A stretch of DNA of 64,000 nt from Candidatus Omnitrophota bacterium. Lineage in GTDB: Bacteria; Omnitrophota; Gorgyraeia; Zapsychrales; Zapsychraceae. The position numbers and the translations under genes are program-made. This document shows, piece after piece, positions 1-64,000 of the stretch. The stretch is taken from assembly GCA_050250375.1 (NCBI GenBank), contig JBFWOS010000001.1, forward strand, positions 1,086,361-1,150,360, written 5' to 3'. Every line of letters begins with the position of its first letter. Positions within the stretch are counted from its first letter, which is position 1. The notes under the pieces were generated by a model. It was not told where the DNA came from and made no database searches. It saw nothing but the letters and a program-made list of their open reading frames with translations.

Positions 1-654
1 TGTTAAACGCGTAGTTAGAAGCAAAGGCGTCGGTCATCCAGATTTCACCCCATCCGGAAACCAGTCCGGTAATTCCAACCCGTTTCAGCGCTTCGATGGC
101 CGCAATAAACTCACTGAACGATTGGGGGGCTGTTTTGATTCCAGCTTTTTCCAGAAGTTTTTTATTATAAAGCATCTGGATATTGGTGACATCAATCGGG
201 ACCCCATAAATACCGGGTTCCACGCCGTAAACATTGTCGGCGGTAAAACGATTAACATCCAAAGCCTTTGGAAAAAGCGATTGCTCCCATTCGCCGTTAT
301 TCTTCTGGAATTCTTCCGTCAGGCTGGCAACAAATTCATATTTGATGAAATCCGCAAAGATTTCTTTTTTATCGAGAATGCCGTATATGTCGGGAAGGGT
401 GTTGGCCTGTGCGGAGGCGGTAATTCTTTGAGAATATGTATCAGGCGGGGCAAACAACTGGATTTTAATTTTAACGCCGGTCTCTTGTTCGTACTGCTGG
501 GCCAGGGTCTGAAAGGCCTTATCCCGGTCGGTCATCCAATGCCAGAGGGTAATTTCATTACTCTGCGCTTGGTTCCCTGTGGAACCACCCATCATTTTTA
601 TACCGACTACAACAAGAACAACAAGCACAACAATTACGAGCACTTTTTTCATAT
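1..654 (-). CDS. ABC transporter extracellular solute-binding protein (family 1, sugar-type), truncated at the window edge
   Basis: Reverse-strand translation from the ATG at 652-654 gives MKKVLVIVVLVVLVVVGIKMMGGSTGNQAQSNEITLWHWMTDRDKAFQTLAQQYEQETGVKIKIQLFAPPDTYSQRI..., i.e. signal peptide/lipobox-like N-terminus followed by the typical SBP_bac_1 start (ITLWHWM...). The plus-strand ORF 122-733 on the opposite strand is low-complexity and rejected. Confidence 0.7.
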
Positions 655-737
655 AAACTCCAATGATATTGAAAATGTTGAAGTTAGGAGTATATCACGG
701 TCAATATTAAATGTCAAAAGACTAAATGACTGATCTT

Positions 738-3434
738 TCAACTTAATATGACTTGTAATTTGACTTCCTCCGCTGATTTCTCAATTAGACTTCGCTCGAC
801 CATGAATGACACTGGCTGTCCCTGCTTCACAGGTAATGAATGGTCATTCAACCGAACGGCCTCGATTGTATAATCGCCGAAATCTTTTAATGATTTATTT
901 ATATATTCCACATCCAATCTCTTTCCGGCAAAGCTGCACTGGATTGATGCCTGACCATCCGCACTAAACTGTTCCCTGACCAATTTCGGGGACACCATTA
1001 AATGACCGTTTGAACCAAAGACCCCGAACATCTGTGTCAGCACCGTTAAGACAAGCCAGCTGGCCGAACCTGTCAGGTAATGATACATCCCACGCCCCTG
1101 CGAATCAAAATACTCCGGAATCCCGGGATAAATCCAGCTCTTATCTGTATCCATCGACATATTAAAAATAGATTGGAGGACTTCATATCCTTCACGGACA
1201 AAACCTTGTTTGTACAGGGCGAAGGCGTACATGACAATCATGTGGCTGAAAAATGCGCCGTTTTCTTTTGTCCCGAATGCAAAACCGAAAGCACGCCCCA
1301 AATCAAGATAATGAGAGATCTTAAAATCCGAATTGAGCCGATAGCCTCCCAACTCTTTATCTTTAAGAAATTGTTCTACCGCGGCAATCACTTGTTTGAC
1401 TTCATTTTCTTTTGCCAGTCCACTCATCAACGGGAATACCTGCCCGGTTAACGTCATCCTGGCCGTCTTCCCGACCAAACCTTCAACCTGCATCCCTTTG
1501 TTATCGTAATAGCCGTTGAACCACGTCAAATTTGAAACGGTCACCTTCTCCTGATGCCGGATATGATCAAAAATCCACTGCCCTTTTTTTCGCAAGTCAC
1601 TGACGATATCTTTTATTTTGATAGTAACTTTGTCCCCCGAAATCCTGGGTTCCACGGAATTAAAATACTTCTCAAAGAGTAACGTTCTTTTTTCCTGAAC
1701 GCTGTCATAATCAATCGGAGTATTAAACGTGTCCATTAACAAAGACAGTTCTTTGGCCAATGCTAATTCATGAATGTTTGATTCCCCGGACAAATGTTCG
1801 AGCATCTTGGCCAGCTGAAGCATATTCCCGGCATATTGACTGGCAAAGGCCACGCTTTCACCGCGTTCAAAGGCCATATCGAGCCCGTCATTCCAGTCCG
1901 CATTTTCCAGGCGGATAATATTATGTTCCCCCACATTATAAAACTGGACCAAATGCTGGACGAGAAGATGTTCGACAACCGTGCCTTCATAAATATCGTT
2001 ATTGATATCTCTTAACTTATTTTCGTTATCCGCAACCCACTGGCCGTCTTTTTTAAAATTCCTGGATAACTGGCGGTCTTTGAAATATGAGTTTGTTTCC
2101 AATAAGATATCAAAATCACCCGTCTGGTGGATATAAAGAAACAATGTCATCAACGGCCAGACCCCGTGGTCCATCCACACCCTTGATATGGCATTGCGGT
2201 CTGCAATAAATTCCCCCGGATTGGTCCCGATGATCGTTGCATTGGATCCGTCAATCCGGACACCGGCAAAATTGTTCAGCAGGGTCTCTTTGACCTGATG
2301 CGGCTCGATAAGGATCAGCGACAATAAATCCTGCCAGATATCCCTCCACCCTTTCCCCCCTTTTCCGTAATCATGATCCGGAAGGAATGAACACCCGAAA
2401 ATTCTTCGCAGGACCGGCTGCAAAACGACCCATCGCATCCAGGAATTAAAATCTTTATCCTGCGTCTTAACAACAACCGAATCCGTTTTCTTGATCCAGT
2501 ACGTCCGGTTCTCCATAAAAGCATTGTTGAATTGTTCAGAAAATTTAAACCGGTTGAACACGTCCATCGCCTGATTTTCATCAGCCGCGATTCCGATCAT
2601 GACAAAATATGTTTTTGATTCGTTCGGATTAAGCGTAAGATCATAAAACCTTACGGCTCCTACGGCTTCCTTGCCCTGCAAAGCACGGTCTTCCAGATCG
2701 GCCGGTTCATTATTGCGCAAAACAGCCTCAGGCCGTATAAAATCGCCTGCATATCCGCAAAAACTTTCGACTGTCGGAAAGGTCCCTTTAATCGGCTGTC
2801 CGCTGTCTTCAATTCCGAAAACAAAATAAACGTCACTATTGGCGGCATGTCCTTTTTCATTAAATTTCATCGTTGGGCATACCAATACCCCGTGCTCAAA
2901 CTGTTTTATGCGGTTAAGCAAACTGGTCACATGCTCGTGGTCATGTTTATTCGACAAAGAACGGGCGAACAGCGGAACAGCGACTGTCGGAGTCATTGAT
3001 TGGGGCGTTCCCGACTGATTGGTGACCACCACCCTCATCAATTCAACATTTTCTCCGCTAACCGGGATAAAGTTTAATACTTCAACCGAAATCTGCGATT
3101 GTGAGTCAAACTTAGAGACTTTATGCCATAACGGACCGGCCTCAACCTTGATGGCATTCGGATCACCGTGGGGGTCAGCTATACTGAAAATACCATTATT
3201 GATATTGAGATAAACGTTACGCAACGGCTGGCGCAGATCTTCCGTGGAAACCGGTTTTGTCAGGTAACGGTCTTTATCAAGCTTAATATCTCCTGATAAA
3301 AATGCCGTGATGGAAGATTTTAAATGATTGGATGTCGGGCCACACAACGGAAAATACATTGTACGGTTAAACCCGGCCTTTTCAGATTTGAAAGAAATCT
3401 GGTCTCCATAATAGTTATACAAAGGATGTGGCAT
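738..3434 (-). CDS. GH94-like glycoside phosphorylase (cellobiose/chitobiose phosphorylase superfamily; could be GH149/GH161-type)
   Basis: 898 aa. The (alpha/alpha)6-barrel region contains ENADWNDGLDMAFERGESV, matching the DWNDG catalytic-acid motif of cellobiose-phosphorylase-type enzymes. Length and multi-domain layout fit. It sits next to a sugar SBP. Confidence 0.55.
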   Translation of the reverse strand: MPHPLYNYYGDQISFKSEKAGFNRTMYFPLCGPTSNHLKSSITAFLSGDIKLDKDRYLTKPVSTEDLRQPLRNVYLNINNGIFSIADPHGDPNAIKVEAGPLWHKVSKFDSQSQISVEVLNFIPVSGENVELMRVVVTNQSGTPQSMTPTVAVPLFARSLSNKHDHEHVTSLLNRIKQFEHGVLVCPTMKFNEKGHAANSDVYFVFGIEDSGQPIKGTFPTVESFCGYAGDFIRPEAVLRNNEPADLEDRALQGKEAVGAVRFYDLTLNPNESKTYFVMIGIAADENQAMDVFNRFKFSEQFNNAFMENRTYWIKKTDSVVVKTQDKDFNSWMRWVVLQPVLRRIFGCSFLPDHDYGKGGKGWRDIWQDLLSLILIEPHQVKETLLNNFAGVRIDGSNATIIGTNPGEFIADRNAISRVWMDHGVWPLMTLFLYIHQTGDFDILLETNSYFKDRQLSRNFKKDGQWVADNENKLRDINNDIYEGTVVEHLLVQHLVQFYNVGEHNIIRLENADWNDGLDMAFERGESVAFASQYAGNMLQLAKMLEHLSGESNIHELALAKELSLLMDTFNTPIDYDSVQEKRTLLFEKYFNSVEPRISGDKVTIKIKDIVSDLRKKGQWIFDHIRHQEKVTVSNLTWFNGYYDNKGMQVEGLVGKTARMTLTGQVFPLMSGLAKENEVKQVIAAVEQFLKDKELGGYRLNSDFKISHYLDLGRAFGFAFGTKENGAFFSHMIVMYAFALYKQGFVREGYEVLQSIFNMSMDTDKSWIYPGIPEYFDSQGRGMYHYLTGSASWLVLTVLTQMFGVFGSNGHLMVSPKLVREQFSADGQASIQCSFAGKRLDVEYINKSLKDFGDYTIEAVRLNDHSLPVKQGQPVSFMVERSLIEKSAEEVKLQVILS

Positions 3435-3541
3435 TATTTGAAGTTCTTCGAATTATTGTGTTTTCATCCTGAATTAAACTTTGGAAAGTTTATCACGGCT
3501 GGGCAAGTCAGGTCAAGATTAAATAATACAGATTAGTTTAT

Positions 3542-3898
3542 TTATTGAGATATGGCGTTAGCGTGGAATTTATAAAGGCGGGCCATGCGTAAAAGTTCAA
3601 TTTTATGGAACTTCAATCCGATTTCCCAGAAATTTGCAGCGGTCTTCTTGATCCAGACGACTTCCCCCCGTAAATCCATCGGAGCCAAACCGTCCGGCAG
3701 ATCAATCTCTAAAGCGATCTTATCATTTAAAAAAAGGCGGTCTTTAGTTGTGAATTGCGCCCCGAAGGCAGACGCATTTCGCAGATAAACATTTTCTCCG
3801 AACGGTTCTCGTTCATCCTTGAATTTGGCGGGATAACGGGCTGAAAACCGCTCAAATAAACGCCGGTCATCTTTACGGATTTCTTCAAACATATCCAT
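3542..3898 (-). CDS. PilZ domain protein (c-di-GMP receptor)
   Basis: RxxxR motif (DDRRLFERF) plus N/DxSxxG motif (RNASAFGAQF). 118 aa single-domain PilZ. Confidence 0.6.
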   Translation of the reverse strand: MDMFEEIRKDDRRLFERFSARYPAKFKDEREPFGENVYLRNASAFGAQFTTKDRLFLNDKIALEIDLPDGLAPMDLRGEVVWIKKTAANFWEIGLKFHKIELLRMARLYKFHANAISQ

Positions 3899-3904
3899 AT
3901 TGTT

Positions 3905-4231
3905 TTATTTATGAAAATATTTTTGCAGACGGGCTTTGGAACCACGCATCACATCTTCAAATGTGACACCGATACGGTAATTGGATGATCCTGAAATTGC
4001 CCTGGCCCAAAGGACCCGGCCGATAACCAATACGGGCAAATCTTCTTCGCCTAAATCAAGTTCTATCGGAATTCGTTTATTAACAGGAATGCGGCGGGGA
4101 GAAACAAATCCGAGGCCTCCCTTGCTGATATCAATCACATTGCTGGAATCAAAAATACCGCCTTTTTTTCCATCAACGGGCACTTCACAACTCAATCTTT
4201 TATTTCTGCGTTTATTTAATTCTTTGTTCAT
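3905..4231 (-). CDS. PilZ domain protein (c-di-GMP receptor), tandem paralog
   Basis: KRRNKRLSCEV (RxxxR) and DISKGGLGF (DxSxGG). 108 aa. Confidence 0.6.
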   Translation of the reverse strand: MNKELNKRRNKRLSCEVPVDGKKGGIFDSSNVIDISKGGLGFVSPRRIPVNKRIPIELDLGEEDLPVLVIGRVLWARAISGSSNYRIGVTFEDVMRGSKARLQKYFHK

Positions 4232-4423
4232 AATAAGAAAATTAGACTTGGTTCCTTTAACCTTGCTTTTAGTCTAACAAGGTTGCTGAAATTTTCAATC
4301 AATATCTGAAAAAATTTTGACCTTGAATTTGTTTTTGGAATTAATAAAGCGACTACAGCTTTATTAGTTCAAATATAAAACAGTTTGTACGCAATTTCAA
4401 TAGCGGTTTCGGAATTTATTCAA

Positions 4424-4448
4424 AATATTGACCTTTTTGGTCAATATT
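4424..4448. promoter_or_regulatory. Perfect 10-5-10 palindrome, candidate operator or RNA hairpin
   Basis: aatattgacc-ttttt-ggtcaatatt. A further ttgacc half-site lies at ~4312. Located between the GT9 gene end and the PilZ pair, ~190 nt upstream of the PilZ start. Confidence 0.35.
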
Positions 4449-4474
4449 TTCTCTCGTCCGGACAATTTTTCATT

Positions 4475-5674
4475 TTATTTCATAAAAACCGAATCGTAGA
4501 CCTGTTCGGGTGAAATATCTTTTAAGCACAAATTATCCCGGCACGCCGAGTTGCGATGGTTAAAAACGGACAGACAAGGAGAACACGGGATTCCTGAATA
4601 AAATATTGTAATACGTTCACCGAGCGGCGCAAAGATCTTGGGAGTTTCCGGCCCAAAAAGGACAAATTGCCTGACTTTTGTCAATGCCGCCAGATGCGCC
4701 ATCCCGGAATCGTTCACAACCAAGGCTTTTGACACCGACATGAGGGCCAATAATTCCTGCAATGTTGTCTGCCCCATCAGATTAATGCACCTTTGGGGAT
4801 GATTTTGTGTTTGGGTGATCTGTTTTGCGCGTTCCGCCTTATCTTGCTGCCCGACAATCAACACATAGGTGTTATCGTGCGAAAGGATCTTTGTAACCAG
4901 CCGGGTAAAATACTCTAAAGGCCACTCCCTCAAAGGGATACGCCCTTCTCCCGGACATATCAGATAAATCTCCGCGGTTGCGTCAACCCCCAGGCCATTC
5001 AATTTTTTGTACAGAGATTTTTCCTGCTCTTTCGTATGTTGAAAAGAAACCAGATCAAAGCGGTTATCCTCTTTGAGAATTTCAGGCGACAACTTTTCGT
5101 TCTTTTCGACTGCCGTTCCCATCAGCAAATACATTTCACTGACATGGAGATGCGGATTGTATTGAATCTTATGTGTCAGCAGATCTCCGCGGTAAACCCC
5201 TTCAATTGTATACCGATGAAAGCCGACCCGTTTAAAAGCACCGCTCAGATAAGAAAGAATGGCTGTAAACCTGGAAAAAAATTCTAAATCAATCACGACA
5301 TCAAATTTTTCTTTACGTATCTTCCATAATAAGACAAATACACCTTTTACAAAAGCGGCGGGTGAACTTTCATCAATGGTCCACACATGGACTGGAATGG
5401 ATGGAACGAACACCTCAAATAGTTCCCGGTTACTTTTAAATGTTAAATAATGCAGTTCTGCTTGCGGATATTTTGTGTTCAACTTTTTAAGTAGGGGATA
5501 AGATAAAATGATCGCTCCGAGTTCCGATGGCTTGATGAACAAGATCTTAGACGGATCCTTTAGATCGCGGGAATCCGGAAAAAACAGACTCAATATCTTA
5601 TGCCATAACGTCAATATAAAACAAACGGGAATACCGATCAAATAATCCACCCGTTTCATAAATGTAAATCCCAT
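4475..5674 (-). CDS. Glycosyltransferase family 9 (heptosyltransferase-like)
   Basis: GT9 architecture. C-terminal VVNDSGMAHLAAL matches the conserved (D/N)SGxMHLAAA heptosyltransferase motif. There is an extra Cys-rich C-terminal tail. Confidence 0.7.
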   Translation of the reverse strand: MGFTFMKRVDYLIGIPVCFILTLWHKILSLFFPDSRDLKDPSKILFIKPSELGAIILSYPLLKKLNTKYPQAELHYLTFKSNRELFEVFVPSIPVHVWTIDESSPAAFVKGVFVLLWKIRKEKFDVVIDLEFFSRFTAILSYLSGAFKRVGFHRYTIEGVYRGDLLTHKIQYNPHLHVSEMYLLMGTAVEKNEKLSPEILKEDNRFDLVSFQHTKEQEKSLYKKLNGLGVDATAEIYLICPGEGRIPLREWPLEYFTRLVTKILSHDNTYVLIVGQQDKAERAKQITQTQNHPQRCINLMGQTTLQELLALMSVSKALVVNDSGMAHLAALTKVRQFVLFGPETPKIFAPLGERITIFYSGIPCSPCLSVFNHRNSACRDNLCLKDISPEQVYDSVFMK

Positions 5675-5681
5675 AACGCCT

Positions 5682-7058
5682 CTATTCCTTAAAAAAACTT
5701 TGGGTGATCACGTCCGCTATGTTTCCTGCAATCAGTTTAATGCCGTCGGTTGATAAATGGCCGAAATCTCCGGCAAAATTGTCTACAAAATATTGTTCAT
5801 ACGGCTTCTGACTCAGGGCGTCTTTGAAAATCTTCTCATTGTCCACAAACACAACATTTCTATCCTTACCTAACATTTTAACCAACGGATCTAATTTTCG
5901 CATGGGGTATTGGACACTGACCAACTTGATCCCCCGGCTCAATACAATTTCCTTAATCTGCCTGTAATTATCAACCGTTAACGGAGATAAATATTGGGCA
6001 TCCAGATCAGCGGCTTTAATAAACTTCTCTTCAGCCTCCTTGACTTTCCCTTGAATCAAGTAATAACTCGCCCACATCTTGCTAAAAATATAACTGTCAG
6101 GAAATTTCTCATCAGCCTTTTGTAAGACCTGCTCAAGCTTATCATATTCTTTCTGTTTAAAATAAATCTGAGCCAGCTTTTCATATGCTTCGTCCGAGTC
6201 AGGAATGTTCTGTATCATGGCTAAAACCGTTTCTTCCGCCAAGGAATATTTCATCGCGTAAAAATACCGCATGCTTAACAGACTATACGCTTCTTCATTC
6301 TTTGGATCAAGCTCTATGGCTCTTTTTAAATAGCTGACAGCCAAATCCATTTCCGCATAATACGAATAAATCCCCCCAAGGTTGGAATAAATCGGTGAAT
6401 AATCCGGATCAATCTTCATTGCTTTCTTTAATACCAATTCGGCCTCGTCAAATTCCAATCTATCCATATAATCATAGACCTGTTCCATCAATTTTGTCAT
6501 ACGAGGATCCTCATGAGACAAAACGTAATCCTCTTCCTTTTCAGAATTCCTGGATTGAGCATGTAGGCGAATATGATTCAACAACCGATATACCTTCAAC
6601 CGTTTCACGGCCAAAATAAACCAATTATCTTTATCATTTCCAAGCACTTCTTCCGTAACGTCGTTTCTTCCGTCATTAATTCCAATCATGGTGATAACCA
6701 TGTCCGGGGCGTATTTGCTCAGATTCTCTTTTAAATTAGAAAGGATAATACCGCTGGTTACACCCAGAATACCTTCATTAATGACCCGGAATTTGATTCC
6801 TAAATTTTTTTGATTTAATATTTTTTCCAGCTGATAGGGATACGAATGTTCCAGGGTTCCAGAAAACGTTGTCGATTCGCCGATACATAATATCCGGTAA
6901 GCTCCGGTTTCTTTCAAAGCCTGATGATTTTTATAAGATTGATAATATTTAAATACAAAGCCAGACAGTCGCATTCCGGTTTCGACAAAAATAACGGTCA
7001 TAATGAATCCAACCGCGATTAGAATAATTTTCTGCTTACCCGTTGTCTTGTCTTTCAT
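5682..7058 (-). CDS. TM-anchored SGNH/GDSL hydrolase with inserted TPR-repeat domain (paralog 1 of 4)
   Basis: N-terminal TM helix. Block I is ILCIGESTTFSG (catalytic Ser), block III is MIGINDG. A ~200-aa TPR region follows (repeated AEEAY...LG...Y pattern). Block V is FAGDFGHLS (DxxH). Confidence 0.7.
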   Translation of the reverse strand: MKDKTTGKQKIILIAVGFIMTVIFVETGMRLSGFVFKYYQSYKNHQALKETGAYRILCIGESTTFSGTLEHSYPYQLEKILNQKNLGIKFRVINEGILGVTSGIILSNLKENLSKYAPDMVITMIGINDGRNDVTEEVLGNDKDNWFILAVKRLKVYRLLNHIRLHAQSRNSEKEEDYVLSHEDPRMTKLMEQVYDYMDRLEFDEAELVLKKAMKIDPDYSPIYSNLGGIYSYYAEMDLAVSYLKRAIELDPKNEEAYSLLSMRYFYAMKYSLAEETVLAMIQNIPDSDEAYEKLAQIYFKQKEYDKLEQVLQKADEKFPDSYIFSKMWASYYLIQGKVKEAEEKFIKAADLDAQYLSPLTVDNYRQIKEIVLSRGIKLVSVQYPMRKLDPLVKMLGKDRNVVFVDNEKIFKDALSQKPYEQYFVDNFAGDFGHLSTDGIKLIAGNIADVITQSFFKE

Positions 7059-7068
7059 GAACTTTCTG

Positions 7069-7770
7069 TCATTTCTTCCTGAAGATTAATTGAATAAAAT
7101 CAGCCATCGCTGTTCCCACCACTTTAATATTCGCCCCCGTTGGTACTCCTCCTTCACGGACAAAATGCTCAATCGGCACTTCTTTAATCCTGGCTTTTTT
7201 AACACGGGCATTAATAAACACATGTGTATAAAACGCTCCGGCGTGCGAGTCAATCCCTTCCGTTTCTAAGAACTGTTTATGGAACAATTTAAACCCGCAA
7301 TTGATATCTTTAGACTTAATCCCGAAGGCCGCTCCAACGCAAAAGGTATATAATTTCCCTAACATAATCCGGTGGACCGGATCGACCCGCTTTGAACGGT
7401 AACCGGCTATAATGTCATAGTCTCTGGTATAATTGAGCATCGGATCGATGGAGTTAATCTTAATCTGGCCGTCAGAATCCATAAGCAGAATCCATTCGTG
7501 CCTGGATCGCTCAATCCCCGAAATTAACGCCTTTCCATACCCTTTATTTACCGGAAGAGTGACCACCGTAACATGGTTATAAGATTTCCCCAAATCTTTT
7601 AAGATATCAGGTGAGCGGTCAGTACTGCCATCGTCTACCAGGATTATTTCATACCCGGTAATATTCTTGTGGGAATGAAGATGATTGTATACTTCTTCAA
7701 CGGTCTTTCGGATATTGGATTCTTCATTATAAACCGGAAGAATGACAGATAGGGTCACTTGATCGCTCAT
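7069..7770 (-). CDS. Glycosyltransferase family 2, polyprenol-phosphate sugar synthase-like (DPM1/ArnC-like)
   Basis: LSVILPVYNEESNI ... EIILVDDGSTDRS (DxD-type GT-A fold). 233 aa, soluble. 4-nt overlap with the downstream radical SAM gene. Confidence 0.75.
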   Translation of the reverse strand: MSDQVTLSVILPVYNEESNIRKTVEEVYNHLHSHKNITGYEIILVDDGSTDRSPDILKDLGKSYNHVTVVTLPVNKGYGKALISGIERSRHEWILLMDSDGQIKINSIDPMLNYTRDYDIIAGYRSKRVDPVHRIMLGKLYTFCVGAAFGIKSKDINCGFKLFHKQFLETEGIDSHAGAFYTHVFINARVKKARIKEVPIEHFVREGGVPTGANIKVVGTAMADFIQLIFRKK

Positions 7771-9065
7771 ATCAACGTAATTAGACGCCCGACAAATAAC
7801 TTGAAACTTCGTATGAGCGTGAGCATGTTTGAACTGAGCAAATAGGCAGGCCTCAGATAGTACTTTAAATAAGTTTTACGGATATGCCGGTCGATGTATT
7901 TGTTAAAATTGATGTCAGGCATATAAACATTGCTTTTAAGATAAGGGTATACTTTATGAAATGATACAAAATTTGTGTTTAGTTCCTTGGCGAATTGAAA
8001 GGTTTCATTCCGGTCACTGTCCGATTCTTCCTTCAATCCGAACATATAAAAAGCCAGGGTCTTGATACCGGCCTGTTTGCACATCCTGACCCCTTCTTTG
8101 ATCTTCTCCGGAGAAATATGTTTATTTGTCAGATCCAGGTATTTCTTTGTGCCGCTTTCAACGCCAACATGGATCAATTGACAGCCGGCCGCTTTCATCT
8201 TCTTTAATATTTCCGGATCTACCGAATCAGCCCGGGTCTGGCAGCACCATTTGAAATCGTACTTCTTTTCGATGAGAAAATCACACATCCTTGAAACCTG
8301 CGCCTTATAATGTAGAAATTCAAGATCCATAAAATAAGCTGTTTTGACCCCGTGCTCCTCAACAGCAACCTGAATCTCTTTACAAATCTGTTCGCTGGTT
8401 TTGACCCGCAGTTTCGGTTCGTACATGATCTTGTTGCAGAATTTGCAGCCAAAATTACAGCCGCGGCCCAATTCGAACAGGACAAAATCTTTTCCGAGGA
8501 TTTCATAAAAGTATTTCCTGATATCCAGCAGATGAAACGCCGGAACGGGCAGATCGGTCAACTCAAAATTTCCCCGGTCCGGATTAGATTTGAAATGACC
8601 GTTTTCCCGATAACTGATGCCGGTGATTTGGGAAAGTTCCTGATCCTGACAGATATCATCCACAATGTATTCAGGCCCCCCGCGGATCACGGCCATAGCC
8701 CCGGTATTTTCTAATACCGTCACAGGGTCAACCGTCCCATGATAACCCATGATATAAAAATTATCCGTGTGTTCTTTAATTACTTTTACCGTTTCATAAA
8801 AAGCCGTCATATTAATATTGGGACATTGCCAGCGGTCAAGCGATGAGGATGTAATAAATATTTTATCGTAACCCATTAAATGGGTTTTTAATTTATGAGG
8901 TTTGATTCGCAAAGCATGCGCGTCGAGGATGCGGACAAAATGCCCTCTTTGCTCCAGGATCGCGGCACAATTAGCCAGGCACAGAGGCGGCCAGATACGG
9001 TTATACGTATGCTCTCCCTTTCCATAAGGGTACGGCCAGTAAGGTTTAATCAATAATATTTTCAT
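7767..9065 (-). CDS. B12-binding domain radical SAM protein
   Basis: N-terminal cobalamin-binding-like domain, then FELGRGCNFGCKFCNK (CxxxCxxC). Confidence 0.8.
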   Translation of the reverse strand: MKILLIKPYWPYPYGKGEHTYNRIWPPLCLANCAAILEQRGHFVRILDAHALRIKPHKLKTHLMGYDKIFITSSSLDRWQCPNINMTAFYETVKVIKEHTDNFYIMGYHGTVDPVTVLENTGAMAVIRGGPEYIVDDICQDQELSQITGISYRENGHFKSNPDRGNFELTDLPVPAFHLLDIRKYFYEILGKDFVLFELGRGCNFGCKFCNKIMYEPKLRVKTSEQICKEIQVAVEEHGVKTAYFMDLEFLHYKAQVSRMCDFLIEKKYDFKWCCQTRADSVDPEILKKMKAAGCQLIHVGVESGTKKYLDLTNKHISPEKIKEGVRMCKQAGIKTLAFYMFGLKEESDSDRNETFQFAKELNTNFVSFHKVYPYLKSNVYMPDINFNKYIDRHIRKTYLKYYLRPAYLLSSNMLTLIRSFKLFVGRLITLI

Positions 9066-9068
9066 AGT

Positions 9069-10286
9069 CTAAAAAAACTGTATGATTTTTCTTAACGTTT
9101 CAATAAACAACCGAACTTCTTCTTCCGTATTATACGCATAGAGGGATACTCTCAAACTCGGTGTCAGCCGGTGTCTTTTATACCCCGCGTGACAGCAGTG
9201 CACGCCGCTGCGGGTCATGATGTTTTCCGTCTGGTCCAGAATAATGGACAATTCACCTGAATCCATTCCTTCAACATAAAAATTGATAATCCCGGACCGT
9301 AAATCAGGATCCTGCGGTCCGATTATCCGGACTTTTGGCCAGCTTTTAATCGTGTCGGTCATCAGCCGGTTGAGCATGGATACATGCGCTCTGATTTCTT
9401 TCAGGCCTGTCTTCGTCAAATATTCGATGGCCGCCGTAACGCCTGACGCCCCCGCGTAATTCTGCAGACCAGCTTCAAACCGGTCGGGGACTTTCGATAA
9501 AACAAAAGAATTGGCGCTAACATCATCAACGGTTTCTCCTCCGATATACAACGGCTCCAGATTATCCAGATGTTTCTTCTTAGCATAAAGACATCCCATT
9601 CCGCTGGGGCCAAGCATCTTATGAAACGAAAAAGCGAAAAAGTCAGCATCAAGTTTTTGTACATCAATTGAATGATGGGCGATACTCTGCGCGCCGTCAA
9701 CCAAAACCAATGCGCCGTGTTCATGGGACAACCGGATTATATCCTCAATCGGAAACGTGTACCCCGTAATATGGCTCGTGTGCACGATGCTGACCAATTT
9801 AGCCCCTTCTTTTAAAAGAGCAACAAACCTTTCTTGATCGAATTTCAAATCCTCGGTCAGGCCAAAAATTCTTAAAACGGTCTCTTTCTTTCTTCCAATC
9901 ATCTGCCAGGGTAAAAAATTCGAATTGTGTTCCAGGCTGCTTGTCAGAACCACTTCACCCTTCAAAAAATTTATGCCGTTCGCGACAAGATTAATGGATT
10001 CCGTCGCATTCTTGGTGAAAACGATTTCATCCGCGCTCTTGGCGTTAATAAATCTCTGAACAGACTTCTTGGCCTGTTCATAGGCGGACGTTGTTTTCAG
10101 TCCGAATTTATGAACCGACCGTTTATGACAGCTGGGATGAACCATATAATACTCGTTCATGGCCTCCACCACCTGTCTCGGTCGTAACGTCACACAGGCA
10201 TTATCAAAATAAACCGGCTTTTTCCCTTTACTCACGCTTTCTAACGAAGGGAAATCTTTTCTCAATTGATTGCAATCAAAACCCAT
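9069..10286 (-). CDS. Cysteine desulfurase (class V aminotransferase, SufS/CsdA-like)
   Basis: PLP lysine motif SFHKMLGPSGMG. Active-site Cys region RSGVHCCHAG. Overall SufS-like length of 405 aa. Confidence 0.8.
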   Translation of the reverse strand: MGFDCNQLRKDFPSLESVSKGKKPVYFDNACVTLRPRQVVEAMNEYYMVHPSCHKRSVHKFGLKTTSAYEQAKKSVQRFINAKSADEIVFTKNATESINLVANGINFLKGEVVLTSSLEHNSNFLPWQMIGRKKETVLRIFGLTEDLKFDQERFVALLKEGAKLVSIVHTSHITGYTFPIEDIIRLSHEHGALVLVDGAQSIAHHSIDVQKLDADFFAFSFHKMLGPSGMGCLYAKKKHLDNLEPLYIGGETVDDVSANSFVLSKVPDRFEAGLQNYAGASGVTAAIEYLTKTGLKEIRAHVSMLNRLMTDTIKSWPKVRIIGPQDPDLRSGIINFYVEGMDSGELSIILDQTENIMTRSGVHCCHAGYKRHRLTPSLRVSLYAYNTEEEVRLFIETLRKIIQFF

Positions 10287-10290
10287 GATC

Positions 10291-10656
10291 TTACTTAAAC
10301 CATAATATGACCGGAAAAATTACGCTAATCCAGATCATCAAAAATATTGTTAGATTGAAATTTCTGTATATCATCCCGGAGAATTTCGGAGAAACGGAAA
10401 AAAACCTCCCGGCGATCTTGCACCGGTATAAAGGAATAAACGGCTTCTTATGAATAAGGTTCAGATTCGCCCGGATAACGACCATAAGAAAATTTTTCGT
10501 CCGTCTGGCCGTTGGAACGACAAAACTGAATAAATAAAAAAAGGGCAGCACAACAGCCGACGCAACCAGCATCGGCACAGACAGTGTCAGCAAACCGAAC
10601 AAATTCGGCCCCTTATCTTCCATACTATAACCGCAACAACCTGTTTCACCAATCAT
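10291..10656 (-). CDS. Hypothetical small membrane protein (two predicted TM segments)
   Basis: ORF fills the gap between the cysteine desulfurase and the PP-loop gene. Hydrophobic stretches LFGLLTLSVPMLVASAVVLPFFYLF and LTIFLMIWISVIFPVILWF. No recognisable family. Confidence 0.3.
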   Translation of the reverse strand: MIGETGCCGYSMEDKGPNLFGLLTLSVPMLVASAVVLPFFYLFSFVVPTARRTKNFLMVVIRANLNLIHKKPFIPLYRCKIAGRFFSVSPKFSGMIYRNFNLTIFLMIWISVIFPVILWFK

Positions 10657-10660
10657 AAGA

Positions 10661-11515
10661 TTACCTTTCGATCAGTTTATACAATCTGCTTTCCGGGCCT
10701 TTTTCCACAAACTGATCCAGCTCCCGGGTAAAAGTCGCGATCTTGTCCTTATAAAAGACAAGAGTCGCTTGCTGATATTCATCATAAGTATGATCCGCCA
10801 GGTACAACCATTTTACAAAAATATTAAAAAGAATAAACTGAAAACAGCGCGGCTGCATTTTACGGTCCAACGCGGTGCCTTTGACATTTTCAGACGGCAT
10901 CAGACCGAGTTCATAAAGCTTCCGCCCGGTCGTTTGTGTCTGCGTCGCTGTATTACAAGAAGTCTTGTTGTCCTGCGTAAAAAATCGCTCCAATCTGAGA
11001 CGGTCAGTAAATTCCAGATCCTGCGGGCCATCATATTTAAAGACCGGATTGGTGTAAGTAATCCCAAAACGGGCGTACATGTCCCCGTATTCATTAATGA
11101 TTGTAGCCATCTGGTCGGGAAAAAGGTGCATCCCCTGATTCGCGCCGTCACAGACATTGGGTATTTGGTTCTCGAGGCAAAAGATCGCGGTACGCACATG
11201 CATGGCCAGCTTGCATAATCCGCAAATAGTCAGCAGAAAAAAGCCATGTTTTTTAATATTGCTCAAATATCGTTCGTAAAACACATACCGTGTCAGTTTC
11301 TCTACCTTGATGATATGAAACTCAAATTTATTCTGACCGTATTTATCCTGCAGTTTTTTGACATTAATCATCGGATTGGTGACCGAAGAAAACGCAAACC
11401 GGTCGTAGGTGATCAAATGGATCTTGTCGTATTTTTCGGCCATTAACGCGGCCGTTAATGTCGAATCTGTCCCTCCGGAAAATAATGTCGCTGTTTCATT
11501 TCGTCTCATAAACAA
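10661..11515 (-). CDS. PP-loop ATP pyrophosphatase superfamily protein with CxxC...C cluster (TtcA/TtuA-like thiolation or LarE/QueC-like)
   Basis: N-terminal SGGTDST (SGGxDS PP-loop) within the first 20 aa. CGLC at ~100 and an isolated Cys at ~123. 284 aa. Confidence 0.65.
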   Translation of the reverse strand: MFMRRNETATLFSGGTDSTLTAALMAEKYDKIHLITYDRFAFSSVTNPMINVKKLQDKYGQNKFEFHIIKVEKLTRYVFYERYLSNIKKHGFFLLTICGLCKLAMHVRTAIFCLENQIPNVCDGANQGMHLFPDQMATIINEYGDMYARFGITYTNPVFKYDGPQDLEFTDRLRLERFFTQDNKTSCNTATQTQTTGRKLYELGLMPSENVKGTALDRKMQPRCFQFILFNIFVKWLYLADHTYDEYQQATLVFYKDKIATFTRELDQFVEKGPESRLYKLIER

Positions 11516-11696
11516 CCTGCTCCTGTTTTGCTTTCTCCAGCTCTTTCAGAATGAACTTCAAAATAACGATATACGAAAGGTAAATGAACTGGGTGATCCA
11601 CCCCAGAATTTCAATGTAGACACACCTCATCTTCCAGGGCATGATCAGTCCAAAACCGCATAAGAGTATCGCCAAAATTTTCCTGATCGTCTTCAT
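11496..11696 (-). CDS. Hypothetical small membrane protein
   Basis: 66-aa ORF with one long hydrophobic stretch, wedged between the PP-loop gene and a radical SAM gene. Overlaps the PP-loop start by 20 nt. Confidence 0.3.
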   Translation of the reverse strand: MKTIRKILAILLCGFGLIMPWKMRCVYIEILGWITQFIYLSYIVILKFILKELEKAKQEQVVYETK

Positions 11697-11701
11697 TTAT
11701 T

Positions 11702-13195
11702 TTATCCGCTGGCGGCCATAAAAGATTCTTTCTCCTGTTTACCCGTCTGTCCCTCCGTTACAGACTGCAGGATATACGCTTGTATGATCAATCCCAAAGC
11801 GTTCATTAAATTTTGGGCGTATTTCCACTTATCCGGATACTTTCTAAATCCCCGCCTGATACGGCTCCATTTGAAATAAAAACGCCGCTGTGCCTTTAAA
11901 ATCATCCGGTTTAAATCCTCAGGCGACACTTCCGCTTGTGAACGTTTAACCGAATAATAAGCGATATCTTTAATCTGTTCAAAGATTTTCCGGTTGTCGG
12001 CCGATTCCTTAAAACCGGATTCGTAAATTTTATTAACGTCGTCATAATCAGTCGCTTTAAAAAACGAAGCCACATCTAATTCAGAGTTGACGGCAAAATC
12101 GATGGTCCGGTTAATCTCTTCTTCCGATTCGGATAAATGCCCAAGCATAAAATACCCGCCGGTAATGATCCCTCTCTCTGAAGTCTTGGCAATCATCTCG
12201 TTCACCTGTTGGATATTCAGGTTCTTTCTAAAGGCCTTCTGCAATCGGGAAGATGCGGACTCGATCCCGTAAACTAATTTATAGGTTCCAGCCTGTTTCA
12301 ATAAATCCAGCAGTTCTTCCGTCATAATATCTGCCCTGACGCCATGAGGAAAGGCAAGACTGATGTTTAATCCGGCCTCAATGATCAACCGGCTGATCTT
12401 TTTAGCCCGTTCATTGTCATAGTTAAAAACGGCATCATAAATATGAAATTCTTTCGCCTCGAATCGGGTATGGAGATATTTTATTTCTTCGACCACATGT
12501 TCAGGGGAGCGGGCGAGAAATTTCTTTCCATAAGTTTCACGGCAAAACGTGCACTTAAAAGGACACCCCCGGGATGTAAGGATAGGAATATAAAAATCTT
12601 CCTTAAGCGCGCCGTTCCAATTGGAATACCGGGCATACTCTTTCACGTCGATTAGATCCCAGGCGAACGGGATTATATTGAACGCATCCAAATTTTCCGG
12701 ATATTCACGCGGGGATGTAGTCACAGTCCGATCGTCGTTCTTGTAGACCAATCCCGAAATATTTTGAAAGCCTCCCTTTTGGTTTCCCAAAACACCGATT
12801 AATTCTCCCACGGTCAGTTCAGGCTCCCCAACTACCACAAAATCAATATGCCGATCCTCACAAAGATATTGACTGGAAAATGTGGCCAACTGTCCAAACA
12901 CAACAACTTTAACCCAGGCCTTCCAACTCTTGGATAAAGCCGCCAGCCGATGGACCAGACCAGCCTCCCACGACAACGCGTAAAACACGACCACATCCGG
13001 ATCAAAATTCTCTATTTCCTTCCTGACATCATTCTCGGCCATATCGCCTATGCCGGTGTCCGTCACCTTGAACTCATACTTGTCCGGGAATCTTTCCTGG
13101 ATATGAGAAACGACATACAGAATCTCCAGAGGAGGGATCGGACCGCCCGTACCGACCGTAATATGCGTTCTAATTAAATGGATCTTCTTAATCAA
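11702..13195 (-). CDS. B12-binding domain radical SAM protein
   Basis: LTSRGCPFKCTFCRETYG motif. N-terminal Rossmann-like B12-binding region. Confidence 0.8.
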   Translation of the reverse strand: MIKKIHLIRTHITVGTGGPIPPLEILYVVSHIQERFPDKYEFKVTDTGIGDMAENDVRKEIENFDPDVVVFYALSWEAGLVHRLAALSKSWKAWVKVVVFGQLATFSSQYLCEDRHIDFVVVGEPELTVGELIGVLGNQKGGFQNISGLVYKNDDRTVTTSPREYPENLDAFNIIPFAWDLIDVKEYARYSNWNGALKEDFYIPILTSRGCPFKCTFCRETYGKKFLARSPEHVVEEIKYLHTRFEAKEFHIYDAVFNYDNERAKKISRLIIEAGLNISLAFPHGVRADIMTEELLDLLKQAGTYKLVYGIESASSRLQKAFRKNLNIQQVNEMIAKTSERGIITGGYFMLGHLSESEEEINRTIDFAVNSELDVASFFKATDYDDVNKIYESGFKESADNRKIFEQIKDIAYYSVKRSQAEVSPEDLNRMILKAQRRFYFKWSRIRRGFRKYPDKWKYAQNLMNALGLIIQAYILQSVTEGQTGKQEKESFMAASG

Positions 13196-13207
13196 CAGCT
13201 TGTCCTT

Positions 13208-14671
13208 TCACATCTGAAAAACATTTTCTTTTTTCAATACAGCATAAATAGTCTCGGACATAATCTTATGCCCTTCATTCGTGCAGTGGTCGTCATCGAA
13301 AAAATATTTGCTCTTTGGTTCCAGCCCTTTAAAAGCCGCCTGGTGATCAATCACCGGCAGATGATACTCATCGGCAATCTTCCGGAGAACCTTATTGGCC
13401 ATCATATAGTCTGTCGGGTATAACTGGACAAACAACCGGATATTTTTTTTCTGACATGTCACCGCAACGCTCTTTAAATCATCATAAATCCATTGTTCAA
13501 TTCCAGAGTCCCATTTTTGTTTGTCTTTATAAATATTCAGGTTATTTGTAAAATTTTTACTCAGGGACAGTAACGGATTTTCCTCCTTCATAGTCATCAA
13601 TTTCTGATAGATATCTCGAGAGTCGTAATAACTTTGCAATTCATATAACTTATTCAACTCTGAAAAAAAATAGTCGGCATCAGGATCAACCGCAATCGCC
13701 CGAAGATAATGATCAATCGCCTTGTTATAGTGCAATTTTTTCTTGTGCCAATTCGCCAACTCAAAATTATAATAGGCCAGACCATCATACACCTGTTCCG
13801 ACTGTTGATTCATTTGATACGTTTTTTGTAACAAATCCTCAGCTTTATCAATATTATCCGTCTTATAATAAAAATGAACCAGAGCCAACGCCCCTTCAAT
13901 CGGACTGACCTGTTTGTTTTTCAAAGTTTCCTCTAATAACTCAATTCCCTTTTGCGATTCTCCTGTGTTAAACAAATGCCAGGCTTGTTCAAGATAATTA
14001 TATTCTTGAGGGGTCTTGATCCCTTCCCAATGCTCAAGATGCCCCATGTAATTATCATGCCTGGTAAAAATACTCCGCGTTGGTTTGAGATTCCTGAGCA
14101 TTAATTTCTTTTTCTGAAATTCTATGCCGTCACTTTGATCAACAGCCCAACTGATCCTGATAAACCGGGCCATTTTGACAACACGCAGTTCAAAAAACCA
14201 ATTCTTTAAGGATGACCATTTACTTTTTTTTGCGTATGCCTCATACGCCCAAGGATTAAAACGATTGGTAGCCCCCGCCAGAAGTAAGACGACTTTAGGA
14301 TGATATTTCGAAATCATGGCCGGAATCCGCTGAACCAGTTCATGAGTGTTCAGTTCGCAAATGCCCTGATTGTGTATCTTTACATGGTTGATCTGATTTC
14401 GTTGAAACAATTCTCTTAAATGCGAGGTATAGGTTTCGTGGGCTTCAACCATTCCTCCATGCGTGAATGAATCCCCAACGGCGATAATATCGGTAACATG
14501 CCCCACGCTCTCCGCGGCTGACTCCGTTTCATCCGTACGGTATTCTTCATCGTATTCATAATAGATTTTACCCACCACCCGAAGTCCAACTTCAAGGATA
14601 GTAAGGAAAAAAATAAAGCTGAACACACTCAATAGGATTTTTACGAATAATGGCGTTTTAATTTTCGACAT
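13208..14671 (-). CDS. TM-anchored SGNH/GDSL hydrolase with inserted TPR domain (paralog 2)
   Basis: N-terminal TM. IIAVGDSFTHGG (GDS block I), LLAGATNRF (block III), TPR-like middle region, DDDHCTNEGH (DxxH block V). Confidence 0.65.
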   Translation of the reverse strand: MSKIKTPLFVKILLSVFSFIFFLTILEVGLRVVGKIYYEYDEEYRTDETESAAESVGHVTDIIAVGDSFTHGGMVEAHETYTSHLRELFQRNQINHVKIHNQGICELNTHELVQRIPAMISKYHPKVVLLLAGATNRFNPWAYEAYAKKSKWSSLKNWFFELRVVKMARFIRISWAVDQSDGIEFQKKKLMLRNLKPTRSIFTRHDNYMGHLEHWEGIKTPQEYNYLEQAWHLFNTGESQKGIELLEETLKNKQVSPIEGALALVHFYYKTDNIDKAEDLLQKTYQMNQQSEQVYDGLAYYNFELANWHKKKLHYNKAIDHYLRAIAVDPDADYFFSELNKLYELQSYYDSRDIYQKLMTMKEENPLLSLSKNFTNNLNIYKDKQKWDSGIEQWIYDDLKSVAVTCQKKNIRLFVQLYPTDYMMANKVLRKIADEYHLPVIDHQAAFKGLEPKSKYFFDDDHCTNEGHKIMSETIYAVLKKENVFQM

Positions 14672-14695
14672 AAAAGCCTTTCCTTAGATTTTATT

Positions 14696-14908
14696 TTAAA
14701 ACAAGGCGTAAATGGCCGGTAAAATAGACGAATTCCCAGCCAAATTTACAAAAATACTCAAAAAGGCCAATACAAACAACAAAGGCAAAAGCCACCATTT
14801 TTTATGTTCCTTGATCATTAAAAAAAGCTCAATCAATAAATCTTTGTTTGAACTGATTTTTGATTTTTTTCGTTTTGGTTTTAGGTCGTTTTTCTTTTCT
14901 TCGTTCAT
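14696..14908 (-). CDS. DUF5989-like small membrane protein
   Basis: 70 aa. ...KEHKKWWLLPLLFVLAFLSIFVNLAGNSSILPAIYALF resembles the small KKxWLxP...APFIYTLF family often found next to polysaccharide-modifying genes. Family assignment is from memory. Confidence 0.4.
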   Translation of the reverse strand: MNEEKKNDLKPKRKKSKISSNKDLLIELFLMIKEHKKWWLLPLLFVLAFLSIFVNLAGNSSILPAIYALF

Positions 14909-14936
14909 AATTTCCTGGTAAAGCCTAGTGTATTAT

Positions 14937-16220
14937 TCAACTTATTTTATTGAAGAATTTATTTTCAATCAAAACCTTATATATTGATTGGCTGATAATG
15001 GCATGCCCCAATTTATTCGGATGGATGGTGTCATGCTCAGGATCAAGAAACAAGTACTCATTACTTTTTTGAAAATAAGCGGAAAACTCATCAACAATAT
15101 CCACCAAAACTAACTGTTCTTCTCCGGCAATTTCCTGCATTATAATATTGTATTGTTTAGCCAGGGCTTTGCATTCATAAAGCTCCATGAGAACCGTCTT
15201 TTTAAAATAATTTTCGGCATCCGTTTTTTTGTTTAATTTCAAACTCAACTGTCCCAGATAATAATAAGCCCGGGCAGAATTCGGGTTTAATTCCAAAGCC
15301 GTTTTAAGACCCGCCAAAGCCCCCTCATAATCCTGTAGATTCGTTCTGCGGACAACTTGGTTGATTTTTTCATCAGCTTGCTTTTGGATTTCAGGCGAAA
15401 CATCTTCCGCTGACGGTAAATTCACCGGCATTTTTAACAGGACAACAGTGATGCCATTTTCTTTGGCCGTCTTGATTAAAGACTTCAGATTGTTCCGGTA
15501 ATCCAGGGCCGAAACTCTGCGTTGATTAACATATTCCCCGCTTCCGCGCTGACCAAAATACTGCAGTGACAATGCTTGCGATTGAAGGATAAATTTCTTA
15601 TAAGCAGTAAAAAATTTACTTCGATCTAAAAAATTTTCAATCGCGACCAATACGTCATTTTTAAGGCCTAACTCTTTATCACTCTTCCCATGGTTACGGT
15701 AAAAGCGGTATTTATCGACATCATTAATCACATATGCCACCGTAATTATATCCGGCGCAAGCGGCAGGATTTTTTCTTTAAAAAACCGTAGCCCCTGAAA
15801 TGAGCTGTAACCAATCTGTCCGGCATTAATGACCTCAATATTTGTACGGGTAAAAGTCTTACGCAGTGATTCTTCAAGCTGTTTGGCATAAACTTCATTT
15901 TGATCTACGCCCCAGCCGAACGTCGGTGATGCCCCCAGACAAACAATACGCACCTGTCCGTTCTTTTTTCCGAACGGACGATCACGCAGACCGAGTGCAT
16001 TTGTTCTTACCCGGGCTCCTTCAAAGACTATGTCCAGATGCGGTTTTTGTATCCAGAATAATCCGGTATCCTGCTGCAAAACGCTCCGGATCCTATCAAG
16101 ACGAGTTGGAGTCCCGGCCAGCCAATAGCCCGCCCCTTCGCCTAAGCATAAAAGGACCAGGAAAAAAATCAGCCCAATGAATGGGCCTCGACATTTATAC
16201 CATATTGAATTGTGTGTCAT
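14937..16220 (-). CDS. TM-anchored SGNH/GDSL hydrolase with inserted TPR domain (paralog 3)
   Basis: RIVCLGASPTFGWG (block I, Ser present), VAYVINDV (block III), TPR-like region (ARAYYYLGQLSLKLNK...), DPEHDTIHPNKLGH (block V). Confidence 0.6.
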   Translation of the reverse strand: MTHNSIWYKCRGPFIGLIFFLVLLCLGEGAGYWLAGTPTRLDRIRSVLQQDTGLFWIQKPHLDIVFEGARVRTNALGLRDRPFGKKNGQVRIVCLGASPTFGWGVDQNEVYAKQLEESLRKTFTRTNIEVINAGQIGYSSFQGLRFFKEKILPLAPDIITVAYVINDVDKYRFYRNHGKSDKELGLKNDVLVAIENFLDRSKFFTAYKKFILQSQALSLQYFGQRGSGEYVNQRRVSALDYRNNLKSLIKTAKENGITVVLLKMPVNLPSAEDVSPEIQKQADEKINQVVRRTNLQDYEGALAGLKTALELNPNSARAYYYLGQLSLKLNKKTDAENYFKKTVLMELYECKALAKQYNIIMQEIAGEEQLVLVDIVDEFSAYFQKSNEYLFLDPEHDTIHPNKLGHAIISQSIYKVLIENKFFNKIS

Positions 16221-16223
16221 AAG

Positions 16224-17627
16224 CTATTTAATATACAGCATGCCTTTCGATAACCGATAAAACACATCCAGATTATTAATATAAAATGAAAAATATTTGT
16301 ACATGTGGCTGATAAAAAATTTGGGATTCAAAAATATCTTTTTATAAAAAGCGGCCCGGATTTCGGATAATTTCTTGGAATCCAGAGCGCTGAAATTCTT
16401 CCGGGGGATATCATAATGAAACATTTCCATAATTTCAGTATCATCCACCTGAAGTTTAAGCTGTTCATAACTCGTTGAACCCGGGTATGGACTGAAAAAA
16501 TGGATCTGCATAATATCAGGTTTCAATTCTTTGACAAGGGTAAAGGTTTCCTGAATTTCTTGTTCTGTTTCCGTCGGACTTCCAATGATCAGCAGCGCAT
16601 GGCTGGCGATCCCCAATTCTTTTGTGTAGTCAAAAACCTTTTTGGCCTGGCTGTTCCAGTCAATCTTTTTAAATGATTTAGTCAGCGATTGTACAATCCG
16701 GCTGGAACCTGATTCAACGCCGAACCGCAACAATATGCACCCGGCTTCTTTCATCGTCTTTAAAAGTTCATAATCCACGTTGTCAATGCGTGAGTGCGCC
16801 AACCATTTAATATCCACCGAACGGCGTTTGAGTTCAGCACATAAATTCTGGACATGCTGTCTGGATATCGTCAACAGATCGTCATCAAAACTGATCATAT
16901 TAATTCCTTGAGCCTGAAGCTGTTCAATTTCGTCCACGATGTTTTTAGCCGACCGCAACCGGGCTTTCGCTCCGTAACTTTCACGGGTCACCGGAGAACA
17001 AAAGGTGCATTTATACGGACACCCCCGGGAAGAAAGGATGTGCCCCCAATGAAGTTTCTTGGAAAGCTTGACCGGGTAAATAAACCGGTAATCCTTAATT
17101 TCCTCCTCGGTGTATTCTGGGAACGGAAGACTATCGAGGTCCGTCACTAAAAAATTCGGCTGTTTGCCTTCTTTAAACTTTTTATAACGCTCTTTTTCCT
17201 CCGAATAAGTACTTTCCCCATGTTTAATCCGTTGAATCAAATTAAACACTTCAAATTCCGCTTCGCCGGACAGATAAATATCCAAATCCGACGGAATAAA
17301 CTTTGTTTCAATAGAACCGACCGCAATCGACAATACGTTAATTTTGTTTTTTAGTTCCGAATTAAACCATCGGAATTCCTTTAAAGTAGAAACATTTACT
17401 GAATAGACAACAATATCCGGCTTCCAATGACCTGCTCTAACCAACAACTCGGCATTCTCAATACGGCCGGTCATGGCATCAAACAATCTGACTTCTGCAA
17501 AATTTGATTTTACAATTAACGCCTGAATATACTTTAATGTATATGGAGGGGAACAGTGATTGGGATGTTTAATCCGCTTGCTGTTCGGAAGATTTAGTCG
17601 GACTAAGGCAACTTTGATATCAGACAC
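16224..17627 (-). CDS. B12-binding domain radical SAM protein
   Basis: LSSRGCPYKCTFCSPVTRESYG. Closely related to the 11702 and 28067 paralogs. Confidence 0.8.
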   Translation of the reverse strand: MSDIKVALVRLNLPNSKRIKHPNHCSPPYTLKYIQALIVKSNFAEVRLFDAMTGRIENAELLVRAGHWKPDIVVYSVNVSTLKEFRWFNSELKNKINVLSIAVGSIETKFIPSDLDIYLSGEAEFEVFNLIQRIKHGESTYSEEKERYKKFKEGKQPNFLVTDLDSLPFPEYTEEEIKDYRFIYPVKLSKKLHWGHILSSRGCPYKCTFCSPVTRESYGAKARLRSAKNIVDEIEQLQAQGINMISFDDDLLTISRQHVQNLCAELKRRSVDIKWLAHSRIDNVDYELLKTMKEAGCILLRFGVESGSSRIVQSLTKSFKKIDWNSQAKKVFDYTKELGIASHALLIIGSPTETEQEIQETFTLVKELKPDIMQIHFFSPYPGSTSYEQLKLQVDDTEIMEMFHYDIPRKNFSALDSKKLSEIRAAFYKKIFLNPKFFISHMYKYFSFYINNLDVFYRLSKGMLYIK

Positions 17628-17642
17628 GGCTCGTTCCTCGCT

Positions 17643-19070
17643 TTATTGTCCATGGACAAAAACTAATCTCATCGACTTTTTAAACACAACCTTAAACTGG
17701 CTGAACGATTTAATTTCTTTCAGAATATTAATAAAAATTCTAGGCCGTGTATAAAATTTCCAGAACGCCTTCCTCTGAAGTTTAACCAAAGTTTCCCGCG
17801 GGATATTTTTTGGAGCGTATACGACACTGTTTATATAAAGCGAATCATACCAATTCTTGATTACTTTACCTTCCTGCTTGAGTTTATCGTACTCTATTAT
17901 CCCCGGGAAAGGCGAAAAATTGAAAAAATTAGCCCGGTCAATATTGAGACTGGCGGCAAAATTAATTGTTGCTTCAACATCTTCAATCGTTTCTTCCGGG
18001 TGACCCAGCATAAAAAATCCAGTCACACGAATTTTTGTTGTACTCTTGATAAGGTCAACCTTCTCTCGAATGGTCTCCAGAGAAACACATTTCTTGGTTA
18101 TCTTTAGCATTTTGGCCGTCCCCCACTCAATGCCGACACCGAAAGAATAACAACCCGCTTTTTCCATAAGCCTCAACAAATCCGCGTCCAACGTATCCAA
18201 CCGGATGCCGTTGGGACACGACCAATGGATTTTCAAATTATGATCAAGTAATCCGTGACAGAAATCTTCAACTAGTTTATGTTGCAACGTAAAATTGTCA
18301 TCTAATATATTGATTTCTTCGACGCCATATTTGTTCACAAGCAGTTGAATCTCATCCAGGATATTTTCGATGGAGCGTGTTCGCATTTTTTTGCCCGACA
18401 TACGTCCGGCGGCACAAAATGTGCATGGATATGGACATCCTCTGGTTGCGATAATCGGCGCGACTTTTTTCCTTTTTGAAAACACTCCGATCGGGGCCAA
18501 CGGATAATTATTCGGGCTCATGATATCCCACGGCGGATACGGCAGACTGTCCAAATCATCAATCATAACCCGTGGATTACAGATAATCTTGCCGTCTTTT
18601 TCCCGCCAGACAAGATTATCGACATCTTTTAGCCTGGCCGAATTAAGAGGGTCACTTTCCGTTTGAATGATATCCATCAATTGACAAATACCATGTTCTG
18701 CTTCGCCTCTGAACGAAAAATCAACAGAGGTTAATATCTCCAAAGTCTCTACCGGCTCAAGGATCGCATGCGGACCTCCAACAGCTGTAAATATATTTTT
18801 ATTAACTTCTTTGATTGCTTCCGTATACTTCTTGACGGCCCCGACGTAGGTCGTGAATAAATTAAATCCGATAAAATCATAACTTTTATCTATGATGTAC
18901 TCTTGAAAATGCGCAACATCAATCCTGTCCCTGACACAATCCAGTATTTCCACTTCATGCCCGGCTTTTATCAACGAAGCCGCCAAATAACCCAGACTGA
19001 TATTCGGGATAACGATGACATTAAATTTCTTTAGCGACCACGGATTGACTAACAATATTTTCATTATCAC
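17643..19070 (-). CDS. B12-binding domain radical SAM protein
   Basis: IATRGCPYPCTFCAAGRMSG. 4-nt overlap (ATGA) with the upstream SPASM gene, consistent with translational coupling. Confidence 0.8.
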   Translation of the reverse strand: MIMKILLVNPWSLKKFNVIVIPNISLGYLAASLIKAGHEVEILDCVRDRIDVAHFQEYIIDKSYDFIGFNLFTTYVGAVKKYTEAIKEVNKNIFTAVGGPHAILEPVETLEILTSVDFSFRGEAEHGICQLMDIIQTESDPLNSARLKDVDNLVWREKDGKIICNPRVMIDDLDSLPYPPWDIMSPNNYPLAPIGVFSKRKKVAPIIATRGCPYPCTFCAAGRMSGKKMRTRSIENILDEIQLLVNKYGVEEINILDDNFTLQHKLVEDFCHGLLDHNLKIHWSCPNGIRLDTLDADLLRLMEKAGCYSFGVGIEWGTAKMLKITKKCVSLETIREKVDLIKSTTKIRVTGFFMLGHPEETIEDVEATINFAASLNIDRANFFNFSPFPGIIEYDKLKQEGKVIKNWYDSLYINSVVYAPKNIPRETLVKLQRKAFWKFYTRPRIFINILKEIKSFSQFKVVFKKSMRLVFVHGQ

Positions 19071-20152
19071 ACCCCAATTCTGTTTTTATAGGTCGGATGA
19101 TCGTGGATGAAAACCGGCAAATTTTCTACTCTGTCCAATGGATTGATATATTGATCAATGAAATTCTTATCCAAAGCGGCGATGCATGTTTTCTTTCGCT
19201 CACTAACCAATTTATGTGCCTGCAGTCTATCCCATATCTGTTCTAAACTTTCGTTACGGATATTGCCGTAAGAAATCTGAATGAACGCGCAGGGAATAAC
19301 ATGACCGAATGCCGTTATATAAATAATCTCTTTGCCGCACGGGCAACCATCTCCCAGAAAATTAACTTGTCCGGCCCAGCGGGCATGGGATGTCCTGACG
19401 ATTTTATGGAACGCTTCTTTGTTCTTTTCTGTCAGCAAAATATTCTCTTTCCCCCGCCATTCCCCGGATTTTGAGGCAGGATTAACTGTAATCGGCACAT
19501 TCAATTGTTCGGCAAACTTGATCACTTTCATTAAACCGTCATTTTCTAAATTCTGATTGGTGGCTACGGTACTAAGCATGAGTTCAATGCCGGATTCCCT
19601 AATCCATGGAATAGCCTGCATGATTTTCTCATAACATCCCTTAATTCCACGACTCTCATCGTGTTCTTTATGATCAGCGCTGTCCAGGCTGATCTGAACA
19701 ACATCCAGACCGGCTTCTTTTAATTCAAGAACTTTCTTTTTCGTTAACAGAACCCCATTGGTCGTGACGGCAACCAGCGATCTCGATTTTTTCGCAAAGC
19801 GAATAGCATCACATAAATGATGACACATCAGAGGCTCTCCGCCGATAAACTCAAAAGTAAATGCTCCCAATTTGATGGATTGAGTGATAATACTTTTGAC
19901 TTCCTCTAAACTTAATTGCGGGCTCTGGTCATTCTCAAGTGTCGTGGCAAAACAAAATTTACACTTGGCGTTACAACCCGCGATGATCGCAATATCAACT
20001 TTGCGCAAGACTTTCTTTTTTAGCACAAGTAAATCAAAATAATCCTTGGCTATCCGCGGCAAGACTACATAGCTTTTTGTGAGGATCCTACTGTGCTTTA
20101 GAATGTTTTTGAACTTGCTCACCGTTAATAACCTCTTTCGGAATTTGTTCAA
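19067..20152 (-). CDS. Radical SAM/SPASM (or twitch) domain protein, paralog A
   Basis: DIAIIAGCNAKCKFCFA (CxxxCxxC) after a ~45-aa N-terminal extension. C-terminal Cys-rich auxiliary-cluster region (GDGCPCGKE...CAF). 361 aa. Confidence 0.7.
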   Translation of the reverse strand: MNKFRKRLLTVSKFKNILKHSRILTKSYVVLPRIAKDYFDLLVLKKKVLRKVDIAIIAGCNAKCKFCFATTLENDQSPQLSLEEVKSIITQSIKLGAFTFEFIGGEPLMCHHLCDAIRFAKKSRSLVAVTTNGVLLTKKKVLELKEAGLDVVQISLDSADHKEHDESRGIKGCYEKIMQAIPWIRESGIELMLSTVATNQNLENDGLMKVIKFAEQLNVPITVNPASKSGEWRGKENILLTEKNKEAFHKIVRTSHARWAGQVNFLGDGCPCGKEIIYITAFGHVIPCAFIQISYGNIRNESLEQIWDRLQAHKLVSERKKTCIAALDKNFIDQYINPLDRVENLPVFIHDHPTYKNRIGV

Positions 20153-21245
20153 CGGGCATCGGTTTGATCCCTTCGGATGAATAGATATGTTTATTTATTT
20201 CAATAATTTTCTTGTCCCAGGCAGCACGGCATGATTTTTTCTGGTTTCCATCACAAACAATCTCATTTTTCATCATACGGTTCCATACCGTGTTCAACTT
20301 TTCCTTGTTGAGATTTCCATAAGAAATCGGCATCAACCCGCAAGGCTGCACTTCCGCATAAGGGCTGATCAAAATTTTCTCAGTTCCGCACGGACAAAAT
20401 TCATTCGTGTAATTGGTGCTGCCGGCCCAGCGGGTATGTGTTTGTTTCCGGATTTCCTGATAAACATTCCATTCTTCCGCATTCAATTCACTGTCTTGTT
20501 GTTTCGACCAGCCGCCGACCCGGGCGGAACAATTCACGTTTATCTTTAAATCAAGATCTTTAGCCAGCTGAACGGCCTGCCAAATCTCGCCGTTCGCAAT
20601 GTTTTTCTTGGTCATAATTGTGCTCAGAATGACCTTAATCCCGGCTTTTTTAAGCAAGGCAATCCCGTTGATTGCCCGCTCATAACACCCTTTTAATTTT
20701 CTAATTTCATCGATCTCATCGGGATTTATCGCCCCGCCCAAGTCAACCTGAATGACGTCCAGCCCGGATTTTTTAAGCTTTGTAACAACGTCTTGGGACA
20801 ATAAATACCCGTTGGTTGACATACCCGCAATCCCATGATTTTTTTTCACACACCGGATGGCGTCATAAATGTGCTTATAAACGAGCGGCTCGCCCCCCAA
20901 AAAGTTAAAAACAACGGCCCCCATTTGAGCCGCCTGTTCAATATAAGACTTTATTTCATCAATACCCATCGGTCTTTGGTGCTGCCGGCTCTCCCGCCCC
21001 TGCGCATTCCGCATGTCAACGGTGGCATCAATACAGCAATGCTCACATTTTGCGTTGCAGGCGGCTGTTATAGAAATATCAACGGCCCGGATAACTCTTT
21101 GCTTGAGGACAAAAATCTTGTAATAATTCTTGATCAAGCGGAATATTAGAAATGGATTTTTTACAATAAAACCAAGATAAAATTTGTAACTCTTAAGTTT
21201 TGTCTTGAAGGCTGATACTTTGGGCTGGTCTTTAACACTGTTCAT
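20088..21245 (-). CDS. Radical SAM/SPASM (or twitch) domain protein, paralog B
   Basis: DISITAACNAKCEHCC. Its N-terminal extension is homologous to that of paralog A (VSAFKTKLKSYKF...KIFVLKQRVIRAVD vs VSKFKNILKHSRI...DLLVLKKKVLRKVD). C-terminal Cys cluster (EFCPCGTE...CGL). Confidence 0.7.
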   Translation of the reverse strand: MNSVKDQPKVSAFKTKLKSYKFYLGFIVKNPFLIFRLIKNYYKIFVLKQRVIRAVDISITAACNAKCEHCCIDATVDMRNAQGRESRQHQRPMGIDEIKSYIEQAAQMGAVVFNFLGGEPLVYKHIYDAIRCVKKNHGIAGMSTNGYLLSQDVVTKLKKSGLDVIQVDLGGAINPDEIDEIRKLKGCYERAINGIALLKKAGIKVILSTIMTKKNIANGEIWQAVQLAKDLDLKINVNCSARVGGWSKQQDSELNAEEWNVYQEIRKQTHTRWAGSTNYTNEFCPCGTEKILISPYAEVQPCGLMPISYGNLNKEKLNTVWNRMMKNEIVCDGNQKKSCRAAWDKKIIEINKHIYSSEGIKPMPVEQIPKEVINGEQVQKHSKAQ

Positions 21246-21485
21246 CGTGCCTCCGGGTTTGATAGGTAGTATAAAAAAACTGACTTTACGTGCCTGTATG
21301 TCCAGTAGACTATTCTATAATTATGATTTTTATAATAGTTATATAAAGTATACCCTTCGAGGTATTCAAAAACAAGCAAAAAATCTCTGGAACTTTTGTC
21401 TGTTTTTATAAAATTGGAAACCTTATTTGAATCTTAACCGCATGCCAATAAATGAGATTTGACTTGTTTGGTCCTGATTGATTAA
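21246..21485 (-). promoter_or_regulatory. AT-rich intergenic region upstream of the 21245->4475 gene string (candidate operon promoter)
   Basis: 240-nt gap, the only sizeable one between 29575 and 4475. Downstream genes have 0-15 nt gaps or overlaps. No boxes verified. Confidence 0.3.
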
Positions 21486-22886
21486 TTAGAGTTTATTTAA
21501 GATCGTTTCTGCGATATTACGGGCTAATATTCCGTTTCCTTTTGGGGTGCAATGCCCGAAATCCCCGGCAAAATTATCAATAAAGATAGCATCATAACCC
21601 TCTTTTTGGACAGCGGCATTAAACACCATTTCATTATCGACAAAAATTATGTTGTTGTCGTGACCAACCAGAGTCTTTAATACGGCGACCTCCCGCCTAG
21701 GATACTGAACCAGAACTAATTTAAGATGGTTTTTGAAGACTTTTTCTTTAAGGATTTTATAATTATGTTTTGTAACAGGATTAAAGGAGCCCGCTTTCGC
21801 CTGCTTAGATTTTATCAAATACTCATTGGCCAACCGTAGATTATCTTGTGTCTCATAAAAGAGTTTCAAGGCTTTGTAAGAATCATGGGTTTCTTGCCTT
21901 TTGGCGCTGTTGGTAAATAACATTTCCGCTTTCTGGGTATCCCCGTCTTTTAAATAGCTCCACCCCAAAGACATGTCAATGTCATTATTGTCGTTGTCTA
22001 ATGATTTAGCCTGAACCAGTACATTAATCGCATCTTTCCACTGTTGATGAATGATATATATCTGGCCTAAGGTAATATACAAGTTCGAATTATTCGGATC
22101 CTTGCTTATCCCTTCTTTCATGACGATTTCAGATTCATTCAGTTTTCCGGCTAAGGCTAAGCATAGACCTAAATTAACATACGTATCTGCATCCCCCGGA
22201 AAATCTTTGAGAGTCTGCCGAAACAATTTCTCCGCATCATTAAATTTTCCTTCAGCAATCATCCCCCAGCCTGTTTCGAAATGAGGGCCATAACCTTCGG
22301 ATACATCCTCAATAATTCTCCGGTAAATAAATTCCAGTTCCTTGGATAAATTCCGGCCGCGGTTCTTGTTTATTTTATTTTGAACGGACAAATACAATAA
22401 ATGGAATAATTTATAAACCCTTAAATCTTTCGCCGCACCTTTGAAATACACTCCGATGTCATTCTTAAATTCAACGCGATCATCGGCAAAATCATTTATC
22501 CCCATCATAACGATAACCATGTCCGGTTTATAACTATTAAGGTACTCGTCCAATTTTGTCAGGATATAAGATGTTGTAATTCCCGGAATACCTTTGTTAA
22601 TCGTTCGGAATTGGATATCCGGTCTTTTCTCATTCAGAATTTTTTCGAGCTGTTTCGGATAGGAAAATTCTCCCCCCAAAGCTGTTGACGATTCCCCCAA
22701 ACATAAAATTTTATATGTACCCCCCTCACTCAGATTTTTCTTATTCTGAAGATCCTGGGAAAAAATGTATACAACTCCTCCCAAACGTAAACCGACCTCA
22801 AGCAGCACGAATAAAAATATCAGACTGCCGACAATCAACAGAAATTTTTGTCTCATGTCTTTACTCCCGTCCCCCGCGGATGACAA
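21486..22886 (-). CDS. TM-anchored SGNH/GDSL hydrolase with inserted TPR domain (paralog 4)
   Basis: YKILCLGESSTALGG, MMGINDF, TPR-like region, FAGDFGHCT (DxxH). Closest paralog of 5682-7058. Confidence 0.7.
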   Translation of the reverse strand: MSSAGDGSKDMRQKFLLIVGSLIFLFVLLEVGLRLGGVVYIFSQDLQNKKNLSEGGTYKILCLGESSTALGGEFSYPKQLEKILNEKRPDIQFRTINKGIPGITTSYILTKLDEYLNSYKPDMVIVMMGINDFADDRVEFKNDIGVYFKGAAKDLRVYKLFHLLYLSVQNKINKNRGRNLSKELEFIYRRIIEDVSEGYGPHFETGWGMIAEGKFNDAEKLFRQTLKDFPGDADTYVNLGLCLALAGKLNESEIVMKEGISKDPNNSNLYITLGQIYIIHQQWKDAINVLVQAKSLDNDNNDIDMSLGWSYLKDGDTQKAEMLFTNSAKRQETHDSYKALKLFYETQDNLRLANEYLIKSKQAKAGSFNPVTKHNYKILKEKVFKNHLKLVLVQYPRREVAVLKTLVGHDNNIIFVDNEMVFNAAVQKEGYDAIFIDNFAGDFGHCTPKGNGILARNIAETILNKL

Positions 22887-24207
22887 CCTCGATTAACTCG
22901 GAATTTTCAAGATACCGGGAGGTTTTATTTGTTTGCGGGTCAACCTTTCTTAATTGCGATATCTCTTTGACTATTCCAACTCCCCTGGCAAACCACGCTG
23001 TGCTAGTCGTTATATCGTACGTGCCGTCAGACTCAACCCATTTGTCATAATACTCGACTCTTATGCAACCCATAAATCTTCCGGCCTTGACCGTTACATC
23101 TTCTACGCCGGTAATTTTAAACTCGATTCTTCCTTCCGCAATGACACTTCCTTGTGAAAAGTCATCTGGTCTTGAATATTTCGAAAAAAATGCTTTCAAA
23201 ACATTAAATGACAAATCGGGAAGAATGTTACTCGGAGGGTCATAGATCTCCGAATTCCCTTCGTCAAATTCTTTATATTTTCGAATACCTGTCTCGTCAT
23301 AAGCAAAACACTTATATCCTTCTTGCGAAAAATAGACTTTCCACGTATCCTGCCCTCCAATATTTTCCCTGCCCCGGATTTGAAACTTGCGGATAAAACT
23401 ATTTTGATTCGAATCATCCACCCGGTAAACCCACCTATTCCCTTCATATAGAGGGTAATACTCGCTGGCTTTAAATTCACGTCCGGCATATTCAGAAGTC
23501 TCCTGGTCGTGTTCTTGCACGGAAACCGCAACTAGAGCTCCTGCCAAAACGAAAATCAGGATTGGAATGATTTTTAGCCAATTCATCTTTCTTATTTTTC
23601 GCATGAACAATATTCTTCTTAACGACCGGAGAATAATCAAACCATTAATAGATAAGAAAACCGGGAAATGATTTAGTTCATGATCATAATAGGTTATCCA
23701 GAATCCAAAAAGCAAACAGTTTCCGCCGATCGTATGCAGCAGGGACCACTTTTTTATTCCAAGCTCTTTTTGGGATCTGTCGTTTGACGTCAGCGCCATC
23801 CCCCCGGTAAACACGATGGCAATAACTCCCAGGATGTACTCCGGAATCGTCGTGTCTTTAATAAAAAACGGCGTGTCATAAACCATCTTTAAAAATAATC
23901 CGAAGAAATGGATAAAGAAAAATACGGAAAAAGCGATTCCAAAATATTTGCGTTGACGCAGTATCCAGTGTGTAAATTGATTAGGAAGAAAATAGCAGGC
24001 TGTTGAAGCCCCGAAGCTCAGCATAAACATTATTAACATGCTCTCTCCGGTTATTTTTAAAAACTTGTAGATTGTGTCAAGATTGTATTCGCCGAAAAAA
24101 ATAATGCCCGCGCTAAGCAAGGAAACAAAAATCGGCATAAAAATACTCATCCGGACTAATTTTGTATCGGACCAAACCTTCTTTTCCTGCAGACCATTCT
24201 TTGTCAT
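22861..24207 (-). CDS. Membrane protein: N-terminal ~6-TM domain with paired His (possible ferric-reductase/MsrQ-like heme b domain) plus C-terminal extracytoplasmic domain
   Basis: Helices contain FTHWILRQRKYF...FFIHFFG and LLHTIGGNCLLF...YYDHEL (His pairs spaced as in di-heme b proteins). After the last TM there is a ~220-aa beta-rich soluble domain. Confidence 0.3.
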   Translation of the reverse strand: MTKNGLQEKKVWSDTKLVRMSIFMPIFVSLLSAGIIFFGEYNLDTIYKFLKITGESMLIMFMLSFGASTACYFLPNQFTHWILRQRKYFGIAFSVFFFIHFFGLFLKMVYDTPFFIKDTTIPEYILGVIAIVFTGGMALTSNDRSQKELGIKKWSLLHTIGGNCLLFGFWITYYDHELNHFPVFLSINGLIILRSLRRILFMRKIRKMNWLKIIPILIFVLAGALVAVSVQEHDQETSEYAGREFKASEYYPLYEGNRWVYRVDDSNQNSFIRKFQIRGRENIGGQDTWKVYFSQEGYKCFAYDETGIRKYKEFDEGNSEIYDPPSNILPDLSFNVLKAFFSKYSRPDDFSQGSVIAEGRIEFKITGVEDVTVKAGRFMGCIRVEYYDKWVESDGTYDITTSTAWFARGVGIVKEISQLRKVDPQTNKTSRYLENSELIEVVIRGGRE

Positions 24208-24209
24208 TT

Positions 24210-25961
24210 TTACCAGCCGCTGGTGGGATTATAAAAAGAAAAATCGTTGAGCAGCCGCATATCCTGCCAAAAACTGTATATCAAAAACAATCCCACAATT
24301 ATTTTCAGGATTCTTTTAAACATTAACGGTTGCTGTTCAACATAAATCATCATGACAATCAACAACGGTGGAACTATCTGGGTCAAATGGTTCGTCTGTT
24401 TCCAGTCTACAATTGAAAAGAGGATTGCTCCGGAAAAAATCCAGGCGGCAAACAAAGAAACATATCGACCGGGAAATTTTATCAGACAAAAAATAAGAGT
24501 AAATACGGTTATGGGAAGATACGGGAATTCAAATTTAAATTCCAGCCATAGCCGTAAGAACCCGGGATAATCTTCAGCAAACAGGGTATTATGATGGAAG
24601 AGCCGATCAAACAGATGGACTTTCACATGCGATAGAATAAACGCATGATAATCAATCACCATCCCGTATACCCAGAACAGAACCGACCCCAGGGCAAATC
24701 CGATCGGTATAACTGATCGTTCCTTTAAACTTTTCAAAAACCCTTTCTCTTTCCTCTCTTTACGCGATTGGTACACTTGAATCAAGAACAGGGGCAAGAC
24801 CAAAACAACAATCTTCTGGTTGATCAAACCGGACAGGACTCCGGGAATATATTTCAGAAACTTCAGAGACCATTTTGAATTTTCCCATATCTCCGGACGG
24901 AAATATTGATAGGCCAGCACGACCATTAAACAATTCGTAAACGCCACATGCTCTGATAGACAGGATCTGACAAAGATGGCCGGGGTAAAAATATAGGCAT
25001 ATCCCCCGACAATTCCCAACAACCTGGACTGGGTTAAACCGGTGATCAACTTATACAAAATAAAGAAAACCAGAAGGCTCGCAAAAATATTGGATGCTCT
25101 CGCCGGGAATACATTCGGCCGGGAGAAAAAATGATTTTGGTCTTGCCAATTGATATATTCGATCAATCCCGTTTTTGTATAGGAATAATCAACCAGGTCA
25201 TTCCCGGACAGCTTCTTCAGCGTAAAATATTGCCCGTTAAAATTTCTTAAGTGAACTGTTTCACCCATAAATTCTGCCGTTGCTTCTTCCCCGGGAGACA
25301 ACTTAAGAACCTTTTCAGTCAGCACGGCTGAATCATAAAAATATTTATAATCATCCGTTTTATCCAGAAGAAATATGCTAAACGCGTTAAATAAATTTGT
25401 CATCGGCGGATGGGCAAAATAAAACGCCGACCCGATAAAATCATCACTAGTCAAATACGGTTTTAACTCATGAATCAAGCCATAGGCTGTCCCCTGATGC
25501 TCACCATCGAGGTCCAGTTTTTCCGGGATCGTCTTCATTCCCACAAAAATGCAGCTAAATATACAAACCAACGATAACCATAGGATGAGCGTTTCCTTGT
25601 AATCATAGCGAAACGTCTGAAAAACTTCCGCAGGGCGAGTTAGGATGATGCCGAGATTAACGATCATGCCCGTCAGCAGAAGAAAATGAACCGGCTTAGG
25701 GTTAATTCCGGCCGCCAAAAATCCGATTAGAATTATTGTCAGCACAGAGAAAGAAAAGACAAAAATAAAAAACACCAGAAAAACGCTGTCTTTGACATGT
25801 TTCTTTATCAGTCCGATCCAGGCCAGTCCGGGGACAATGTATATCACGGCGGTAACAACCAACGCTGATAAGAAATCACCCGCCTCTGTGTATAAAATCA
25901 AAATATTACTAAACAGGAACAAGTTACATAACAAGGCAATATGCCGGTTTCTGATAAACAT
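24210..25961 (-). CDS. Polytopic integral membrane protein (>=12 TM), possible GT-C-type glycosyltransferase or polymerase/ligase
   Basis: 583 aa, hydrophobic throughout, no soluble domain recognisable. Sits in the glycan locus. Confidence 0.35.
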   Translation of the reverse strand: MFIRNRHIALLCNLFLFSNILILYTEAGDFLSALVVTAVIYIVPGLAWIGLIKKHVKDSVFLVFFIFVFSFSVLTIILIGFLAAGINPKPVHFLLLTGMIVNLGIILTRPAEVFQTFRYDYKETLILWLSLVCIFSCIFVGMKTIPEKLDLDGEHQGTAYGLIHELKPYLTSDDFIGSAFYFAHPPMTNLFNAFSIFLLDKTDDYKYFYDSAVLTEKVLKLSPGEEATAEFMGETVHLRNFNGQYFTLKKLSGNDLVDYSYTKTGLIEYINWQDQNHFFSRPNVFPARASNIFASLLVFFILYKLITGLTQSRLLGIVGGYAYIFTPAIFVRSCLSEHVAFTNCLMVVLAYQYFRPEIWENSKWSLKFLKYIPGVLSGLINQKIVVLVLPLFLIQVYQSRKERKEKGFLKSLKERSVIPIGFALGSVLFWVYGMVIDYHAFILSHVKVHLFDRLFHHNTLFAEDYPGFLRLWLEFKFEFPYLPITVFTLIFCLIKFPGRYVSLFAAWIFSGAILFSIVDWKQTNHLTQIVPPLLIVMMIYVEQQPLMFKRILKIIVGLFLIYSFWQDMRLLNDFSFYNPTSGW

Positions 25962-25965
25962 AAGC

Positions 25966-26742
25966 TTAATAAATTTTCCTGATAATAAGGTTAGTCAAGC
26001 CGGGTGACAACCGGTTTAACAAATATAGCGGTATACACTTTTTTCCGATGACGACCATTTTTTTGTTCTTTTCAATGGCCGTCAGAATGGCCTGTGCAAC
26101 GGTGTCGGCACTGATCCCTGTTCTTTTATGTTGATACGGTTCATCACGGTACAAAACGTTTGGTTCGAATTCCGTTTCAACTTTCCCAGGACAGACCAAA
26201 ATAACCCGGATATTATCTTTCCTTGCATCTTCAGCCAGCGATTCGGTCAATCCGTTGACAGCAAACTTGGAAGACGAATACAATCCGCAATCATAAAATC
26301 CTTTGATTCCCGCCACCGAAGAAACATTCAGGATAACTCCTCCTCTCCGTTTCTTCATATATGGATAAACGGCACGGGTACAATACAATACTCCGTACAA
26401 ATTCGTAGCCAGCATGTCCCGATACAAATCCATCGGGCCCGTGATGATCGACCCCTTAAATCCCACACCGGCATTATTAATCAAGACATCCACTTGTCCG
26501 TATTTCCGGATCACTTGTTCCACCAAGTGCTGAACCTGATCTTCCTTCCCGACATCAGCCGGGATGACCATCGTATCACCACCGGTTAATTTACCTGCGA
26601 CAGCGTCAAGTTTATCTTTTCGGCGGGAAACAAGTACAACCCTGGCGCCTTTCTGGGATAACAACCCTGCACAGCTTTGTCCGATCCCCGAGGATGCACC
26701 TGTCACAATGACCACCTTGTTAGTAAAATCATATTTTTTCAT
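25966..26742 (-). CDS. Short-chain dehydrogenase/reductase (SDR) family oxidoreductase
   Basis: VVIVTGASSGIGQS (TGxxxGxG NAD(P)-binding motif). 258 aa. 4-nt overlap with the upstream DegT gene. Confidence 0.85.
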   Translation of the reverse strand: MKKYDFTNKVVIVTGASSGIGQSCAGLLSQKGARVVLVSRRKDKLDAVAGKLTGGDTMVIPADVGKEDQVQHLVEQVIRKYGQVDVLINNAGVGFKGSIITGPMDLYRDMLATNLYGVLYCTRAVYPYMKKRRGGVILNVSSVAGIKGFYDCGLYSSSKFAVNGLTESLAEDARKDNIRVILVCPGKVETEFEPNVLYRDEPYQHKRTGISADTVAQAILTAIEKNKKMVVIGKKCIPLYLLNRLSPGLTNLIIRKIY

Positions 26743-28055
26743 GAAAACTCCATCGGCTTGTTCATCGCCGGATAACCAAAATATTCTCTTATCACATTTG
26801 CCTGATAATAAATATCTTCATCCGATAAAAACTGTGAACACGGCAGCTCAATGATCTTTTCATCAACCAACTTCATTTGCGGATAACTTTCCTCATCATT
26901 TAAGAGCTCCGCGCAGTTACGCATGGACGATTCTTTCGAATCAATTCCTCTTAACAACAAATGCGTTCGGATCGCTTTTTTAAGAGGAGTAATTATATTA
27001 AACGACAACGCGATATGCTCCCTGTTTTCAACAATCGGTATCAGACCAATCTCTTTAACATCTTTCAGAAGATTTTCTAAAAGTTTTGCTTTAACGACGC
27101 GCCGGTCATTTGTTTCATCCAGCCTGGCCAGTTGGGAAAGCCCAAGTTGGGCTTGAAAGACTGTATACGGACTGATTTTGCTTTTGGAACGCGCATCCGC
27201 CGGGGTATATTTATCGCCTGTCAAGCGTTCAATCGGATCAAACTGAAACAAGTTAGAAAGAACGAGCCAGGGGTAGACAAAGAGCGAAAATAACAGCCGG
27301 TTCGTCAATGTTATCTGAAGTAATGATTTTAGATAATACCGGTAGCTTTTCAGCCGTTTATAGTCTCCGTGTACTCCATCCAGAATCTCTTTAAACTTAA
27401 AGAATCGCTTATTGTCTTTGCAGACGATCATTCCCCCGCCGAGTGTAACCAGACATTTTCCCGTTCCAAAACTGAACATTCCGAAATCCCCGAAACTTCC
27501 AATTTTCCGCCCCCTTTTTTCAGCCCCGCAGGCATGAGCTGCATCTTCAATAAGGATCAAATCATGCTTCATACAAATCGTTTGGATTTCCTGGATTTCA
27601 GCCGCACGGCCGAATAAATGGGTAACAACAATACCCCGGGTTTTAGGAGTGATTTTTTTCTCGATCATTCTGGAATCTATATTCAGAGTCTCCGAGTCGA
27701 TGTCTACAAATACCGGCTTCAACCCCTTACTCTTAAGCATGATCGGCATCACATGATAATTATAGGCCGCGAGAATGATCTCATCTCCCTGACACAGTCC
27801 GAGAGAATCGAGTAAACACGAAAAACCCTCCCGGACAGACGAAACGGCAGATGCATGCGGTACGCCGATATACTCTGCAAACCTTGTCTCGAATTCCAGA
27901 ATCTTGTCCGTTTTGTTCCTTGCTAAAAAAGATCCGCCCACGGATTTCAGATCTGCTTTGGAATAGGACACCAACCGTCTTGGAATGATTTTCAATTTTA
28001 CCCTTGTGTTTGTTTGATTAAATAATTTTTGATTCGATTTGGAAAACTCATTCAA
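26739..28055 (-). CDS. DegT/DnrJ/EryC1/StrS family PLP-dependent sugar aminotransferase (or dehydratase) with C-terminal extension
   Basis: LIEDAAHACGAEKRGRKIGSFGDFGMFSFGTGKCLVTLGGGMIV matches the family signature (EDAAqA.GA...G..G...FSF...K....GEGG) with the PLP lysine. Confidence 0.75.
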   Translation of the reverse strand: MNEFSKSNQKLFNQTNTRVKLKIIPRRLVSYSKADLKSVGGSFLARNKTDKILEFETRFAEYIGVPHASAVSSVREGFSCLLDSLGLCQGDEIILAAYNYHVMPIMLKSKGLKPVFVDIDSETLNIDSRMIEKKITPKTRGIVVTHLFGRAAEIQEIQTICMKHDLILIEDAAHACGAEKRGRKIGSFGDFGMFSFGTGKCLVTLGGGMIVCKDNKRFFKFKEILDGVHGDYKRLKSYRYYLKSLLQITLTNRLLFSLFVYPWLVLSNLFQFDPIERLTGDKYTPADARSKSKISPYTVFQAQLGLSQLARLDETNDRRVVKAKLLENLLKDVKEIGLIPIVENREHIALSFNIITPLKKAIRTHLLLRGIDSKESSMRNCAELLNDEESYPQMKLVDEKIIELPCSQFLSDEDIYYQANVIREYFGYPAMNKPMEFS

Positions 28056-28066
28056 AACTTTTTAAG

Positions 28067-29575
28067 TTATGATCTTACGGGCATCGGACTGACAACACCG
28101 ACAGAATTTTCCATCTTTTCATTCTCTCCATGAATTAAAAACATAATTCCGTCTTTGACAAGCTTTAAACTCCCCGGAGAATTACTCAGATAATATGGCA
28201 GATAGTTATAGAGATGTGAAAACACAAAAGAAGGCCTGAATAATATTTTTTTATAGAATACCCGTTGGATCTTTTTGAGAGCGGATAAATCTATTTGGCT
28301 CAAATTAACAATCGGCTTCAAGTAATGATGCGGAGATTGTAATTCTGAACTTTTGTCTGAATACCGTTTATAATCCACCGATCCGGGATAAAGTGTGAAA
28401 AAATGGACTTTTACCAGATTCGGCTGGATTTCCTGGCATAAGTCTATACTTTGCTGGATATCATGCTCTGATTCCGTTGGGCTCCCGACGATAAACATCG
28501 CGCACGAAGCGATTCCTGCCCGTCTTACATTATCAAACGCTTCCTTGACCTTTTGCCTCCAACCTGCCTGAAAAGAAGCTTTATGCAGCACATTCACGAT
28601 TTTTTGGGAACCCGATTCAATCCCGAACAAGAGCAGTTCGCAACCGGCATTTTTCATCACGGTTAATAATTCGGGAGGAACCTCATCAACGCGCGCATGA
28701 CAGGCCCATTTGATTTTAAGATTACGCCTGACAATCTCTTCACAAATTTTTGTAACATGATCTTTATTAAGTACAAAATCGTCGTCCTCAAAAGAAACCA
28801 CGTTAACGCCTATCCGGGTCAGCCGTTCTATCTCTTCAACCACTTTTTCCGGGCTGCGGGTTCTCAGCTTACGCCCGTAACTCTTTCTTACTGTCGGTGA
28901 ACAAAATGTACAGGCATGCGGACAGCCTCGTGATGTGGAGATGTATCCCGACACCATTTTTTGTGAAACCCGCATGGGATAAATATATGGGTACTTCGTC
29001 AATTCATCTTTACTCCAATCCAGGACCGGCAATTCGTCAATGTCATCTAACTGAATCAATTCATTACTTTTTATCTGGTTATAGTATGCTTTGACTGACT
29101 CAAAATCTTCCGGTGAATTTAAACGGTTAATCAGCGCATTTAATTCGATTTCAAACTCACCCCGGATAATCACGTCAAATAATTCCGGCAGGCTCAAATA
29201 AAACCGGTGTTTTTCAGAGACATCCGACCCGACCGCAACAATCGGCAAAGCCTTCTTTTTCTTAATTTTTCGGCACAATTCGATGGCGGCCTCAGATGAC
29301 GGTGAACCAATGGATACAACTATTAGATCAATTGCCTGCTGTTGAATTTGGTCCATAAGTCCATCAAAAGTCGGAGGATCAACCCAATAATCCAAAAGAG
29401 TAATATTATATTGACCTTGGTCCTGTAAAATCTTCTGAGCATATTTTAAAGGCAGGCAAGGCGCATAATGAACCGGATGCTTAATCTTTTTTCGATGGGA
29501 GTTCCCTGCCCGTATAAGAAGAATATTTTGATATTTTAGGACGGTGTTATTTATTGGTTTCATGTTCGAAATCAT
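28067..29575 (-). CDS. B12-binding domain radical SAM protein
   Basis: STSRGCPHACTFCSPTVRKSYG. N-terminal B12-binding-like domain. Confidence 0.8.
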   Translation of the reverse strand: MISNMKPINNTVLKYQNILLIRAGNSHRKKIKHPVHYAPCLPLKYAQKILQDQGQYNITLLDYWVDPPTFDGLMDQIQQQAIDLIVVSIGSPSSEAAIELCRKIKKKKALPIVAVGSDVSEKHRFYLSLPELFDVIIRGEFEIELNALINRLNSPEDFESVKAYYNQIKSNELIQLDDIDELPVLDWSKDELTKYPYIYPMRVSQKMVSGYISTSRGCPHACTFCSPTVRKSYGRKLRTRSPEKVVEEIERLTRIGVNVVSFEDDDFVLNKDHVTKICEEIVRRNLKIKWACHARVDEVPPELLTVMKNAGCELLLFGIESGSQKIVNVLHKASFQAGWRQKVKEAFDNVRRAGIASCAMFIVGSPTESEHDIQQSIDLCQEIQPNLVKVHFFTLYPGSVDYKRYSDKSSELQSPHHYLKPIVNLSQIDLSALKKIQRVFYKKILFRPSFVFSHLYNYLPYYLSNSPGSLKLVKDGIMFLIHGENEKMENSVGVVSPMPVRS

Positions 29576-29743
29576 TCATAACCCTTTGGAAATGATAAAT
29601 TAAAGACACATACACTATTAGGCGCGGAACAAATAATATTCGCTAAGTCTTTTATTTTGAATACTTTTGCATTTCAATAATAACACATTATCCCGGTTAT
29701 TTCATCAAGATTTTTAGGACGGATGGTCCTTTCCACAAATCAA

Positions 29744-31636
29744 TTATTCAAAGGGTTTTCCCAATTCAAATCTGGACTTGAGATCATCATGATATATGCT
29801 TTTAGCCTGATAAAACATCTTTCGAGCCTTACCCTGATATCCCAATTCTTGATAAATAGAACCCAAACGATAGTAACTGCGGGCGTCATCTGGATTAATG
29901 TCCAGGGTTTTCTGAAAAAACTCTACAGCCAGTTCATTCTGCCCCATTGAGGAATAACATTGTCCGATTTGAAAATAGGCTCTATAGTGTTTTGGATCTA
30001 AGGTTATAACCTGATTGAAATGCCGGATCGCTTCGGTATAATTCTTTGTCCTCAAATTAATCATCCCTAAATAATATTGCGCCCGAAGATGATAACCAGA
30101 TGATTTGTCAACCTTCTGCAATTCTTCAAAAGCGGTTTTATCTAAATTATTATAATAGTTGATAACTCCCAGATAATAATGAATATATGGGGCATCCTCC
30201 TGGATCAAGGCGAGACTATACCGGTAATTCAATTCCTGGTTCTGGCTATAAAACAAATTATACGGATGTATAAAGTCCGGTTCGATTTCCATTGCCTTAA
30301 ACCATGCGTCCAGTGATGAATTAAAATCATTCTTCTGAATAAATAACCATCCCAGATAACTCAGTGTTTCAATGTCGTTCGGTGAGTTTCGCAATAATCT
30401 TTTAACCTCGGCAATAGCCGGATCAAACATTTTTTTGTCTTCGTACATTCTGGCCGCGATATAATCATCATCAACAAAAGCTGAAAACCGGCGCGGCGGA
30501 TAACCCAGCCGATCAATAGTCAGAATAAAAATAGCGGCATTTATAACCAGATAAAATCCGTAAACAAGAACAACGGATTTGCAAACCCGGGAACGCCTAA
30601 ATCCTTCTGACAACATTTTGGCTGTGAAACAAACCGCTGGAATCAATACAATCGCCGCCCACCAAAACTCCCCCCACTTTAAGCCTGGCAGACTAAAAAA
30701 ACTCAACACACTGAAAACGACCGCAAAAATAAAATATAAAAGTTTGTAAAAATCATTTTTTATAAATTTAACAGAATATACCGTTCCAACCAGTAGAATA
30801 ATCCCCGTCAGACCGTCAATAATTGCATCCTCCCAACTGATTCTTAACCGATAGTCGACTCCTTCCAGCCAGGATAATGGCGCGATCAAGAAGAAGTTTA
30901 GTGCCGTCCGGTTGGGGATCCAGGCCGGCTTCAAATACATCTCGGGATTAAAAATCAACTGAGAGCTGCCGTAAATCGTGACCCATAAAATCCAGGGTGA
31001 AATCGTAACAATAAAGAATAAAAATGTTAAATAAAACTCCTTTGTTCGAAACCACTCTCTTTTTTTATTATCCGTAAATAAGAATAAAATCAATGCCGCC
31101 GCTAAAAGCAGACTTACTCCTTTTGTCAGAAAGGCCAATCCGCCTAGCGGTCCCAACCACAAAAACAGCTTTCGGTCGTTAGTTTTCACCGCTTTATGAT
31201 AGATCCAGATGATCAGCGTCGTTAAAAACAGCAACAGGCTGTTATTTTCCGACTTTACAGAAACATGCATATGAAACTGATTGAACGCTAGTAAAAATAC
31301 GGCCCAAAGGGCTTCCTGTTTTCCAATTTCCAGAACAAGGACATAAAGGACAACCAGCGTCAGGATACCAAACAACAAATGAAAAAAACGGACACCTAAA
31401 TTGGATTCGCCCAAAAACAGTGTTCCTATCTTGGTGGCATAGACGCTCAACAGCGGATGTGTTTCATAAGGGTCCTCAGCAGGAAGATTCAAATGATCCG
31501 GATTAAACGAAATTGAACGCGCGATTAATATCCCCTTACGCTCATCTTCTGTAAAAGGCGCGTTGAGAAGCATAATGCGCAATAATGAACCGATGAAAAT
31601 AAACGCAGTTAAAGTTATGTAATGTCTTTTCATCAA
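29744..31636 (-). CDS. GT-C-type membrane glycosyltransferase fused to C-terminal TPR repeats (TMTC/PMT_2-like)
   Basis: N-terminal ~11 TM helices followed by ~250 aa of TPR-like repeats (YYLGVINYYNN..., AQYYLGMINLRTKNYTEAIRHF..., AYFQIGQCY..., SYYRLGSIYQELG). Confidence 0.55.
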   Translation of the reverse strand: MMKRHYITLTAFIFIGSLLRIMLLNAPFTEDERKGILIARSISFNPDHLNLPAEDPYETHPLLSVYATKIGTLFLGESNLGVRFFHLLFGILTLVVLYVLVLEIGKQEALWAVFLLAFNQFHMHVSVKSENNSLLLFLTTLIIWIYHKAVKTNDRKLFLWLGPLGGLAFLTKGVSLLLAAALILFLFTDNKKREWFRTKEFYLTFLFFIVTISPWILWVTIYGSSQLIFNPEMYLKPAWIPNRTALNFFLIAPLSWLEGVDYRLRISWEDAIIDGLTGIILLVGTVYSVKFIKNDFYKLLYFIFAVVFSVLSFFSLPGLKWGEFWWAAIVLIPAVCFTAKMLSEGFRRSRVCKSVVLVYGFYLVINAAIFILTIDRLGYPPRRFSAFVDDDYIAARMYEDKKMFDPAIAEVKRLLRNSPNDIETLSYLGWLFIQKNDFNSSLDAWFKAMEIEPDFIHPYNLFYSQNQELNYRYSLALIQEDAPYIHYYLGVINYYNNLDKTAFEELQKVDKSSGYHLRAQYYLGMINLRTKNYTEAIRHFNQVITLDPKHYRAYFQIGQCYSSMGQNELAVEFFQKTLDINPDDARSYYRLGSIYQELGYQGKARKMFYQAKSIYHDDLKSRFELGKPFE

Positions 31637-33261
31637 TCGGAACTTGTCCTTTTAAAAATGTACACACCCTCATTATCTTTGGAAAATTGACGGATATGTT
31701 TAAACGTATGCCAGAACAGTTCCGGCCTTGTTAGATCATACCAATAGAGATTTATTTGTTTCACCGGCATAAAATCGATCCCCCGGGAAGAATAATTCTG
31801 CATTATTTGTTCGGCTTGATAAAGATAAATCCCAAAAGCAACGATATAGTCAGGAACTTCTTCCCCTTTGAAATGAATCCGGGGCAAGTCCTTAAATTGG
31901 GTGCTTTCTTTTTCGATTTGCCAGGCGTACAGCGGCTCCGGCGCATGATACATTAACGGGTATGCCGCATAATCCGGGGTCACCCACAGATTGTCCTGCG
32001 AAGAAATATTCTGACGAATCCATTGAGCCGTTTCCCAGTACGCGCTGGGGGGAGGATTTAGAATTTCCAAAATGTAATTAAAAATCGTTGACCGAATCGT
32101 GCCCCGGGCAATGACCTGACTAAAAATCGTTTTATCATCAATACCGGCTAGAGACCCCCCGTGTAAAATGTTCGTGAAAAATGACAGAACAATGATACTC
32201 AAAGCTATTAATTTTGAGTGAACCCGAATAAGATGCACGCTCAGTACAGTGATCAAAATCCCCAAAGGAATTAAAGGAACCAGATAACGGACAAACGCCA
32301 CCGACAATAAACTAATCGGTTGGGGAGACATAACCGAAACCACCAAAACATAAATAAAGAAAACCTGAAAACAGCGCCATAACCGCCTGTCTTTATGAAA
32401 AAGCGCTAAACCAGGCGCTAATAATCCGATAATTGCCCCCACACCTAATTCACAACGGTTAAAATCCCTCCAATTCCATAAAAACAAAAATCCTTTTTCA
32501 ATAATCCATGGCTTTCTGGGGACACCCCAAACATCAATCGATAAAGGATTATAAAAACTGACGAGGACTGCTCCTAATACCAATTGACTGGTTAAAAACA
32601 AAATTATTTGTTTTCTGTTCCACGGTTTTTCTTTATTTCCCCAGAAAAAATAATCGGCCGTTAAACCACCCACAACCCCGGCATAACATAGATAATTCGA
32701 ACATAACAACAAAAAAGAAAACAGGCTCAAAATAACGGTTGTTTTTGTACGGTTATCGCGAAAATGATAAAAATACGCCACAAGGACAGAAAACAACACG
32801 GCTGGGCCAAAGTAACGGCACTGGCGAAAAAACAGAAAAAATGAAACATTCGTCAAAAAACCTAAACACATAAGGATCCAGGTTATCTGCGGGGCCTGGC
32901 TGCGTCTCAACCAGAATAAGACAACCCCTAACGTCACTAATCCACAAAATGCAAATGGCATCCTGGCCGCTAATGCTGATCCCGGCGCCTGCCCCACAAA
33001 CGGCGCTGCCAGATAAAAAGATAATGGCGGGATAAACCGATTACGAAAATCTTTCAATTCTACCCCGGAATTATACGCGACAATATTTTGCCCGATCTTA
33101 GCGCTTGTATCACCGGTCCTCCAGACGGACTGGGCAAATAAAGCGGTCGTCGCCTCGTCATCCCATAAGGCGTATGATCCCAGGTTACAAAATAATAGAA
33201 ATGAGGCCGCCAAGAGAACAACAATACTCAGGAAGACTTGGGTTTGATTATTTGGAGGCAT
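31633..33261 (-). CDS. GT-C membrane glycosyltransferase, ArnT/PMT (GT39/GT83)-like
   Basis: First periplasmic loop carries LWDDEATTALFAQ, the DE-containing signature of ArnT/PMT-type GT-C enzymes. Polytopic, 542 aa. Confidence 0.6.
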   Translation of the reverse strand: MPPNNQTQVFLSIVVLLAASFLLFCNLGSYALWDDEATTALFAQSVWRTGDTSAKIGQNIVAYNSGVELKDFRNRFIPPLSFYLAAPFVGQAPGSALAARMPFAFCGLVTLGVVLFWLRRSQAPQITWILMCLGFLTNVSFFLFFRQCRYFGPAVLFSVLVAYFYHFRDNRTKTTVILSLFSFLLLCSNYLCYAGVVGGLTADYFFWGNKEKPWNRKQIILFLTSQLVLGAVLVSFYNPLSIDVWGVPRKPWIIEKGFLFLWNWRDFNRCELGVGAIIGLLAPGLALFHKDRRLWRCFQVFFIYVLVVSVMSPQPISLLSVAFVRYLVPLIPLGILITVLSVHLIRVHSKLIALSIIVLSFFTNILHGGSLAGIDDKTIFSQVIARGTIRSTIFNYILEILNPPPSAYWETAQWIRQNISSQDNLWVTPDYAAYPLMYHAPEPLYAWQIEKESTQFKDLPRIHFKGEEVPDYIVAFGIYLYQAEQIMQNYSSRGIDFMPVKQINLYWYDLTRPELFWHTFKHIRQFSKDNEGVYIFKRTSSD

Positions 33262-34906
33262 CAGTCACGGAATCCTTAGGTTCAAACACATAATGAACAT
33301 TTATCGTGTGATGATAATATGACAGCTCAAAACATGGAAATATATGGGTTTGCTTATAATATTGGTTAATTGCATCCTTAAACCGGGGTGTCCAGCGGTC
33401 GTACTCCATCCCCACCCCTGTCATGATGATTATTCCAAACCGATGGTTCTTCAGATCGTTAATTATTCGGCCTTCATCCCATTTTCCATCTAGGGCCAAC
33501 TGAGCCATGGAGAAGGACTGATAGACAGACTCTTTCCCGTTTTGAAGGGCATATCCCATATATTCAGATAACACTTCCCCGGATGAGTCGCGAATCAATT
33601 CAGTCATATCGTTTGAGGCCTGACGGTATTCCGCTGACGGCAGGGTAAAATCAATCCGTTTGTGAAGAATTAATAGTTGTATAATGAGTAACATGAAAAA
33701 AAATAAACCCAGCAGATGGGCTTCCCATTTTAGAGCTCCCCTCTCGAACCGGCTTAAAAGTAAACCTGTCAACACGCAATTTGCGGCCCAGAACTCCAAA
33801 AAGTAATTTATGGATGCCCCCAATTTCCCCGCGGTTATTGTGACCAGCAGCGAAAACAACCAAAAGAACTCGGGAACAGACATTTCCCTTTTCTTAAAAG
33901 CGATAACGACTGACAAGGCCGATATCCCCGTCAAAACCCAATGTGTATTCCAGAACTCTTTAAACCATTTGAAAAAATCACTCAGCTCAAACGAACTCAT
34001 CGTATAAAATACAGTGTGCCGGATAAACTCTCCATGGGTAACACAATTAAGCGCAAAGAGAACCCCGGCCGTTATCCCAAAGAACAAAAGCAGAAATAAT
34101 TTAAAATACTCTACGTTTCGTTTCCTATCTTGTCCCTTTATAATGTTCCATCCGTACCAAGCCGCACAAGCTACCGGTGCGGCAATCATACTTTGACGTG
34201 AATATAACGCGGCGCTAAAGCATAATACGGATAAAAAAATCGCAACAAAATCCTTAGGCTGATCTTGATTTGTGACAAGACTAATCCCGGCCAGGACAAA
34301 CATCAAAGCAAACACATCAATCCGGCAAAGGACTGACCAACAGATCAACCAGCTGGACGTAAAAAAGATTAAACCGGCAATCAGAGCCGACACCTGCTGC
34401 CGGGTGACATTGTTAACAATCTTATAGATAAAATAACCGGACAAGACAGCGGCCCCGACCGAAAGCATTCGTCCCAGCATAATTTTCGGGCCAAAAACCT
34501 TAATCAGACCTGCCAGGATAAATTCGAAGAACGGCGTATAGTTCATGACGAAATACGGCTCCCGGTCAATGGGAGAATATATATTTTCTCCCTTTGACAA
34601 CAACCAGGCCCGATTAATGATCAACCCTTCCCCGACATCAAGATCATACGGATAGACGATCAAATTAAATGCATAGGCCGCATAGTTCAGGAAGTTATAC
34701 ACCAGAACAGCCGCCATAACCCATAAAAAAATTCTGACTATCCAGTTTTCCTGAGAAGGTGTTTTGGGTAATTGAGACATTCTAGTTTGATTTCCTGATT
34801 TAAACTCAATCCTACCAGACAATATTAATTCTGCTCTTGAAGAATCTCGGGTTTGCTTAAAAAGGGAACCGCTTGATTTTTGACTAAATTTATTACTGCC
34901 AAACAA
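33248..34906 (-). CDS. Polytopic membrane protein, putative GT-C glycosyltransferase
   Basis: Polytopic membrane protein with a soluble 45-aa N-terminus. A likelier start is the Met at ~34780 (MSQLPK...), which removes the 82-nt overlap with the upstream gene. Contains PYDLDVGEGLIINRAW in the first loop. Confidence 0.4.
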   Translation of the reverse strand: MFGSNKFSQKSSGSLFKQTRDSSRAELILSGRIEFKSGNQTRMSQLPKTPSQENWIVRIFLWVMAAVLVYNFLNYAAYAFNLIVYPYDLDVGEGLIINRAWLLSKGENIYSPIDREPYFVMNYTPFFEFILAGLIKVFGPKIMLGRMLSVGAAVLSGYFIYKIVNNVTRQQVSALIAGLIFFTSSWLICWSVLCRIDVFALMFVLAGISLVTNQDQPKDFVAIFLSVLCFSAALYSRQSMIAAPVACAAWYGWNIIKGQDRKRNVEYFKLFLLLFFGITAGVLFALNCVTHGEFIRHTVFYTMSSFELSDFFKWFKEFWNTHWVLTGISALSVVIAFKKREMSVPEFFWLFSLLVTITAGKLGASINYFLEFWAANCVLTGLLLSRFERGALKWEAHLLGLFFFMLLIIQLLILHKRIDFTLPSAEYRQASNDMTELIRDSSGEVLSEYMGYALQNGKESVYQSFSMAQLALDGKWDEGRIINDLKNHRFGIIIMTGVGMEYDRWTPRFKDAINQYYKQTHIFPCFELSYYHHTINVHYVFEPKDSVTDASK

Positions 34907-36630
34907 ATGGTCAATGCCGTGACGATTAATCCGATTATAAAAGTTTCAGGAAGATAGTATAATCTGATCTGATAAGTCCCGGGCGGCAACAGGACGGAAA
35001 TCAACCCATGGATTTCTGTTACTGGTGTTTTCTTACCAGCAACCTCCGCCTTCCATCCCTGATGATAATTTTGATTGATCATCAATAGATTCGCCTCATT
35101 CAAGTTAACCGAGAATCTTTGTTCGTTTGGTGAGAAATATTCTTGGTCAATTTCCCCGTACGGTCGGTCCAAATAAAATTCTCCCCTGTAATCCGGTTCC
35201 CCCATCACTTTCACATCTCCCTGCTTAAGTTGCATTACTTCGTAAGCCTCAATTATCCCGCCGTTACTAAGAAAAACGGGATATATTGAACTGTTCACCA
35301 AATAGTCCTCATAAAACAAAACTTCCCTGTATCTCTGAGCAAATATAATATTTTCCCGAAGCTGTACAGATTCAACTCTAAACGCATTCTGAAACACCGA
35401 AGAGTTTGATTCGTATAAATCATATGTAACCAACATAAAAAGAGCCATCGGTATAACAAATAAATAATTCTTATGTTGATTACTTTTCTTTTGCATGTAT
35501 TGGTCAAATGCATAAAACGTCATCCCGGCAATAATCGAAAGATAGAAAATAAACCCAAGGATAAACCTGGAGGGGACAGTCAAAGAATCATACACTGGAA
35601 ATTTGTGAAGCATGGACCAAAGGTTTAACAATGGCGAATTACCCATCGCAATGATGAACGTGATCAGACCAGAACAAATCAACGGCCATTGCTTTTCGAA
35701 AAACTTTATAGTCCCCCACATACATAAAATTAACGGAATATATCCGACGTAAGCCCCGTATTCATGCCATTCGTAAACCAATCCCATCCTGTAACCATCC
35801 AGCCAATTCATCATATCCAATATGCTTTGGTCAGGATTCAATAGCATATGAAACAACACGTTTATCGAAACGGCGCTGTCATCAGACATCACCCGCGGAT
35901 TATGTCCAATGAAATCCAACATCGGGATCAATTTAACGGCACAAAAGAGAAATGTCCCGGCAAGAATGACGCCCAATGATTTAACCGGGAACCATTGCCG
36001 CATCTGGATGGACTTTAAAAAAGCAAACAGAACTATAAAAACCATCATAATATTAAAAACATCCACACTTCCATTGAGCAGGATCAGGCTTAGAAAAATG
36101 ATTCCCCCCAAAATATTTTTTGATTCTTCTAAACTTTTTAAATAAAATAAAAAAAACCACGGGACAAACGCCATGGCCAGCCATTCTGTGTGCCCTTCTG
36201 TGAGATGCAGCGAGAACAAAGAAGAGCCCATAAAAATAAACGATGATAAATACCCTCCCATTCCCCGAACACCGAGATGTTTGGTCAAAATATACATTCC
36301 GCAGAAACCTAAAAAAAGATGCACAGTAATTTGTATTTTTAACCCCATGATCGGTCCAAAAAATAATACGAAGATGAAAAACGGAGAAAGAAACGGTGAA
36401 TGCGGATGGGCAAGCATAACATTCCCGCCATTCACATAAGGATTCCAGAGAGGAAATTGGTGATACGTTAAAATGGTTTTATGCGGAACCGCATTCCACA
36501 TAATAAATTGATCCCAGTCCTTCTGCCCGAACAGTTCGTTGTTTTCAAAAATGGAATGAGAAAAAATGATAGCAGCCAGTGCAAAAAGAAGCATCGTGAT
36601 GAAAAAATTATTTTTCATAAAGTTCAACAT
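34825..36630 (-). CDS. Polytopic membrane protein with C-terminal extracytoplasmic domain (YfhO/GT-C-like)
   Basis: ~12 TM segments followed by a ~170-aa soluble C-terminal domain. Sits in the GT-C array. Confidence 0.35.
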   Translation of the reverse strand: MLNFMKNNFFITMLLFALAAIIFSHSIFENNELFGQKDWDQFIMWNAVPHKTILTYHQFPLWNPYVNGGNVMLAHPHSPFLSPFFIFVLFFGPIMGLKIQITVHLFLGFCGMYILTKHLGVRGMGGYLSSFIFMGSSLFSLHLTEGHTEWLAMAFVPWFFLFYLKSLEESKNILGGIIFLSLILLNGSVDVFNIMMVFIVLFAFLKSIQMRQWFPVKSLGVILAGTFLFCAVKLIPMLDFIGHNPRVMSDDSAVSINVLFHMLLNPDQSILDMMNWLDGYRMGLVYEWHEYGAYVGYIPLILCMWGTIKFFEKQWPLICSGLITFIIAMGNSPLLNLWSMLHKFPVYDSLTVPSRFILGFIFYLSIIAGMTFYAFDQYMQKKSNQHKNYLFVIPMALFMLVTYDLYESNSSVFQNAFRVESVQLRENIIFAQRYREVLFYEDYLVNSSIYPVFLSNGGIIEAYEVMQLKQGDVKVMGEPDYRGEFYLDRPYGEIDQEYFSPNEQRFSVNLNEANLLMINQNYHQGWKAEVAGKKTPVTEIHGLISVLLPPGTYQIRLYYLPETFIIGLIVTALTICLAVINLVKNQAVPFLSKPEILQEQN

Positions 36631-38284
36631 ACACCCCGTCTTTTGTTTTTTTAAGGGTTTTCGTATAATGCATATCCATATAGCGCCTTACATTTTGTGA
36701 ATTTAATCCCAATATTTTGGATTCTACCCCATCATTATGCCAACTGGCAATAATCAACCATACCCGTTCAAAATTTTGATCAACGGTCGAATCATCCATG
36801 AGTAACATTGTTCCGTTCGGCAAAGGAACAAAGACTTGCATTTGATCGATTTTATCCTGAGGGATCATCCGCAACAAAGCGTTAATCTTTAAAAAACGAT
36901 TATCAAACCTCTGCATTAATTTCGGAAACATAAAAAACCGAAATTGTTCAAACGACAACGGTAGTTTTTCTCCTGAATGTTTTAACAAATATGAGAAAAC
37001 CATCACATACGCCTGGGTATCCGTAACGACTATCCGGTCTCCCTTTTTAAAATGATCTTTAACATAATCAAACTGCGACCAATAATTTTTTTTAGGGACG
37101 ACCCCTGTAAAATAAAGCGCACGGGCCGGATGGTCAAACATGTAATTCCTGTAATAATTATAAAGACAAGAAACCTGCAGAAGTAAAATACAAATGACCA
37201 CGAAGTTCTGGTCTTTTTTTGAAGTTATCCCCTCTATCCCTTTCGCGATCAGTAAAAAATAATATGGTGAGAAAATCAATAGTTGGCGGTTGATATATAA
37301 CGGAATAACTTTCAAAGATAAAAAATAAATTAAAATAATTGGAGCAACGCCCAAGAGTAAAATCAAAACCGCTTTTGTGCGGGATTCGTTAAAACACACG
37401 TAAAACCCCCAGAAAAACAGAATAAGAAATATCACCAGACCAATGCTATATTGAATAATTCCAGCCGAATATCCGAGGCTGAAAATCATCCAGGTGAACA
37501 AAAACATGCCGGGTGTAGGCGAAGGCAGCCAGAAGTCTTCCTTGACAAAACTGACCTGACTGCTAAAAACAGGAAGATAAAAAGAACTGACTGCGGCCAT
37601 GATGACCATCGCCAAAAACCATTTTTTCATTTTTGGTTTATTGTCCTTAAAATTCATGGCCACGACAAATATACTTAACAAAAAAACAGCATAATATGTA
37701 GCAAACAACGATAAAACACCCAATATGGAAAATCCGATCCAATATCGCCATTGATCTGTGTTCAAGGCACGAATGAACAAATAGACCATAGACAAAGTCA
37801 AAAATACGGCCAAAGAGTACACCCTGGCTTCCTGGGCATACCATATATGGACGGGACTAATAGCCATTACCAGCAACGCATAAACGCTTACCTTTTGATT
37901 AAAAAACAATCTGGACAATTGATAAAAGACTCCCAATGCCAAAATACTAAACATGACAGATAGAATGCGCAGCGATTCCCCGTCCCCAAAAAATCGGCTG
38001 ACCTGATATATCAAACCATAATAAAGAGTTGAATGTGGATCATTATGAATACGATCTCTAAAAATAGTAGACCCGTTCAGATGTGATAATTGAGCCATCT
38101 TGTGAATATTATCATATGAGAACAAATCCGTTCCCAATTCATCAAACCATAGGTCATAGGCATATAGTCCATAAACTCTTACAATTATTGCACATATAAA
38201 AATAATTAAAATTATAAATTTTGGCTGACGCATCTTCAAAATAATATTTTTATTATTATTAATATTTATCAATGTAATATACAC
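36608..38284 (-). CDS. GT-C membrane glycosyltransferase, ArnT/PMT-like
   Basis: N-terminal loop YAYDLWFDELGTDLFSY (DE motif as in ArnT/PMT). Polytopic with a C-terminal soluble domain. Confidence 0.5.
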   Translation of the reverse strand: MYITLININNNKNIILKMRQPKFIILIIFICAIIVRVYGLYAYDLWFDELGTDLFSYDNIHKMAQLSHLNGSTIFRDRIHNDPHSTLYYGLIYQVSRFFGDGESLRILSVMFSILALGVFYQLSRLFFNQKVSVYALLVMAISPVHIWYAQEARVYSLAVFLTLSMVYLFIRALNTDQWRYWIGFSILGVLSLFATYYAVFLLSIFVVAMNFKDNKPKMKKWFLAMVIMAAVSSFYLPVFSSQVSFVKEDFWLPSPTPGMFLFTWMIFSLGYSAGIIQYSIGLVIFLILFFWGFYVCFNESRTKAVLILLLGVAPIILIYFLSLKVIPLYINRQLLIFSPYYFLLIAKGIEGITSKKDQNFVVICILLLQVSCLYNYYRNYMFDHPARALYFTGVVPKKNYWSQFDYVKDHFKKGDRIVVTDTQAYVMVFSYLLKHSGEKLPLSFEQFRFFMFPKLMQRFDNRFLKINALLRMIPQDKIDQMQVFVPLPNGTMLLMDDSTVDQNFERVWLIIASWHNDGVESKILGLNSQNVRRYMDMHYTKTLKKTKDGVYVELYEK

Positions 38285-38355
38285 CAGAATGGAATTGAAT
38301 TGAACGAAATTCTAAAGAGTTATATGAAGAACATCAATCTTGTGCGGAAAAATGA

Positions 38356-38586
38356 TTATTGGTAGCAAATGCCGGAGAAAACCGAAGCACCACCGGGCGT
38401 ACTTCCTGTATTCACCCAATTCGTGGTTGTCCCGCCACAGGCGGTAGGCCCCAAAGATGTCGCCAGCGATAACGTCGCGCATTGGGCTTGCACATCTTTC
38501 GGTTCAGACAGGACAACATAGCCAAAAAGACTTACAAAGACCATATATATGATTAGCAGCGAATAAATTATTCTATCTTTGTTCAT
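38356..38586 (-). CDS. Small secreted Cys-rich peptide, paralog 3
   Basis: 76 aa. Signal peptide ending VQA-Q. Mature peptide with 3 Cys, Thr/Gly/Ser-rich. Confidence 0.5.
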   Translation of the reverse strand: MNKDRIIYSLLIIYMVFVSLFGYVVLSEPKDVQAQCATLSLATSLGPTACGGTTTNWVNTGSTPGGASVFSGICYQ

Positions 38587-38601
38587 ATTAAAGCCCCTAG
38601 C

Positions 38602-38862
38602 TTAATTTTGAAAACATAAATATGCGTTAATCGGCACACCGTATGGTCCCGCAGTATATCCCATAATTTGTGGACCACTGGGCTGAGCCGTGCCCGGACA
38701 ACCTGGTATACATCCGGCACCTGTACAGGTTTCAATCGTTATTTGAAAACACGTAGTCTGGGCATTGACAATACTTGGTTTATATAAAACCGCATAAAGA
38801 AGCAAATAAACGAATACCATCGTCGTTGAAATGAACATATATATGGTTCGTTTTCTATTCAT
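38602..38862 (-). CDS. Small secreted Cys-rich peptide, paralog 2
   Basis: 86 aa. Signal peptide ending VNA-Q. Mature peptide QTTCFQITIETCTGAGCIPGCPG... with 5 Cys. Confidence 0.55.
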   Translation of the reverse strand: MNRKRTIYMFISTTMVFVYLLLYAVLYKPSIVNAQTTCFQITIETCTGAGCIPGCPGTAQPSGPQIMGYTAGPYGVPINAYLCFQN

Positions 38863-38876
38863 AAAAAATAACCTTT

Positions 38877-39140
38877 TTATGGATTAAAGCATAAACCTGT
38901 TTTCATCTGTACTCCATATACACCAGGGGTGTATCCACTATTGACAATATCCGATGATAATAAACCGTTCAATGGACATATAGGTGTACACGTTGCTCCT
39001 ATGCATGTTGCTAGGGTGATTCTATAACACACCTGCGCTTCAACTTCTTTTGGTTTACTCAAAAAAGAATATAAAAAAGTATACGCCGCAACAATCATCA
39101 CTGGAATAAATAAATAGATCAAACGCCTTTTAGACATCAT
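38877..39140 (-). CDS. Small secreted Cys-rich peptide, paralog 1
   Basis: 87 aa. Sec-type signal peptide (n-region KRR, h-region, cleavage-like VEA-Q). Mature ~52 aa with 5 Cys, Thr/Gly-rich. Confidence 0.55.
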   Translation of the reverse strand: MMSKRRLIYLFIPVMIVAAYTFLYSFLSKPKEVEAQVCYRITLATCIGATCTPICPLNGLLSSDIVNSGYTPGVYGVQMKTGLCFNP

Positions 39141-39219
39141 CTTCTCCTGAAAAAACCTATCAAAATTATATCATCCTGTATAAACTCTATCAAGCTCCGG
39201 AATCACATCATCAACCAAC

Positions 39220-40563
39220 TTAAGGTTGACAGGCTCCCCCCGGACAATTCGCAGCACCGGCACAACAATCACCATTATTTACCCCTCCGACACAAACACC
39301 GGTTTGACCCGGAAGACAACAATATGGTCCTCCTGGAGCCCCGCCGCCGACACAGTTATTACTACAGCAATCCGCAGGAACCGCACAATCAATTCCATTT
39401 GGAGTACAGGATCCAGCCGTATCAAACTGGCAACACCCTAGAACTTCTTGATTCCCTGCATTACAGCCACTTATATCTGCTACACCAGTTCCACACGCAT
39501 TCTGTTGAACAGCCATACAACAATATCCGCCCCCTCCAATCCATTCACACCAAGGAAAAAATTCACATCTGGCAAAACGATTGTCGATGGCCGGTGTAGG
39601 ATATAACAAAGCCACGTTTGTTAAAAAAGATGTGCATGGCGTGTGTTCTTGACAGCCGCTGAACGGATTCCAATTGCAGGCAGATCCATAAATCTGTTCA
39701 CATTGGTCAAAGGGTAAGCCCACGCAACCTGTTGGTTCAGGGGGGGCGGGCGGGGGTATTCGTACACCGCAATCACCGGCCGAAAGCGTACAATCTATAA
39801 TACACACACCTAAAATATTGATTGATCCCGACGGACATTCACAGGATGTTGCCCCAAAACCCGGAACAAACGAAGTCGCACATTCCCACTGACATTTGGG
39901 TGCACTCCCGACAGGAGCACTGCACTTACCTTCTTCAACAAAAACAACATTCTGACTGGCAGGCAAATTGATATTGTCTTGAGGACAGATGTCCGTAGCG
40001 TATTCAGGGTCTCCTGGATTGGGTGGATTTAAACATTGATTTAAACAATTTCTATTAAATTGGCATTCCACTCGGGTGGGATTGTTGTGATCAGGATCGC
40101 CCCCGCAAGAATATAAGGCAGGAACCTCATCGGCGGCACATCCCTGAGTACCGCAATTAATTGGCACAGGCAATTGAACGGGCGTGGTACAACAAGCCGG
40201 CGTTTCAGTACATAAATAATTTAAGCCGCCCGGAGGGGAATTATAACCCAGAGGATTACAAATCCATGCTTGAGTGGCTTCGTATTCTTCACATGTTCCA
40301 TAACCGCAACATGGCGGTAAACTGCATGGTTCTTGATAACTACAAGTCCCGGTAACATCGATGACTCCAGGGGGACTTGCCCCGATTGGATCTTGGAAGG
40401 AATCTGTGACAGAGTCCTCCCAGCCTTTGATATTGGCATTCCAAGAACGGATTACGTAAGGGCTCATGACATAAACCCCGGCCAGGACTAAAATAATCAA
40501 AAGGGCATATTCAATAATACTCTGCCCTTTTTCAGAAAACAATTTTTGAAAAAGCTTCCGCAT
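39220..40563 (-). CDS. Flp-pilin-like (class III signal peptide-like) N-terminus fused to a ~400-aa Cys/Pro/Gly-rich extracellular domain
   Basis: N-terminus KGQSIIEYALLIILVLAGVYV fits the Flp motif G-x4-EY followed by a hydrophobic helix. The rest has >50 Cys (CC, CxC, CxxC patterns) and low hydrophobicity. Confidence 0.5.
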   Translation of the reverse strand: MRKLFQKLFSEKGQSIIEYALLIILVLAGVYVMSPYVIRSWNANIKGWEDSVTDSFQDPIGASPPGVIDVTGTCSYQEPCSLPPCCGYGTCEEYEATQAWICNPLGYNSPPGGLNYLCTETPACCTTPVQLPVPINCGTQGCAADEVPALYSCGGDPDHNNPTRVECQFNRNCLNQCLNPPNPGDPEYATDICPQDNINLPASQNVVFVEEGKCSAPVGSAPKCQWECATSFVPGFGATSCECPSGSINILGVCIIDCTLSAGDCGVRIPPPAPPEPTGCVGLPFDQCEQIYGSACNWNPFSGCQEHTPCTSFLTNVALLYPTPAIDNRFARCEFFPWCEWIGGGGYCCMAVQQNACGTGVADISGCNAGNQEVLGCCQFDTAGSCTPNGIDCAVPADCCSNNCVGGGAPGGPYCCLPGQTGVCVGGVNNGDCCAGAANCPGGACQP

Positions 40564-40693
40564 AGATAATAGTCCTATTAAGTAATGTTAGTATATATCA
40601 ATACTTTTTATTATTCAAGAAAAGTTATCTTTTGGAATGCGTTGTAAAAATCTTCAATATTGTATAACTAACCGTAGATATCGTTACGAAAAC

Positions 40694-43600
40694 CTATAGA
40701 CTTTGATGGCATTGAAGCAATACATCCGCTCCTAATTTCCAGCAATGATACAGGTCTCCCAGGAACGCCGCTGGACACGGAGCCCCTTCATTTATTGTAT
40801 AGCCGGGATACCCGGAGAAAGCCGCCCCGCAGGCAGGAGAGAATGGAATCAACTGTGTTGTTTGCTGAATTTTAATCCATTCCCCGTCCTCCGCACAAGC
40901 ACCCGCATCAACTGAATACCCGGAATTACATTGATATTCACATTTTGGAGCCCCGCAGGTAATCACCAGAGATCTGTTCATATTCGTCCCACCCGGGATA
41001 TTCGTATCATCCCCGGAACAATATGCTGCATTGGCCGGTACGCTACCGATACAAATATTCGGGTCGCACACTCCACCGCCGTCATGATATGTATCCGTGC
41101 AGATGTATTCACATTTCGTTCCAACCGTGCACGCAGGCACAACCGTTCGTGGCACGTCGGAATTGCCGGGGATATTAGCATCGTCTCCGGAACATATTGT
41201 TGTGTTTGCAGGCACAGCTCCTATACATTGGTTAAGATTGGTACACCCTGAACCATCGAAATTAAATCCGTCATCACAAATATATTCACATTTTGTTCCA
41301 GCAGTACAAGCTGCCACGACCGTGCGCCCGACATCAGCATTCCCCGGAATATTGATATCATCTCCGGAACAAATCGTCGCATTAATTGGAATAGCCCCTG
41401 TACATATATTTACATCACATGAAGCCCCTCCGAAATTATATCCATCATTACAAATATATTCACATTTAGTTCCAGCCGTACAAGCACCCACCAGAGTACG
41501 GGAAACATCAGAATTGCCCGGGATATTTGTTCCGTCACCGGAACATATGGACGCGTTGGAAGGAGTTGCTCCTGTACAGACATTGACATCACATTGGTTG
41601 GCTCCTCCGTCGTGATATCCGCTGTTGCAAGTATACTCACACAAAGTTACTGTACAAGCCGATACGGTTGTAACCGGCGTATCCGCCAATAATCCGGTGT
41701 TATCTCCCGGACAAATCAGTGCGTTCGCATCAGGTGTTCCTGTACACATGAACGGACGGCACGTGTTCGCGTCTTTGGTAAATCCCGGATCACAGGTGTA
41801 TTCACACTTTGTTCCGCCGGTACATGCATTCGCCACGGTCCGGCCGACATTTAAATTTCCCGGAATGTTTGTATCATCTCCGCTGCATAACGTCGCGTTG
41901 GATGGAACCGTTCCGGTACAAATATTGACGTCACAAACCCCACCGGACTCGTGGAATCCGTCATTACACAAATATTGACAATAAATCGGCAACGTACAAG
42001 CGCCTACGGCCGTGCGGACAACGTCCGAGTTCCCAGGAATTCCGGTATCGTCCCCTGCACAGAGTGTTGCGTTTGACGGAACAGTCCCCGTACAGGCATT
42101 TAAATCACACACCCCGGCGTCATAATTGTATCCGTTGCTGCAGGTATATTCACATTTTGTTCCAATCGTACAGACCGGAACCAAAGTTCGAGCCACATCA
42201 CTGTTCCCAGGAATATTCGTGCCATCCCCCGTACACAATCCCGCATTTGGCGGTACCGCCCCGGTACAGACATTGGCCACACAAATCGTTCCGTTAAAAT
42301 TGAAACCACTGCTGCAGGTATATTCACATTTTGTTCCGGCCGTACAAGCCGCCACCAAGGTTCGGGTAACATCACCATTACCGGGAATATTAATGTTATC
42401 CCCGATACACAAAGTTGCATTAGCCGGCGGCGCTCCGGTACAAACATTGGCATCACATTGATTAATTCCGGCGTCCTTATATCCGCTGTTGCATGTATAT
42501 TCACACATCGTTGCTGTACAGGCTGATACTGTTGTGACCGGCGTATCCGCCAGTAACCCAATATTATCTCCCGGACAGATGGTTGAATTCGAAGCCGGGG
42601 TGCCGATACAATCAAACGTTTCCACCACACAAGCTGTACCGGCGAGATTTAATTCATATCCGGGGTCACAAATGTATTCACACTTGGTCGCTGTACAAGC
42701 GCCAACAAGTGTTAAAGCTAAATTGGCCCTTCCGGTTATATTGGTCCCATCCCCCGCACACAATGTTGCATTAGACGGCGCTGATCCGGTACAAACATTA
42801 ACGTCACACTGGTTAACCCCCGCATCATGATATTCCGTGTTACACCGGTATTCACATTTTGTACCAAACGTACAGGTATTTACCGTCGAAACTGACACAT
42901 CCACGGTCAATCCTGCATTATCTCCAGCACACAGTACAGAATTCGGATCAGGCACTCCGGTACATGCCGGCGCACGACAATCGTTTCCATCAAGAACAAA
43001 ACCGGCATTACATTCATATTCACATTGTGTTCCGGCCGTACACCCTCCTGTAATAACGGCTGTTTTGGGAGTATTCGCCGGCAAATCATCATTATCATTC
43101 AGACAGATTGTGCTATTTGTCGGATCCGGGCCGGTACATAGATAAAGGGGAACACAGGTTATTCCACTGCGGACATAAAACGGCCGGCAGACATGCTCGC
43201 ACTTCACGGGCTGGGTACACGTATCGACTAAGGTATTCGGGGTGTCTGCTGTAAGGCCGGTATCATCCGGTTCGCATATGGTATCAAGATCATAATCGAC
43301 ACAGCACAAATTAGAATGGGCGGGTGCGGGACCGGTACATTGAAACAGAACACAGGCAGTACCATCACTGTAATATCCCGGGTCGCATAAATATTCACAT
43401 TTAGTTCCCGCTGTACATGCGCTGACCGGAGTCCGTGGAGTATCTGCACTTAAACCCGTATCATCGCCGGCACAGAGTGATGAATTAGTTGGAACAGCCC
43501 CGGTACAGACATACGGCACACAACTACCAGCGGAATAATAGTAACCGGCATTACAGCTATATTCACATTTTGTCGGGCCGGTACAAGAAGCAACAAGCGT

Positions 43601-44956
43601 AATCGGAACATCTCCTCTGGTCAGGCCGGCATTATCTCCCGAGCATATTGACGCGTTCGCCGGAGCTGCGCCGGTACAGACAAAAGTACAACTTCCACAG
43701 GTGTACTCATCTCCGCACGGGTTAATACTGCAATCTCCGGTATAATTATATCGGCAGTTTGAACCCGATACCTGACAACCGTCGCTTAAACTGACCGGAC
43801 AATCGGTATAACTGGCACAAGCCGGTGCGATCGCGTAACAGGCCTGAACCGGAGGTTCCAAACAATATCTGCATTCACCGGATGATAATTTTGTATAATC
43901 ATCGCATAAATATTCACATTTTGTTCCGGCCGTACAGGTCGCTACTGAAGAATTCGGTGTATTTGCTGTCAGTCCGGCATTATCTCCCGGGCATAAAGTA
44001 GAATTAATCGGGACCGCGCCGGTACAAGAACAAAAACCGCAATCGGCATTACAACTAAATCCACTGTTGACTGTCCCGCAAGTCTCCGTCCCGGTACAGC
44101 ACCCGTCCCCGCAGACATCGGTCGTGCAATCCCCAGGACAGGTACACTTATTTTCCACTCCGTTACAAATTAAATCCCCGCAAACCGGCACCGCGCAATC
44201 CGACGCACAGCTCACACTATCTTCCGTACCGTCGCATGTTCCGTCCCCGCAGCATGGCGAACAGCTCCCACACGTGCCGCATTGACCGGTGCAATCAAAA
44301 TGGGAATCCCCGCAGGAACACGCCCCGCATTCAACACAGGGATTATACCCCGGCCCGGCCCCGCCGGTGCAGTGTTCAGTACCGACAGCACAAAACCCGT
44401 CACCGCAGACAATCGGACAGGCCCCGCAGTCACTCGTACACATCGGGTCCCCTGTCTCCGGAGCAGGCAACATGCTATCGTTAGATCCGCAGCTTTCCTG
44501 AAAACCCCAATACGTTACGGCATTGGAACACACCCCATCACCGCAAGTCGGACATTCGGCCATAGTCACACCGAGAAATGAACCTCCCAGCACAGCGGCT
44601 TTAAAACTGTTCCACTGGGTCTGAGTCGCCGTGGGAATAAAATATTCTATAATGGACGTGTTGGATATATCCCAGCATTCCGCTTCACCAACATTAGGTG
44701 TTGTGTTGGAGGTATAACTCAAATTAATTCGTAGAGAAGGAATCGTTCCAAGACCTGCATTCCCATCGAGCATATATCCGCCGTTTTCCCATCCATAAAT
44801 CCGGCAGTTGACATTTCCTGACGGGCCGTCATCACAATAACATCCCGTAGCCGGCGGCACACAAGGATCACCGACCGCTGAAAATGCCGCAGAGGCAAAA
44901 CCCAGCATTATGGTTGTAATGAGACCGCCTATTTTTCCCCAAGAACGTTTTTTCAT
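40694..44956 (-). CDS. Giant secreted cysteine-rich repeat protein (about 17 tandem six-Cys modules of roughly 57 aa)
   Basis: N-terminal signal peptide (MKKRSWGKIGGLITTIMLGFASAAFSA). The repeat consensus is roughly CTGxxPxNxxLCxGDxxxIPGNxDVxRTxVxACTxGTKCEYxCxxGYxxDGxxCDVN. Many spurious overlapping ORFs on both strands come from the repetition. Confidence 0.8.
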   Translation of the reverse strand: MKKRSWGKIGGLITTIMLGFASAAFSAVGDPCVPPATGCYCDDGPSGNVNCRIYGWENGGYMLDGNAGLGTIPSLRINLSYTSNTTPNVGEAECWDISNTSIIEYFIPTATQTQWNSFKAAVLGGSFLGVTMAECPTCGDGVCSNAVTYWGFQESCGSNDSMLPAPETGDPMCTSDCGACPIVCGDGFCAVGTEHCTGGAGPGYNPCVECGACSCGDSHFDCTGQCGTCGSCSPCCGDGTCDGTEDSVSCASDCAVPVCGDLICNGVENKCTCPGDCTTDVCGDGCCTGTETCGTVNSGFSCNADCGFCSCTGAVPINSTLCPGDNAGLTANTPNSSVATCTAGTKCEYLCDDYTKLSSGECRYCLEPPVQACYAIAPACASYTDCPVSLSDGCQVSGSNCRYNYTGDCSINPCGDEYTCGSCTFVCTGAAPANASICSGDNAGLTRGDVPITLVASCTGPTKCEYSCNAGYYYSAGSCVPYVCTGAVPTNSSLCAGDDTGLSADTPRTPVSACTAGTKCEYLCDPGYYSDGTACVLFQCTGPAPAHSNLCCVDYDLDTICEPDDTGLTADTPNTLVDTCTQPVKCEHVCRPFYVRSGITCVPLYLCTGPDPTNSTICLNDNDDLPANTPKTAVITGGCTAGTQCEYECNAGFVLDGNDCRAPACTGVPDPNSVLCAGDNAGLTVDVSVSTVNTCTFGTKCEYRCNTEYHDAGVNQCDVNVCTGSAPSNATLCAGDGTNITGRANLALTLVGACTATKCEYICDPGYELNLAGTACVVETFDCIGTPASNSTICPGDNIGLLADTPVTTVSACTATMCEYTCNSGYKDAGINQCDANVCTGAPPANATLCIGDNINIPGNGDVTRTLVAACTAGTKCEYTCSSGFNFNGTICVANVCTGAVPPNAGLCTGDGTNIPGNSDVARTLVPVCTIGTKCEYTCSNGYNYDAGVCDLNACTGTVPSNATLCAGDDTGIPGNSDVVRTAVGACTLPIYCQYLCNDGFHESGGVCDVNICTGTVPSNATLCSGDDTNIPGNLNVGRTVANACTGGTKCEYTCDPGFTKDANTCRPFMCTGTPDANALICPGDNTGLLADTPVTTVSACTVTLCEYTCNSGYHDGGANQCDVNVCTGATPSNASICSGDGTNIPGNSDVSRTLVGACTAGTKCEYICNDGYNFGGASCDVNICTGAIPINATICSGDDINIPGNADVGRTVVAACTAGTKCEYICDDGFNFDGSGCTNLNQCIGAVPANTTICSGDDANIPGNSDVPRTVVPACTVGTKCEYICTDTYHDGGGVCDPNICIGSVPANAAYCSGDDTNIPGGTNMNRSLVITCGAPKCEYQCNSGYSVDAGACAEDGEWIKIQQTTQLIPFSPACGAAFSGYPGYTINEGAPCPAAFLGDLYHCWKLGADVLLQCHQSL
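40950..43750 (-). repeat. Intragenic tandem coding repeats (~170-nt period) inside the giant Cys-rich gene
   Basis: Recurrent nucleotide blocks such as ggtacaaaatgtgaatat / cggaacaaaatgtgaatatac visible every ~170 nt on the plus strand. Confidence 0.7.
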
Positions 44957-44988
44957 CTTTTGTTTTTTCCAGGCCGATTTTTATAAAT

Positions 44989-46170
44989 TCAGCGGGAAGA
45001 ATCCATTTCCATGCCGCGCTTGATTTGATTAATTTCTTTTCTCAAAGAATCAATCTCTTCACTTTGATGTTCGATCAATACCTGCTGTTCTTTAATCGCT
45101 TCAATCATCGGAGCGATCAAATTTCCGTATTTCACATATTTTCTGCCGGACGTTTCATCCGTATGAACCAACTCAGGATAAACTTTTTCGACATCCTGGG
45201 CGGTAATCCCGATATCCTGTTGGCCATTCTCTTTCCAGGTATAACTCAAACCTTCAATTTGTTTAATACCGCTCAACCCTAAAACCGGTTTAAAATTCTC
45301 CTTCAGACGGGCATCCGAAGAATATAAATAAGCATTCGCCGTAACGGTCCCGTTAACATCAAATTCGGTGGTCGGAGCGGCATTTAAAACCCCGATCCTC
45401 CGGGTAGATTGAAGGATCGTCAATAAATGGCTGGCATTATCCGCATCATAAACGTAAAATTGGGCCCCTCCGCCGATGTCACTGTGAACATCAAAACCAC
45501 CGCCAGGAGCTATGGCCAAATCACCGTTGGTCGTGGAAATCGCCGGATTTGCCCCGTTAAAAATCAAATCATTGGTCAACTCAACATCACCGTTGACCTC
45601 CAGCTCCGATGTAGGACTGGTTGTACCGATTCCGACATTTCCCGCACTTGTTATACCCAGACGAAACGCCTCAGCCCCTTCAGCACCGCCCCAAATTGAA
45701 AATCCGTCGGTCAAGCTGGTTTGATGCGCGCGCAATTCCCAAACGGAGTCGGCGGCATCTGTGTTCTGAATCCTGATCGCCGTAAAATCCGTAGCTGCGC
45801 TCTGAACATGCAGTTTGGTCGCCGGAATATTTGTCCCGATGCCTATATCTGCGGTAGACCATGATATGGGATAAAGATCCGTACCGTCCAAAGTCCATTC
45901 ACCAACAGAGTTGGTATAAGAAGTTCCGTCGCAAAACTGTAAATCCCCTGAAACATCAACATACATGGTCCCGGTCGTTGAAACGCTGCAAGCCGGTGGA
46001 GACGCATTCGGGGCCAGTCTTAATGATTGATATACACCAAAGGGAGACGGATAATACGTTGTCATCGTCAAAGTCTCTGCCTGGGCTAAAACCGGCATCA
46101 CCATCAAGGTGATGGTAAGCATCGTGATTCTATATTTTTTTATCATGTCCCTGCCTTTTTGTTGCGTCAA
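44989..46170 (-). CDS. Secreted fibre-like protein with C-terminal peptidase S74 intramolecular chaperone auto-processing domain
   Basis: Signal peptide (MIKKYRITMLTITLMVMPVLAQA). C-terminus SDARLKENFKPVLGLSGIKQIEGLSYTWKE...DIGITAQDVEKVYPELVH...YGNLIAPMIEAIKEQQ matches the SDxRxK...IGxIAQE chaperone-of-endosialidase/tail-fibre domain. Gly/Thr/Ser-rich middle. Confidence 0.7.
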   Translation of the reverse strand: MTQQKGRDMIKKYRITMLTITLMVMPVLAQAETLTMTTYYPSPFGVYQSLRLAPNASPPACSVSTTGTMYVDVSGDLQFCDGTSYTNSVGEWTLDGTDLYPISWSTADIGIGTNIPATKLHVQSAATDFTAIRIQNTDAADSVWELRAHQTSLTDGFSIWGGAEGAEAFRLGITSAGNVGIGTTSPTSELEVNGDVELTNDLIFNGANPAISTTNGDLAIAPGGGFDVHSDIGGGAQFYVYDADNASHLLTILQSTRRIGVLNAAPTTEFDVNGTVTANAYLYSSDARLKENFKPVLGLSGIKQIEGLSYTWKENGQQDIGITAQDVEKVYPELVHTDETSGRKYVKYGNLIAPMIEAIKEQQVLIEHQSEEIDSLRKEINQIKRGMEMDSSR

Positions 46171-46457
46171 AAAAAAACCTATCCTTCATCCAAGAAGAAT
46201 AGGCTTATCATTGACTATGATGCTGGCAACTGGCTATCCTAAAAAAACTAGGACCCTTTAGCTTTGTGCCCCACCTTCTCAGATGGTTTACCTTTTGCAT
46301 GTATTTTCTGTTCTCTAGTATATAAAGCATAACATACGCTCTTTTCATTTGCCAGATTACTTTAACATGGGTAATATTAGGATTGAACAAAAATGTCATA
46401 AATGTTATACTCGGTAAATCTTCGAAAAGTTCATAACTATAATCCTTTCAATAAAAA
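46171..46457. promoter_or_regulatory. Divergent intergenic region (likely promoters for the fibre gene and the cvpA-like gene)
   Basis: 287-nt AT-rich spacer between divergently oriented genes. No specific boxes verified. Confidence 0.3.
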
Positions 46458-47216
46458 ATGAACAATTCAATCGATATTGCCGTCTTGGTCTTATTCCTTT
46501 ATTACTTTTGGCGAGGTTGGAAGAAGGGGCTATTAGGCTCTGTTCTCGGTCCGATTTCCTTGATTTTAGGTTGTATCCTCAGCTATGCCTATTTCCTGAA
46601 AACCCAAAATGTGGTTATCTCATTAGCCATCAGTCTGTTTAGCCCCATATTTCTTCAGGGGACAGTGGCTATCCTCTTAAAAATATGGTCAATCCCGACA
46701 CCAAAAAAAAATACATTGTCCCTGACCAGCCGTTTGATTGGATCGGCCGTCAGTCTGGCCTGGAGCGGAGGAATGATCATTGTCCTTATTTTGCTAATTA
46801 TGGTCATCCCTTCCGGATTTCCTTATGCCGGGAAGACCCGTGATGTGTTGTCGGAAACAAAAACTTATGCCCTGATCAACTATTATGCCCATCAGAATTC
46901 ATTACAAAACGAACCGGAAAAAATGGAACGTCTGGTTAAAACAGATGAATTTAAAAAAGTCATCGAAGATGATCATTTCAAAGAAATTATGAACGACCCA
47001 GACATACAAAAATATCTGAAAGAAAAAGATATTGAAGGACTGATGAATGATAAACACGCGCGGGAAAAAATGGCCGGCATGTTAAACAACCGGGATTTAG
47101 TCATGATGCTGTTTGAATTTCAGAAAAAAATGATTGAAGACAGTATGGGGCTAGAGGGGTTTGAAACGAAAGACCCGCCAAAACCAAAGACGATCACGAT
47201 TGAAAACCGGCTGTAA
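46458..47216 (+). CDS. cvpA: CvpA family membrane protein (colicin V production protein-like) with C-terminal soluble extension
   Basis: N-terminus MNNSIDIAVLVLFLYYFWRGWKKGLLGSVLGPISLILG matches the CvpA pattern (DIIILLILLxSxxRGFRRG...). 4 TM helices, then a Lys/Glu-rich tail. Confidence 0.55.
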   Translation: MNNSIDIAVLVLFLYYFWRGWKKGLLGSVLGPISLILGCILSYAYFLKTQNVVISLAISLFSPIFLQGTVAILLKIWSIPTPKKNTLSLTSRLIGSAVSLAWSGGMIIVLILLIMVIPSGFPYAGKTRDVLSETKTYALINYYAHQNSLQNEPEKMERLVKTDEFKKVIEDDHFKEIMNDPDIQKYLKEKDIEGLMNDKHAREKMAGMLNNRDLVMMLFEFQKKMIEDSMGLEGFETKDPPKPKTITIENRL

Positions 47217-47222
47217 CTCCCT

Positions 47223-48617
47223 TTATTTTCCTATACAAAACTGTGAGAAAATGTTATCGAGCAAGTCGTAATCAATATTTCTTCCGGTGATACCATCCAG
47301 ATAATTAACGCCGACTTTTATTTCTTCAGAGACAAATTCCAAGGATAATCCGTCTGACAGGTATTCCTGGGCTTTATTTAAGGACTGCCGGCAATCTTTC
47401 AACGCCGCAATATGCCGCATATTACTGACCAACAGGTTTTGTGAAGAAACCTGCTTGCCTTGCAAAACGTTGTCGACGATTGACTTCTTTAGTTGATCAA
47501 TATCCGTTAATTTTAACGCGGAAATTGATTGAATTATTTTTCCCGGAGCAACATTGATCAAATCCTGCTTGGTCGTTTTCTGGGGTAAGTCGGATTTGTT
47601 CAGGATGAGAATTAAATTTTGCTCTTTAAACTGTCGGATAAGATTGTGATCGGCCTCATCCAGAGGCTGGGAACCATCCACCAAAAGTAAAACTAAATCC
47701 GCTCCCTGGATATGAAGGTGACTGCGCCTGACCGCTTCTTCTTCGATAACATCCCTCGGATCTAATATACCTGCGGTGTCAACAAACAAAAACGGAAATC
47801 CGTTGATATGGGTCGTTTCTTCGATCGTATCCCGAGTAGTCCCGGCGATATTTGAAACAATCGCCCGCTCCGTTTTTAAAAAAACATTCAGCAATGAAGA
47901 TTTACCGACATTGGGTTTTCCGCATAAAACAATCTTGATCCCTTCCTTAAGTAACCGTCCCTGGTCGGCTGATGACAGTAATTGAATGACCTTTTCTTTA
48001 GCGGATTCTATATCCTTTTTCAGCCGATCCCTGCCCTTTGAATCAATTTCATCTTCCGGAAAATTAACAATAGCCTCCATTTCGATGTAAACATTCATCA
48101 GCCGTTCACGAATATATGTGAGTTCCGAGGACAATTCACCTCGCAATTGGTTCGTGCTTATTCTCAAGAAGGTATCGGTTTTCGATTGAATAATATCCAG
48201 CACTGCCTCGGCCTGCGTCAAATCAATGCGTCCGTTCAGAAATGCCCTCTTAGTAAATTCACCAGGGTGAGCAAGCCTGGCCCCGTAATCATGCGCCAAA
48301 TTCAATATGGCCCGCAGGGAAACAATCCCACCGTGACAACTGATCTCGACGACATCCTCTTTCGTATAACTTTTGGGGGACCTCATAACCGTCAAAAGGA
48401 CTTCATCCACCGTTTTCTCATCTTGAGAGACAACCCAGCCGTAATGTGTCGTATAACTTTTAAACGCGGAGAATTGCTTCGAACTACAGGACCGGAACAT
48501 TTTTGCGGCTATTCCCAAGGCTTCTTTTCCGCTTAAACGAATGATACCGATTCCTCCCTGTCCGCTCGGAGTGGATATCGCTACGATTGTGTCATTTAAC
48601 CCTTCATATTGATACAT
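47223..48617 (-). CDS. mnmE: tRNA modification GTPase MnmE
   Basis: N-terminal TIVAISTPSGQGGIGIIRLSG, G-domain GKPNVGKSSLLN, C-terminal CIGK. Confidence 0.9.
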   Translation of the reverse strand: MYQYEGLNDTIVAISTPSGQGGIGIIRLSGKEALGIAAKMFRSCSSKQFSAFKSYTTHYGWVVSQDEKTVDEVLLTVMRSPKSYTKEDVVEISCHGGIVSLRAILNLAHDYGARLAHPGEFTKRAFLNGRIDLTQAEAVLDIIQSKTDTFLRISTNQLRGELSSELTYIRERLMNVYIEMEAIVNFPEDEIDSKGRDRLKKDIESAKEKVIQLLSSADQGRLLKEGIKIVLCGKPNVGKSSLLNVFLKTERAIVSNIAGTTRDTIEETTHINGFPFLFVDTAGILDPRDVIEEEAVRRSHLHIQGADLVLLLVDGSQPLDEADHNLIRQFKEQNLILILNKSDLPQKTTKQDLINVAPGKIIQSISALKLTDIDQLKKSIVDNVLQGKQVSSQNLLVSNMRHIAALKDCRQSLNKAQEYLSDGLSLEFVSEEIKVGVNYLDGITGRNIDYDLLDNIFSQFCIGK

Positions 48618-49993
48618 AATTGTCCTATCCTGCCTGGAGCCCTGTTTAAAAGCAAACCCCTCGCCTCACTGGCCACAAAGATTGATCCGGTAATTAAAAT
48701 AATCCCGTCGTGAGGACATTCATTCCAAGCCAGCTTCAATGCGTCCGCCACAGAATTTGTCTTAATAAGATCGAGACCTGAAAACAAATGTGATAACTCT
48801 TCATCTTTAAATTCATACGCTCTTTTATTATCCGCTTTCGTAATATAAACCCTGGAAGCAATATTTTTGACGGCCGTGCATATTTCACTGATCTTTTTAT
48901 CGTTCGACACACCTAAGATCAGATGGACTTTCTGATCGCCGAAGTATAAACGCACTGTCCCTGCCAACCGCAACATGGAATCTTCATTGTGCGCCGCGTC
49001 CAGGATAACAAACGGGTTCTTTCCGAGAATCTCAAACCGTATAGGCCAAAAGGCTGTTTTTAATCCCCGATAAATCGCCTCTCTTGAAATCAAAAATCCT
49101 TTCTTATTAATCAATTCAGCCACACTGACAGCCGCCGCGGCATTACTGCATTGATGGACTCCCAACAATAAAATTTCCAAGTCTTGATAATCCGACTTTG
49201 CCGTTTTCAAATGAACAGTCTGATTCAAAAAATTCTGTTCGATTTTTTTAATCATTATGTCTTCAGCAACATTGACGGGTTTAATCCCAAACTGCTCGCA
49301 CCGTTTAAGAATAACTTCCATGGCCTGCGTCCGTTGCGGGGCAATAACGACATCCTGGTATTTTTTGATGATGGCCGCTTTTTCATAAGCAATCTTATCT
49401 AGAGTATCTCCAAGGATATGGGTATGTTCCAGGCTGATCGGAGTAATCACCGCGACCATTGAGTCGATAACGTTGGTCGCATCCAACCTTCCGCCAAGCC
49501 CTGTTTCAATAACGGCAAAATCAATCTGCTCCTGATTAAAATAATAAAACGCTAAGGCGGTATAAACTTCATAAAAAGTAAGCCGGCCGTGCGTGCGATC
49601 ACTCCTGACTTCTTCAATAACAGACTGAATAGAAGTCAAAACCTGTGCCAGACGATCATCAGAAATGCTGTCAGGAAATACTGCCTCGGTTGCCGGTTCA
49701 GCCCCCAAGGTTAAAATACGAATTCTTTCGTTATACGATTGAATATGCGGCGACGTATACAAACCCACTTTATACCCCGCTTCCTTAAGAATATGCGCGA
49801 CCATGACAGACGTCGACCCTTTTCCTTTTGAACCGGCGATATGAACCGTTTTTAAATTTTTGTGAGGATTACCTAAGGCTAGCAGCAGTTTATGAACACG
49901 CTCCAACTTAAATATCTTATTGGTAACATTATCCAAAGATTGTTCGAGGTCGATGAATGAATTCAGGTATGTCCGAGCTTGTTGGGGAGTCAT
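48596..49993 (-). CDS. folC: Folylpolyglutamate synthase/dihydrofolate synthase (Mur ligase family)
   Basis: HIAGSKGKGST P-loop. Mur-ligase middle and C-terminal domains. 465 aa. Confidence 0.8.
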   Translation of the reverse strand: MTPQQARTYLNSFIDLEQSLDNVTNKIFKLERVHKLLLALGNPHKNLKTVHIAGSKGKGSTSVMVAHILKEAGYKVGLYTSPHIQSYNERIRILTLGAEPATEAVFPDSISDDRLAQVLTSIQSVIEEVRSDRTHGRLTFYEVYTALAFYYFNQEQIDFAVIETGLGGRLDATNVIDSMVAVITPISLEHTHILGDTLDKIAYEKAAIIKKYQDVVIAPQRTQAMEVILKRCEQFGIKPVNVAEDIMIKKIEQNFLNQTVHLKTAKSDYQDLEILLLGVHQCSNAAAAVSVAELINKKGFLISREAIYRGLKTAFWPIRFEILGKNPFVILDAAHNEDSMLRLAGTVRLYFGDQKVHLILGVSNDKKISEICTAVKNIASRVYITKADNKRAYEFKDEELSHLFSGLDLIKTNSVADALKLAWNECPHDGIILITGSIFVASEARGLLLNRAPGRIGQLCINMKG

Positions 49994-50012
49994 GACAGGC
50001 CTCCATAAGCAA

Positions 50013-51569
50013 TTAATGCTTAAAATGCCTTACCGATGTGAAGACCATGGCTAATTTATGGCGATCAGCGGCGGCGATGACTTCTTTGTCAGCGATTGAT
50101 CCGCCGGTCTGGATAATCGCGCTAACGCCGGCTTTGGCCGCCAGATCAATGTTGTCCGTTTTTGGGAAAAAAGCGTCTGAGATCAAAATAGAATTTTTCG
50201 CCTGTTTGCCGGCTTTGTTGACGGCCGTGTGGACGCTCTCCACCCGGGAGGTTTGGCCGCATCCAATTCCGACCACACGTTTACTTTTTACGAGCAGAAT
50301 CGCGTTTGATTTTACATTCTTGATGACCTGCCATCCGAATTTCATGGCTTCAAGCTGCGGGGCTGTTGGTTTTTTCTTGGTAACAATTTTCAGATCTTCA
50401 TCCTTTAAAATATGCTCATCTTTTTCCTGAAGAAGTAAACCCCCGTAAATCTTCTTACTGTCAAAAGGCTCTTTGATCATTTTCTTAAAATCAAATTCAA
50501 TCAATCTCAAATTCTTTTTAACGCCCAGGATAGCCTTGGCTTTACTGCTGAATTTCGGGGCAATAATACATTCCATAAAACCGCTTTTGTTGATCAACTC
50601 AGCGGTCTCTTCGTCAACCGTCCGGTTCAAACCGATAATTCCCCCGAATGCAGAAACAGGATCACACGCCCACGCCTGTTTATAGGCACTGGCTATTGAC
50701 TGGTCCTGCGCAATACCCGTCGGATTATTATGTTTAATAATAACGGCCGTGGGTTCCTTAAAATCCTTGATAAATTCGATCGCCGCGTTTAAATCCAGAA
50801 AATTGTTAAATGAAAGCTCTTTACCGTGCAATTGTTTGATGTCGGCCAATCCATAGGCTTCCGGACCGGACATATATAACGCGGCTTTTTGGTGAGGATT
50901 TTCACCATAACGCAAAGTCTGCCGTTTTTCATATTTCTGGTCATACTGGACCGGCAGAGGATCAAAATCAGATCCCGTCAACCGTGACTTAAGAAATTTC
51001 TGGATAATTTCATCATAACGGGCCGTATAACCGAAGGCCTCAACGGCTAATTTATACAAAACCGAATCCGGGAGCAATCCATTGTTTTGTTTTAGTTCCT
51101 CCAGGACCGTATCATAATGGTCAGGATTACAGACAACGGCCACACTGCGATAATTCTTTGCCGCGGAACGTAACATCGACGGCCCACCGATATCAATGTT
51201 CTCGATGGCTTCCTCCAAATGAACATTCTTCTTTTGTGTAACCTTTTCAAAAGGATAAAGATTAACCACGACCATATCGATCATCCCGATCCCGTGTTTT
51301 TTGATCTGTTCCATGTGGTCTTTGTTATTGCGGACAGCCAAAAGACCCCCGTGAATTTTGGGATGCAGGGTTTTAACGCGGCCGTCCAGCATCTCGGGAA
51401 AACCGGTATACTCCGATACGTCCTGAACCGATACACCCGCCTCACGAATCAGCCGGGCCGTCCCTCCGGTTGAAAGGATTTCGACATTCAGGTCCGACAA
51501 ACCTTTAACAAACGGTATCAGTCCTTTTTTATCAGAAACACTGATGAGTATTCGATGAACTTTAAGCAT
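50013..51569 (-). CDS. purH: Bifunctional AICAR transformylase/IMP cyclohydrolase
   Basis: N-terminal MGS-like domain ALISVSDKKGL...LSTGGTA. 518 aa. Confidence 0.9.
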   Translation of the reverse strand: MLKVHRILISVSDKKGLIPFVKGLSDLNVEILSTGGTARLIREAGVSVQDVSEYTGFPEMLDGRVKTLHPKIHGGLLAVRNNKDHMEQIKKHGIGMIDMVVVNLYPFEKVTQKKNVHLEEAIENIDIGGPSMLRSAAKNYRSVAVVCNPDHYDTVLEELKQNNGLLPDSVLYKLAVEAFGYTARYDEIIQKFLKSRLTGSDFDPLPVQYDQKYEKRQTLRYGENPHQKAALYMSGPEAYGLADIKQLHGKELSFNNFLDLNAAIEFIKDFKEPTAVIIKHNNPTGIAQDQSIASAYKQAWACDPVSAFGGIIGLNRTVDEETAELINKSGFMECIIAPKFSSKAKAILGVKKNLRLIEFDFKKMIKEPFDSKKIYGGLLLQEKDEHILKDEDLKIVTKKKPTAPQLEAMKFGWQVIKNVKSNAILLVKSKRVVGIGCGQTSRVESVHTAVNKAGKQAKNSILISDAFFPKTDNIDLAAKAGVSAIIQTGGSIADKEVIAAADRHKLAMVFTSVRHFKH

Positions 51570-51608
51570 GGTCGTGGTGGATTAAAAAAACTTTATTCGT
51601 GGCCAATA

Positions 51609-52121
51609 TCAAATATTTAATTGCTTAATGACTTCAACGGTAAACGCAGTCAAATCTTCAGGTTTGCGGGAAGTGATGAGATTTTTGTCAACAACAACTT
51701 CCTGATCGGACCAATCAGCCCCGGCGGCAATAAGATCATCCTTAATGGCAAAAAAGCTGGTTGCCTTTTTGCCTTTCAAAATTCCAGCCGAAACAAGCAT
51801 CCACCCGCCGTGGCAGATGGCCGCTACGATCTTATTCTGATCATAAATTTCCCTGACGAATTGCGCCATTCTGGGCACCCGGCGCATAAAATCAGGAGCG
51901 AATCCTCCCGGGACAATTACTCCGTCAAACTGATCGGCGTTAACTTCTGAAATGGAACAATCCGCTTTTGCCGGATACCCCTCCTTACTGCCGTAACTGT
52001 TTTTCGTGCCGGATCCGACCAACTTAACGTCAATTCCGTTTTCACGCAAACGCAGCCAAGGGTACCAGACCTCAAGCACTTGATATTGATCTTCTATTAA
52101 TATGGCGATTGACTTTGTCAT
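51609..52121 (-). CDS. DJ-1/PfpI family protein
   Basis: AAICHGGWMLVSAGILKGKKATSF (nucleophile-elbow Cys-His). The start is reassigned to the Met of MTKSIAILIED at 52121 because the annotated 52151 start overlaps a strong hairpin. Confidence 0.75.
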   Translation of the reverse strand: MTKSIAILIEDQYQVLEVWYPWLRLRENGIDVKLVGSGTKNSYGSKEGYPAKADCSISEVNADQFDGVIVPGGFAPDFMRRVPRMAQFVREIYDQNKIVAAICHGGWMLVSAGILKGKKATSFFAIKDDLIAAGADWSDQEVVVDKNLITSRKPEDLTAFTVEVIKQLNI

Positions 52122-52137
52122 TTTATGATTGGAAATG

Positions 52138-52168
52138 AATAAGGGACGCAAGAACTGCGTCCCTTATT
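52138..52168 (-). terminator. Hairpin downstream of rpsU (12-bp perfect stem)
   Basis: aataagggacgc-aagaact-gcgtcccttatt, followed on the coding (minus) strand by a cATTTCC T-containing tract. Confidence 0.5.
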
Positions 52169-52206
52169 AGATATACTTAGAGACCGCAAATGATCTCTTT
52201 TATAAA

Positions 52207-52362
52207 CTATCGTTTACCTTTTAGCCGTTTTTTCTCGGATGGCTTGCTGTAAAAACGTCTGTCTTTCAGTTCCATCATGAATCCGTCTTTCTGACAGGCC
52301 TTTTTAAAGATACGCATAGCTTTCTCAAAACTGTTATTGTCGTTTACTTTAACTTCTATCAT
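52207..52362 (-). CDS. rpsU: 30S ribosomal protein S21 (short form, 51 aa)
   Basis: Reverse translation gives MIEVKVNDNNSFEKAMRIFKKACQKDGFMMELKDRRFYSKPSEKKRLKGKR, matching the S21 pattern (MPxVKVREN.S...ALRRFKRSCEKAG...E.RRR.FYEKP.E.RK). Absent from the ORF track because it is under 60 aa. Confidence 0.7.
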   Translation of the reverse strand: MIEVKVNDNNSFEKAMRIFKKACQKDGFMMELKDRRFYSKPSEKKRLKGKR

Positions 52363-52524
52363 CGGGTATATTCACCACCTTTATCGGTTAATCGTTTTCT
52401 ATAGGAAGGTTGTATTATATACCAGATTGTTAAATTGTAAAGGATTTTTCAACCGCCAGCTTCGGATCAAAACTCACAGGACAAATTCTTCGTTACTCTA
52501 TGAAATTAAATGATTTATAAGAAT

Positions 52525-52827
52525 CTAAATTGCCATGGCGCCATCTTCGCCTGTACGAATCTTGATGACATTCTCCAGAGGAATAACCGCGATTTTACCG
52601 TCACCGGTCGATCCTGTTTTGGCAACCTGCCGGACCATTTCAACAACTTTATCCACCTGGAACTCATCAACGTAAATATCAATCTTTCTTTTGGGCTGAA
52701 GACCGTTGCGGTGCCTTCCGAAACCTTTTGCCTCCGTGACCGTCAGACCGCCGACTCCGGAGTCTTCCAGGACTTTAATCACAGCATTAAATTTTTCTTC
52801 TCTAACGATAATTTCTAACTTTTTCAT
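52525..52827 (-). CDS. P-II (GlnB/GlnK) family signal-transduction protein
   Basis: MKKLEIIVREEKFNAVIKVLEDSGVGGLTVTEAKGFGRH...GDGKIAVIPLENVIKIRTGEDGAMAI. The T-loop is shorter than in canonical GlnB. The start is moved to the second ATG (52827) because the first lies in a conserved leader element. Confidence 0.7.
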   Translation of the reverse strand: MKKLEIIVREEKFNAVIKVLEDSGVGGLTVTEAKGFGRHRNGLQPKRKIDIYVDEFQVDKVVEMVRQVAKTGSTGDGKIAVIPLENVIKIRTGEDGAMAI

Positions 52828-52875
52828 ATGAAACTCCCGTTCATTTTTCTTCATTCTCTAGTTAAGAAGAAAATG
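52828..52875 (-). promoter_or_regulatory. Conserved leader/RBS element (copy 1 of 3) upstream of the P-II gene
   Basis: Plus-strand ctcccgttcatttttcttcattc...aagaagaaaatga is near-identical to the copies at 60000-60045 and 60520-60565. In coding orientation it reads TCATTT...GAATGAAGAAAAATGAACGGGAG then N5 then ATG. Confidence 0.45.
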
Positions 52876-52877
52876 AC

Positions 52878-52908
52878 CTGCCTCGCCTTGCTCGGCAAGG
52901 CGGGCGTG
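52878..52908 (-). terminator. GC-rich hairpin after the KamA-like gene
   Basis: cgccttgc-tcg-gcaaggcg (8-bp stem) within ctgcctcgccttgctcggcaaggcgggcgtggc. On the minus strand it is followed by aggcaggTCATTTTCTTCTT. Confidence 0.5.
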
Positions 52909-52946
52909 GCACGCCATAGAAATGACGGCCTTAAGAAATTTTAAAT

Positions 52947-54116
52947 TTATTCAGGATCATGATAATAAAATTCATCATGATTGAAATTACGTAACGTGTA
53001 TGTACTTTTTTCTTTTTTAACCACATAATTCGGTGAAATGGGAATTTTTCCACCGCCGCCGGGTCCGTCCACCACATACGTCGGCACGGCGTAACCCGTT
53101 GTGTGTCCGCGTAACTGCTCCATGATGTTAATACCGGTCGAGATCTCCGTCCTAAAATGCTTTGAACCGAGAATCGGGTCACACTGATAAATGTAATACG
53201 GCCTGATCCTTATTTTTAGGAGTTCGTGCATCAACTTTTTCATAATCTCCGGCTGGTCGTTGACCCCTTTGAGCAACACTGTCTGACTTCCCATGGGTAT
53301 CCCCGCGTCGGCAATCAAATCACAAGCGAACTTCACGCGGGGAGTGATTTCTTCCGCATGATTGAAATGAATACTCATCCAAATCGGACTATACTTTTTC
53401 AGCATGTTAATCAGCTGCGGGGTTACCCGCTGCGGCAATGTTACCGGAATTCTCGTGCCGATTCTGACAAACTCAACATGCTCAATGGATTTGATTTCCT
53501 GGATAATATGCTCAAGCACACGGTCGCTCAAGGTCAACGGATCTCCGCCGGAAATTAACACATCTCTTATTTCTTTGTGACTCCTGATGTAGTCAAAAGC
53601 CTTTTGATACGATTCCATACTCAACGATCGTTCACCATCCCCGACCATTCTTGAACGCGTGCAATACCGGCAATACATGGCACACATCTCATTGACCAAA
53701 AAAAGGACTCGGTCCGGGTAACGGTGCACCAGGCCATGAATGGGAGAATGTTTGTCCTCACCACAGGGATCCGCCATTTCTTCCGGGGCTGCCGTTAACT
53801 CATCTACCTGGGGGATACTTTGTAAACGGATCGGACACGTCGGATCGTCCGGACGGATCAGGGCCGCAAAATAAGGCGGAATAGCCATCGTCAGTTTTTT
53901 TCCGCAGCCGACAATACCGGCTTTTTCTTTTTTTGTTAGGTTCACAATACTTTCCAGAACTTCCTTGCTGCGGATCCTGTTGCGAATCTGCCAACGCCAA
54001 TCGTTCCAATCTGATTCCGTGGCCCCGTCAAAAAACTCAAGGACTCTCATTTCCTGAGATGTAAGTGGTATCTGGGAAATTTGCAATTCTTGGTCAAGGG
54101 CGTCCATTGGATTCAT
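52947..54116 (-). CDS. KamA-family radical SAM protein (lysine 2,3-aminomutase-like)
   Basis: CAMYCRYCTRSRM (CxxxCxxC). N-terminal WNDWRWQIRNRI. 389 aa. Confidence 0.75.
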   Translation of the reverse strand: MNPMDALDQELQISQIPLTSQEMRVLEFFDGATESDWNDWRWQIRNRIRSKEVLESIVNLTKKEKAGIVGCGKKLTMAIPPYFAALIRPDDPTCPIRLQSIPQVDELTAAPEEMADPCGEDKHSPIHGLVHRYPDRVLFLVNEMCAMYCRYCTRSRMVGDGERSLSMESYQKAFDYIRSHKEIRDVLISGGDPLTLSDRVLEHIIQEIKSIEHVEFVRIGTRIPVTLPQRVTPQLINMLKKYSPIWMSIHFNHAEEITPRVKFACDLIADAGIPMGSQTVLLKGVNDQPEIMKKLMHELLKIRIRPYYIYQCDPILGSKHFRTEISTGINIMEQLRGHTTGYAVPTYVVDGPGGGGKIPISPNYVVKKEKSTYTLRNFNHDEFYYHDPE

Positions 54117-55165
54117 TAAGCATTTATCTCCTGGTAAAAGGGTTTTAACAATTCTTGTTCTGTTTGATCAATGAGACCGTAACGGGCCAGTGATATATTT
54201 AATATTATGTTTAATATTTGATTAAAATCAAGCCCAAACAATTGAGGAAAGACATGAAACACATCTTCTTTATCCATGGTCGGAAGAGGGTTAATCTCCA
54301 AAACATACGGCCTTCCCTCTTTAGAGACACGAAAATCAATCCTCGCCAGATCCCGGCAATCCACCGATCTAAAAACCTTCACCGCAATTTCCTGTATTTC
54401 TTTCGTTAATTCCGGCGTTATCTGGGCCGGACACACATATTTTAAGGCCGCCGAATAAATCCGCTCGTTGGTATATATCCGGTCATCCAATTCCAAATTG
54501 CCGTCAATACAGATCTGAACAACCGGCATGGCTACCGGAGTTGCATTTCCCAATACTGGAACCGTAAATTCCCTTCCGGCAATAAATTGTTCAACCAGAG
54601 CTGGCTGGCTGTACGTCCGGTTAATAAAATCGACCCTTCGTTTCAATTCTGTAATATTTTGAACCCTTGATTCATTATTAATTCCTTTGGAAGACCCTTC
54701 ATGTTTGGTTTTGACCATCAAAGGAAAGCCAATCGTGTTCAGTTGTTCAAGGTCATCGGTTGACTCTGCTGAAAAATATCCCGGGGTCGGGATATTCTGC
54801 CCCATAAACACTTTCTTGGCCATAATCTTGTCTAGAGTAACCCCCAACGACAACGCATCCGCCCCCAAATAAGGGATCTGATTCATTTCCAGAATAATCG
54901 GTACCTGTGATTCACGGTTACGGCCCGACCGGCCTTCGCACATGTTATAGACGAAATCGACATTCAGGTCTTCCACGCACTGGATAAGCTGATGGAAATT
55001 TCCAATCCGGATCACTTCATGTCCGCCGCTTTCGATCGCAGCGATAATCATTTCCAGCGTCTCGGGTTTATCAAATTCCGCGTTGATGTCTGCAGGGTCA
55101 CTATCTTTTTTGACCCAATCTGTTTTTAAATCGTATGTTATTCCAATTTTCATGATGTTTACCAA
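54116..55165 (-). CDS. ATP-grasp enzyme of the D-Ala-D-Ala ligase family
   Basis: Ddl-like N-domain (KIGITYDLKTDW...), central and C-terminal ATP-grasp pattern (FIAGREFTVPVLG..., ARIDFRV...YVLEINPLP). Its stop overlaps the KamA gene by 1 nt and its start overlaps mgtE by 7 nt. Confidence 0.55.
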   Translation of the reverse strand: MVNIMKIGITYDLKTDWVKKDSDPADINAEFDKPETLEMIIAAIESGGHEVIRIGNFHQLIQCVEDLNVDFVYNMCEGRSGRNRESQVPIILEMNQIPYLGADALSLGVTLDKIMAKKVFMGQNIPTPGYFSAESTDDLEQLNTIGFPLMVKTKHEGSSKGINNESRVQNITELKRRVDFINRTYSQPALVEQFIAGREFTVPVLGNATPVAMPVVQICIDGNLELDDRIYTNERIYSAALKYVCPAQITPELTKEIQEIAVKVFRSVDCRDLARIDFRVSKEGRPYVLEINPLPTMDKEDVFHVFPQLFGLDFNQILNIILNISLARYGLIDQTEQELLKPFYQEINA

Positions 55166-56508
55166 AGGATTAAAGTTGCGATTTTAAAATACACTAAAAG
55201 TGAAACAATATCAACAATACATGTGATAAAAGGCCCGGACATCAAGGCCGGGTCCAATTTTAATTTCTTGAACAAGATCGGCAATAATGCCCCCAATGAC
55301 GCCGCCAGCATTACGGAAGTAATCATAGACAGTCCGACAACAATTCCGAGTTTTAGGTCACGTTTCAAAAAGAAAGCCATGAATGAAGCCAATAATCCCA
55401 TTGAGGTGCCTACCATTGCCCCGACCATCAACTCTTTCCGCCAGACTTTCATGAAATCCCGCAACTCAATATCTTCTGTTGCCAAGCCCCTAATGACAAC
55501 CGTTGACGTTTGAGTGCCGGCATTTCCGCCCGCCCCCAGCAATAAGGGAATAAAAAAACTTAAAGCCATTACCGTTTGAAGCGTTTCGGCATTGTTCTGC
55601 AGAACCCAAGCCGAAATAAACCCCACAAAAATCAAAATCATCAGCCAGAGTGTTCTTTGCCGGGCGACCTTAAACGGATTGGCCTTCATATAATCGACAT
55701 AAACCCCGGCGGCCGCCAACTTATACATATCTTCGGTCGTCTCTTCCTCAACGACGTCCATAACATCGTCAACCGTCACGATGCCGACCAGCCGGCTTTC
55801 ATTGTCCACGATCGGGATTGCCAAAAAATCATAATCGGACAATTTCCTGGCCACAGCTTCTTTGTCATCATCGACATTCGCACTGATGACATGAGTATTC
55901 ATAATGTCTTCAATTTTTTTGGTCGATGGCGCGATGATGATGTCTCTTAACGAAACAAAACCCAACAATTTTCGGTCATTATCGATGACATAAATATAAT
56001 AAATGGTCTCACTGTCAATAGCCTGGATCTTGATTTTCTCGATGGCTTCATTGACTGTGATATTTTTTGGGAGAAACGCATACTCCGTTGTCAGAATGGA
56101 TCCGGCGGTCTCTTCTTTATACTTGGTCAATTTCTTTATATCGAGACGTTCGGCCCTGGCCACCAGCGGTAGAATTTCTTCAAGGCGTTCCTGCGGCAAA
56201 TAGACAATAAAATCCGCCCGCTCATCCGGCGACATTTCCTCTAAAACATCGGCCATCCATTCTTTATCGAAACAGTTGAATATTTCTTTCTTACGCTCAT
56301 CATCAAACTGTTCAAAAAGCTCAATCCCGGTCGGGATACCTAAAGCCTTGATGCATTCGGCGATTTGGTTGTCTTCCAGATTCTCACAAAGAACATAAAT
56401 ATCATACGTGTGCATATCCGAAAATAAATTCCGGATCTTTTCAACCTTTTCCGGCGATTCAAGGATCGAATGAATTTGCGGGGTTATTAAAGCTCCTCTT
56501 TTCTGCAC
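55159..56508 (-). CDS. mgtE: Magnesium transporter MgtE
   Basis: MgtE_N, tandem CBS domains (FVSLRDIII..., GIVTVDDVMDVV), C-terminal 5-TM domain. Confidence 0.85.
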   Translation of the reverse strand: MQKRGALITPQIHSILESPEKVEKIRNLFSDMHTYDIYVLCENLEDNQIAECIKALGIPTGIELFEQFDDERKKEIFNCFDKEWMADVLEEMSPDERADFIVYLPQERLEEILPLVARAERLDIKKLTKYKEETAGSILTTEYAFLPKNITVNEAIEKIKIQAIDSETIYYIYVIDNDRKLLGFVSLRDIIIAPSTKKIEDIMNTHVISANVDDDKEAVARKLSDYDFLAIPIVDNESRLVGIVTVDDVMDVVEEETTEDMYKLAAAGVYVDYMKANPFKVARQRTLWLMILIFVGFISAWVLQNNAETLQTVMALSFFIPLLLGAGGNAGTQTSTVVIRGLATEDIELRDFMKVWRKELMVGAMVGTSMGLLASFMAFFLKRDLKLGIVVGLSMITSVMLAASLGALLPILFKKLKLDPALMSGPFITCIVDIVSLLVYFKIATLILW

Positions 56509-56518
56509 GTGGCATCCT

Positions 56519-57181
56519 TTACCGGCTGATGGTTACATTTGATTTCGCGCAATATCGGCTGACACTGCACCTCGAGCACAACGGCGAAACAGGCTTACAA
56601 ACGTTCTGTCCCCAGGTGACCAGCAAAGCATTATAATCTATCCAATGTTTTTTAGGCAACTTCTTTCTTAAGGCCCATTCTGTTTCTTCCGGAGATTTTG
56701 TCTGTATGTAACCGAAACGGTTGGAAATCCGGTGGACGTGTGTATCAACGCACATGGCCGGGATATTAAACCCTTCCGTCAAAACTAAATTAGCTGTTTT
56801 GCGTCCGACGCCTTTCATCGTCAATAATGTTTCAATATCATCGGGGACTTTATGATTAAATTTCTCGATAATGTCTTTGCAGATACCAAGGATGGTCCGG
56901 GCCTTCGTCTTGTAAAAACCAACCGGAAAAATTGCCTTTTCAATCTGGGAGGCTGATAACTTGATCATGGTCTCAGGAGTATCGGCCAGTTTGAATAATC
57001 GTTCCGAAGCCGGCAGCGTTGTTTCGTCTTTTGTCCGCAGACTCATAATGCAGGAAATCAGAACCAAAAATGGGCTCTTCCACCTTTTACCGACAAGAGT
57101 CACTGACGGATCCGGCAGGCCTTTCATTTGTTCTCTTATATTAAGAATCACCGTATCAATATTTCGATTCGTAACAGGCAT
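56519..57181 (-). CDS. nth: Endonuclease III (HhH-GPD DNA glycosylase with 4Fe-4S cluster)
   Basis: LLTMKGVGRKTANLVL (HhH), VDTHVHRISNR, C-terminal CKPVSPLCSRCSVSRYC. Confidence 0.85.
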   Translation of the reverse strand: MPVTNRNIDTVILNIREQMKGLPDPSVTLVGKRWKSPFLVLISCIMSLRTKDETTLPASERLFKLADTPETMIKLSASQIEKAIFPVGFYKTKARTILGICKDIIEKFNHKVPDDIETLLTMKGVGRKTANLVLTEGFNIPAMCVDTHVHRISNRFGYIQTKSPEETEWALRKKLPKKHWIDYNALLVTWGQNVCKPVSPLCSRCSVSRYCAKSNVTISR

Positions 57182-57217
57182 AATTATCCAACAGCCCTGC
57201 TGGCTGTGCGCCGGGCA

Positions 57218-57880
57218 TTATTTTATAATTTTTTTCTTGAGTTTATCCGGTATCCCGATATCCGCCACAATGACTTTGCCCGTTTTCTGCGGACCTTCAC
57301 TCTGATAAAAACCGCACTTGGGAAAACTGAAAGTTACGGTAAGGTTCGCTTTTACACACACTCCGTGTATTTTCCCGTTCGTGCCGTCCAGTCCAGACGG
57401 GATGTCAACGGCAACAACCTTTTTTGCTTCACGGTTAATCGTTTCAATAATTCTTTTATAAGGATCGGTAATTTCGCGGTTTAATCCTACCCCGAAAATC
57501 GCATCGACCACGACATCAGCTTCTCTGATCAGAGTCAAGGAGCGTGTCGTTAGCCGTGCTGTTTCCCGGACCGGATGCTTCAACTGCCTCAGGATCCTGT
57601 AATTAACCAACGCATCCTGCTTCAGATCTGCGGAACGACCGATTAAAATTATATTTGTTTTAACCCCAGCGTTGATCAAATGCCTAGCCGTGACAAAACC
57701 GTCTCCCGCGTTATTCCCTTGGCCGCAAATGACGATGACAACAGCAGGCCGAAAATTTTTCATCACTTCTTCGTAAACCCGACGCCCCGCATTTTCCATT
57801 AAAACCAGAGAAGGGAAACCATAGTGATTAATCGCGATTTCATCCAGCTTCTGTATTTGTTTAACCGTCACCGCCTTCAT
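57218..57880 (-). CDS. nnrE: NAD(P)H-hydrate epimerase (YjeF N-terminal domain only)
   Basis: LMENAGRRVYEEV...VVIVICGQGNNAGDGFVTARHL. 220 aa. Confidence 0.7.
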   Translation of the reverse strand: MKAVTVKQIQKLDEIAINHYGFPSLVLMENAGRRVYEEVMKNFRPAVVIVICGQGNNAGDGFVTARHLINAGVKTNIILIGRSADLKQDALVNYRILRQLKHPVRETARLTTRSLTLIREADVVVDAIFGVGLNREITDPYKRIIETINREAKKVVAVDIPSGLDGTNGKIHGVCVKANLTVTFSFPKCGFYQSEGPQKTGKVIVADIGIPDKLKKKIIK

Positions 57881-58809
57881 GACAATCCGAGAGAATCGTA
57901 TCCCAATTCCTGCAGAATGGAAATATCATCCCGCCAGCGTTTACTGACCTTGACATGTGTTTCCAGAAAAACTTTCTGCTCCAATAAGTATTCCAGGTCT
58001 GTTCTGGCCAGCATCCCGACGTTTTTCAGGGTCTGCCCGTTTTTTCCGATGACGATTTCTTTCTGTGTACTTCTTTCGACGTAAATTAATGCCTTAATAT
58101 GCATCGTATTCCCCTTGGCGGGGAGCATCTGTTCAATAAAAACCCCGATCGAATGGGGCAATTCCTCCCGCAGCGTCATGAAAAATTTCTCTCGAATGAT
58201 ATCCGCAATCGCCATCTTTTGCGGCAAATCGGTGATAATATCATCCGCGTAAAAGGCCGGACCTTCCGGCAAATATTCAAAGATAACGTCAATCAATTTA
58301 TCAACATTAATCCCTTTTTCCCCGGATAGGGCGACCAAAGAAATATTTTTCATCTCTGTAATGGGCGTGCCCACAACCTTTTCGTAAAACTGGATGTATT
58401 GATCAACGGCCGCGCTTTTAATGTCCACTTTATTGAGCCCCAGAATAACCGGCACTTTGACATCCTTGACTTTCGCGGCAATATTTTCCTCTTCTTTTCC
58501 AATCCGGCGGCTGGGATCAACCAGATAAATTAAACAATCCACCTGATCAATCGTGGAGACAGAGGCATTGTTCATATACTTATCCAGATTGTCCCCCCCG
58601 GGATGATAACCGGGCGTATCAATAAAAACGATCTGCCCGCGCTGGTCATTGTACATACCCCTGATCTGGTTACGAGTGGTCTGAGGGACCTTGGAAACAA
58701 TTGCTATTTTTTCCCCGACAATCTTATTCAGCAAGGTGGATTTACCGACATTCGGCCGCCCGACGATGGAAACCATCCCCGCCTTGGTTTTGACTTTTTT
58801 CTCTTTCAT
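57877..58809 (-). CDS. era: GTPase Era
   Basis: MVSIVGRPNVGKSTLLNKIVG, G-domain motifs, C-terminal KH domain. 310 aa. Confidence 0.9.
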   Translation of the reverse strand: MKEKKVKTKAGMVSIVGRPNVGKSTLLNKIVGEKIAIVSKVPQTTRNQIRGMYNDQRGQIVFIDTPGYHPGGDNLDKYMNNASVSTIDQVDCLIYLVDPSRRIGKEEENIAAKVKDVKVPVILGLNKVDIKSAAVDQYIQFYEKVVGTPITEMKNISLVALSGEKGINVDKLIDVIFEYLPEGPAFYADDIITDLPQKMAIADIIREKFFMTLREELPHSIGVFIEQMLPAKGNTMHIKALIYVERSTQKEIVIGKNGQTLKNVGMLARTDLEYLLEQKVFLETHVKVSKRWRDDISILQELGYDSLGLS

Positions 58810-59081
58810 TGTTTTAAACCGCCTCTGTATTTTACAGTGACAACCACGACCCCGGAAAAAAGGACCATATTGATGATACTGTATGTTTTGTAAACAAGAT
58901 CCGTTGATGTAAGCGCCGAAGGCAGCATAATGATAAAACAGGAAAAGACACCAATGGCCCAGGTCATACTGATATCTTCCGATGACTTGCGTTTAACAAT
59001 CCTGATAATCAACGGGAGGCTGAAAAACGGAAGCACAACCGCACCGATCATCCCGGAAATATAAATCCAACTAGTTCCCAT
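58806..59081 (-). CDS. Small 3-TM membrane protein, SemiSWEET/PQ-loop-like
   Basis: 91 aa. FSLPLIIRIVKRKSSEDISMTW resembles the PQ-loop (LPQ..R..KTK...GIS) with Q replaced by L. 4-nt overlap with era. Confidence 0.4.
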   Translation of the reverse strand: MGTSWIYISGMIGAVVLPFFSLPLIIRIVKRKSSEDISMTWAIGVFSCFIIMLPSALTSTDLVYKTYSIINMVLFSGVVVVTVKYRGGLKQ

Positions 59082-59086
59082 AATAT

Positions 59087-59994
59087 TTACACCACCGGCA
59101 TAATATGTTTACACAATTCTTTTAACCGGCCGTTGACGCCGGTCATTGTCAGATCAGCGGTCTTGGCCATACCGAAACCTTCCACATTGTACGATGATAG
59201 CGTAGTCGCGTACAAAAGCGCTTTATGGAGCGCCTTCTGTGTGACCCTCCCCGTCTGGGACAAATAGCCCATTAACCCGCCGGCGAATGAATCCCCGGCC
59301 CCGGTCGGGTCAACCACGGTTTCCACAGGATAAGCCGAAAAAGCAAAATGATGCTGATCACTGTAAAACATCACGCCGTTTTCTCCCTTTTTAATGACAA
59401 CCATCCCCGGCCCCATACGGCGGATTGCCTTGGCCGCCTTATGGAGATTTGTCTCTTCCGTCAACAACTTAGCCTCGCGGTCATTCACGATCATCAGATG
59501 AACCTTCTTCATTAAATTTTTAACAGACTTGTTTTTAATATCAATCCAAAGATTCATCGTATCCATACCGATGAATTTCGGGTTGCTCATTAATTTAAGG
59601 AAACTCATCTGGATATCCGGGTCAAAATTCGCCAAAAATACATTCGGTATTTTCTTTTGTTCAGCGGCGACTTGAGGCGTGTATTGCTCCAGAACTCCCA
59701 ACACCGTCGTATGTGTGATGGCTGTGTTCAAATCTTCCTTTTTATATTCTCCCGTCCAGGAAAACGTCTTCCCGTCAGAGATGGTCACCGAATCCAGGTT
59801 AATCCCTTTTTTCTTGAAAAACTTCAGATGCTTATCAGGAAAGTCTTTTCCAATGACACTCACCAGGTTCACCGGTGTAAACAGCCGGGCACAGACAGAG
59901 AAATGACTGGCCGAACCTCCCAGAAGGGATTCCTTTTTTCCTGAAGGTGTTACAAGGTTATCTAAAGCGACTGTACCGATAGTGATTAAACTCA
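59087..59994 (-). CDS. PfkB-family carbohydrate kinase
   Basis: VVDPTGAGDSFAGGLMGYL (DTxGAGDxF signature) and N-terminal GG motif region. Start moved to the Met of MSLITIG (59994) because the upstream 9 codons belong to the conserved leader element. Confidence 0.75.
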
Positions 59995-60042
59995 TATTAC
60001 TCTCCCGTTCATTTTTCATCATTCCGTTTTGAAAGAAATGAA
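59995..60042 (-). promoter_or_regulatory. Conserved leader/RBS element (copy 2 of 3) upstream of the PfkB kinase gene
   Basis: tctcccgttcatttttcatcattccgttttgaaagaaatgaacc. In coding orientation GGTTCATTTCTTTC...GAATGATGAAAAATGAACGGGAGAGTAATATG. GTTCATTT and AAATGAAC can pair, sequestering the region next to the GGGAG SD. Confidence 0.45.
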
Positions 60043-60071
60043 CCTGCCTCGCTCGGCAAGGCGGGCGAGGC
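60043..60071 (-). terminator. GC-rich hairpin after the YjbQ-like gene (homologous to the 52878-52908 hairpin)
   Basis: gcctcgc-tcggcaaggcggg-cgaggc within cctgcctcgctcggcaaggcgggcgaggc. On the minus strand it is followed by aggTTCATTTCTTTC. Confidence 0.45.
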
Positions 60072-60093
60072 TAGCCCTCACTAATTTTTAAAA

Positions 60094-60516
60094 TCAAGGG
60101 CTGCCGATTATTTTGATTAACACCCGTTTTTTCCGGCGGCCGTCGAATTCACCGTAGAATATTTGTTCCCAGGGGCCGAAATCCAACTTCCCGTTGGTTA
60201 CCGCAACAACCACTTCCCGCCCCATGACCTGTCTTTTCAAATGGGCATCTGCGTTGTCTTCACCGGTGTCATTGTGACGATATTGGTCAACCGGGGCATG
60301 CGGGGCCAATTTCTCAAGCCACTTGTCATAATCCTGCAATAATCCCCGTTCGTCATCATTGATATAAACGCTGGCGGAAATATGCATGGCGTTAACGAGA
60401 CACAGCCCCTCTTTGATCCCGCTTTTATCAATCGCTTTCTGAACATCCGGCGTGATATTGAGATACTCACGCCTTGTCTGCGTATTAAACCACAACTCTT
60501 CCCGGTAACTTTTCAT
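60094..60516 (-). CDS. YjbQ/UPF0047 family protein
   Basis: From [10 protein letters not shown]: ...[37 protein letters not shown]...[51 protein letters not shown] matches the UPF0047 pattern. Start moved to 60516. Confidence 0.65.
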
Positions 60517-60599
60517 CTGTTCTCCCGTTCGTCTTTCATTATTTCCTTTTAGAAGGAAATGAACGAGGCCCGCTTCTGGATTCAAAATCCGGAGCGGCC
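60517..60599 (-). promoter_or_regulatory. Conserved leader/RBS element (copy 3, more diverged) plus small hairpin after the GT-C gene
   Basis: tctcccgttcgtctttcattatttccttttagaaggaaatgaacg. In coding orientation a tiny overlapping uORF ATGAAAGACGAACGGGAGAACAGATGA (MKDERENR, stop overlapping the gene ATG). Hairpin ggattcaaaatcc at 60575-60590. Confidence 0.4.
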
Positions 60600-62351
60600 T
60601 TAAAATCCAATGTCCTGCGGCAAATCCAATTCATCTTTATGATCAATAATGTTCAAAATGAAAGCGTGATACTTTTGATCCGGCAGAACCGTTTTAATGT
60701 CTTCCCATACCTTTCGGGCGGACGGTTCATCCCCTTTCATCAGGTAAATTTGCGTCAAATAACAATACCCACGGTAGGAAGGTGTTAATTCTATACTTTT
60801 TTTAATCTGAAATAAAGCTTTATCTATATCCCCCTTCAATAAATGGATCCGGCCTAAACCCAGATGCAACATGGCATATTCCGGGTAAAAACGGATCCCT
60901 TCTTCCAGATACCGCTGCCCCTCGTCTAATTCCCGCAGTGTACATAACCCCAAAATATAATATGTCCGCGGGTCTTTTAATCCCAGCCGCATCCCCTTTA
61001 GAATAACTTCCTTGGCTTTTTCCAATTCCCCAATCCGTTGATAAGTGATCCCCATAAACAGATGACTGCTCGGATCATTCGGGTGGTTCTGGTATAAACG
61101 AAAAGCCATGATATAGTCGTGACGCCACATGGCGTTGATCTGAACTGTGATGATTCCGCTCGCTCCAATATACCCTAAAGCCAAAATGTAGATAAAATGC
61201 CGCGCCCCGGTCTTCTCATTCAGCCAACGACCTATATCCAGAATTAACCGGGCCAGGATAAAAAGAATGCCCACCGATGGCAAATACATAAAACGGTGCG
61301 CCATCGGGTTCACCAGCGGGATAATATTGGACACCGGGATCAGGGTAATCAGAAACCAGCCCGCAAAAAACTTTATTTCTTTCTGACCCGCGGCCATTTT
61401 ATAGAATAAAAAGAAACTGAGAAAAATAATTAATAAAATCAGCCAGGTGGTCGTCCCCCATGGCTGTCCGATTTGAGGCAGGTAAACCGGCGGCATGACT
61501 TTGACCAGCATCGGAATAAAAAATCCGCTCAGATAATCTCCAAAGATATGAATACAAACCGAAACATGACTTAATAGATTTCCATGAAACCAGCCGATTG
61601 ATCCGGCCGTTTTGTTCGGGAATACAATTAAATAAACGTAGAGATAGACCAAGCATATGGCGACGTATCCGATGTATCGTTTGAGGCGTTCCCCGAAATT
61701 ATCTCTTTTCTCCCCGGGATTGATCCATTGGTCATAAATCAGCAACAAGGCCGGAAAGATAATCACCGATTCTTTAGTAAATACAGCGAATAAAAAGCTG
61801 AACAACGACAACGACCCCATCATTATTTTCTTGGATTGAGAACGGAATAAGATATAAGAGACAAGGGCCGCCAACAAAAAAAAAGTGGATACCAGGTCCG
61901 CCCTGTATCCGATACTGCAGACCGCTTCACTTTTATACGGGTGCACCGCAAACAATAAAGCGGTCAAGAATGAAATGTTGCCGGCCCGGGTGATCAGAAA
62001 CACCAGCGCATAAACCGCGCAAACATTGGCCAGATGCCACAACAAATTTGTCAGGTGGTAACCGAATGGTTTTAACTGCCAAATAAAATAATCCAGAAAA
62101 TATGTCAGCGACAGAACCGGCCGGTAAGCAACCGATCCGGAAAAATAACGGCTCTTGTCCTGAACATTGAGTGCCTCAACAGAACTGGTCAAATATTTTG
62201 AGGTAAACAAATCTTTTGCGTTAGACCATGATGTATAAAAATCATTATCGATGATCAAGAAATTGTCATCCCCGACAAACCCGTTCAACAATGAATTCCC
62301 AAACACAAATACGGTTAAAGCAAATAGGATGATAATTGGTTTTCGATACAT
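60600..62351 (-). CDS. GT-C-type polytopic membrane protein with C-terminal TPR repeats (TMTC/PMT_2-like)
   Basis: ~11 TM helices, then TPR-like repeats ([60 protein letters not shown]). Same architecture as 29744-31636. Confidence 0.55.
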
Positions 62352-62357
62352 AAACAG

Positions 62358-62828
62358 TTAAGGTTTGGTAATGATAAAATGATAAAGAATATTACAAAGG
62401 AAAAAAGCCGTGAGAATTAATACAGCATAAAGTAAAAACTTAAACCGGGCTGATTGCCGTAGGAGGGTCAGCGCGTCATCAGCCTTGACAGAGCGGTACT
62501 TCAACCCCAGGACATAACGCACACCTGAAGGAGTTTCTTTTTTTTCATACCATGAAATCTGGGCAATCGCGTTAACGGGACGTTGCGATAATGGGAGATG
62601 AAACTTCAAGACAAGTAAAATATGCTGCTGGTTCAGATATTTGATGGTGGATTCACTCAGCGTATGGGTTTCCAGGCAAACTCCGCCCTTGCTGACATTG
62701 ACCGTGTGCCCTTTTTGACTGCCGACCCCCGGCAGGAGTATGTCCTGCTCATCCATCACGGAGAAATCAACGGGAATCTTTTGGGCAACCCTGAAATATT
62801 TTCTTTTTTCTGAAGTGACGTCGCTCAT
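62358..62828 (-). CDS. PilZ domain protein with C-terminal TM anchor
   Basis: EKRKYFRV (RxxxR-like), NVSKGGVCL (DxSxGG-like), C-terminal hydrophobic helix LLYAVLILTAFFLCNILYHFII. Confidence 0.5.
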   Translation of the reverse strand: MSDVTSEKRKYFRVAQKIPVDFSVMDEQDILLPGVGSQKGHTVNVSKGGVCLETHTLSESTIKYLNQQHILLVLKFHLPLSQRPVNAIAQISWYEKKETPSGVRYVLGLKYRSVKADDALTLLRQSARFKFLLYAVLILTAFFLCNILYHFIITKP

Positions 62829-62839
62829 CGCATCAATTA

Positions 62840-63952
62840 TTATTTAAACTCCCTGGCAAAATTTATCCTTTTTTGGATCGGCGGATGATCATAAAAAAAT
62901 AATTCGATGAACGGGTTTGGCTGAAACTCCGACAGATTCATCCGTCCCAGCTTGTTCATCATGGTGATAAATACATTCGGCTTGCCGGTCATCTCCAAGC
63001 TGAATCGGTCGGCGGATTTTTCCAGGCGGCAACTGTACCAATTGGTGAACGGGGTGATGACTAAACCAAAAACAGAAAATGCTAAAACAAATAACGGTAA
63101 GGAGGCGATGTCATCAATTCCGTGAAAACCGAAAACACCGGATGCCCCTTTTAAAATCTTGTCAATGATATACAGACCGGAAAATATCAACCCGGCGCTG
63201 ACCATCAGCAGTTTTAAAATATCCCGGTGGCAATAATGCCCCAACTCATGCGCAACCACGGCCTCGATTTCTTCATTTTCAAATTCCGACAGCAACGTAT
63301 CACTCAGCACGACCCGGCGTGAATTTCCAAGCCCGCAGATAAAGGCGTTCGCTTTTTTAGTCTTGCTTGAAAAATCAATCGCGTAAATGTCCTTTAGGTT
63401 CGTTTTACATTCCTTAAACAGGGTATGAATACGGTGTTTGAGCGCTTCATTATCGACATTCTTATATTTATAGAACAACGGGACGATCACATTCGGCGTT
63501 AGTTTCGCCAGGACAAAACTTACAAACACCCAGAAAAAACCTGCGGCCAGCCACCAGGTATTTTCCATCCGTCCGAGAAACCAATAGACCGTACAGACCA
63601 GGACGATGGCGAGCACCAAACCCAACAAGGATTTCTTTACATCATCTTTGAACCATTGCCCAAACGTCTGGTTCGACAGCCCGAACCTGTGTTCCCAAAT
63701 ATACCCGTTTAAAAAGCTGAGAGGAAAATGGATGATATACGAAAGCGCTCCCAGCCAAACGACATAAAAAGCATTCCCCGCAACCGAAGGGCCGATAAAC
63801 GAATACGCCGCCTTCTTGATGGCAAACGTCATTCCGCTGTAAAGCAACCCCGAGAGCAAAATTATATCCAATAAAAAACCCGCAAAAAAAATCCGATATT
63901 TCATACCGTGATACTTTTGTGGGTCTTTGGTTGGATTATCCATTATTTTCAA
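62840..63952 (-). CDS. M48 family zinc metallopeptidase (Ste24/HtpX-like)
   Basis: VVAHELGHYCHRD (HExxH). Multiple TM helices. C-terminal FFYDHPPIQKRINFAREF typical of M48A. Confidence 0.8.
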   Translation of the reverse strand: MKIMDNPTKDPQKYHGMKYRIFFAGFLLDIILLSGLLYSGMTFAIKKAAYSFIGPSVAGNAFYVVWLGALSYIIHFPLSFLNGYIWEHRFGLSNQTFGQWFKDDVKKSLLGLVLAIVLVCTVYWFLGRMENTWWLAAGFFWVFVSFVLAKLTPNVIVPLFYKYKNVDNEALKHRIHTLFKECKTNLKDIYAIDFSSKTKKANAFICGLGNSRRVVLSDTLLSEFENEEIEAVVAHELGHYCHRDILKLLMVSAGLIFSGLYIIDKILKGASGVFGFHGIDDIASLPLFVLAFSVFGLVITPFTNWYSCRLEKSADRFSLEMTGKPNVFITMMNKLGRMNLSEFQPNPFIELFFYDHPPIQKRINFAREFK

Positions 63953-64000
63953 CAGGGGCCGTTCGTTTCTTGTACAATGTCGTAAAATATTTCTGAAAAC

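What the first reader, a model, noticed from the sequence alone, without database searches (positions are those of the whole stretch)
38356..39140. Three tandem paralogous small secreted Cys-rich peptides
Three adjacent genes encode 76-87-aa proteins with near-identical organisation: a basic n-region, an ~20-aa hydrophobic segment, AxA-Q signal-peptidase sites (VEA-Q, VNA-Q, VQA-Q) and ~45-52-aa Thr/Gly-rich mature parts with 3-5 Cys (e.g. TCTGAGCIPGCPG). They lie directly downstream of the Flp-like Cys-rich protein gene and at the end of the GT-C array. Candidate roles are minor subunits or caps of a surface fibre, secreted bacteriocin-like peptides, or O-glycosylation acceptor peptides. A RiPP-precursor role for the distant SPASM enzymes is conceivable but weakened by the Sec signal peptides.
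Basis: seen in the sequence. Interest (0 to 1): 0.65.

Follow-up and report, generated by a model that had tools for sequence, protein, structure and literature searches.

The report
Exported mini-protein triplet tied to glycosyltransferase
Three tandem genes in an uncultured Omnitrophota bacterium encode tiny exported, cysteine-stapled proteins of an undescribed family that always come as a set of three directly in front of one membrane glycosyltransferase, so they are probably its dedicated substrates or partners, not fibre subunits or antibiotics.

Summary
Three minus-strand genes (87, 86 and 76 aa) are true paralogs (E 3e-21 and 2e-9) under strong purifying selection (dN/dS about 0.07). 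Each has a basic N-terminus, a hydrophobic helix of about 22 residues, an AxA|Q site and a 42-52-aa uncharged Thr/Gly/Cys-rich part.

The family has no Pfam or NCBIfam match. An exhaustive profile search of 1.84 billion representatives found about 20 members. Every member carrying a source name is from Candidatus Omnitrophota.

In all 10 complete loci there are exactly three copies, directly upstream of one GT-C (PMT_2) glycosyltransferase subfamily. Three lineages lack the Flp-like gene. A conserved extended -10 promoter makes the triplet its own transcription unit.

Ala at -1 occurs in 30/30 members. Three Cys are invariant, and the total is odd in 29/30.

The hydrophobic segment is far more conserved than the neighbours' signal peptides (0.54-0.74 against 0.26-0.33 identity).

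AlphaFold gives helix, flexible linker and a three-stranded beta domain, with no PDB relative.

Best reading (about 40%): Sec-exported, disulfide-stapled mini-proteins that are dedicated acceptors or partners of the adjacent GT-C. The fibre link is lineage-specific. The RiPP and bacteriocin readings are unsupported. Function remains inferred.

The parts
38877..39140 (-). Gene A, 87 aa (86 aa if the second ATG is used). Residues 1-35 are a basic n-region, a hydrophobic helix and KPKEVEA. The predicted mature part QVCYR...CFNP is encoded by 38880-39035 and has 5 Cys.
   Evidence: AlphaFold pLDDT 81 with helix 2-26, linker, strands 39-46/65-69/77-85; orthologs
38602..38862 (-). Gene B, 86 aa. The pre-segment is residues 1-34 (…SIVNA). 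The mature part QTTCFQ...CFQN is encoded by 38605-38760 and has 5 Cys.
   Evidence: identical protein P0002 on a 1.2-Mb NCBI contig; dN/dS 0.066 vs L004
38356..38586 (-). Gene C, 76 aa. The pre-segment is residues 1-34 (…KDVQA). The mature part QCATL...ICYQ is encoded by 38359-38484 and has only the 3 invariant Cys.
   Evidence: AlphaFold pLDDT 81 with the same helix-linker-three-strand topology
39165..39193 (-). Sigma-70-type promoter-like site (TTGATA, 17 nt, TG-n-TATAAT; 11 of 12 matches) about 25 nt upstream of the gene A start. An AGGAG ribosome-binding site lies between them.
   Evidence: the -35 box and the extended -10 box are conserved in L001-L005, while the rest of the spacer has diverged
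36608..38284 (-). First GT-C glycosyltransferase (558 aa; PMT_2 36.5 bits against a cut-off of 26.1). It has an invariant YDLW[FW]DE ('DE') motif after TM1. This is the one gene that follows the triplet in every lineage.
   Evidence: Relatives at >=40% identity that have upstream sequence, and L020 at 38%, carry the triplet; the other relatives at <=38% that were checked do not
29744..36630 (-). Four further large membrane-protein genes downstream (601 aa YfhO-like; 552 aa PMT_2; 542 aa with no family match; 630 aa PMT_2 + TPR). This is a lineage-variable extension of the module.
39220..40563 (-). 447-aa Cys-rich protein with a Flp-type N-terminus (G|QSIIEYALLI). It is a neighbour in this lineage only. 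Its C-terminal 69-aa Cys module is found fused to gene A in two other lineages.
   Evidence: 49 Cys, odd in all six orthologs

Best explanation
The three genes encode a set of small envelope proteins that work with the GT-C glycosyltransferase encoded directly downstream.

The proposed sequence of events is as follows.
1. Each precursor enters the inner membrane through its very hydrophobic N-terminal helix (Sec/SRP route).
2. The 42-52-residue C-terminal part folds on the periplasmic side into a three-stranded beta mini-domain held by disulfides.
3. While still tethered, it is presented to the GT-C enzyme or enzymes, which use a polyprenyl-phosphate-sugar donor to glycosylate it. Ser/Thr is the more likely target; the spare Cys is less likely.
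4. Signal peptidase I then cuts after the invariant Ala (AxA|Q) and releases a small, uncharged glycoprotein.
5. One unpaired Cys per chain allows covalent coupling between the three chains. In this lineage it may also couple to the Flp-like Cys-rich protein, which likewise has an odd Cys count.

What is shown: paralogy; purifying selection; an invariant set of three; invariant adjacency to one GT-C subfamily; a separate promoter; -3/-1 conservation; three invariant Cys with extra Cys gained or lost in pairs; the predicted helix-linker-beta architecture.

What is inferred: export, cleavage, disulfides, glycosylation, oligomerisation.
For: (1) Gene linkage. In 10 of 10 complete loci there are exactly three copies, followed directly by orthologs of the 558-aa GT-C. 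In L013, L016/L096 and L020/L097 the upstream neighbours are tRNA/deaminase genes or GT9 + B12-radical-SAM genes, with no Flp-like gene. Among 80 metagenomic relatives of the GT-C, only L016-L018 (40-42% identity) and L020 (38%) carry the triplet. It was not detected in the others, some of which lack upstream sequence.

(2) Own transcription unit. An extended -10 promoter upstream of gene A is conserved.

(3) Export and cleavage signals. In 30 members, -1 is Ala in 30/30, -3 is V/A/S/T in 30/30, and the pre-segment is 30-41 residues, mostly 33-37. The +1 Gln can be lost (L020: I, H, H), so it is the cleavage rule that is kept. The site falls in the low-confidence linker of both AlphaFold models.

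(4) Disulfide logic. Three Cys are invariant. The two extra Cys (CxxxxC) are present or absent together. The Cys count is odd in 29/30 members. In the same loci the giant neighbour is always even (158, 158, 158, 158, 236) and the Flp-like protein always odd (49, 49, 49, 51, 47, 47).

(5) The GT-C has the catalytic DE motif in loop 1 (PMC8698208). It sits in a sugar-donor context: DegT aminotransferase, SDR, GT2, GT9.

(6) Precedent. In P. aeruginosa the GT-C TfpW glycosylates pilin subunits (bioRxiv 10.1101/2020.04.19.049825). That tfpW lies directly next to the pilin gene is from my own memory.
Against: No direct evidence of glycosylation, cleavage or disulfides exists. No Ser or Thr is invariant in the mature part: the TG-x-T-x-G motif degrades in distant members.

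The hydrophobic segment is conserved at 0.54-0.74 identity, against 0.26-0.33 for the true signal peptides of two neighbouring proteins in the same genome pairs. By a crude hydrophobicity sum it is as membrane-competent as the retained Flp helix (scale values from memory). Both points fit a retained membrane helix better than a disposable signal peptide.

Dedicated substrates for a GT-C are unusual; most PMT-type enzymes are general. Two distant members have an even Cys count: L016 gene 3 with 8 and the L018 member with 6.
Confidence: 0.4

Rival explanations
1. Retained membrane subunits. The hydrophobic segment is an uncleaved signal anchor. A, B and C form a three-helix membrane complex that is an accessory part of the GT-C machine, for example presenting the acceptor, controlling chain length or stabilising the enzyme. 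The small Cys domain sits on the periplasmic face.
For: The N-terminal segment is conserved about twice as well as the neighbours' signal peptides, and as well as or better than the mature part. The uncharged hydrophobic run is about 22 residues long in B and C. The crude insertion energy sum is -2.8 to +1.9, similar to the retained Flp helix at 0.05 and lower than the neighbours' signal peptides, which range from -1.1 to +5.8 with a mean near +2.9. The number three is strictly fixed and the GT-C adjacency is strict.
Against: Ala at -1 in 30/30 and a small residue at -3 in 30/30, across lineages with under 30% identity, has no reason to persist if the site is never cut. Conservation does not cluster significantly on one helix face (p = 0.06). 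I know of no bacterial GT-C with small obligatory subunits (own knowledge).
Confidence: 0.25
2. Fibre or pilus accessory subunits. The three proteins are minor subunits, adapters or caps of a surface filament built with the Flp-like Cys-rich protein, the 1420-aa Cys-rich repeat protein and the Peptidase_S74 fibre protein. They would be joined to these by disulfides.
For: They lie directly downstream of the Flp-like gene in this lineage. The C-terminal Cys module of the Flp-like protein is instead fused to gene A in L007 and L010 (51% identity over 69 aa, E 1e-17). Both the Flp-like protein and the triplet members have odd Cys counts. Tad pili are capped by heterotrimers of three small minor pilins with bundled N-terminal helices and many disulfides (PMC12075869).
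Against: The triplet occurs without any Flp-like or fibre gene nearby in L013, L016/L096 and L020/L097. A Flp-like Cys-rich protein occurs without the triplet in Ca. Zapsychrus. There is no Gly at -1, no Glu at +5, no prepilin-peptidase motif, and no TadE or Flp Pfam match. A separate conserved promoter splits the triplet from the riboswitch-led fibre genes. The window holds no Tad machinery genes.
Confidence: 0.12
3. Secreted antimicrobial or RiPP-type peptides: bacteriocin-like, glycocin-like, or thioether peptides matured by the radical SAM/SPASM enzymes.
For: The size, the Cys content and an odd Cys number resemble glycocins, which have two disulfides plus one glycosylated Cys (own knowledge). 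Two radical SAM/SPASM genes lie in the window at 19067-21245.
Against: The SPASM genes are 17 kb away, and none turned up in the annotated parts of L013, L016/L096 and L020/L097. There is no ABC exporter, C39 peptidase, immunity gene or double-glycine leader. The leader is a Sec-type hydrophobic helix. The mature parts are uncharged. The genes hold a fixed chromosomal position next to housekeeping genes under strong purifying selection, which is unlike bacteriocin loci. Extra Cys are gained and lost in pairs, as expected for disulfides and not for thioethers.
Confidence: 0.05

Closest known systems
Pseudomonas aeruginosa group IV pilin PilA with its GT-C glycosyltransferase TfpW (bioRxiv 10.1101/2020.04.19.049825)
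   Same: A small exported protein with an N-terminal hydrophobic helix is paired with a GT-C enzyme that modifies it on the periplasmic side using a polyprenyl-linked sugar. That the two genes are adjacent in Pseudomonas is from my own memory.
   Different: The triplet members have no prepilin-peptidase site and no pilin fold. They come as three paralogs, are Cys-stapled, carry an AxA signal-peptidase site, and have no type IV pilus genes nearby. The GT-C is a PMT_2-type enzyme, and no similarity to TfpW was tested.
Actinobacterial and eukaryotic protein O-mannosyltransferases (Pmt/PMT, GT39; PMC8698208)
   Same: Pfam PMT_2 match above threshold and a DE motif in the first extracytoplasmic loop. 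Pmt acts on Sec-exported, Thr/Ser-rich proteins.
   Different: Pmt is a general enzyme with many substrates and no dedicated small substrate genes. Here the acceptor is unknown and could equally be a lipid or glycan, as for ArnT. No MIR domain was found, and profile search against solved structures found nothing.
Tad-pilus tip complexes: heterotrimers of TadE/TadF/TadG-like minor pilins (Myxococcus KilL/M/N; PMC12075869)
   Same: Three small related proteins encoded together, each with an N-terminal hydrophobic helix. Disulfide-rich. Next to a Flp-type protein in this lineage.
   Different: No prepilin cleavage motif, no TadE-like family match, much smaller (42-52-aa globular part). Found also where no Flp gene is near, and always tied to a GT-C instead of Tad genes.
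Glycocins (sublancin, glycocin F); comparison from own knowledge
   Same: Peptides of about 40-50 residues with five Cys, of which four form two disulfides and one is glycosylated. A glycosyltransferase is encoded alongside.
   Different: Glycocins use a cytoplasmic GT2-type enzyme, a double-glycine leader and an ABC exporter, and they are variable accessory genes. Here there is a Sec-type leader and a periplasm-facing GT-C, and the genes are conserved.

Membership tests
Sec signal peptide cleaved by signal peptidase I | Basic n-region, hydrophobic h-region, small uncharged residues at -3 and -1 | tested here: met
   K/R-rich n-region. -1 is Ala in 30/30 and -3 is V/A/S/T in 30/30 members. Pro near -6 in most.
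Sec signal peptide cleaved by signal peptidase I | h-region short and poorly conserved, as typical for cleaved signal peptides; positive call by a trained predictor (SignalP) | tested here: inconclusive
   The uncharged hydrophobic run is about 22 residues in B and C and is conserved at 0.54-0.74, against 0.26-0.33 for the neighbours' signal peptides. SignalP and DeepTMHMM are not available here.
Flp / type IVb pilins (class III signal peptide) | Gly at -1 followed by xxxxE[YF] and a hydrophobic helix; Pfam Flp_Fap | tested here: not met
   No Gly/Glu motif at the n/h boundary in any member. No Pfam hit even at E<=10. The neighbouring 447-aa protein does carry G|QSIIEY.
TadE/TadF/TadG minor pilins | TadE-like N-terminal domain (Pfam PF07811) with a prepilin-peptidase site | tested here: not met
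   No Pfam or NCBIfam match.
Radical-SAM RiPP precursors (sactipeptides, ranthipeptides/SCIFF) | Precursor encoded next to a radical SAM/SPASM maturase, with a cytoplasmic leader peptide | tested here: not met
   The SPASM genes are 17 kb away, and none was seen in the annotated parts of the distant loci. The leader is a membrane-inserting helix.
Glycocins | Cytoplasmic SunS-type GT2, double-glycine leader, ABC transporter with C39 peptidase | tested here: not met
   None of these is adjacent. The adjacent enzyme is a GT-C.
Bacterial lipoproteins | Lipobox [LVI][ASTVI][GAS]C at the end of the signal peptide | tested here: not met
   The first Cys follows A-Q-x(0-7), mostly x(0-3), with Gln or another non-lipobox residue before it.
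Tat substrates / extracytoplasmic Fe-S proteins | Conserved twin-arginine motif; complete CxxCxxCxxxCP cluster motif | tested here: not met
   RR is not conserved (KDR, KEK, KTK and others). The weak PDB hit to the ferredoxin-like FwdG (E 6e-5) aligns a motif that lacks one Cys, and two of its Cys are absent from type C.
GT-C glycosyltransferase, PMT_2 type (for the linked 558-aa enzyme) | Pfam PMT_2 above the gathering score; acidic DE motif in the first extracytoplasmic loop | tested here: met
   36.5 bits against a cut-off of 26.1. D48 and E49 are invariant in YDLW[FW]DE. The motif definition is from PMC8698208.
Resistin-like hormones (helix + disulfide-rich beta head, odd Cys) | Significant fold similarity | tested here: not met
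   Top Foldseek hit for model A only (E 0.26, TM 0.41). Absent for model C.

The most novel reading that the evidence does not exclude
The triplet and its GT-C form a new kind of periplasmic protein-glycosylation module. Three Sec-targeted mini-proteins are held in the membrane by a sequence-specific helix that docks them to a dedicated GT-C. They are glycosylated, possibly on the invariant spare cysteine (S-linked) or as a protein primer for a glycan polymer. They are then cut free and disulfide-linked into a covalent heterotrimer that decorates the Omnitrophota cell surface, including the Flp-type adhesin in this lineage. This would be a Sec/GT-C counterpart of the cytoplasmic glycocin pathway, and the first case of a signal peptide acting as an enzyme-recognition leader for a GT-C.
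Probability: 0.1. Interest if true: 0.75.

Novelty: new variant of a known kind. Interest (0 to 1): 0.45.

Why it matters
Omnitrophota are uncultured, ultra-small bacteria thought to live attached to or preying on other cells, and their surface biology is almost unknown. This is a phylum-restricted family of orphan mini-proteins, listed in public records only as 'hypothetical protein'. It has a strict copy number of three and a strict genetic tie to one GT-C glycosyltransferase.

If the proteins are the enzyme's acceptors, they give a defined, short, testable substrate for a bacterial PMT-type GT-C, a class whose acceptors are mostly unknown outside Actinobacteria. The unusually conserved 'signal peptide' and the conserved odd cysteine count also make this a compact system for two questions. 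How are membrane-tethered precursors handed to periplasmic modifying enzymes? How are covalent surface assemblies built?

If it is only a set of small envelope proteins, it is a modest addition to the list of lineage-specific surface components.

Tried and rejected
- **Family libraries.** Pfam, NCBIfam and a per-member Pfam scan at E<=10 gave no family.
- **PDB by sequence profile.** The only hit was a ferredoxin-like subunit, FwdG (E 6e-5). I judged it a partial Cys-motif coincidence: one Cys is missing, two are dispensable, and there is no Tat signal.
- **Helical-face test.** Conservation in the hydrophobic segment did not cluster significantly on one face (p = 0.06).
- **Orthology tree.** A neighbour-joining tree resolves A, B and C as old clades only for the window-type and L007/L010 lineages. 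The distant triplets could not be assigned.
- **Genome scan with the peptide alignment.** It failed because there was no conserved stretch of 7 or more columns. The Flp-like protein alignment was used instead.
- **Exact look-up of the 87-aa protein.** It found nothing. Gene callers often miss gene A or the middle gene.
- **Literature.** Searches found no description of these proteins.
- **Other readings.** The lipoprotein, Tat, pilin and RiPP readings were rejected on their defining motifs (see the membership test).
Full report
**Observation**

Three ORFs lie head to tail on the minus strand: 38877-39140 (87 aa, 'A'), 38602-38862 (86 aa, 'B') and 38356-38586 (76 aa, 'C'). They are 14-15 nt apart. 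They are paralogs: A vs B is 44% identical over the full length (E 3e-21), and B vs C gives E 2e-9.

Each starts with a basic stretch (MxK[RK]R), then a hydrophobic run of about 22 residues, then KPxxVxA|Q. The C-terminal parts are 52, 52 and 42 residues. These parts are rich in Thr, Gly, Pro and Cys and almost uncharged, with 0-2 basic and 0-1 acidic residues.

The genes are real. Against the orthologs in locus L004, non-synonymous differences are 0.07-0.10 per site while synonymous sites are near saturation (0.58-0.93).

**How big the family is, and whose it is**

There is no Pfam or NCBIfam match, even when 30 members are scanned at E<=10. A word-indexed search of 5.8 billion proteins found 12 relatives. 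An exhaustive HMMER profile search of 1.84 billion cluster representatives found 20, one of them a spurious repeat protein. A second search with a broader alignment added only a handful.

The only source names are 'hypothetical protein, Candidatus Omnitrophica'. A genome scan with the neighbouring Flp-like protein places the locus in Candidatus Omnitrophota MAGs. Two literature searches and two Omnitrophota genome papers gave no description of these proteins.

**Context in the window**

Almost everything in the window is on the minus strand. In the direction of transcription the order is:

- housekeeping genes (PurH, a Mur ligase, MnmE);
- a c-di-GMP-I-type riboswitch at 46221-46301;
- a 393-aa protein with a Peptidase_S74 fibre-chaperone domain;
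- a 1420-aa Cys-rich repeat protein;
- the 447-aa Cys-rich protein with a Flp-type N-terminus, G|QSIIEYALLI;
- A, B and C;
- five large membrane proteins, four of which match GT-C families (PMT_2, YfhO, PMT_2, no match, PMT_2+TPR);
- a long glycoconjugate cluster with B12-radical-SAM, DegT aminotransferase, SDR, GDSL/TPR, GT2 and GT9 genes.

The two radical SAM/SPASM genes are 17 kb from the triplet.

**What stays linked across lineages**

Close relatives (L001-L006, L008, L009) have the same order as the window. A more distant pair (L007, L010) keeps the order but has two Flp-like genes or altered domains.

Three further lineages carry the triplet without any Flp-like, giant or S74 gene next to it:

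- In L013 a tRNA gene and a deaminase gene precede the triplet.
- In L016/L096 and L020/L097 a GT9 gene and a B12-radical-SAM gene precede it. In L016 these are orthologs (49% and 64% identity) of window genes that lie 30 kb away at 4475-5674 and 7767-9065.

In every one of the 10 complete loci there are exactly three copies. The next gene is an ortholog of the window's first GT-C.

I ran the reverse test with a scan of metagenome contigs for relatives of that GT-C, which returned 80 loci. Only those at 40-42% identity (L016-L018) and L020 at 38% carry the peptides upstream. The peptides were not detected in the rest, by HMM or by a scan for short ORFs with a hydrophobic N-terminal stretch in the loci checked. 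Some of those loci lack upstream sequence. Conversely, Ca. Zapsychrus exili has a Flp-like Cys-rich protein but no triplet.

The core unit is therefore the triplet plus one GT-C subfamily. The Flp/fibre neighbourhood is a feature of this lineage only.

**A separate transcription unit**

A near-consensus promoter (TTGATA, 17 nt, TG-n-TATAAT; 11/12) lies at 39193-39165, about 25 nt upstream of gene A, with an AGGAG ribosome-binding site between them. Both boxes are conserved in L001-L005, while the rest of the spacer has diverged.

The riboswitch, by contrast, is conserved upstream of the S74 gene in L002, L003, L005, L009 and L010. This fits two units: a riboswitch-led fibre/adhesin unit, and a promoter-led triplet + GT-C unit.

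**Export and cleavage**

In 30 members from 10 loci, -1 is Ala in 30/30 and -3 is V, A, S or T in 30/30. The pre-segment is 30-41 residues, mostly 33-37. The +1 Gln (26/30) is lost in L020 (I, H, H), while the AxA is kept. So the conserved feature is the signal-peptidase rule, not the Gln.

AlphaFold models of A and C (pLDDT 81 each) put the site in a lower-confidence linker. This linker lies between a helix (residues 2-26 in A, 2-25 in C) and a three-stranded beta domain.

One fact argues against a plain signal peptide. Between the window and L002/L003/L005, the N-terminal segment of A, B and C is 0.56, 0.74 and 0.54 identical, while their mature parts are 0.54, 0.53 and 0.35. The true signal peptides of the S74 and giant proteins are only 0.33 and 0.26 identical, beside mature parts at 0.62 and 0.66.

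The segment is also long and very hydrophobic, comparable to the retained Flp helix (scale values from memory). The helix therefore has a sequence-specific role. It may act before cleavage, for example in docking to the GT-C or in assembling the three chains. Or it may never be removed. A test for a conserved helix face was not significant (p = 0.06).

**Cysteines**

Three Cys are invariant in 35-36 aligned members. The first lies 0-7 residues (mostly 0-3) after the cleavage site, one is in a P-x-C-P/G loop, and the last lies 0-5 residues from the C-terminus.

The two extra Cys of types A and B (CxxxxC) are absent together in type C and in two B-type members. Other extra Cys also come in twos. 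This is the behaviour of disulfide partners.

The count is odd (3, 5, 7 or 17) in 29 of 30 triplet members. The exception is L016 gene 3 with 8, and the single L018 member has 6. In the same loci the giant protein's mature Cys count is always even (158, 158, 158, 158, 236). The main Flp-like ortholog is always odd (49, 49, 49, 51, 47, 47).

My inference is that each of A, B, C and the Flp-like protein keeps one Cys without an internal partner. That Cys would be available for an inter-chain bond or another modification.

**A domain swap**

In L007 (P0015, 151 aa) and L010 (162-aa ORF; 155 aa from the likely start), the A-type protein carries a C-terminal Cys module. In the window this module forms the C-terminus of the Flp-like protein (51% identity over 69 residues, E 1e-17). 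The Flp-like proteins of those two loci have a different C-terminus there instead. This shows that A and the Flp-like protein work in the same compartment in these lineages and probably in the same assembly. It also shows that A tolerates a C-terminal extension.

**What it most likely is**

The only universal partner is a GT-C enzyme with a PMT_2 match above threshold and the catalytic DE motif in its first outer loop (PMC8698208). GT-C enzymes act on the outer face of the inner membrane with lipid-linked sugars.

The simplest model is that the three mini-proteins are membrane-tethered, fold and form disulfides in the periplasm, are glycosylated by the GT-C, and are then cut free. A known parallel is the Pseudomonas pilin and its GT-C TfpW (bioRxiv 10.1101/2020.04.19.049825). 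I rate this model at about 40%.

The main rival, at about 25%, is that the helices are never removed and the three proteins are membrane subunits of the GT-C machine. This explains the helix conservation but not the perfect AxA conservation.

A fibre-subunit role tied to the Flp-like protein (about 12%) is supported only in this lineage. It fails the pilin motif tests, although Tad tip heterotrimers of three minor pilins are a tempting analogy (PMC12075869).

Bacteriocin or RiPP roles (about 5%) lack every defining neighbour. They also conflict with the fixed chromosomal position and the paired gain and loss of Cys.

**Limits**

No predictor of signal peptides, no multimer modelling and no model coordinates were available. 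The larger fold libraries were offline. Foldseek against the PDB found no significant relative for either model, and a weak resistin match for A did not recur for C. A profile hit to a ferredoxin-like protein (E 6e-5) reflects a partial Cys motif and is not taken as homology. Orthology of A, B and C could be resolved only for the nearer lineages. Export, cleavage, disulfides and glycosylation are all inferred.

**Verdict**

This is a real, conserved, previously undescribed family of exported mini-proteins restricted to Omnitrophota, organised as a strict triplet coupled to one GT-C glycosyltransferase. It is best filed as a new variant of the 'small exported protein plus dedicated GT-C' theme. 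Its function is unproven and its interest moderate.

Noticed in passing
window 46221-46301 (-): A c-di-GMP-I-type riboswitch (best model RF03167, the GGC variant: 59.5 bits against a gathering score of 59) lies about 50-75 nt upstream of the Peptidase_S74 fibre gene. The standard c-di-GMP-I model hits the same position in L002, L003, L005, L009 and L010. The fibre / giant Cys-rich / Flp-like unit is therefore probably controlled by c-di-GMP or a related ligand.
   Followed up: partly
window 39220-40563 (-); L007 8612-9964 and 10001-10456; L010 9995-11341 and 11360-11848: The 447-aa Cys-rich protein has a Flp-type prepilin N-terminus (G|QSIIEYALLI) but no Pfam match. Its last 69 residues, a 12-Cys module, have moved to the C-terminus of gene A in two other lineages (E 1e-17). 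Its Cys count is odd in all six orthologs (47-51).
   Followed up: partly
window 40694-44956 (-): A 1420-aa secreted protein with 158 Cys, built of about 20 repeats of a C..GD..GL..C..KCEY.C unit (weak Sushi match). The mature Cys count is even in all five orthologs (158 or 236), in contrast to the odd counts of its neighbours.
   Followed up: partly
window 29744-31636 (-): The fifth large membrane-protein gene joins a PMT_2 domain to C-terminal TPR repeats. From memory, this is the same domain order as eukaryotic TMTC protein O-mannosyltransferases, which hints at a protein acceptor.
   Followed up: no
window 5682-29575 (-): Repeated paralogs of B12-binding radical SAM enzymes (28067-29575, 17643-19070, 16224-17627, 11702-13195, 7767-9065) and of GDSL-lipase/TPR proteins (21486-22886, 14937-16220, 13208-14671, 5682-7058) are interleaved with DegT, SDR, GT2 and GT9 genes. 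Together they form an unusually large envelope-modification cluster. The GT9 and one radical SAM gene sit next to the triplet in other lineages.
   Followed up: partly
window 38877-39140 (-); L001 9693-9983; L096 4340-4677: Automatic gene calls often miss one of the three genes. Gene A is not called on the Logan contig, the exact 87-aa product is not on record, and the middle gene is not called in L096. Public counts of this family are therefore underestimates.
   Followed up: yes
window 38880-39035 and family alignment A5: The family profile gives an E 6e-5 hit to the ferredoxin-like subunit FwdG (PDB 7bkb_L). The hit aligns C-TG-xx-C-xxx-C-P with the 4Fe-4S motif C-TG-C-xx-C-xxx-C-P. It is probably coincidence: one ligand Cys is missing and there is no Tat signal. 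It remains unexplained.
   Followed up: partly
L013 2489-3853: In the distant locus L013 a T2SSE-family secretion ATPase gene (454 aa) lies 2.5 kb upstream of the triplet, separated from it by a histidine kinase, a deaminase and tRNA genes. Its relevance is unknown.
   Followed up: no

Follow-up and report, generated by a model that had tools for sequence, protein, structure and literature searches.

A probable host-encoded, self-processing S74 surface fibre in Omnitrophota, preceded by a putative c-di-GMP-I riboswitch

The DNA analysed here, 64 kb in all and called the window below, carries on its minus strand an open reading frame, 44989..46170, that belongs to an Omnitrophota chromosomal gene and that the ORF list reads from a TTG codon as 393 residues. 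Because this TTG, at 46170, falls within the U-tract of a terminator hairpin, and because all orthologues in our alignment begin at Met9 of the longer reading, we place the real coding sequence at 44989..46146 (stop codon included), with an ATG at 46146 and a product of 385 aa. The translation was verified, and the NCBI model of the protein, MGE0268491.1, has the same start and length. Residue numbers below refer to the 385-aa protein unless the 393-aa reading is named. The leader and the gene hold the following features, in order of transcription.

46221..46301, minus strand: riboswitch aptamer of the c-di-GMP-I (GEMM-I) class, in the fibre-gene 5′ leader (Rfam RF03167, clan CL00126)
46166..46206, minus strand: intrinsic terminator, the expression platform, with a hairpin at 46175-46206 and a U9 tract (terminator scan)
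44989..46146, minus strand: fibre coding sequence (ORF list; start from orthologue alignment and NCBI model)
46078..46146, minus strand: Sec-type signal peptide, aa 1-23 (MIKKYRITMLTITLMVMPVLAQA, with E as the next residue; hydropathy profile and AxA site)
45844..46077, minus strand: conserved N-terminal module, aa 24-101 (ETLTMTTYYPSPFGVYQSLRL...C...C...W; invariant columns and profile search)
45319..45843, minus strand: beta-rich shaft, aa 102-276, the portion left after predicted cleavage (phmmer and Foldseek)
44992..45318, minus strand: Peptidase_S74 or intramolecular chaperone auto-processing domain, aa 277-385 (Pfam and invariant Ser/Lys)
45316-45318 and 45301-45303, minus strand: codons of the dyad residues Ser277 and Lys282, respectively

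The N-terminus reads as a signal for export. A KKYR stretch, a hydrophobic core and an AQA/E cleavage site stand out in the hydropathy profile, a helix occupies aa 2-15 in the structure model, and in the orthologues the signal peptide varies in sequence but keeps its position ahead of an invariant mature N-terminus. Hydropathy and conserved position thus back the Sec signal peptide proposed in an earlier note on this DNA. That note also described the middle of the protein as rich in Gly, Thr and Ser; the composition is Ala/Thr/Gly-rich (12/11/11%) and not strikingly Gly/Thr/Ser-rich.

At the other end of the protein, residues 285-336 of the 393-aa reading match the Pfam family PF13884 (Peptidase_S74) with an E value of 1.1e-14 and 54.9 bits, well over the cutoff of 22, so that the C-terminal chaperone domain claimed earlier is confirmed. 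The motif SDARLK, at 285-290 of the 393-aa reading, supplies the dyad Ser277/Lys282, and neither residue of this SDxxxK pattern varies among 15 close relatives or among 60 diverse ones. A family profile built from 22 sequences matches PDB entries 6F45 (E 8e-18), 7DC3 (the MyRF ICA domain, 4e-12), 8JOV, 8HQZ (T5 pb1) and 3GUD, whereas the lone C-terminal sequence finds 6F45 alone, weakly (E 0.038). In the profile alignments the dyad falls on the Ser and Lys of S16 gp37 and T5 pb1, and Ser277 falls on the Ser that is residue 1 of the released domain in 3GUD, the chaperone domain of GA-1. The predicted cleavage site carries the conserved Ser-Lys dyad that the earlier note proposed to look for, aligned with that of characterised domains.

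Structure prediction agrees. The AF2 single-chain model of the fibre has a mean pLDDT of 82; over aa 271-385 the block means run from 79 to 97, mostly about 90 or higher, and over the long C-terminal helix (aa 340-384) from 88 to 97. In Foldseek the C-terminal domain matches 7DC3 (TM 0.71, rmsd 2.4 Å, a superposition that takes in the last shaft turn as well) and 3GW6, and a search of BFVD with the model returned 476 matches with S74/ICA proteins at the top. The phage members of this family (K1F endosialidase 3GW6, GA-1 neck appendage 3GUD, T5 pb1 4UW8/8HQZ and S16 gp37 6F45) share with the Omnitrophota domain the spacing and position of Ser and Lys and the C-terminal helix; they are virion parts without a signal peptide, encoded among structural genes, whereas the Omnitrophota fibre has a Sec-type signal, a riboswitch leader and a housekeeping context. 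The best superposition of the C-terminal domain is on a eukaryotic protein, MyRF, a membrane-bound transcription factor whose self-cleavage frees a nuclear fragment and whose role is unrelated to that of the Omnitrophota fibre.

The shaft has its closest known counterparts in a predatory bacterium. A capping-loop-like motif, [IV]G[IV]xxxxPxxx[LF]xV, occurs three times in the fibre, at aa 101, 171 and 251, and phmmer matches the shaft to the Bd2133 fibre of Bdellovibrio (8OND, E 7.1e-9), with GNVGIGTTSPTSELEV aligned to GNVGIGATAPTAKLEV of Bd2133. Foldseek gives the model a probability of 1.0 against 8OND, 8OML, 8ONC and 8ONB, retrieving the fibres Bd2133, Bd1334 and Bd3182. Caulton et al. (2024) described these "mosaic adhesive trimer" (MAT) fibres in Bdellovibrio bacteriovorus, with an S74 subgroup that includes Bd3182; they reported that Bd3182 cleaves itself at the S74 Ser and that MAT fibres lie on the predator surface (PMC10769870). 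Like the MAT fibres, the Omnitrophota fibre has a chromosomal gene, a signal peptide, a beta-helical shaft with capping-loop motifs and a terminal S74 domain with an SDxxxK motif, and both families comprise members with and without S74 and have several copies in a genome. The Omnitrophota protein is much the smaller, with a precursor of 385 aa and a predicted mature part of 253 aa against about 1000 aa for MAT. In both, a constant module directly follows the signal peptide, a likeness that we draw from position; the Omnitrophota module is 78 aa with YYPSPxGxY and two Cys, and that of MAT is a beta-rich domain of about 130 aa, homologous among the MAT members.

The kinship with endosialidases, on which S74 domains were first described and one of which (3GW6) Foldseek retrieves, raises the thought of a secreted tailspike-like depolymerase, its beta-helix degrading the polysaccharide of another cell and its S74 domain acting as a maturation device; clefts of S74 beta-helices do bind O-antigen in phage proteins (PMC10769870). 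We hold this to be very improbable. No glycosidase or lyase family of Pfam or NCBIfam matches the fibre, a shaft of just ~175 aa matches fibre shafts rather than catalytic domains, and the conserved N-terminal module speaks for a protein that stays on the cell.

This module (78 aa, with the motif YYPSPxGxY and two invariant Cys) is covered by no family in Pfam or NCBIfam. In a profile search it was found in 1,870 cluster representatives, nearly always straight after the signal peptide, heading proteins with varied, adhesin-like C-termini; up to five module-bearing loci occur per MAG. Among 141 module-bearing representatives, the C-termini include S74 (25), YadA_head (9), Peptidase_G2 (3) and UspA1_rep (1), so that some relatives carry parts of adhesin type, namely YadA head repeats and UspA1 repeats. 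An exact-motif genome scan retained 79 loci, none of them from Bdellovibrio. The module is modelled with moderate confidence (pLDDT 53-80), and we presume that it is the cell-proximal anchor. In one module-bearing locus, L017, the sequence shows a pattern resembling a bulb-lectin repeat, which Pfam does not call.

Upstream of the coding sequence, the aptamer scores 59.5 bits with RF03167, which ranks first (E 1.7e-11 for the whole window), against a gathering score of 59, a margin of 0.5 bit over that variant model. Where the consensus of the GGC variant carries G, the window carries A, at a column that we take to be the variant-defining A47 position; this would make the window aptamer canonical. 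Orthologous leaders score 49.5-63.6 bits against the canonical model RF01051, for which the gathering score is 35 (L001, L003, L004, L005, L006, L008 and L009), and none of the eight orthologous loci scanned lacks the aptamer. Among the further module-bearing loci scanned, the riboswitch is restricted to the orthologues and L017 and is thus not general to the module family. The terminator (a 13-bp stem, a 6-nt loop and a U9 tract) likewise recurs in each of the eight orthologous leaders folded, which represent six distinct sequences, and lies 14-20 nt past the aptamer. Its 5′ arm can instead pair with the first hairpin of the aptamer, forming a conserved antiterminator that was predicted by folding with the 3′ arm of the terminator blocked; only 0-15 of 500 shuffles beat this duplex, and a compensatory change in the pairing is seen in L003. 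From thermodynamic folding and this one compensatory event we predict an OFF switch, the putative ligand being c-di-GMP or a related dinucleotide. As in other GEMM-I riboswitches of RF01051 and RF03167, an aptamer above gathering is joined to a terminator platform and to a surface gene, the association with surface or adhesion genes being typical. The riboswitch did not figure in the earlier note.

Our literature searches turned up no report of a GEMM-I riboswitch tied to S74 fibre genes or to Omnitrophota; on S74 fibres, Omnitrophota and c-di-GMP riboswitches in combination, they yielded only the Bdellovibrio paper with its supplementary table. As far as the supplementary text of that paper goes, where the word "riboswitch" is absent (PMC10769870), a c-di-GMP riboswitch ahead of the gene sets the Omnitrophota fibre apart from MAT; linkage to Cys-rich and Flp-like neighbour genes is a further difference.

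Those neighbours lie behind the fibre gene and are co-oriented with it.

40694..44956, minus strand: 1420-aa signal-peptide protein, 32 nt after the fibre stop codon
39220..40563, minus strand: 447-aa Cys-rich protein with a conserved Flp/TadE-like N-terminus (G/QSIIEYALLI and a hydrophobic helix)
38356..39140, minus strand: three paralogous small ORFs (87, 86 and 76 aa)

The 1420-aa protein consists of 11% Cys, with tandem four-Cys repeats of ~65 aa and a weak Sushi/CCP match, and it has counterparts of 1431-1919 aa in L001, L003, L005 and L006. The N-terminus of the 447-aa protein is conserved in seven orthologues or paralogues. Each small ORF encodes an N-terminal hydrophobic segment and then a Cys-rich peptide of ~45 aa, with counterparts of similar size in L001, L003 and L006. 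NCBIfam matches neither the fibre nor its two large neighbours, and elsewhere in the window neither a second S74 domain nor a second N-terminal module was found. The run of Cys-rich surface-protein genes is conserved and begins with the fibre gene, which had been placed at the end of this module and is instead its first (5′) gene. In L004 the fibre is kept and the downstream partners differ. Four PMT_2/YfhO membrane glycosyltransferases (GT-C) are also encoded at the locus. Over 40-46 kb the GC content is 0.46-0.50 against ~0.42, a rise that appears to coincide with coding sequence rich in Cys, Gly, Thr and Ala.

A gene of this kind invites the suspicion of a prophage remnant, that is, a domesticated phage tail-fibre gene without a host function of its own. 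The last ~130 residues are the only part of the protein that matches PHROGs, with 33 hits to the C-termini of phage tail fibres, NCBI calls it a "tail fiber domain-containing protein," and the GC content is slightly raised as just described. The surroundings of the gene speak otherwise, holding only housekeeping and envelope-glycan genes. Capsid, terminase, portal, tail-tube, baseplate and integrase genes are absent from the 64-kb window and from 10 kb beyond each edge, that is, from about -55 kb to +28 kb around the gene, and this extends the earlier observation that no phage genes are nearby; PHROGs matches neither of the two genes next downstream. Moreover, the same gene order beside MnmE and a CvpA-like gene recurs in five orthologous loci (L001, L003, L004, L005 and L006) at 56-65% protein identity, and this shared housekeeping position argues for vertical inheritance. 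Virion proteins do not normally carry Sec signal peptides, and this fibre does, behind a leader with a host second-messenger riboswitch. On gene context and synteny we reject the prophage-remnant reading, which we regard as largely refuted and scarcely credible. An eCIS, tailocin or T6SS component was also rejected, the sheath, tube and baseplate genes being absent.

The Flp-like neighbour suggests another possibility, namely that the fibre, rather than being fixed in the envelope directly, serves a Tad/Flp-type pilus as its tip or as an accessory protein, the pilus being made of the Flp-like Cys-rich proteins and either displaying the fibre or being assembled together with it. The 447-aa protein and its orthologues have a strictly conserved hydrophobic N-terminus, G/QS[IM][IV]EY[AS]LLI, like the Flp/TadE prepilin motif; in L007 a weak Class_IIIsignal match falls on the gene that lies upstream of a distantly related S74 homologue; a PilV-type pilin N-terminal domain (PF04917) is fused to several S74 homologues of Patescibacteria; and Tad and type-4a pili occur widely among Omnitrophota (PMC10066038). 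Yet the fibre itself carries a Sec signal with an AxA site and no prepilin signal, Pfam gives no pilin match for the 447-aa neighbour even at E<=1, genes for a pilus assembly ATPase, platform and secretin are absent from the window, and the module-bearing family, as far as examined, mostly occurs without such neighbours. We think a pilus role unlikely.

Much the same standing, in our judgment, attaches to a nonadhesive role in the envelope or surface layer, in which the fibre would be a short trimeric strut of a glycoprotein coat, built together with the Cys-rich proteins and the GT-C glycosyltransferases, and the S74 domain a folding device only. The predicted mature fibre is short, at 253 aa, with no ligand-binding tip or binding domain recognisable by Pfam or Foldseek; heavily Cys-rich secreted proteins and the four membrane glycosyltransferases lie behind it; and the locus belongs to a conserved core gene order. 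However, relatives with the same module bear a YadA head or UspA1 repeats, or, in L017, the bulb-lectin-like pattern (not called by Pfam), and the fibre of L004 is retained with different downstream partners. GEMM-I c-di-GMP riboswitches typically control conditionally expressed adhesins, pili and motility genes, and control of this sort is atypical of constitutive envelope parts. An envelope strut thus seems to us improbable.

We favor, as probable though well short of certain, a host-encoded (Omnitrophota) self-processing S74 surface fibre that resembles MAT and is under OFF control by a c-di-GMP-I riboswitch. The earlier proposal of a host-encoded, self-processing trimeric surface fibre is in this respect upheld by the domain, the dyad, the synteny, the absence of phage genes nearby and the Bdellovibrio-like shaft; that the chains trimerise, cleave themselves and come to lie at the surface we infer from homology. 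Sec would export the precursor and its 23-aa signal peptide would be removed. Three chains would then assemble, with the C-terminal S74 domain (aa 277-385) and its long terminal helix nucleating trimerisation and the folding of the beta-rich shaft, after which Lys282 would activate Ser277 for a cut between Ser276 and Ser277 that releases the chaperone. The mature fibre, aa 24-276 and ~25 kDa per chain, would stay behind with its distal end newly exposed, held to the cell envelope by the N-terminal module (aa 24-101) with its two Cys.

Production of such a fibre would be set by the leader. With c-di-GMP on the aptamer the terminator would form and transcription would stop; with no ligand the 5′ arm of the terminator would pair with the first hairpin of the aptamer and permit readthrough into the fibre gene and, probably, on into the Cys-rich surface-protein genes behind it. 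Since the ligand-free aptamer is predicted to permit readthrough, the fibre would be made when c-di-GMP is low. We infer, in sum, a fibre that is anchored at the surface and adhesive in role, and a switch of OFF polarity governing an operon of about this extent.

Host-encoded S74 fibres are a published class, that of the Bdellovibrio MAT proteins (PMC10769870), to which the Omnitrophota gene adds one more case; Supplementary Table S3 of the same paper already holds a 713-aa "S74-like" protein of Ca. Omnitrophica, A0A2H0LB00. What the present analysis adds is the leader riboswitch with its terminator, the N-terminal module and the conserved run of Cys-rich genes. The gene is another case in which the "tail-fibre chaperone" is a general folding device for trimeric fibres of cellular organisms and not a marker of phage DNA, a point that bears on prophage prediction and, given the NCBI name with its tail fibre domain, on annotation.

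The Omnitrophota are uncultured, mostly ultra-small and suspected to be predatory or symbiotic, the evidence cited being pili and giant ORFs (PMC10066038), and a conserved MAT-like fibre gene is a concrete molecular candidate for cell-cell contact in these bacteria. More speculatively, and with considerable doubt on our part, the locus could be the core of a host-attachment apparatus of ultra-small Omnitrophota, gated by a second messenger and expressed at low c-di-GMP, in a free, host-seeking state. The operon would then supply a self-processing S74 fibre, a disulfide-rich scaffold and pilin-like proteins that together capture cells of a prey or host, a counterpart to the MAT system of Bdellovibrio but distinct from it in anchor and in RNA switch, and the YYPSPxGxY module, an anchor not described before, would head a large, lineage-specific set of interchangeable trimeric adhesins in Omnitrophota, Elusimicrobia and related MAGs. 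In any case, searches with the module could bring out the whole adhesin repertoire of these phyla, which numbers ~1,870 clusters, at several to a genome, with C-termini of S74, YadA-like and other types. Expression of the fibre is predicted to respond to c-di-GMP by way of an RNA element open to in vitro testing, and PilZ receptor genes are present in the same genome.

The fibre gene was first listed as a 393-aa reading from a TTG codon. Because all 11 close orthologues, like the NCBI model of the identical protein (MGE0268491.1, 385 aa), start at Met9 of that reading, and because the TTG sits within the U-tract of a terminator hairpin, we take the coding sequence to be 44989..46146 and number residues on the 385-aa protein.

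44989..46170, minus strand: open reading frame as first listed, 393 aa
44989..46146, minus strand: fibre coding sequence as corrected, 385 aa, coordinates verified
aa 1-23: predicted signal peptide, with basic n-region KKYR, hydrophobic core and AQA|E
aa 24-101: conserved N-terminal module, ETLTMTTYYPSPFGVYQSLRL...C...C...W
aa 102-276: beta-rich shaft, in which a loop motif occurs three times, as IGIGTNIPATKLHV, VGIGTTSPTSELEV and IGVLNAAPTTEFDV
aa 277-385: S74 domain, with a 45-residue helix at its end

The tail-fibre chaperone domain that the earlier note had read at the C-terminus is present where it was placed: Pfam calls Peptidase_S74 (PF13884) at residues 285-336 of the 393-aa reading (E 1.1e-14, 54.9 bits against a curated cutoff of 22), a match far beyond chance, and the motif SDARLK starts at residue 285 of the same reading. 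In PHROGs the protein matched 33 phage families, almost all of them tail-fibre or baseplate proteins, and most alignments joined just its last ~130 residues to the families' own C-terminal ends. The proposed Sec signal peptide also holds up, since residues 1-23, variable in sequence and constant in position among orthologues, look like one. The middle of the protein had been described as Gly/Thr/Ser-rich; its composition is instead Ala/Thr/Gly-rich. In the N-terminal module T, Y, P, S, P, G, V, Y and two Cys never vary, down to relatives of 34-39% overall identity. An AlphaFold2 model built from a 60-sequence alignment has a mean pLDDT of 82, mostly near or above 90 in the S74 domain (block means 79-97) and only 53-80 in the N-terminal module.

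The Ser-Lys dyad sought at the proposed cleavage site is conserved: neither Ser277 nor Lys282 varies among 15 close relatives, among 60 diverse relatives or in a 22-sequence C-terminal alignment, and Asp278 is conserved in at least 90%. Searched against the PDB, a profile of the C-terminal domain aligned this dyad with known cleavage sites, matching S16 gp37 (6F45, E 8e-18, SDRRIK), the MyRF ICA domain (7DC3, 4e-12, ADLRAK, the crystallised chain having Ala at the Ser position), a tail fibre (8JOV, 6e-11, SDERLK), T5 pb1 (8HQZ, 1.7e-4, S-x4-K) and the GA-1 neck appendage (3GUD, 7e-4, SDERHK). In 3GUD, the chain of the released chaperone begins at the Ser aligned to Ser277, so cleavage is predicted at the bond between Ser276 and Ser277. 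The model has the ICA fold, superposing on 7DC3 in Foldseek with a TM-score of 0.71 (target-normalised) and an rmsd of 2.4 A over 143 columns; its fold also retrieved the K1F endosialidase chaperone 3GW6, and a fold search of a viral structure library gave 476 matches at E 1e-3 with S74/ICA proteins on top.

The top PDB sequence match of the whole protein is non-phage, the Bd2133 fibre of Bdellovibrio bacteriovorus (8OND, E 7.1e-9), whose GNVGIGATAPTAKLEV lies opposite GNVGIGTTSPTSELEV of the fibre protein, and Foldseek returned the Bd2133, Bd1334, Bd3182 and Bd2439 fibres as well; the shaft is homologous to these fibres. These structures come from a study of 21 chromosomal "MAT" fibres of B. 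bacteriovorus, in which a signal peptide leads directly into a conserved N-terminal domain, presumed by the authors to retain the fibre at the cell, and the trimeric beta-helical shaft carries variable tips (Caulton et al. 2024, PMC10769870). Thirteen of the 21 have a terminal S74 domain containing SDxxxK, and self-cleavage at the S74 Ser was demonstrated for Bd3182 (PMC10769870). Supplementary Table S3 of that paper also lists, among MAT proteins of predator-associated lineages, a Candidatus Omnitrophica protein of 713 aa (A0A2H0LB00, "S74-like"). Since MAT fibres are published and an Omnitrophica example is listed, our fibre belongs to a kind of system already described. The earlier reading of a host-encoded, self-processing trimeric surface fibre is well supported by homology, through the S74 dyad and the likeness to Bdellovibrio fibres; the observation is real and its interpretation sound, in a class already known and even noted for Omnitrophica. 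What is added here is a conserved, predicted c-di-GMP riboswitch, an undescribed family of N-terminal modules and a gene neighbourhood in which Cys-rich and pilin-like proteins are conserved partners. We envisage a precursor that would be exported via Sec, with the S74 domain templating trimerisation and autocleavage by Ser277/Lys282 leaving a 253-aa mature chain; the N-terminal module would serve as the anchor, its two invariant Cys presumably joined in a disulfide. The role of such a fibre would be adhesive. It is possible that it is instead a purely structural component of the coat; action as a depolymerase seems unlikely.

That the gene is a remnant of a prophage is essentially excluded, and the non-phage context claimed for it stands: a Pfam scan of every window ORF of at least 150 aa found no phage genes, and the 10 kb past each edge hold metabolic, transport and regulatory genes only. 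Upstream of the gene (~46.4-64 kb) lie a divergent CvpA-like membrane protein, MnmE, a Mur-ligase-family protein, PurH, DJ-1/PfpI, lysine 2,3-aminomutase, an ATP-grasp (D-Ala-D-Ala ligase-type) protein, MgtE, an HhH-GPD glycosylase, YjeF_N, Era, a PfkB kinase and an M48 peptidase. Downstream, at lower coordinates, are the Cys-rich genes, four GT-C (PMT_2/YfhO) membrane glycosyltransferases and many B12-binding and SPASM radical-SAM enzymes, and farther out GDSL-TPR proteins, DegT, SDR, GT2, GT9 and a GH94 enzyme. The order MnmE, CvpA-like gene (opposite strand), gap of ~300 nt and S74 fibre is kept in five further orthologous loci (L001, L003, L004, L005 and L006), whose fibre proteins are 56-65% identical, and this conserved order speaks for a host locus that has been inherited vertically. 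In the window, ~7.7-29.6 kb (minus strand) holds an unusual concentration of at least seven radical-SAM genes (B12-binding domain called in three, SPASM in one) interspersed with GDSL-lipase/TPR fusions, a DegT aminotransferase, SDR and glycosyltransferases, and looks like a large island for envelope glycan or lipid modification.

The earlier note had put the gene at the end of the Cys-rich module; on the coding strand it is the module's first gene.

40694-44956, minus strand: 1420-aa signal-peptide protein, 11% Cys, 32 nt past the fibre stop
39220-40563, minus strand: 447-aa Cys-rich protein with N-terminus G|QSIIEYALLIILVLAGV
38356-39140, minus strand: three paralogous small Cys-rich signal-peptide ORFs of 87, 86 and 76 aa

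No terminator-like site occurs in the 32 nt between the fibre stop and the 1420-aa gene. In the 1420-aa protein a Cys-dense N-terminal region precedes ~17 tandem four-Cys repeats of ~65 aa (CTGxxPxNAxxCxGDxxxIPGNxDVxRTxVxACTxGTKCEYxCxxGY...), and the sole database match is a weak one to Pfam Sushi/CCP. Such a giant Cys-rich protein follows the fibre, directly or past one 63-aa ORF, in four of the five loci (L001, L003, L005 and L006; orthologues of 1431-1919 aa), its place being taken in L004 by a 419-aa Cys-rich protein. The N-terminus of the 447-aa protein is strictly conserved in seven orthologues and paralogues (L001 15609-16955; L003 17024-18145 and 18254-19600; L004 10641-11879; L006 13610-14947; L005 15191-16333 and 16447-17059, the last running off the locus end). 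Shared by Cys-rich proteins of ~373-450 aa, it reads G|QS[IM][IV]EY[AS]LLI followed by a hydrophobic helix and resembles a Flp/TadE prepilin (class III) signal; for the 447-aa protein Pfam gave no pilin match there even at E<=1. These proteins may be large pilin-like proteins. Elsewhere, some S74-domain proteins (P0030, P0043, P0059, P0071, P0091, P0104 and P0118) are fused to PF04917 (Shufflon_N), the N-terminal region of the PilV type IV pilin, and so suggest that self-processing fibres can be displayed on pili; the only one of named source comes from Patescibacteria (Paceibacterota). With Flp-like neighbours here and pilin-S74 fusions in Patescibacteria, a pilus-associated fibre is possible. 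Each of the small ORFs, which keep their number and size in L001, L003 and L006, starts with a hydrophobic segment that ends in ...EAQ/NAQ/QAQ and continues as a Cys-rich peptide of ~45 aa; the GT-C glycosyltransferases come after them, and they lie upstream of the extended series of B12-binding and SPASM radical-SAM genes. A sub-operon may begin at a promoter-like site at 39193-39165 (11/12 match).

The N-terminal module defines a previously undescribed family. Its profile, searched against 1.84 billion cluster representatives, matched 1,870 proteins at E<=1e-3, of which 737 reach E<=1e-10, and the module nearly always starts at about residue 20-45, straight after a signal peptide. They are ~100 to 720 aa long, with one of 4,874 aa. 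Among 141 representatives Pfam found Peptidase_S74 in 25, YadA-head repeats in 9, Peptidase_G2 (another autoproteolytic chaperone domain) in 3 and UspA1 repeats in 1, most of the rest having no Pfam match; over the module itself none of the 141 had one. An exact-motif scan of species-representative genomes confirmed 168 loci, the best 79 of which are mostly from Candidatus Omnitrophota, with others from Elusimicrobia and MAGs labelled Planctomycetia; some MAGs have up to five loci. In architecture the family follows the logic of MAT fibres: a constant cell-proximal module, interchangeable trimeric-adhesin parts and several copies per genome. In P0121 (721 aa) and P0232 (4874 aa) the match is confined to the profile's second half (~17-74) and occurs repeatedly inside the chain, not behind a signal peptide, so the Cys-containing sub-module may also occur as an internal repeat.

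At gathering thresholds the whole window contains exactly one Rfam match, in the leader of the fibre gene.

46221..46301, minus strand (coding strand of the fibre gene): c-di-GMP-I-class aptamer (RF03167, 59.5 bits, E 1.7e-11), between the divergent promoter region and the start codon
46206..46175 plus U-tract, minus strand: intrinsic terminator

Orthologous leaders (L001, L003, L004, L005, L006, L008 and L009) match canonical RF01051 at 49.5-63.6 bits (gathering 35). The window aptamer has A where the GGC-variant consensus has G (CACAAAGC), and what we take to be the G20 and A47 ligand contacts in Vibrio Vc2 numbering are canonical, which makes c-di-GMP the likely ligand. A strong intrinsic terminator (stem 10-13 bp, U7-9) stands 14-20 nt past the aptamer in every orthologous leader, and the distance from its stem to the start codon is ~20-75 nt (28 nt in the window). 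When the 3' arm is withheld, the terminator 5' arm (GCCUAUUCUUCUC) pairs with the aptamer's first hairpin (AUCUGAGAAGGUGGGGC) in the minimum-energy folds of 8/8 orthologous leaders, representing six distinct sequences; when the arm was shuffled 500 times, only 0-15 of the shuffles gave a duplex as stable as the antiterminator (-17 to -23.5 kcal/mol). At matching positions L003 has A to G in the aptamer strand, U to C in the 5' arm and A to G in the 3' arm. Since in folding the aptamer is compatible with the terminator and mutually exclusive with the antiterminator, we infer an OFF switch in which bound ligand leads to termination; the fibre would be made at low c-di-GMP. A literature search found no publication tying a c-di-GMP riboswitch to S74 fibres or to Omnitrophota.

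Genes for PilZ-domain c-di-GMP receptors are also present, one at 62358..62828 of the window and two more between GT9 and GH94 (gap 3434-4475); in L004 (13449-14136) and L088 a tandem pair of small PilZ genes stands before the GH94 gene, matching that gap. A distant relative, L017 (TAN62294.1), is a 490-aa fibre (2872-4344) that shares the N-terminal module and carries an S74 domain with SDARLK, with a GEMM-I-class aptamer upstream (2722-2808; RF03167, 62 bits); other paralogues lack the riboswitch. At the position that we map to Vc2 G20 this aptamer has A, as reported for GEMM-Ib aptamers selective for cGAMP. Its immediate upstream neighbours are PilZ, MshEN-PilZ and response-regulator genes, and just ahead of the SDARLK cleavage site the L017 fibre has a bulb-lectin-like repeat pattern (QDDGNVVLY / QDDANLVIYD) that Pfam did not call. 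Unrelated to the fibre, an Omnitrophota MAG (L043) has a group I intron match (RF00028, 54.1 bits, gathering 50) at 5079-5274, minus strand, ~2 kb from an N-terminal-module gene.

Follow-up and report, generated by a model that had tools for sequence, protein, structure and literature searches.

A structured leader of about 85 nt lies directly before the start codons of three genes in a 64-kb window of Omnitrophota DNA (the window being the whole stretch analysed), and the family to which it belongs is found in a clade of this phylum. The leader consists of two hairpins backed by covariation and ends in a ribosome-binding site (RBS). It stands in a fixed position and orientation with respect to start codons and has no match in Rfam. 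It probably controls how the gene behind it is translated. We put the chances at about even that it represents an uncatalogued family of cis-acting structured mRNA leaders, placed in intercistronic positions as well, that gate translation and spread by copying. The kinds of element that it resembles are structured leaders associated with the Shine-Dalgarno (SD) sequence and dispersed intergenic RNA repeats.

Three leader copies in the window

The window lies on contig JBFXCX010000003.1 (assembly GCA_050181705.1), and the nearest homologues of its PfkB kinase that have a named source are annotated as Candidatus Omnitrophota. All large open reading frames (ORFs) of the window lie on the minus strand. 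The three leader copies are co-oriented on this strand, each located 5-6 nt before a start codon, namely those of a YjbQ, a PfkB kinase and a P-II gene, as identified by Pfam and independent gene calls (Table 1). They have in common a GC-rich hairpin, (G)UUCAUUU, a short loop, GGAAUGA/AGGAAAU, a purine run, AUGAACGGGAG, a spacer of 5-6 nt and the ATG; copy C carries GACGAACGGGAG where copies A and B have AUGAACGGGAG. The TAA stop codon of the TPR gene preceding copy C (60602-60600) overlaps the conserved AAGGCCG. A repeat search of the window recovered the leader core as a family with 74-79% identity over 38 nt (D10), and the GC hairpin common to A and B as a second family with 87% identity over 31 nt (D13). 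The 12-mer AATGAACGGGAG has two exact matches, in A and B, and is found in copy C with two mismatches, in all cases on the minus strand and before a start codon.

The repeated intergenic element described in the initial annotation is thus confirmed in three copies by sequence, repeat search and covariance model. Its third copy, C, exists as proposed but is not the diverged one: it is nearest to the family consensus, and A and B are derived. Neither a three-copy nhmmer profile nor the covariance model run without filters detected a fourth copy in the 64-kb window and 6.5 kb beyond it.

Table 1 Leader copies in the window and their parts (CM, covariance model).
Feature	Position	Strand	Description	Support
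Copy C	60602-60514	minus	Leader of YjbQ/UPF0047 gene	CM score 70.4 bits; predicted fold; Pfam YjbQ; independent gene call
Copy C, P1	60599-60567	minus		
Copy C, linker	60566-60563	minus	UCG(U)	
Copy C, P2	60562-60539	minus		
Copy C, tail	60538-60522	minus	UGAAAGACGAACGGGAG	
Copy C, SD	60526-60522	minus	GGGAG	
Copy C, start codon	60516-60514	minus	ATG	
Copy A	60071-59993	minus	Leader of PfkB-family kinase gene	CM score 62.5 bits
Copy A, GC palindrome	60071-60046	minus	In P1 position	
Copy A, P2	60041-60035 with 60025-60019	minus		
Copy A, tail	60018-60002	minus	UGAAAAAUGAACGGGAG	
Copy A, SD	60006-60002	minus		
Copy A, start codon	59995-59993	minus	ATG	
Copy B	52905-52825	minus	Leader of P-II gene	CM score 62.8 bits; Pfam P-II
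Copy B, GC palindrome	52905-52880	minus	With bulged A	
Copy B, P2	52876-52868 with 52857-52851	minus		
Copy B, tail	52850-52834	minus	AGAAAAAUGAACGGGAG	
Copy B, SD	52838-52834	minus		
Copy B, start codon	52827-52825	minus	ATG	
49-nt block	52878-52926	minus	Contains GC palindrome	Absent from sister P-II leader (pairwise alignment); D13 links it to copy A

Distribution of the family

One genome per species (185,579 species) was scanned with a pattern in which only TCATTT and GAAANANGAACGGGAG were fixed. Thirteen of its 27 matches also share segments on which the pattern placed no constraint: a GC hairpin ending in CGAGCC, the linker UCG, the proximal strand GGAAAUGA, an ATG soon after GGGAG and, in addition, GAGCCUCG. 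Because these loci share what the pattern had left free, the similarity of the window copies is not a matter of chance. The remaining 14 matches have none of the shared features and represent chance hits. Twelve of the 13 true loci come from metagenome-assembled genomes (MAGs) of Omnitrophota (six from GWA2_47_8, four from SMAG_U7936 and two from others), and the thirteenth, L018, comes from a MAG labelled Planctomycetales. A second pattern, with the flanks GAGCCTCG and AATGAACGGGAG fixed and the middle free, yielded 50 loci in metagenome contigs, about 33 of which are true members, some duplicating the genome matches. Two scans of viral contigs returned an unrelated phage 17-mer and chance matches only, with no leader copy and hence no link to phages.

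A covariance model built from 29 copies recovered all members found by the patterns. Found by the model only were a second copy in L018 (L018:7627-7699), a copy in L002 that has P1 only, and three orthologous copies in a sister genome of the window (L102). A total of 37 distinct leader copies were aligned, and GWA2_47_8 holds about nine or more in one genome. Across about 0.5 Mb of Omnitrophota sequence, each of the 37 is co-oriented with an ATG that follows GGGAG by a few nucleotides, mostly 5-10. Because most copies were gathered with patterns that fix parts of the sequence, the tail and linker look more conserved in this collection than they are.

Two hairpins backed by covariation

In the sense orientation, the 5′ part of the consensus reads AAGGCCG-(stem top of ~3-15 bp, loop)-CG-A-GCC UCG UUCAUUUCCUU-(loop of 3-9 nt)-AAGGAAAUGA, and the 3′ part, after AAGGAAAUGA, reads RRAAAAAUGAACGGGAG N5-10 AUG. 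The first hairpin, P1, is GC-rich and of variable length, with a conserved base GGCCG...CG-A-GCC that contains a bulged A, and is followed by the UCG linker. The second, P2, is the AU-rich hairpin UCAUUUCC/GGAAAUGA. The purine-rich tail RRAAAAAUGAACGGGAG carries the SD, mostly 5-10 nt before the start codon. The P1 top, given as 8 to 20 bp among the copies, is entirely different from copy to copy, even within one genome, while its pairing is kept.

In the 37-copy alignment, 93.4% of cells in P1 and P2 can pair, and 15 of the 19 pairs have been altered on both sides; none of 500 shuffles reaches the observed values. When the partner is slid by 1-3 columns, pairing drops to 41-53%. The alignment was fitted to the structure of the model, but whole-stem swaps are nonetheless visible in the raw sequences. 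Pairing is retained in L070 with UCAUCCCGCC/GGCGGGAUGA and in L018:7627 with UUCCACCA/UGGCGGAA; further swaps are CCAU/AUGG in L055 and UUUUCUC/GAGAAAA in L064 and L079, and in P1 the stem CCUCGCC/GGCGAGG of L065 is replaced by CUUCGCC/GGCGAAG in L073. The loop of P2 varies from about 3 to 9 nt among copies, which fits an RNA hairpin rather than a DNA site with fixed spacing. Single copies lack one of the hairpins: the YjbQ leader of L102 and the second copy of L002 have P1 only, and the P-II leader of L102 has P2 only, so no one architecture is obligatory. The reading as a family of cis-regulatory leaders, one of those offered in the initial annotation, is supported by the 37 copies, their fixed co-orientation with start codons and the two covarying hairpins. 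Further copies and covariation, the absence of which would have spoken for chance or a local duplication, were both found.

The same annotation had read the element as encoding an upstream ORF or an N-terminal extension ("MKKNERE"), which is not conserved. The upstream AUG lies inside the P2 stem without an SD of its own and is absent in copy C (AUA/ACG) and L018:7627. Its second codon varies while the wobble positions are invariant, and, with a variable distance to the real ATG (mostly 5-10 nt), the reading frame is not kept. A leader-peptide attenuator was rejected on the grounds that it would have neither a conserved frame nor an RBS of its own. For annotation, the spurious upstream ATG lengthens ORFs, examples being the entries 59087-60022 and 52525-52854 of the ORF list.

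P1 and the region upstream

In about 250 kb of Omnitrophota sequence, the base motif of P1, GGCCG...CG(A/G)GCC, is almost always linked to the remaining element when it forms a hairpin; the exceptions are one copy with linker and SD but without P2, and a few chance matches that form no hairpin. The bases directly 3′ of P1 are UCG, with no U-tract, whereas canonical terminators with long U-tracts are present at the same loci. The hairpin is followed by UCGUUCAUUU in canonical copies and by AGGUUCAUUU in copy A, and the positions where a U-tract would begin are not U. At L070, a canonical terminator (1693-1662) is succeeded by a sigma-70-like promoter with 10/12 matching positions (1651-1623) and then by P1. 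At L022, the promoter-like TTTGCA-18-TACAAT lies upstream of P1, and at L002 a canonical terminator is followed by weaker promoter-like matches. Judged by eye, L012 and L004 have a similar upstream arrangement. In operon contexts such as that of the window, P1 begins 0-30 nt past the upstream stop codon. Given the predicted promoters, P1, P2 and the tail would lie in the 5′ untranslated region at loci of the L070, L022 and L002 type.

These observations bear on two simpler explanations. P1 could be an ordinary intrinsic terminator next to an unrelated RBS, the likeness among copies reflecting common requirements of terminators and SDs. It mostly starts within 30 nt of the upstream stop codon, as a terminator might, and a lenient terminator scan flags the hairpins of A and B, in which a GC stem is followed by AGGTTCATTT or AGGTCATTTT. 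However, terminator-like sites in the region are no more numerous than in shuffles, P1 is followed by UCG in genomes that have real U-tract terminators, and P2 and the tail are conserved jointly with the linker and the bulged-A base. At L070 and L022 a promoter-like site (at L070 a terminator too) precedes P1, which makes P1 part of the leader and not simply the terminator of the upstream gene. We therefore consider this explanation very unlikely, and P1 is probably not just an upstream terminator; the A and B hairpins may have weak terminator activity. Of the initial proposal that each copy terminates the upstream gene, the GC hairpin stands, but the missing U-tract, the bulged-A base and the linkage to the rest of the element weaken it. 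The TCATTTCC/GGAAATGA repeats could alternatively act at the DNA level, as a promoter or as the operator of a transcription factor. Such an element would account for an inverted repeat combined with a direct repeat of GGAAATGA at ~10-bp spacing directly upstream of genes. In contrast to this expectation, the arms of P2 swap compensatorily, its variable loop breaks any fixed -35/-10 spacing, no sigma-70-like hexamer pair was found between P1 and the three ATGs of the window, and transcripts begun within the element would have hardly any leader. A DNA-level role of this type is, in our view, scarcely credible.

Pairing of the SD and a candidate gating mechanism

The initial annotation proposed that pairing of GTTCATTT with AAATGAAC could sequester the RBS. 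This pairing is possible in 94.7% of cells of the 37-copy alignment. In canonical copies, the helix of GUUCAUUU with AAAUGAAC is longer, joining CCUCGUUCAUUU to AAAUGAACGGG and including the first G's of the SD. For UCAUUU the competitor of the distal helix (CCUCGUUCAU with AUGAACGGG) is P2, and for CCU it is the P1 base. When the segment from linker to SD is folded alone, the structure with the distal helix is favoured by a median of 3.3 kcal/mol, and the median probability that GAACGGGAG is wholly unpaired is 0.002. When P1 and 25 nt of the coding sequence are added, the minimum-energy register alternates from copy to copy and the SD has a mean unpaired probability of 0.45, neither clearly closed nor open. 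None of the pairs in the distal, SD-occluding helix shows a compensatory change; departures are plain mismatches, and those in L011, L016 and L018 are uncompensated. Copies A and B have the linker GGCAGG rather than GAGCCUCG; it is unable to pair with GGGAG, and SD sequestration therefore does not extend to every copy. The anti-SD-like pairing CUCG:CGGG is kept in two variants without P2 (the second copy of L002 and the YjbQ copy of L102), and this survival may be the best hint for SD occlusion. The proposed pairing is thus possible and energetically favoured, but it does not covary and does not reach the SD in A and B.

The strong three-way conservation of the 5′ strand, the proximal strand and the distal tail would be expected of a bistable element and in part stems from the way in which copies were gathered. 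We infer that the leader functions at the RNA level, and a putative two-register leader that gates the SD would be its most likely mechanism. The shared strand CCUCGUUCAUUU begins with the last bases of P1, spans the linker and enters the 5′ strand of P2, and it would have two alternative partners. Pairing with the proximal strand would form P2 and leave the tail and SD free, and pairing with the distal tail AAAUGAACGGG would occlude the first G's of the SD. The outcome would be a two-register hairpin abutting P1, through which the leader could set or gate translation initiation of the downstream gene and probably also affect mRNA stability. Temperature, a trans-acting factor and co-transcriptional kinetics are candidate triggers. 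Pairing of the tail with the 3′ end of 16S rRNA beyond GGAG was also considered and was unconvincing in a comparison with the standard bacterial 3′ end.

Downstream genes and known RNA families

Genes preceded by the leader encode L27, ACP, MetE, ATP synthase b, UDP-glucose dehydrogenase, three single-domain response regulators, a porin, lipoproteins, TIGR04073-like proteins, DUF3309 (three times), DUF1328, a Phd antitoxin, GST, a band-7 protein, a glycosyltransferase and an ABC ATPase, and in the window YjbQ, the kinase and P-II. The labels of proteins outside the Pfam analysis are a reading of their sequences. Many of these genes encode envelope, stress or small membrane proteins.

At the gathering threshold, Rfam 15 gave no match to the leader in the whole window, the only hit being a c-di-GMP-I-GGC RNA at 46221-46301. 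Permissive scans of the three copies and the canonical copy at L022 returned noise only (E>0.1, far below gathering scores). A literature search on riboswitches, RNA motifs and Shine-Dalgarno sequences in Omnitrophota (Omnitrophica) found nothing on the element.

Like the ROSE and fourU thermometers and other SD-occluding leaders, the element is a multi-hairpin 5′ leader with an AU-rich or anti-SD-like strand able to pair near the SD, and like ROSE and fourU it has upstream helper hairpins and a position right before the start codon. An AU-rich helix beside the SD is possible and favoured in silico, but it shows no covariation. In contrast to ROSE and fourU, there is no match to an Rfam thermometer, the genes are not heat-shock genes, the start codon lies outside the helix, SD pairing is partial (absent in A and B), and the element is repeated before many unrelated genes. 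With the riboswitch-type leaders of Rfam it shares a length of ~85 nt, covarying variable stems, conserved joins and a 3′ end overlapping the RBS. It differs from them in matching no covariance model, in having no gene function in common and dispensable hairpins, and in not being retained at orthologous loci. A riboswitch was rejected since there is no metabolic or transport theme tied to one ligand and either P1 or P2 can be dispensed with.

Rapid turnover of the leader

Syntenic loci (TPR-YjbQ-PfkB-...-MgtE-...-P-II-S21) were compared around kinase orthologues sharing 95, 80, 78, 76, 74, 66 and 61% identity. Among these seven, the leader is present only in the 95% sister genome (L102/L103). 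It is absent before YjbQ, PfkB and P-II in the six relatives with 61-80% protein identity, which have short spacers and SDs of the AGGAGG type. This absence is as compatible with a dispensable or selfish repeat as with a regulator.

Between the window and its sister, the flanks are ~95% identical, but rearrangement has affected the hairpin regions. Relative to L102, copy A carries 23 additional nucleotides, which create the GC palindrome. In copy B, the 49-nt block is flanked by GTCATTT direct repeats, and the P-II leader of the sister has no P1. Copy C cannot be aligned with its sister between the stop codon and the tail; the YjbQ leader of the sister shares the tail GGAAAAUGAACGGGAG, contains two different GC hairpins and lacks P2. 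These alignments point to the GC palindrome of A and B, CGCCCGCCTTGCCGAGCRAGGC, being a recent insertion, conversion or deletion event; the indels do not distinguish insertion from slippage deletion, and they concern the palindrome only. The family as a whole undergoes rapid gain, loss and remodelling, with the tail and SD as its most persistent part. Individual genomes also have signatures of their own: A resembles B within the window, and P1 stems with GGCCGTCCG and GGCCGUCCG occur in GWA2_47_8. Such signatures point to copying within genomes, by which the family appears to spread. The small mobile repeat suggested in the initial annotation is partly borne out, for the GC palindrome of A and B.

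Alternative explanations and a possible copied module

A small-molecule riboswitch or a self-cleaving or processing RNA, in which the conserved junction forms a ligand-binding or catalytic core, would be in keeping with two variable-stem hairpins joined by highly conserved nucleotides that extend into the tail, and with many copies per genome, a patchy distribution and the lack of a known matching family. We consider it highly improbable: no shared metabolic theme unites the downstream genes, neither a pseudoknot nor any other tertiary covariation was observed, and P1 or P2 is absent from otherwise intact copies, which such a core would not tolerate. Less remote, though still doubtful, is the operator of a regulon, with the tail, the linker and the P1 base with its bulged A bound by a trans-acting protein or small RNA. 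The tail and P1 base are more conserved than pairing would require, GWA2_47_8 has its nine or so copies or more, and many of the downstream genes encode envelope, stress or small membrane proteins; on the other hand, the gene set also holds L27, ACP, MetE and the ATP synthase b subunit, the search patterns inflate the conservation, and no candidate factor was found. Copying would still be required, since near-identical 45-nt sites are unlikely to have arisen independently. An operator would be a special case of the cis-acting leader.

The element could also be a dispersed palindromic repeat of the REP/MITE type, selfish or neutral, which is spread by transposition or gene conversion and affects the downstream gene only incidentally. 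Its lability is the main argument for such a component: the leader is missing at orthologous loci where PfkB identity is 80% or less, the palindrome consists of clean 23-nt and 49-nt indels relative to the sister, with the GTCATTT direct repeat at B, copy C has no alignable counterpart between stop codon and tail, and idiosyncrasies are shared within genomes (A/B; the P1 stems of GWA2_47_8). Placement and the pattern of selection argue for function. All 37 copies are linked to and co-oriented with a start codon, with no other context. The P1 tops differ and yet pair, and P2 and the tail are nearly constant across genera, which together indicate purifying selection on an RNA rather than recent copying. 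Neither terminal inverted repeats nor a transposase were seen in the sequence covered, and scans of viral contigs gave no copies. A purely selfish repeat is thus possible but unlikely in our estimation, and the two readings, regulator and selfish repeat, can be reconciled if what is being copied is a regulatory module.

Dispersed intercistronic and intergenic repeats that affect neighbouring genes include the mycobacterial MIRUs, the enterobacterial ERIC and REP-BIME sequences and the Correia elements of Neisseria. They too are short palindromes located between co-directional operon genes and transcribed along with them, with several to many copies per genome that are gained and lost between close relatives; MIRUs are likewise co-oriented with the flanking genes and bear translation signals. 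In contrast to these repeats, the leader is not tandem, occurs in one orientation, supplies the SD near the start codon and contains no small ORF bridging the stop and start codons, and the top of P1 varies with compensation while the rest is constant across genera. A more specific version of the preferred reading, the structured leader, is a portable translational module: a bistable RNA, in which P2 alternates with the SD-occluding register and is stacked on P1, copied by Omnitrophota to positions precisely before start codons, where it would rewire the expression of arbitrary genes. This version is speculative and, in our estimation, unlikely. Such a module may answer to a signal or factor, or act as an RNA-processing site.

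Implications

To our knowledge, Omnitrophota are uncultivated and their control of gene expression is almost wholly undescribed. Among lineage-specific elements of post-transcriptional control, the leader would be the first to be described in this phylum. It is an RNA supported by covariation that supplies the RBS of many unrelated genes, including those for L27, ACP, P-II, porins and small stress-type membrane proteins, and it pairs two traits in an unusual way, strict association with start codons and rapid turnover. If the portable module is real, it would be a new class of mobile cis-regulatory RNA in a phylum without cultured members. If, in addition, two-register gating is real and the module is copied between genes, the leader would be a natural portable RBS insulator or switch, of interest to synthetic biology.

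A promoter, a promoter-like site and leaders near the P-II gene

The copy of the repeated leader element that precedes the P-II gene (copy B) has a weak promoter-like site in front of it, from which transcription would start at approximately the AAGGCCG ahead of the copy. Downstream of P-II, rpsU (S21) has its own promoter, and its leader ends in AAAGGUGGUGA. Promoter and leader are both kept across syntenic Omnitrophota loci (L102, L104, L107 and L110), even in those that lack the repeated leader element; at a further syntenic locus, L108, the promoter is less clear. The rpsU leader may be an S21 autoregulatory leader.

Coordinates of the features discussed
Feature	Sequence	Positions	Strand	Remarks
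Promoter-like site, TTATCA-16-TAAAAT (9/12)	window	52965-52938	-	overlaps end of lysine-2,3-aminomutase-like gene
rpsU promoter, TTTACA-16-TATAAT	window	52441-52414	-	near-consensus
c-di-GMP-I-GGC riboswitch (RF03167)	window	46221-46301	-	59.5 bits; gathering score 59
Peptidase_S74 (endosialidase chaperone) domain gene	window	44989-46170		393 aa
Cys-rich protein gene	window	40694-44956		1420 aa; ~58-aa repeats; weak Sushi-repeat match
DNA repeats, families D1-D7	window	40890-44070		many, 168-177 nt
Second YjbQ paralogue	L001	190-606		~3.3 kb past window end
Insert region	L104/L105	4431-9900		~5-kb insert
Leader-element copies	L018	4501-4591; 7627-7699		

A riboswitch-preceded gene and a Cys-rich repeat protein

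The c-di-GMP riboswitch lies directly upstream of the Peptidase_S74 gene, and the next gene encodes the Cys-rich protein, probably a giant surface protein. The D1-D7 repeats fall within this open reading frame, where they code for its Cys-rich repeat units.

Rearrangement around YjbQ and the kinase

The site of the two other copies in the window, C (before YjbQ) and A (before the PfkB kinase), is a rearrangement hot spot, since in the relative with 80% kinase identity (L104/L105) an insert carrying an AbiEii toxin-domain gene separates the TPR gene from the kinase, and YjbQ is inverted. The YjbQ paralogue beyond the window follows a tRNA-binding-domain gene after a 3-nt spacer and is without the leader element.

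Stop triplets and reach of the leader element

UAG or UAA is present in about half of the loops of the first leader hairpin, P1 (for example at loci L002, L006, L016, L019, L022, L028, L055, L060, L079, L085 and L086), and a mechanically called upstream open reading frame extends into the P1 loop before its stop at several loci. These triplets may be coincidental, or they may mark a preference in the loop sequence. The element is also present twice in L018, a metagenome-assembled genome labelled uncultured Planctomycetales; either this bin is mislabelled, or the leader family reaches into a related PVC lineage.
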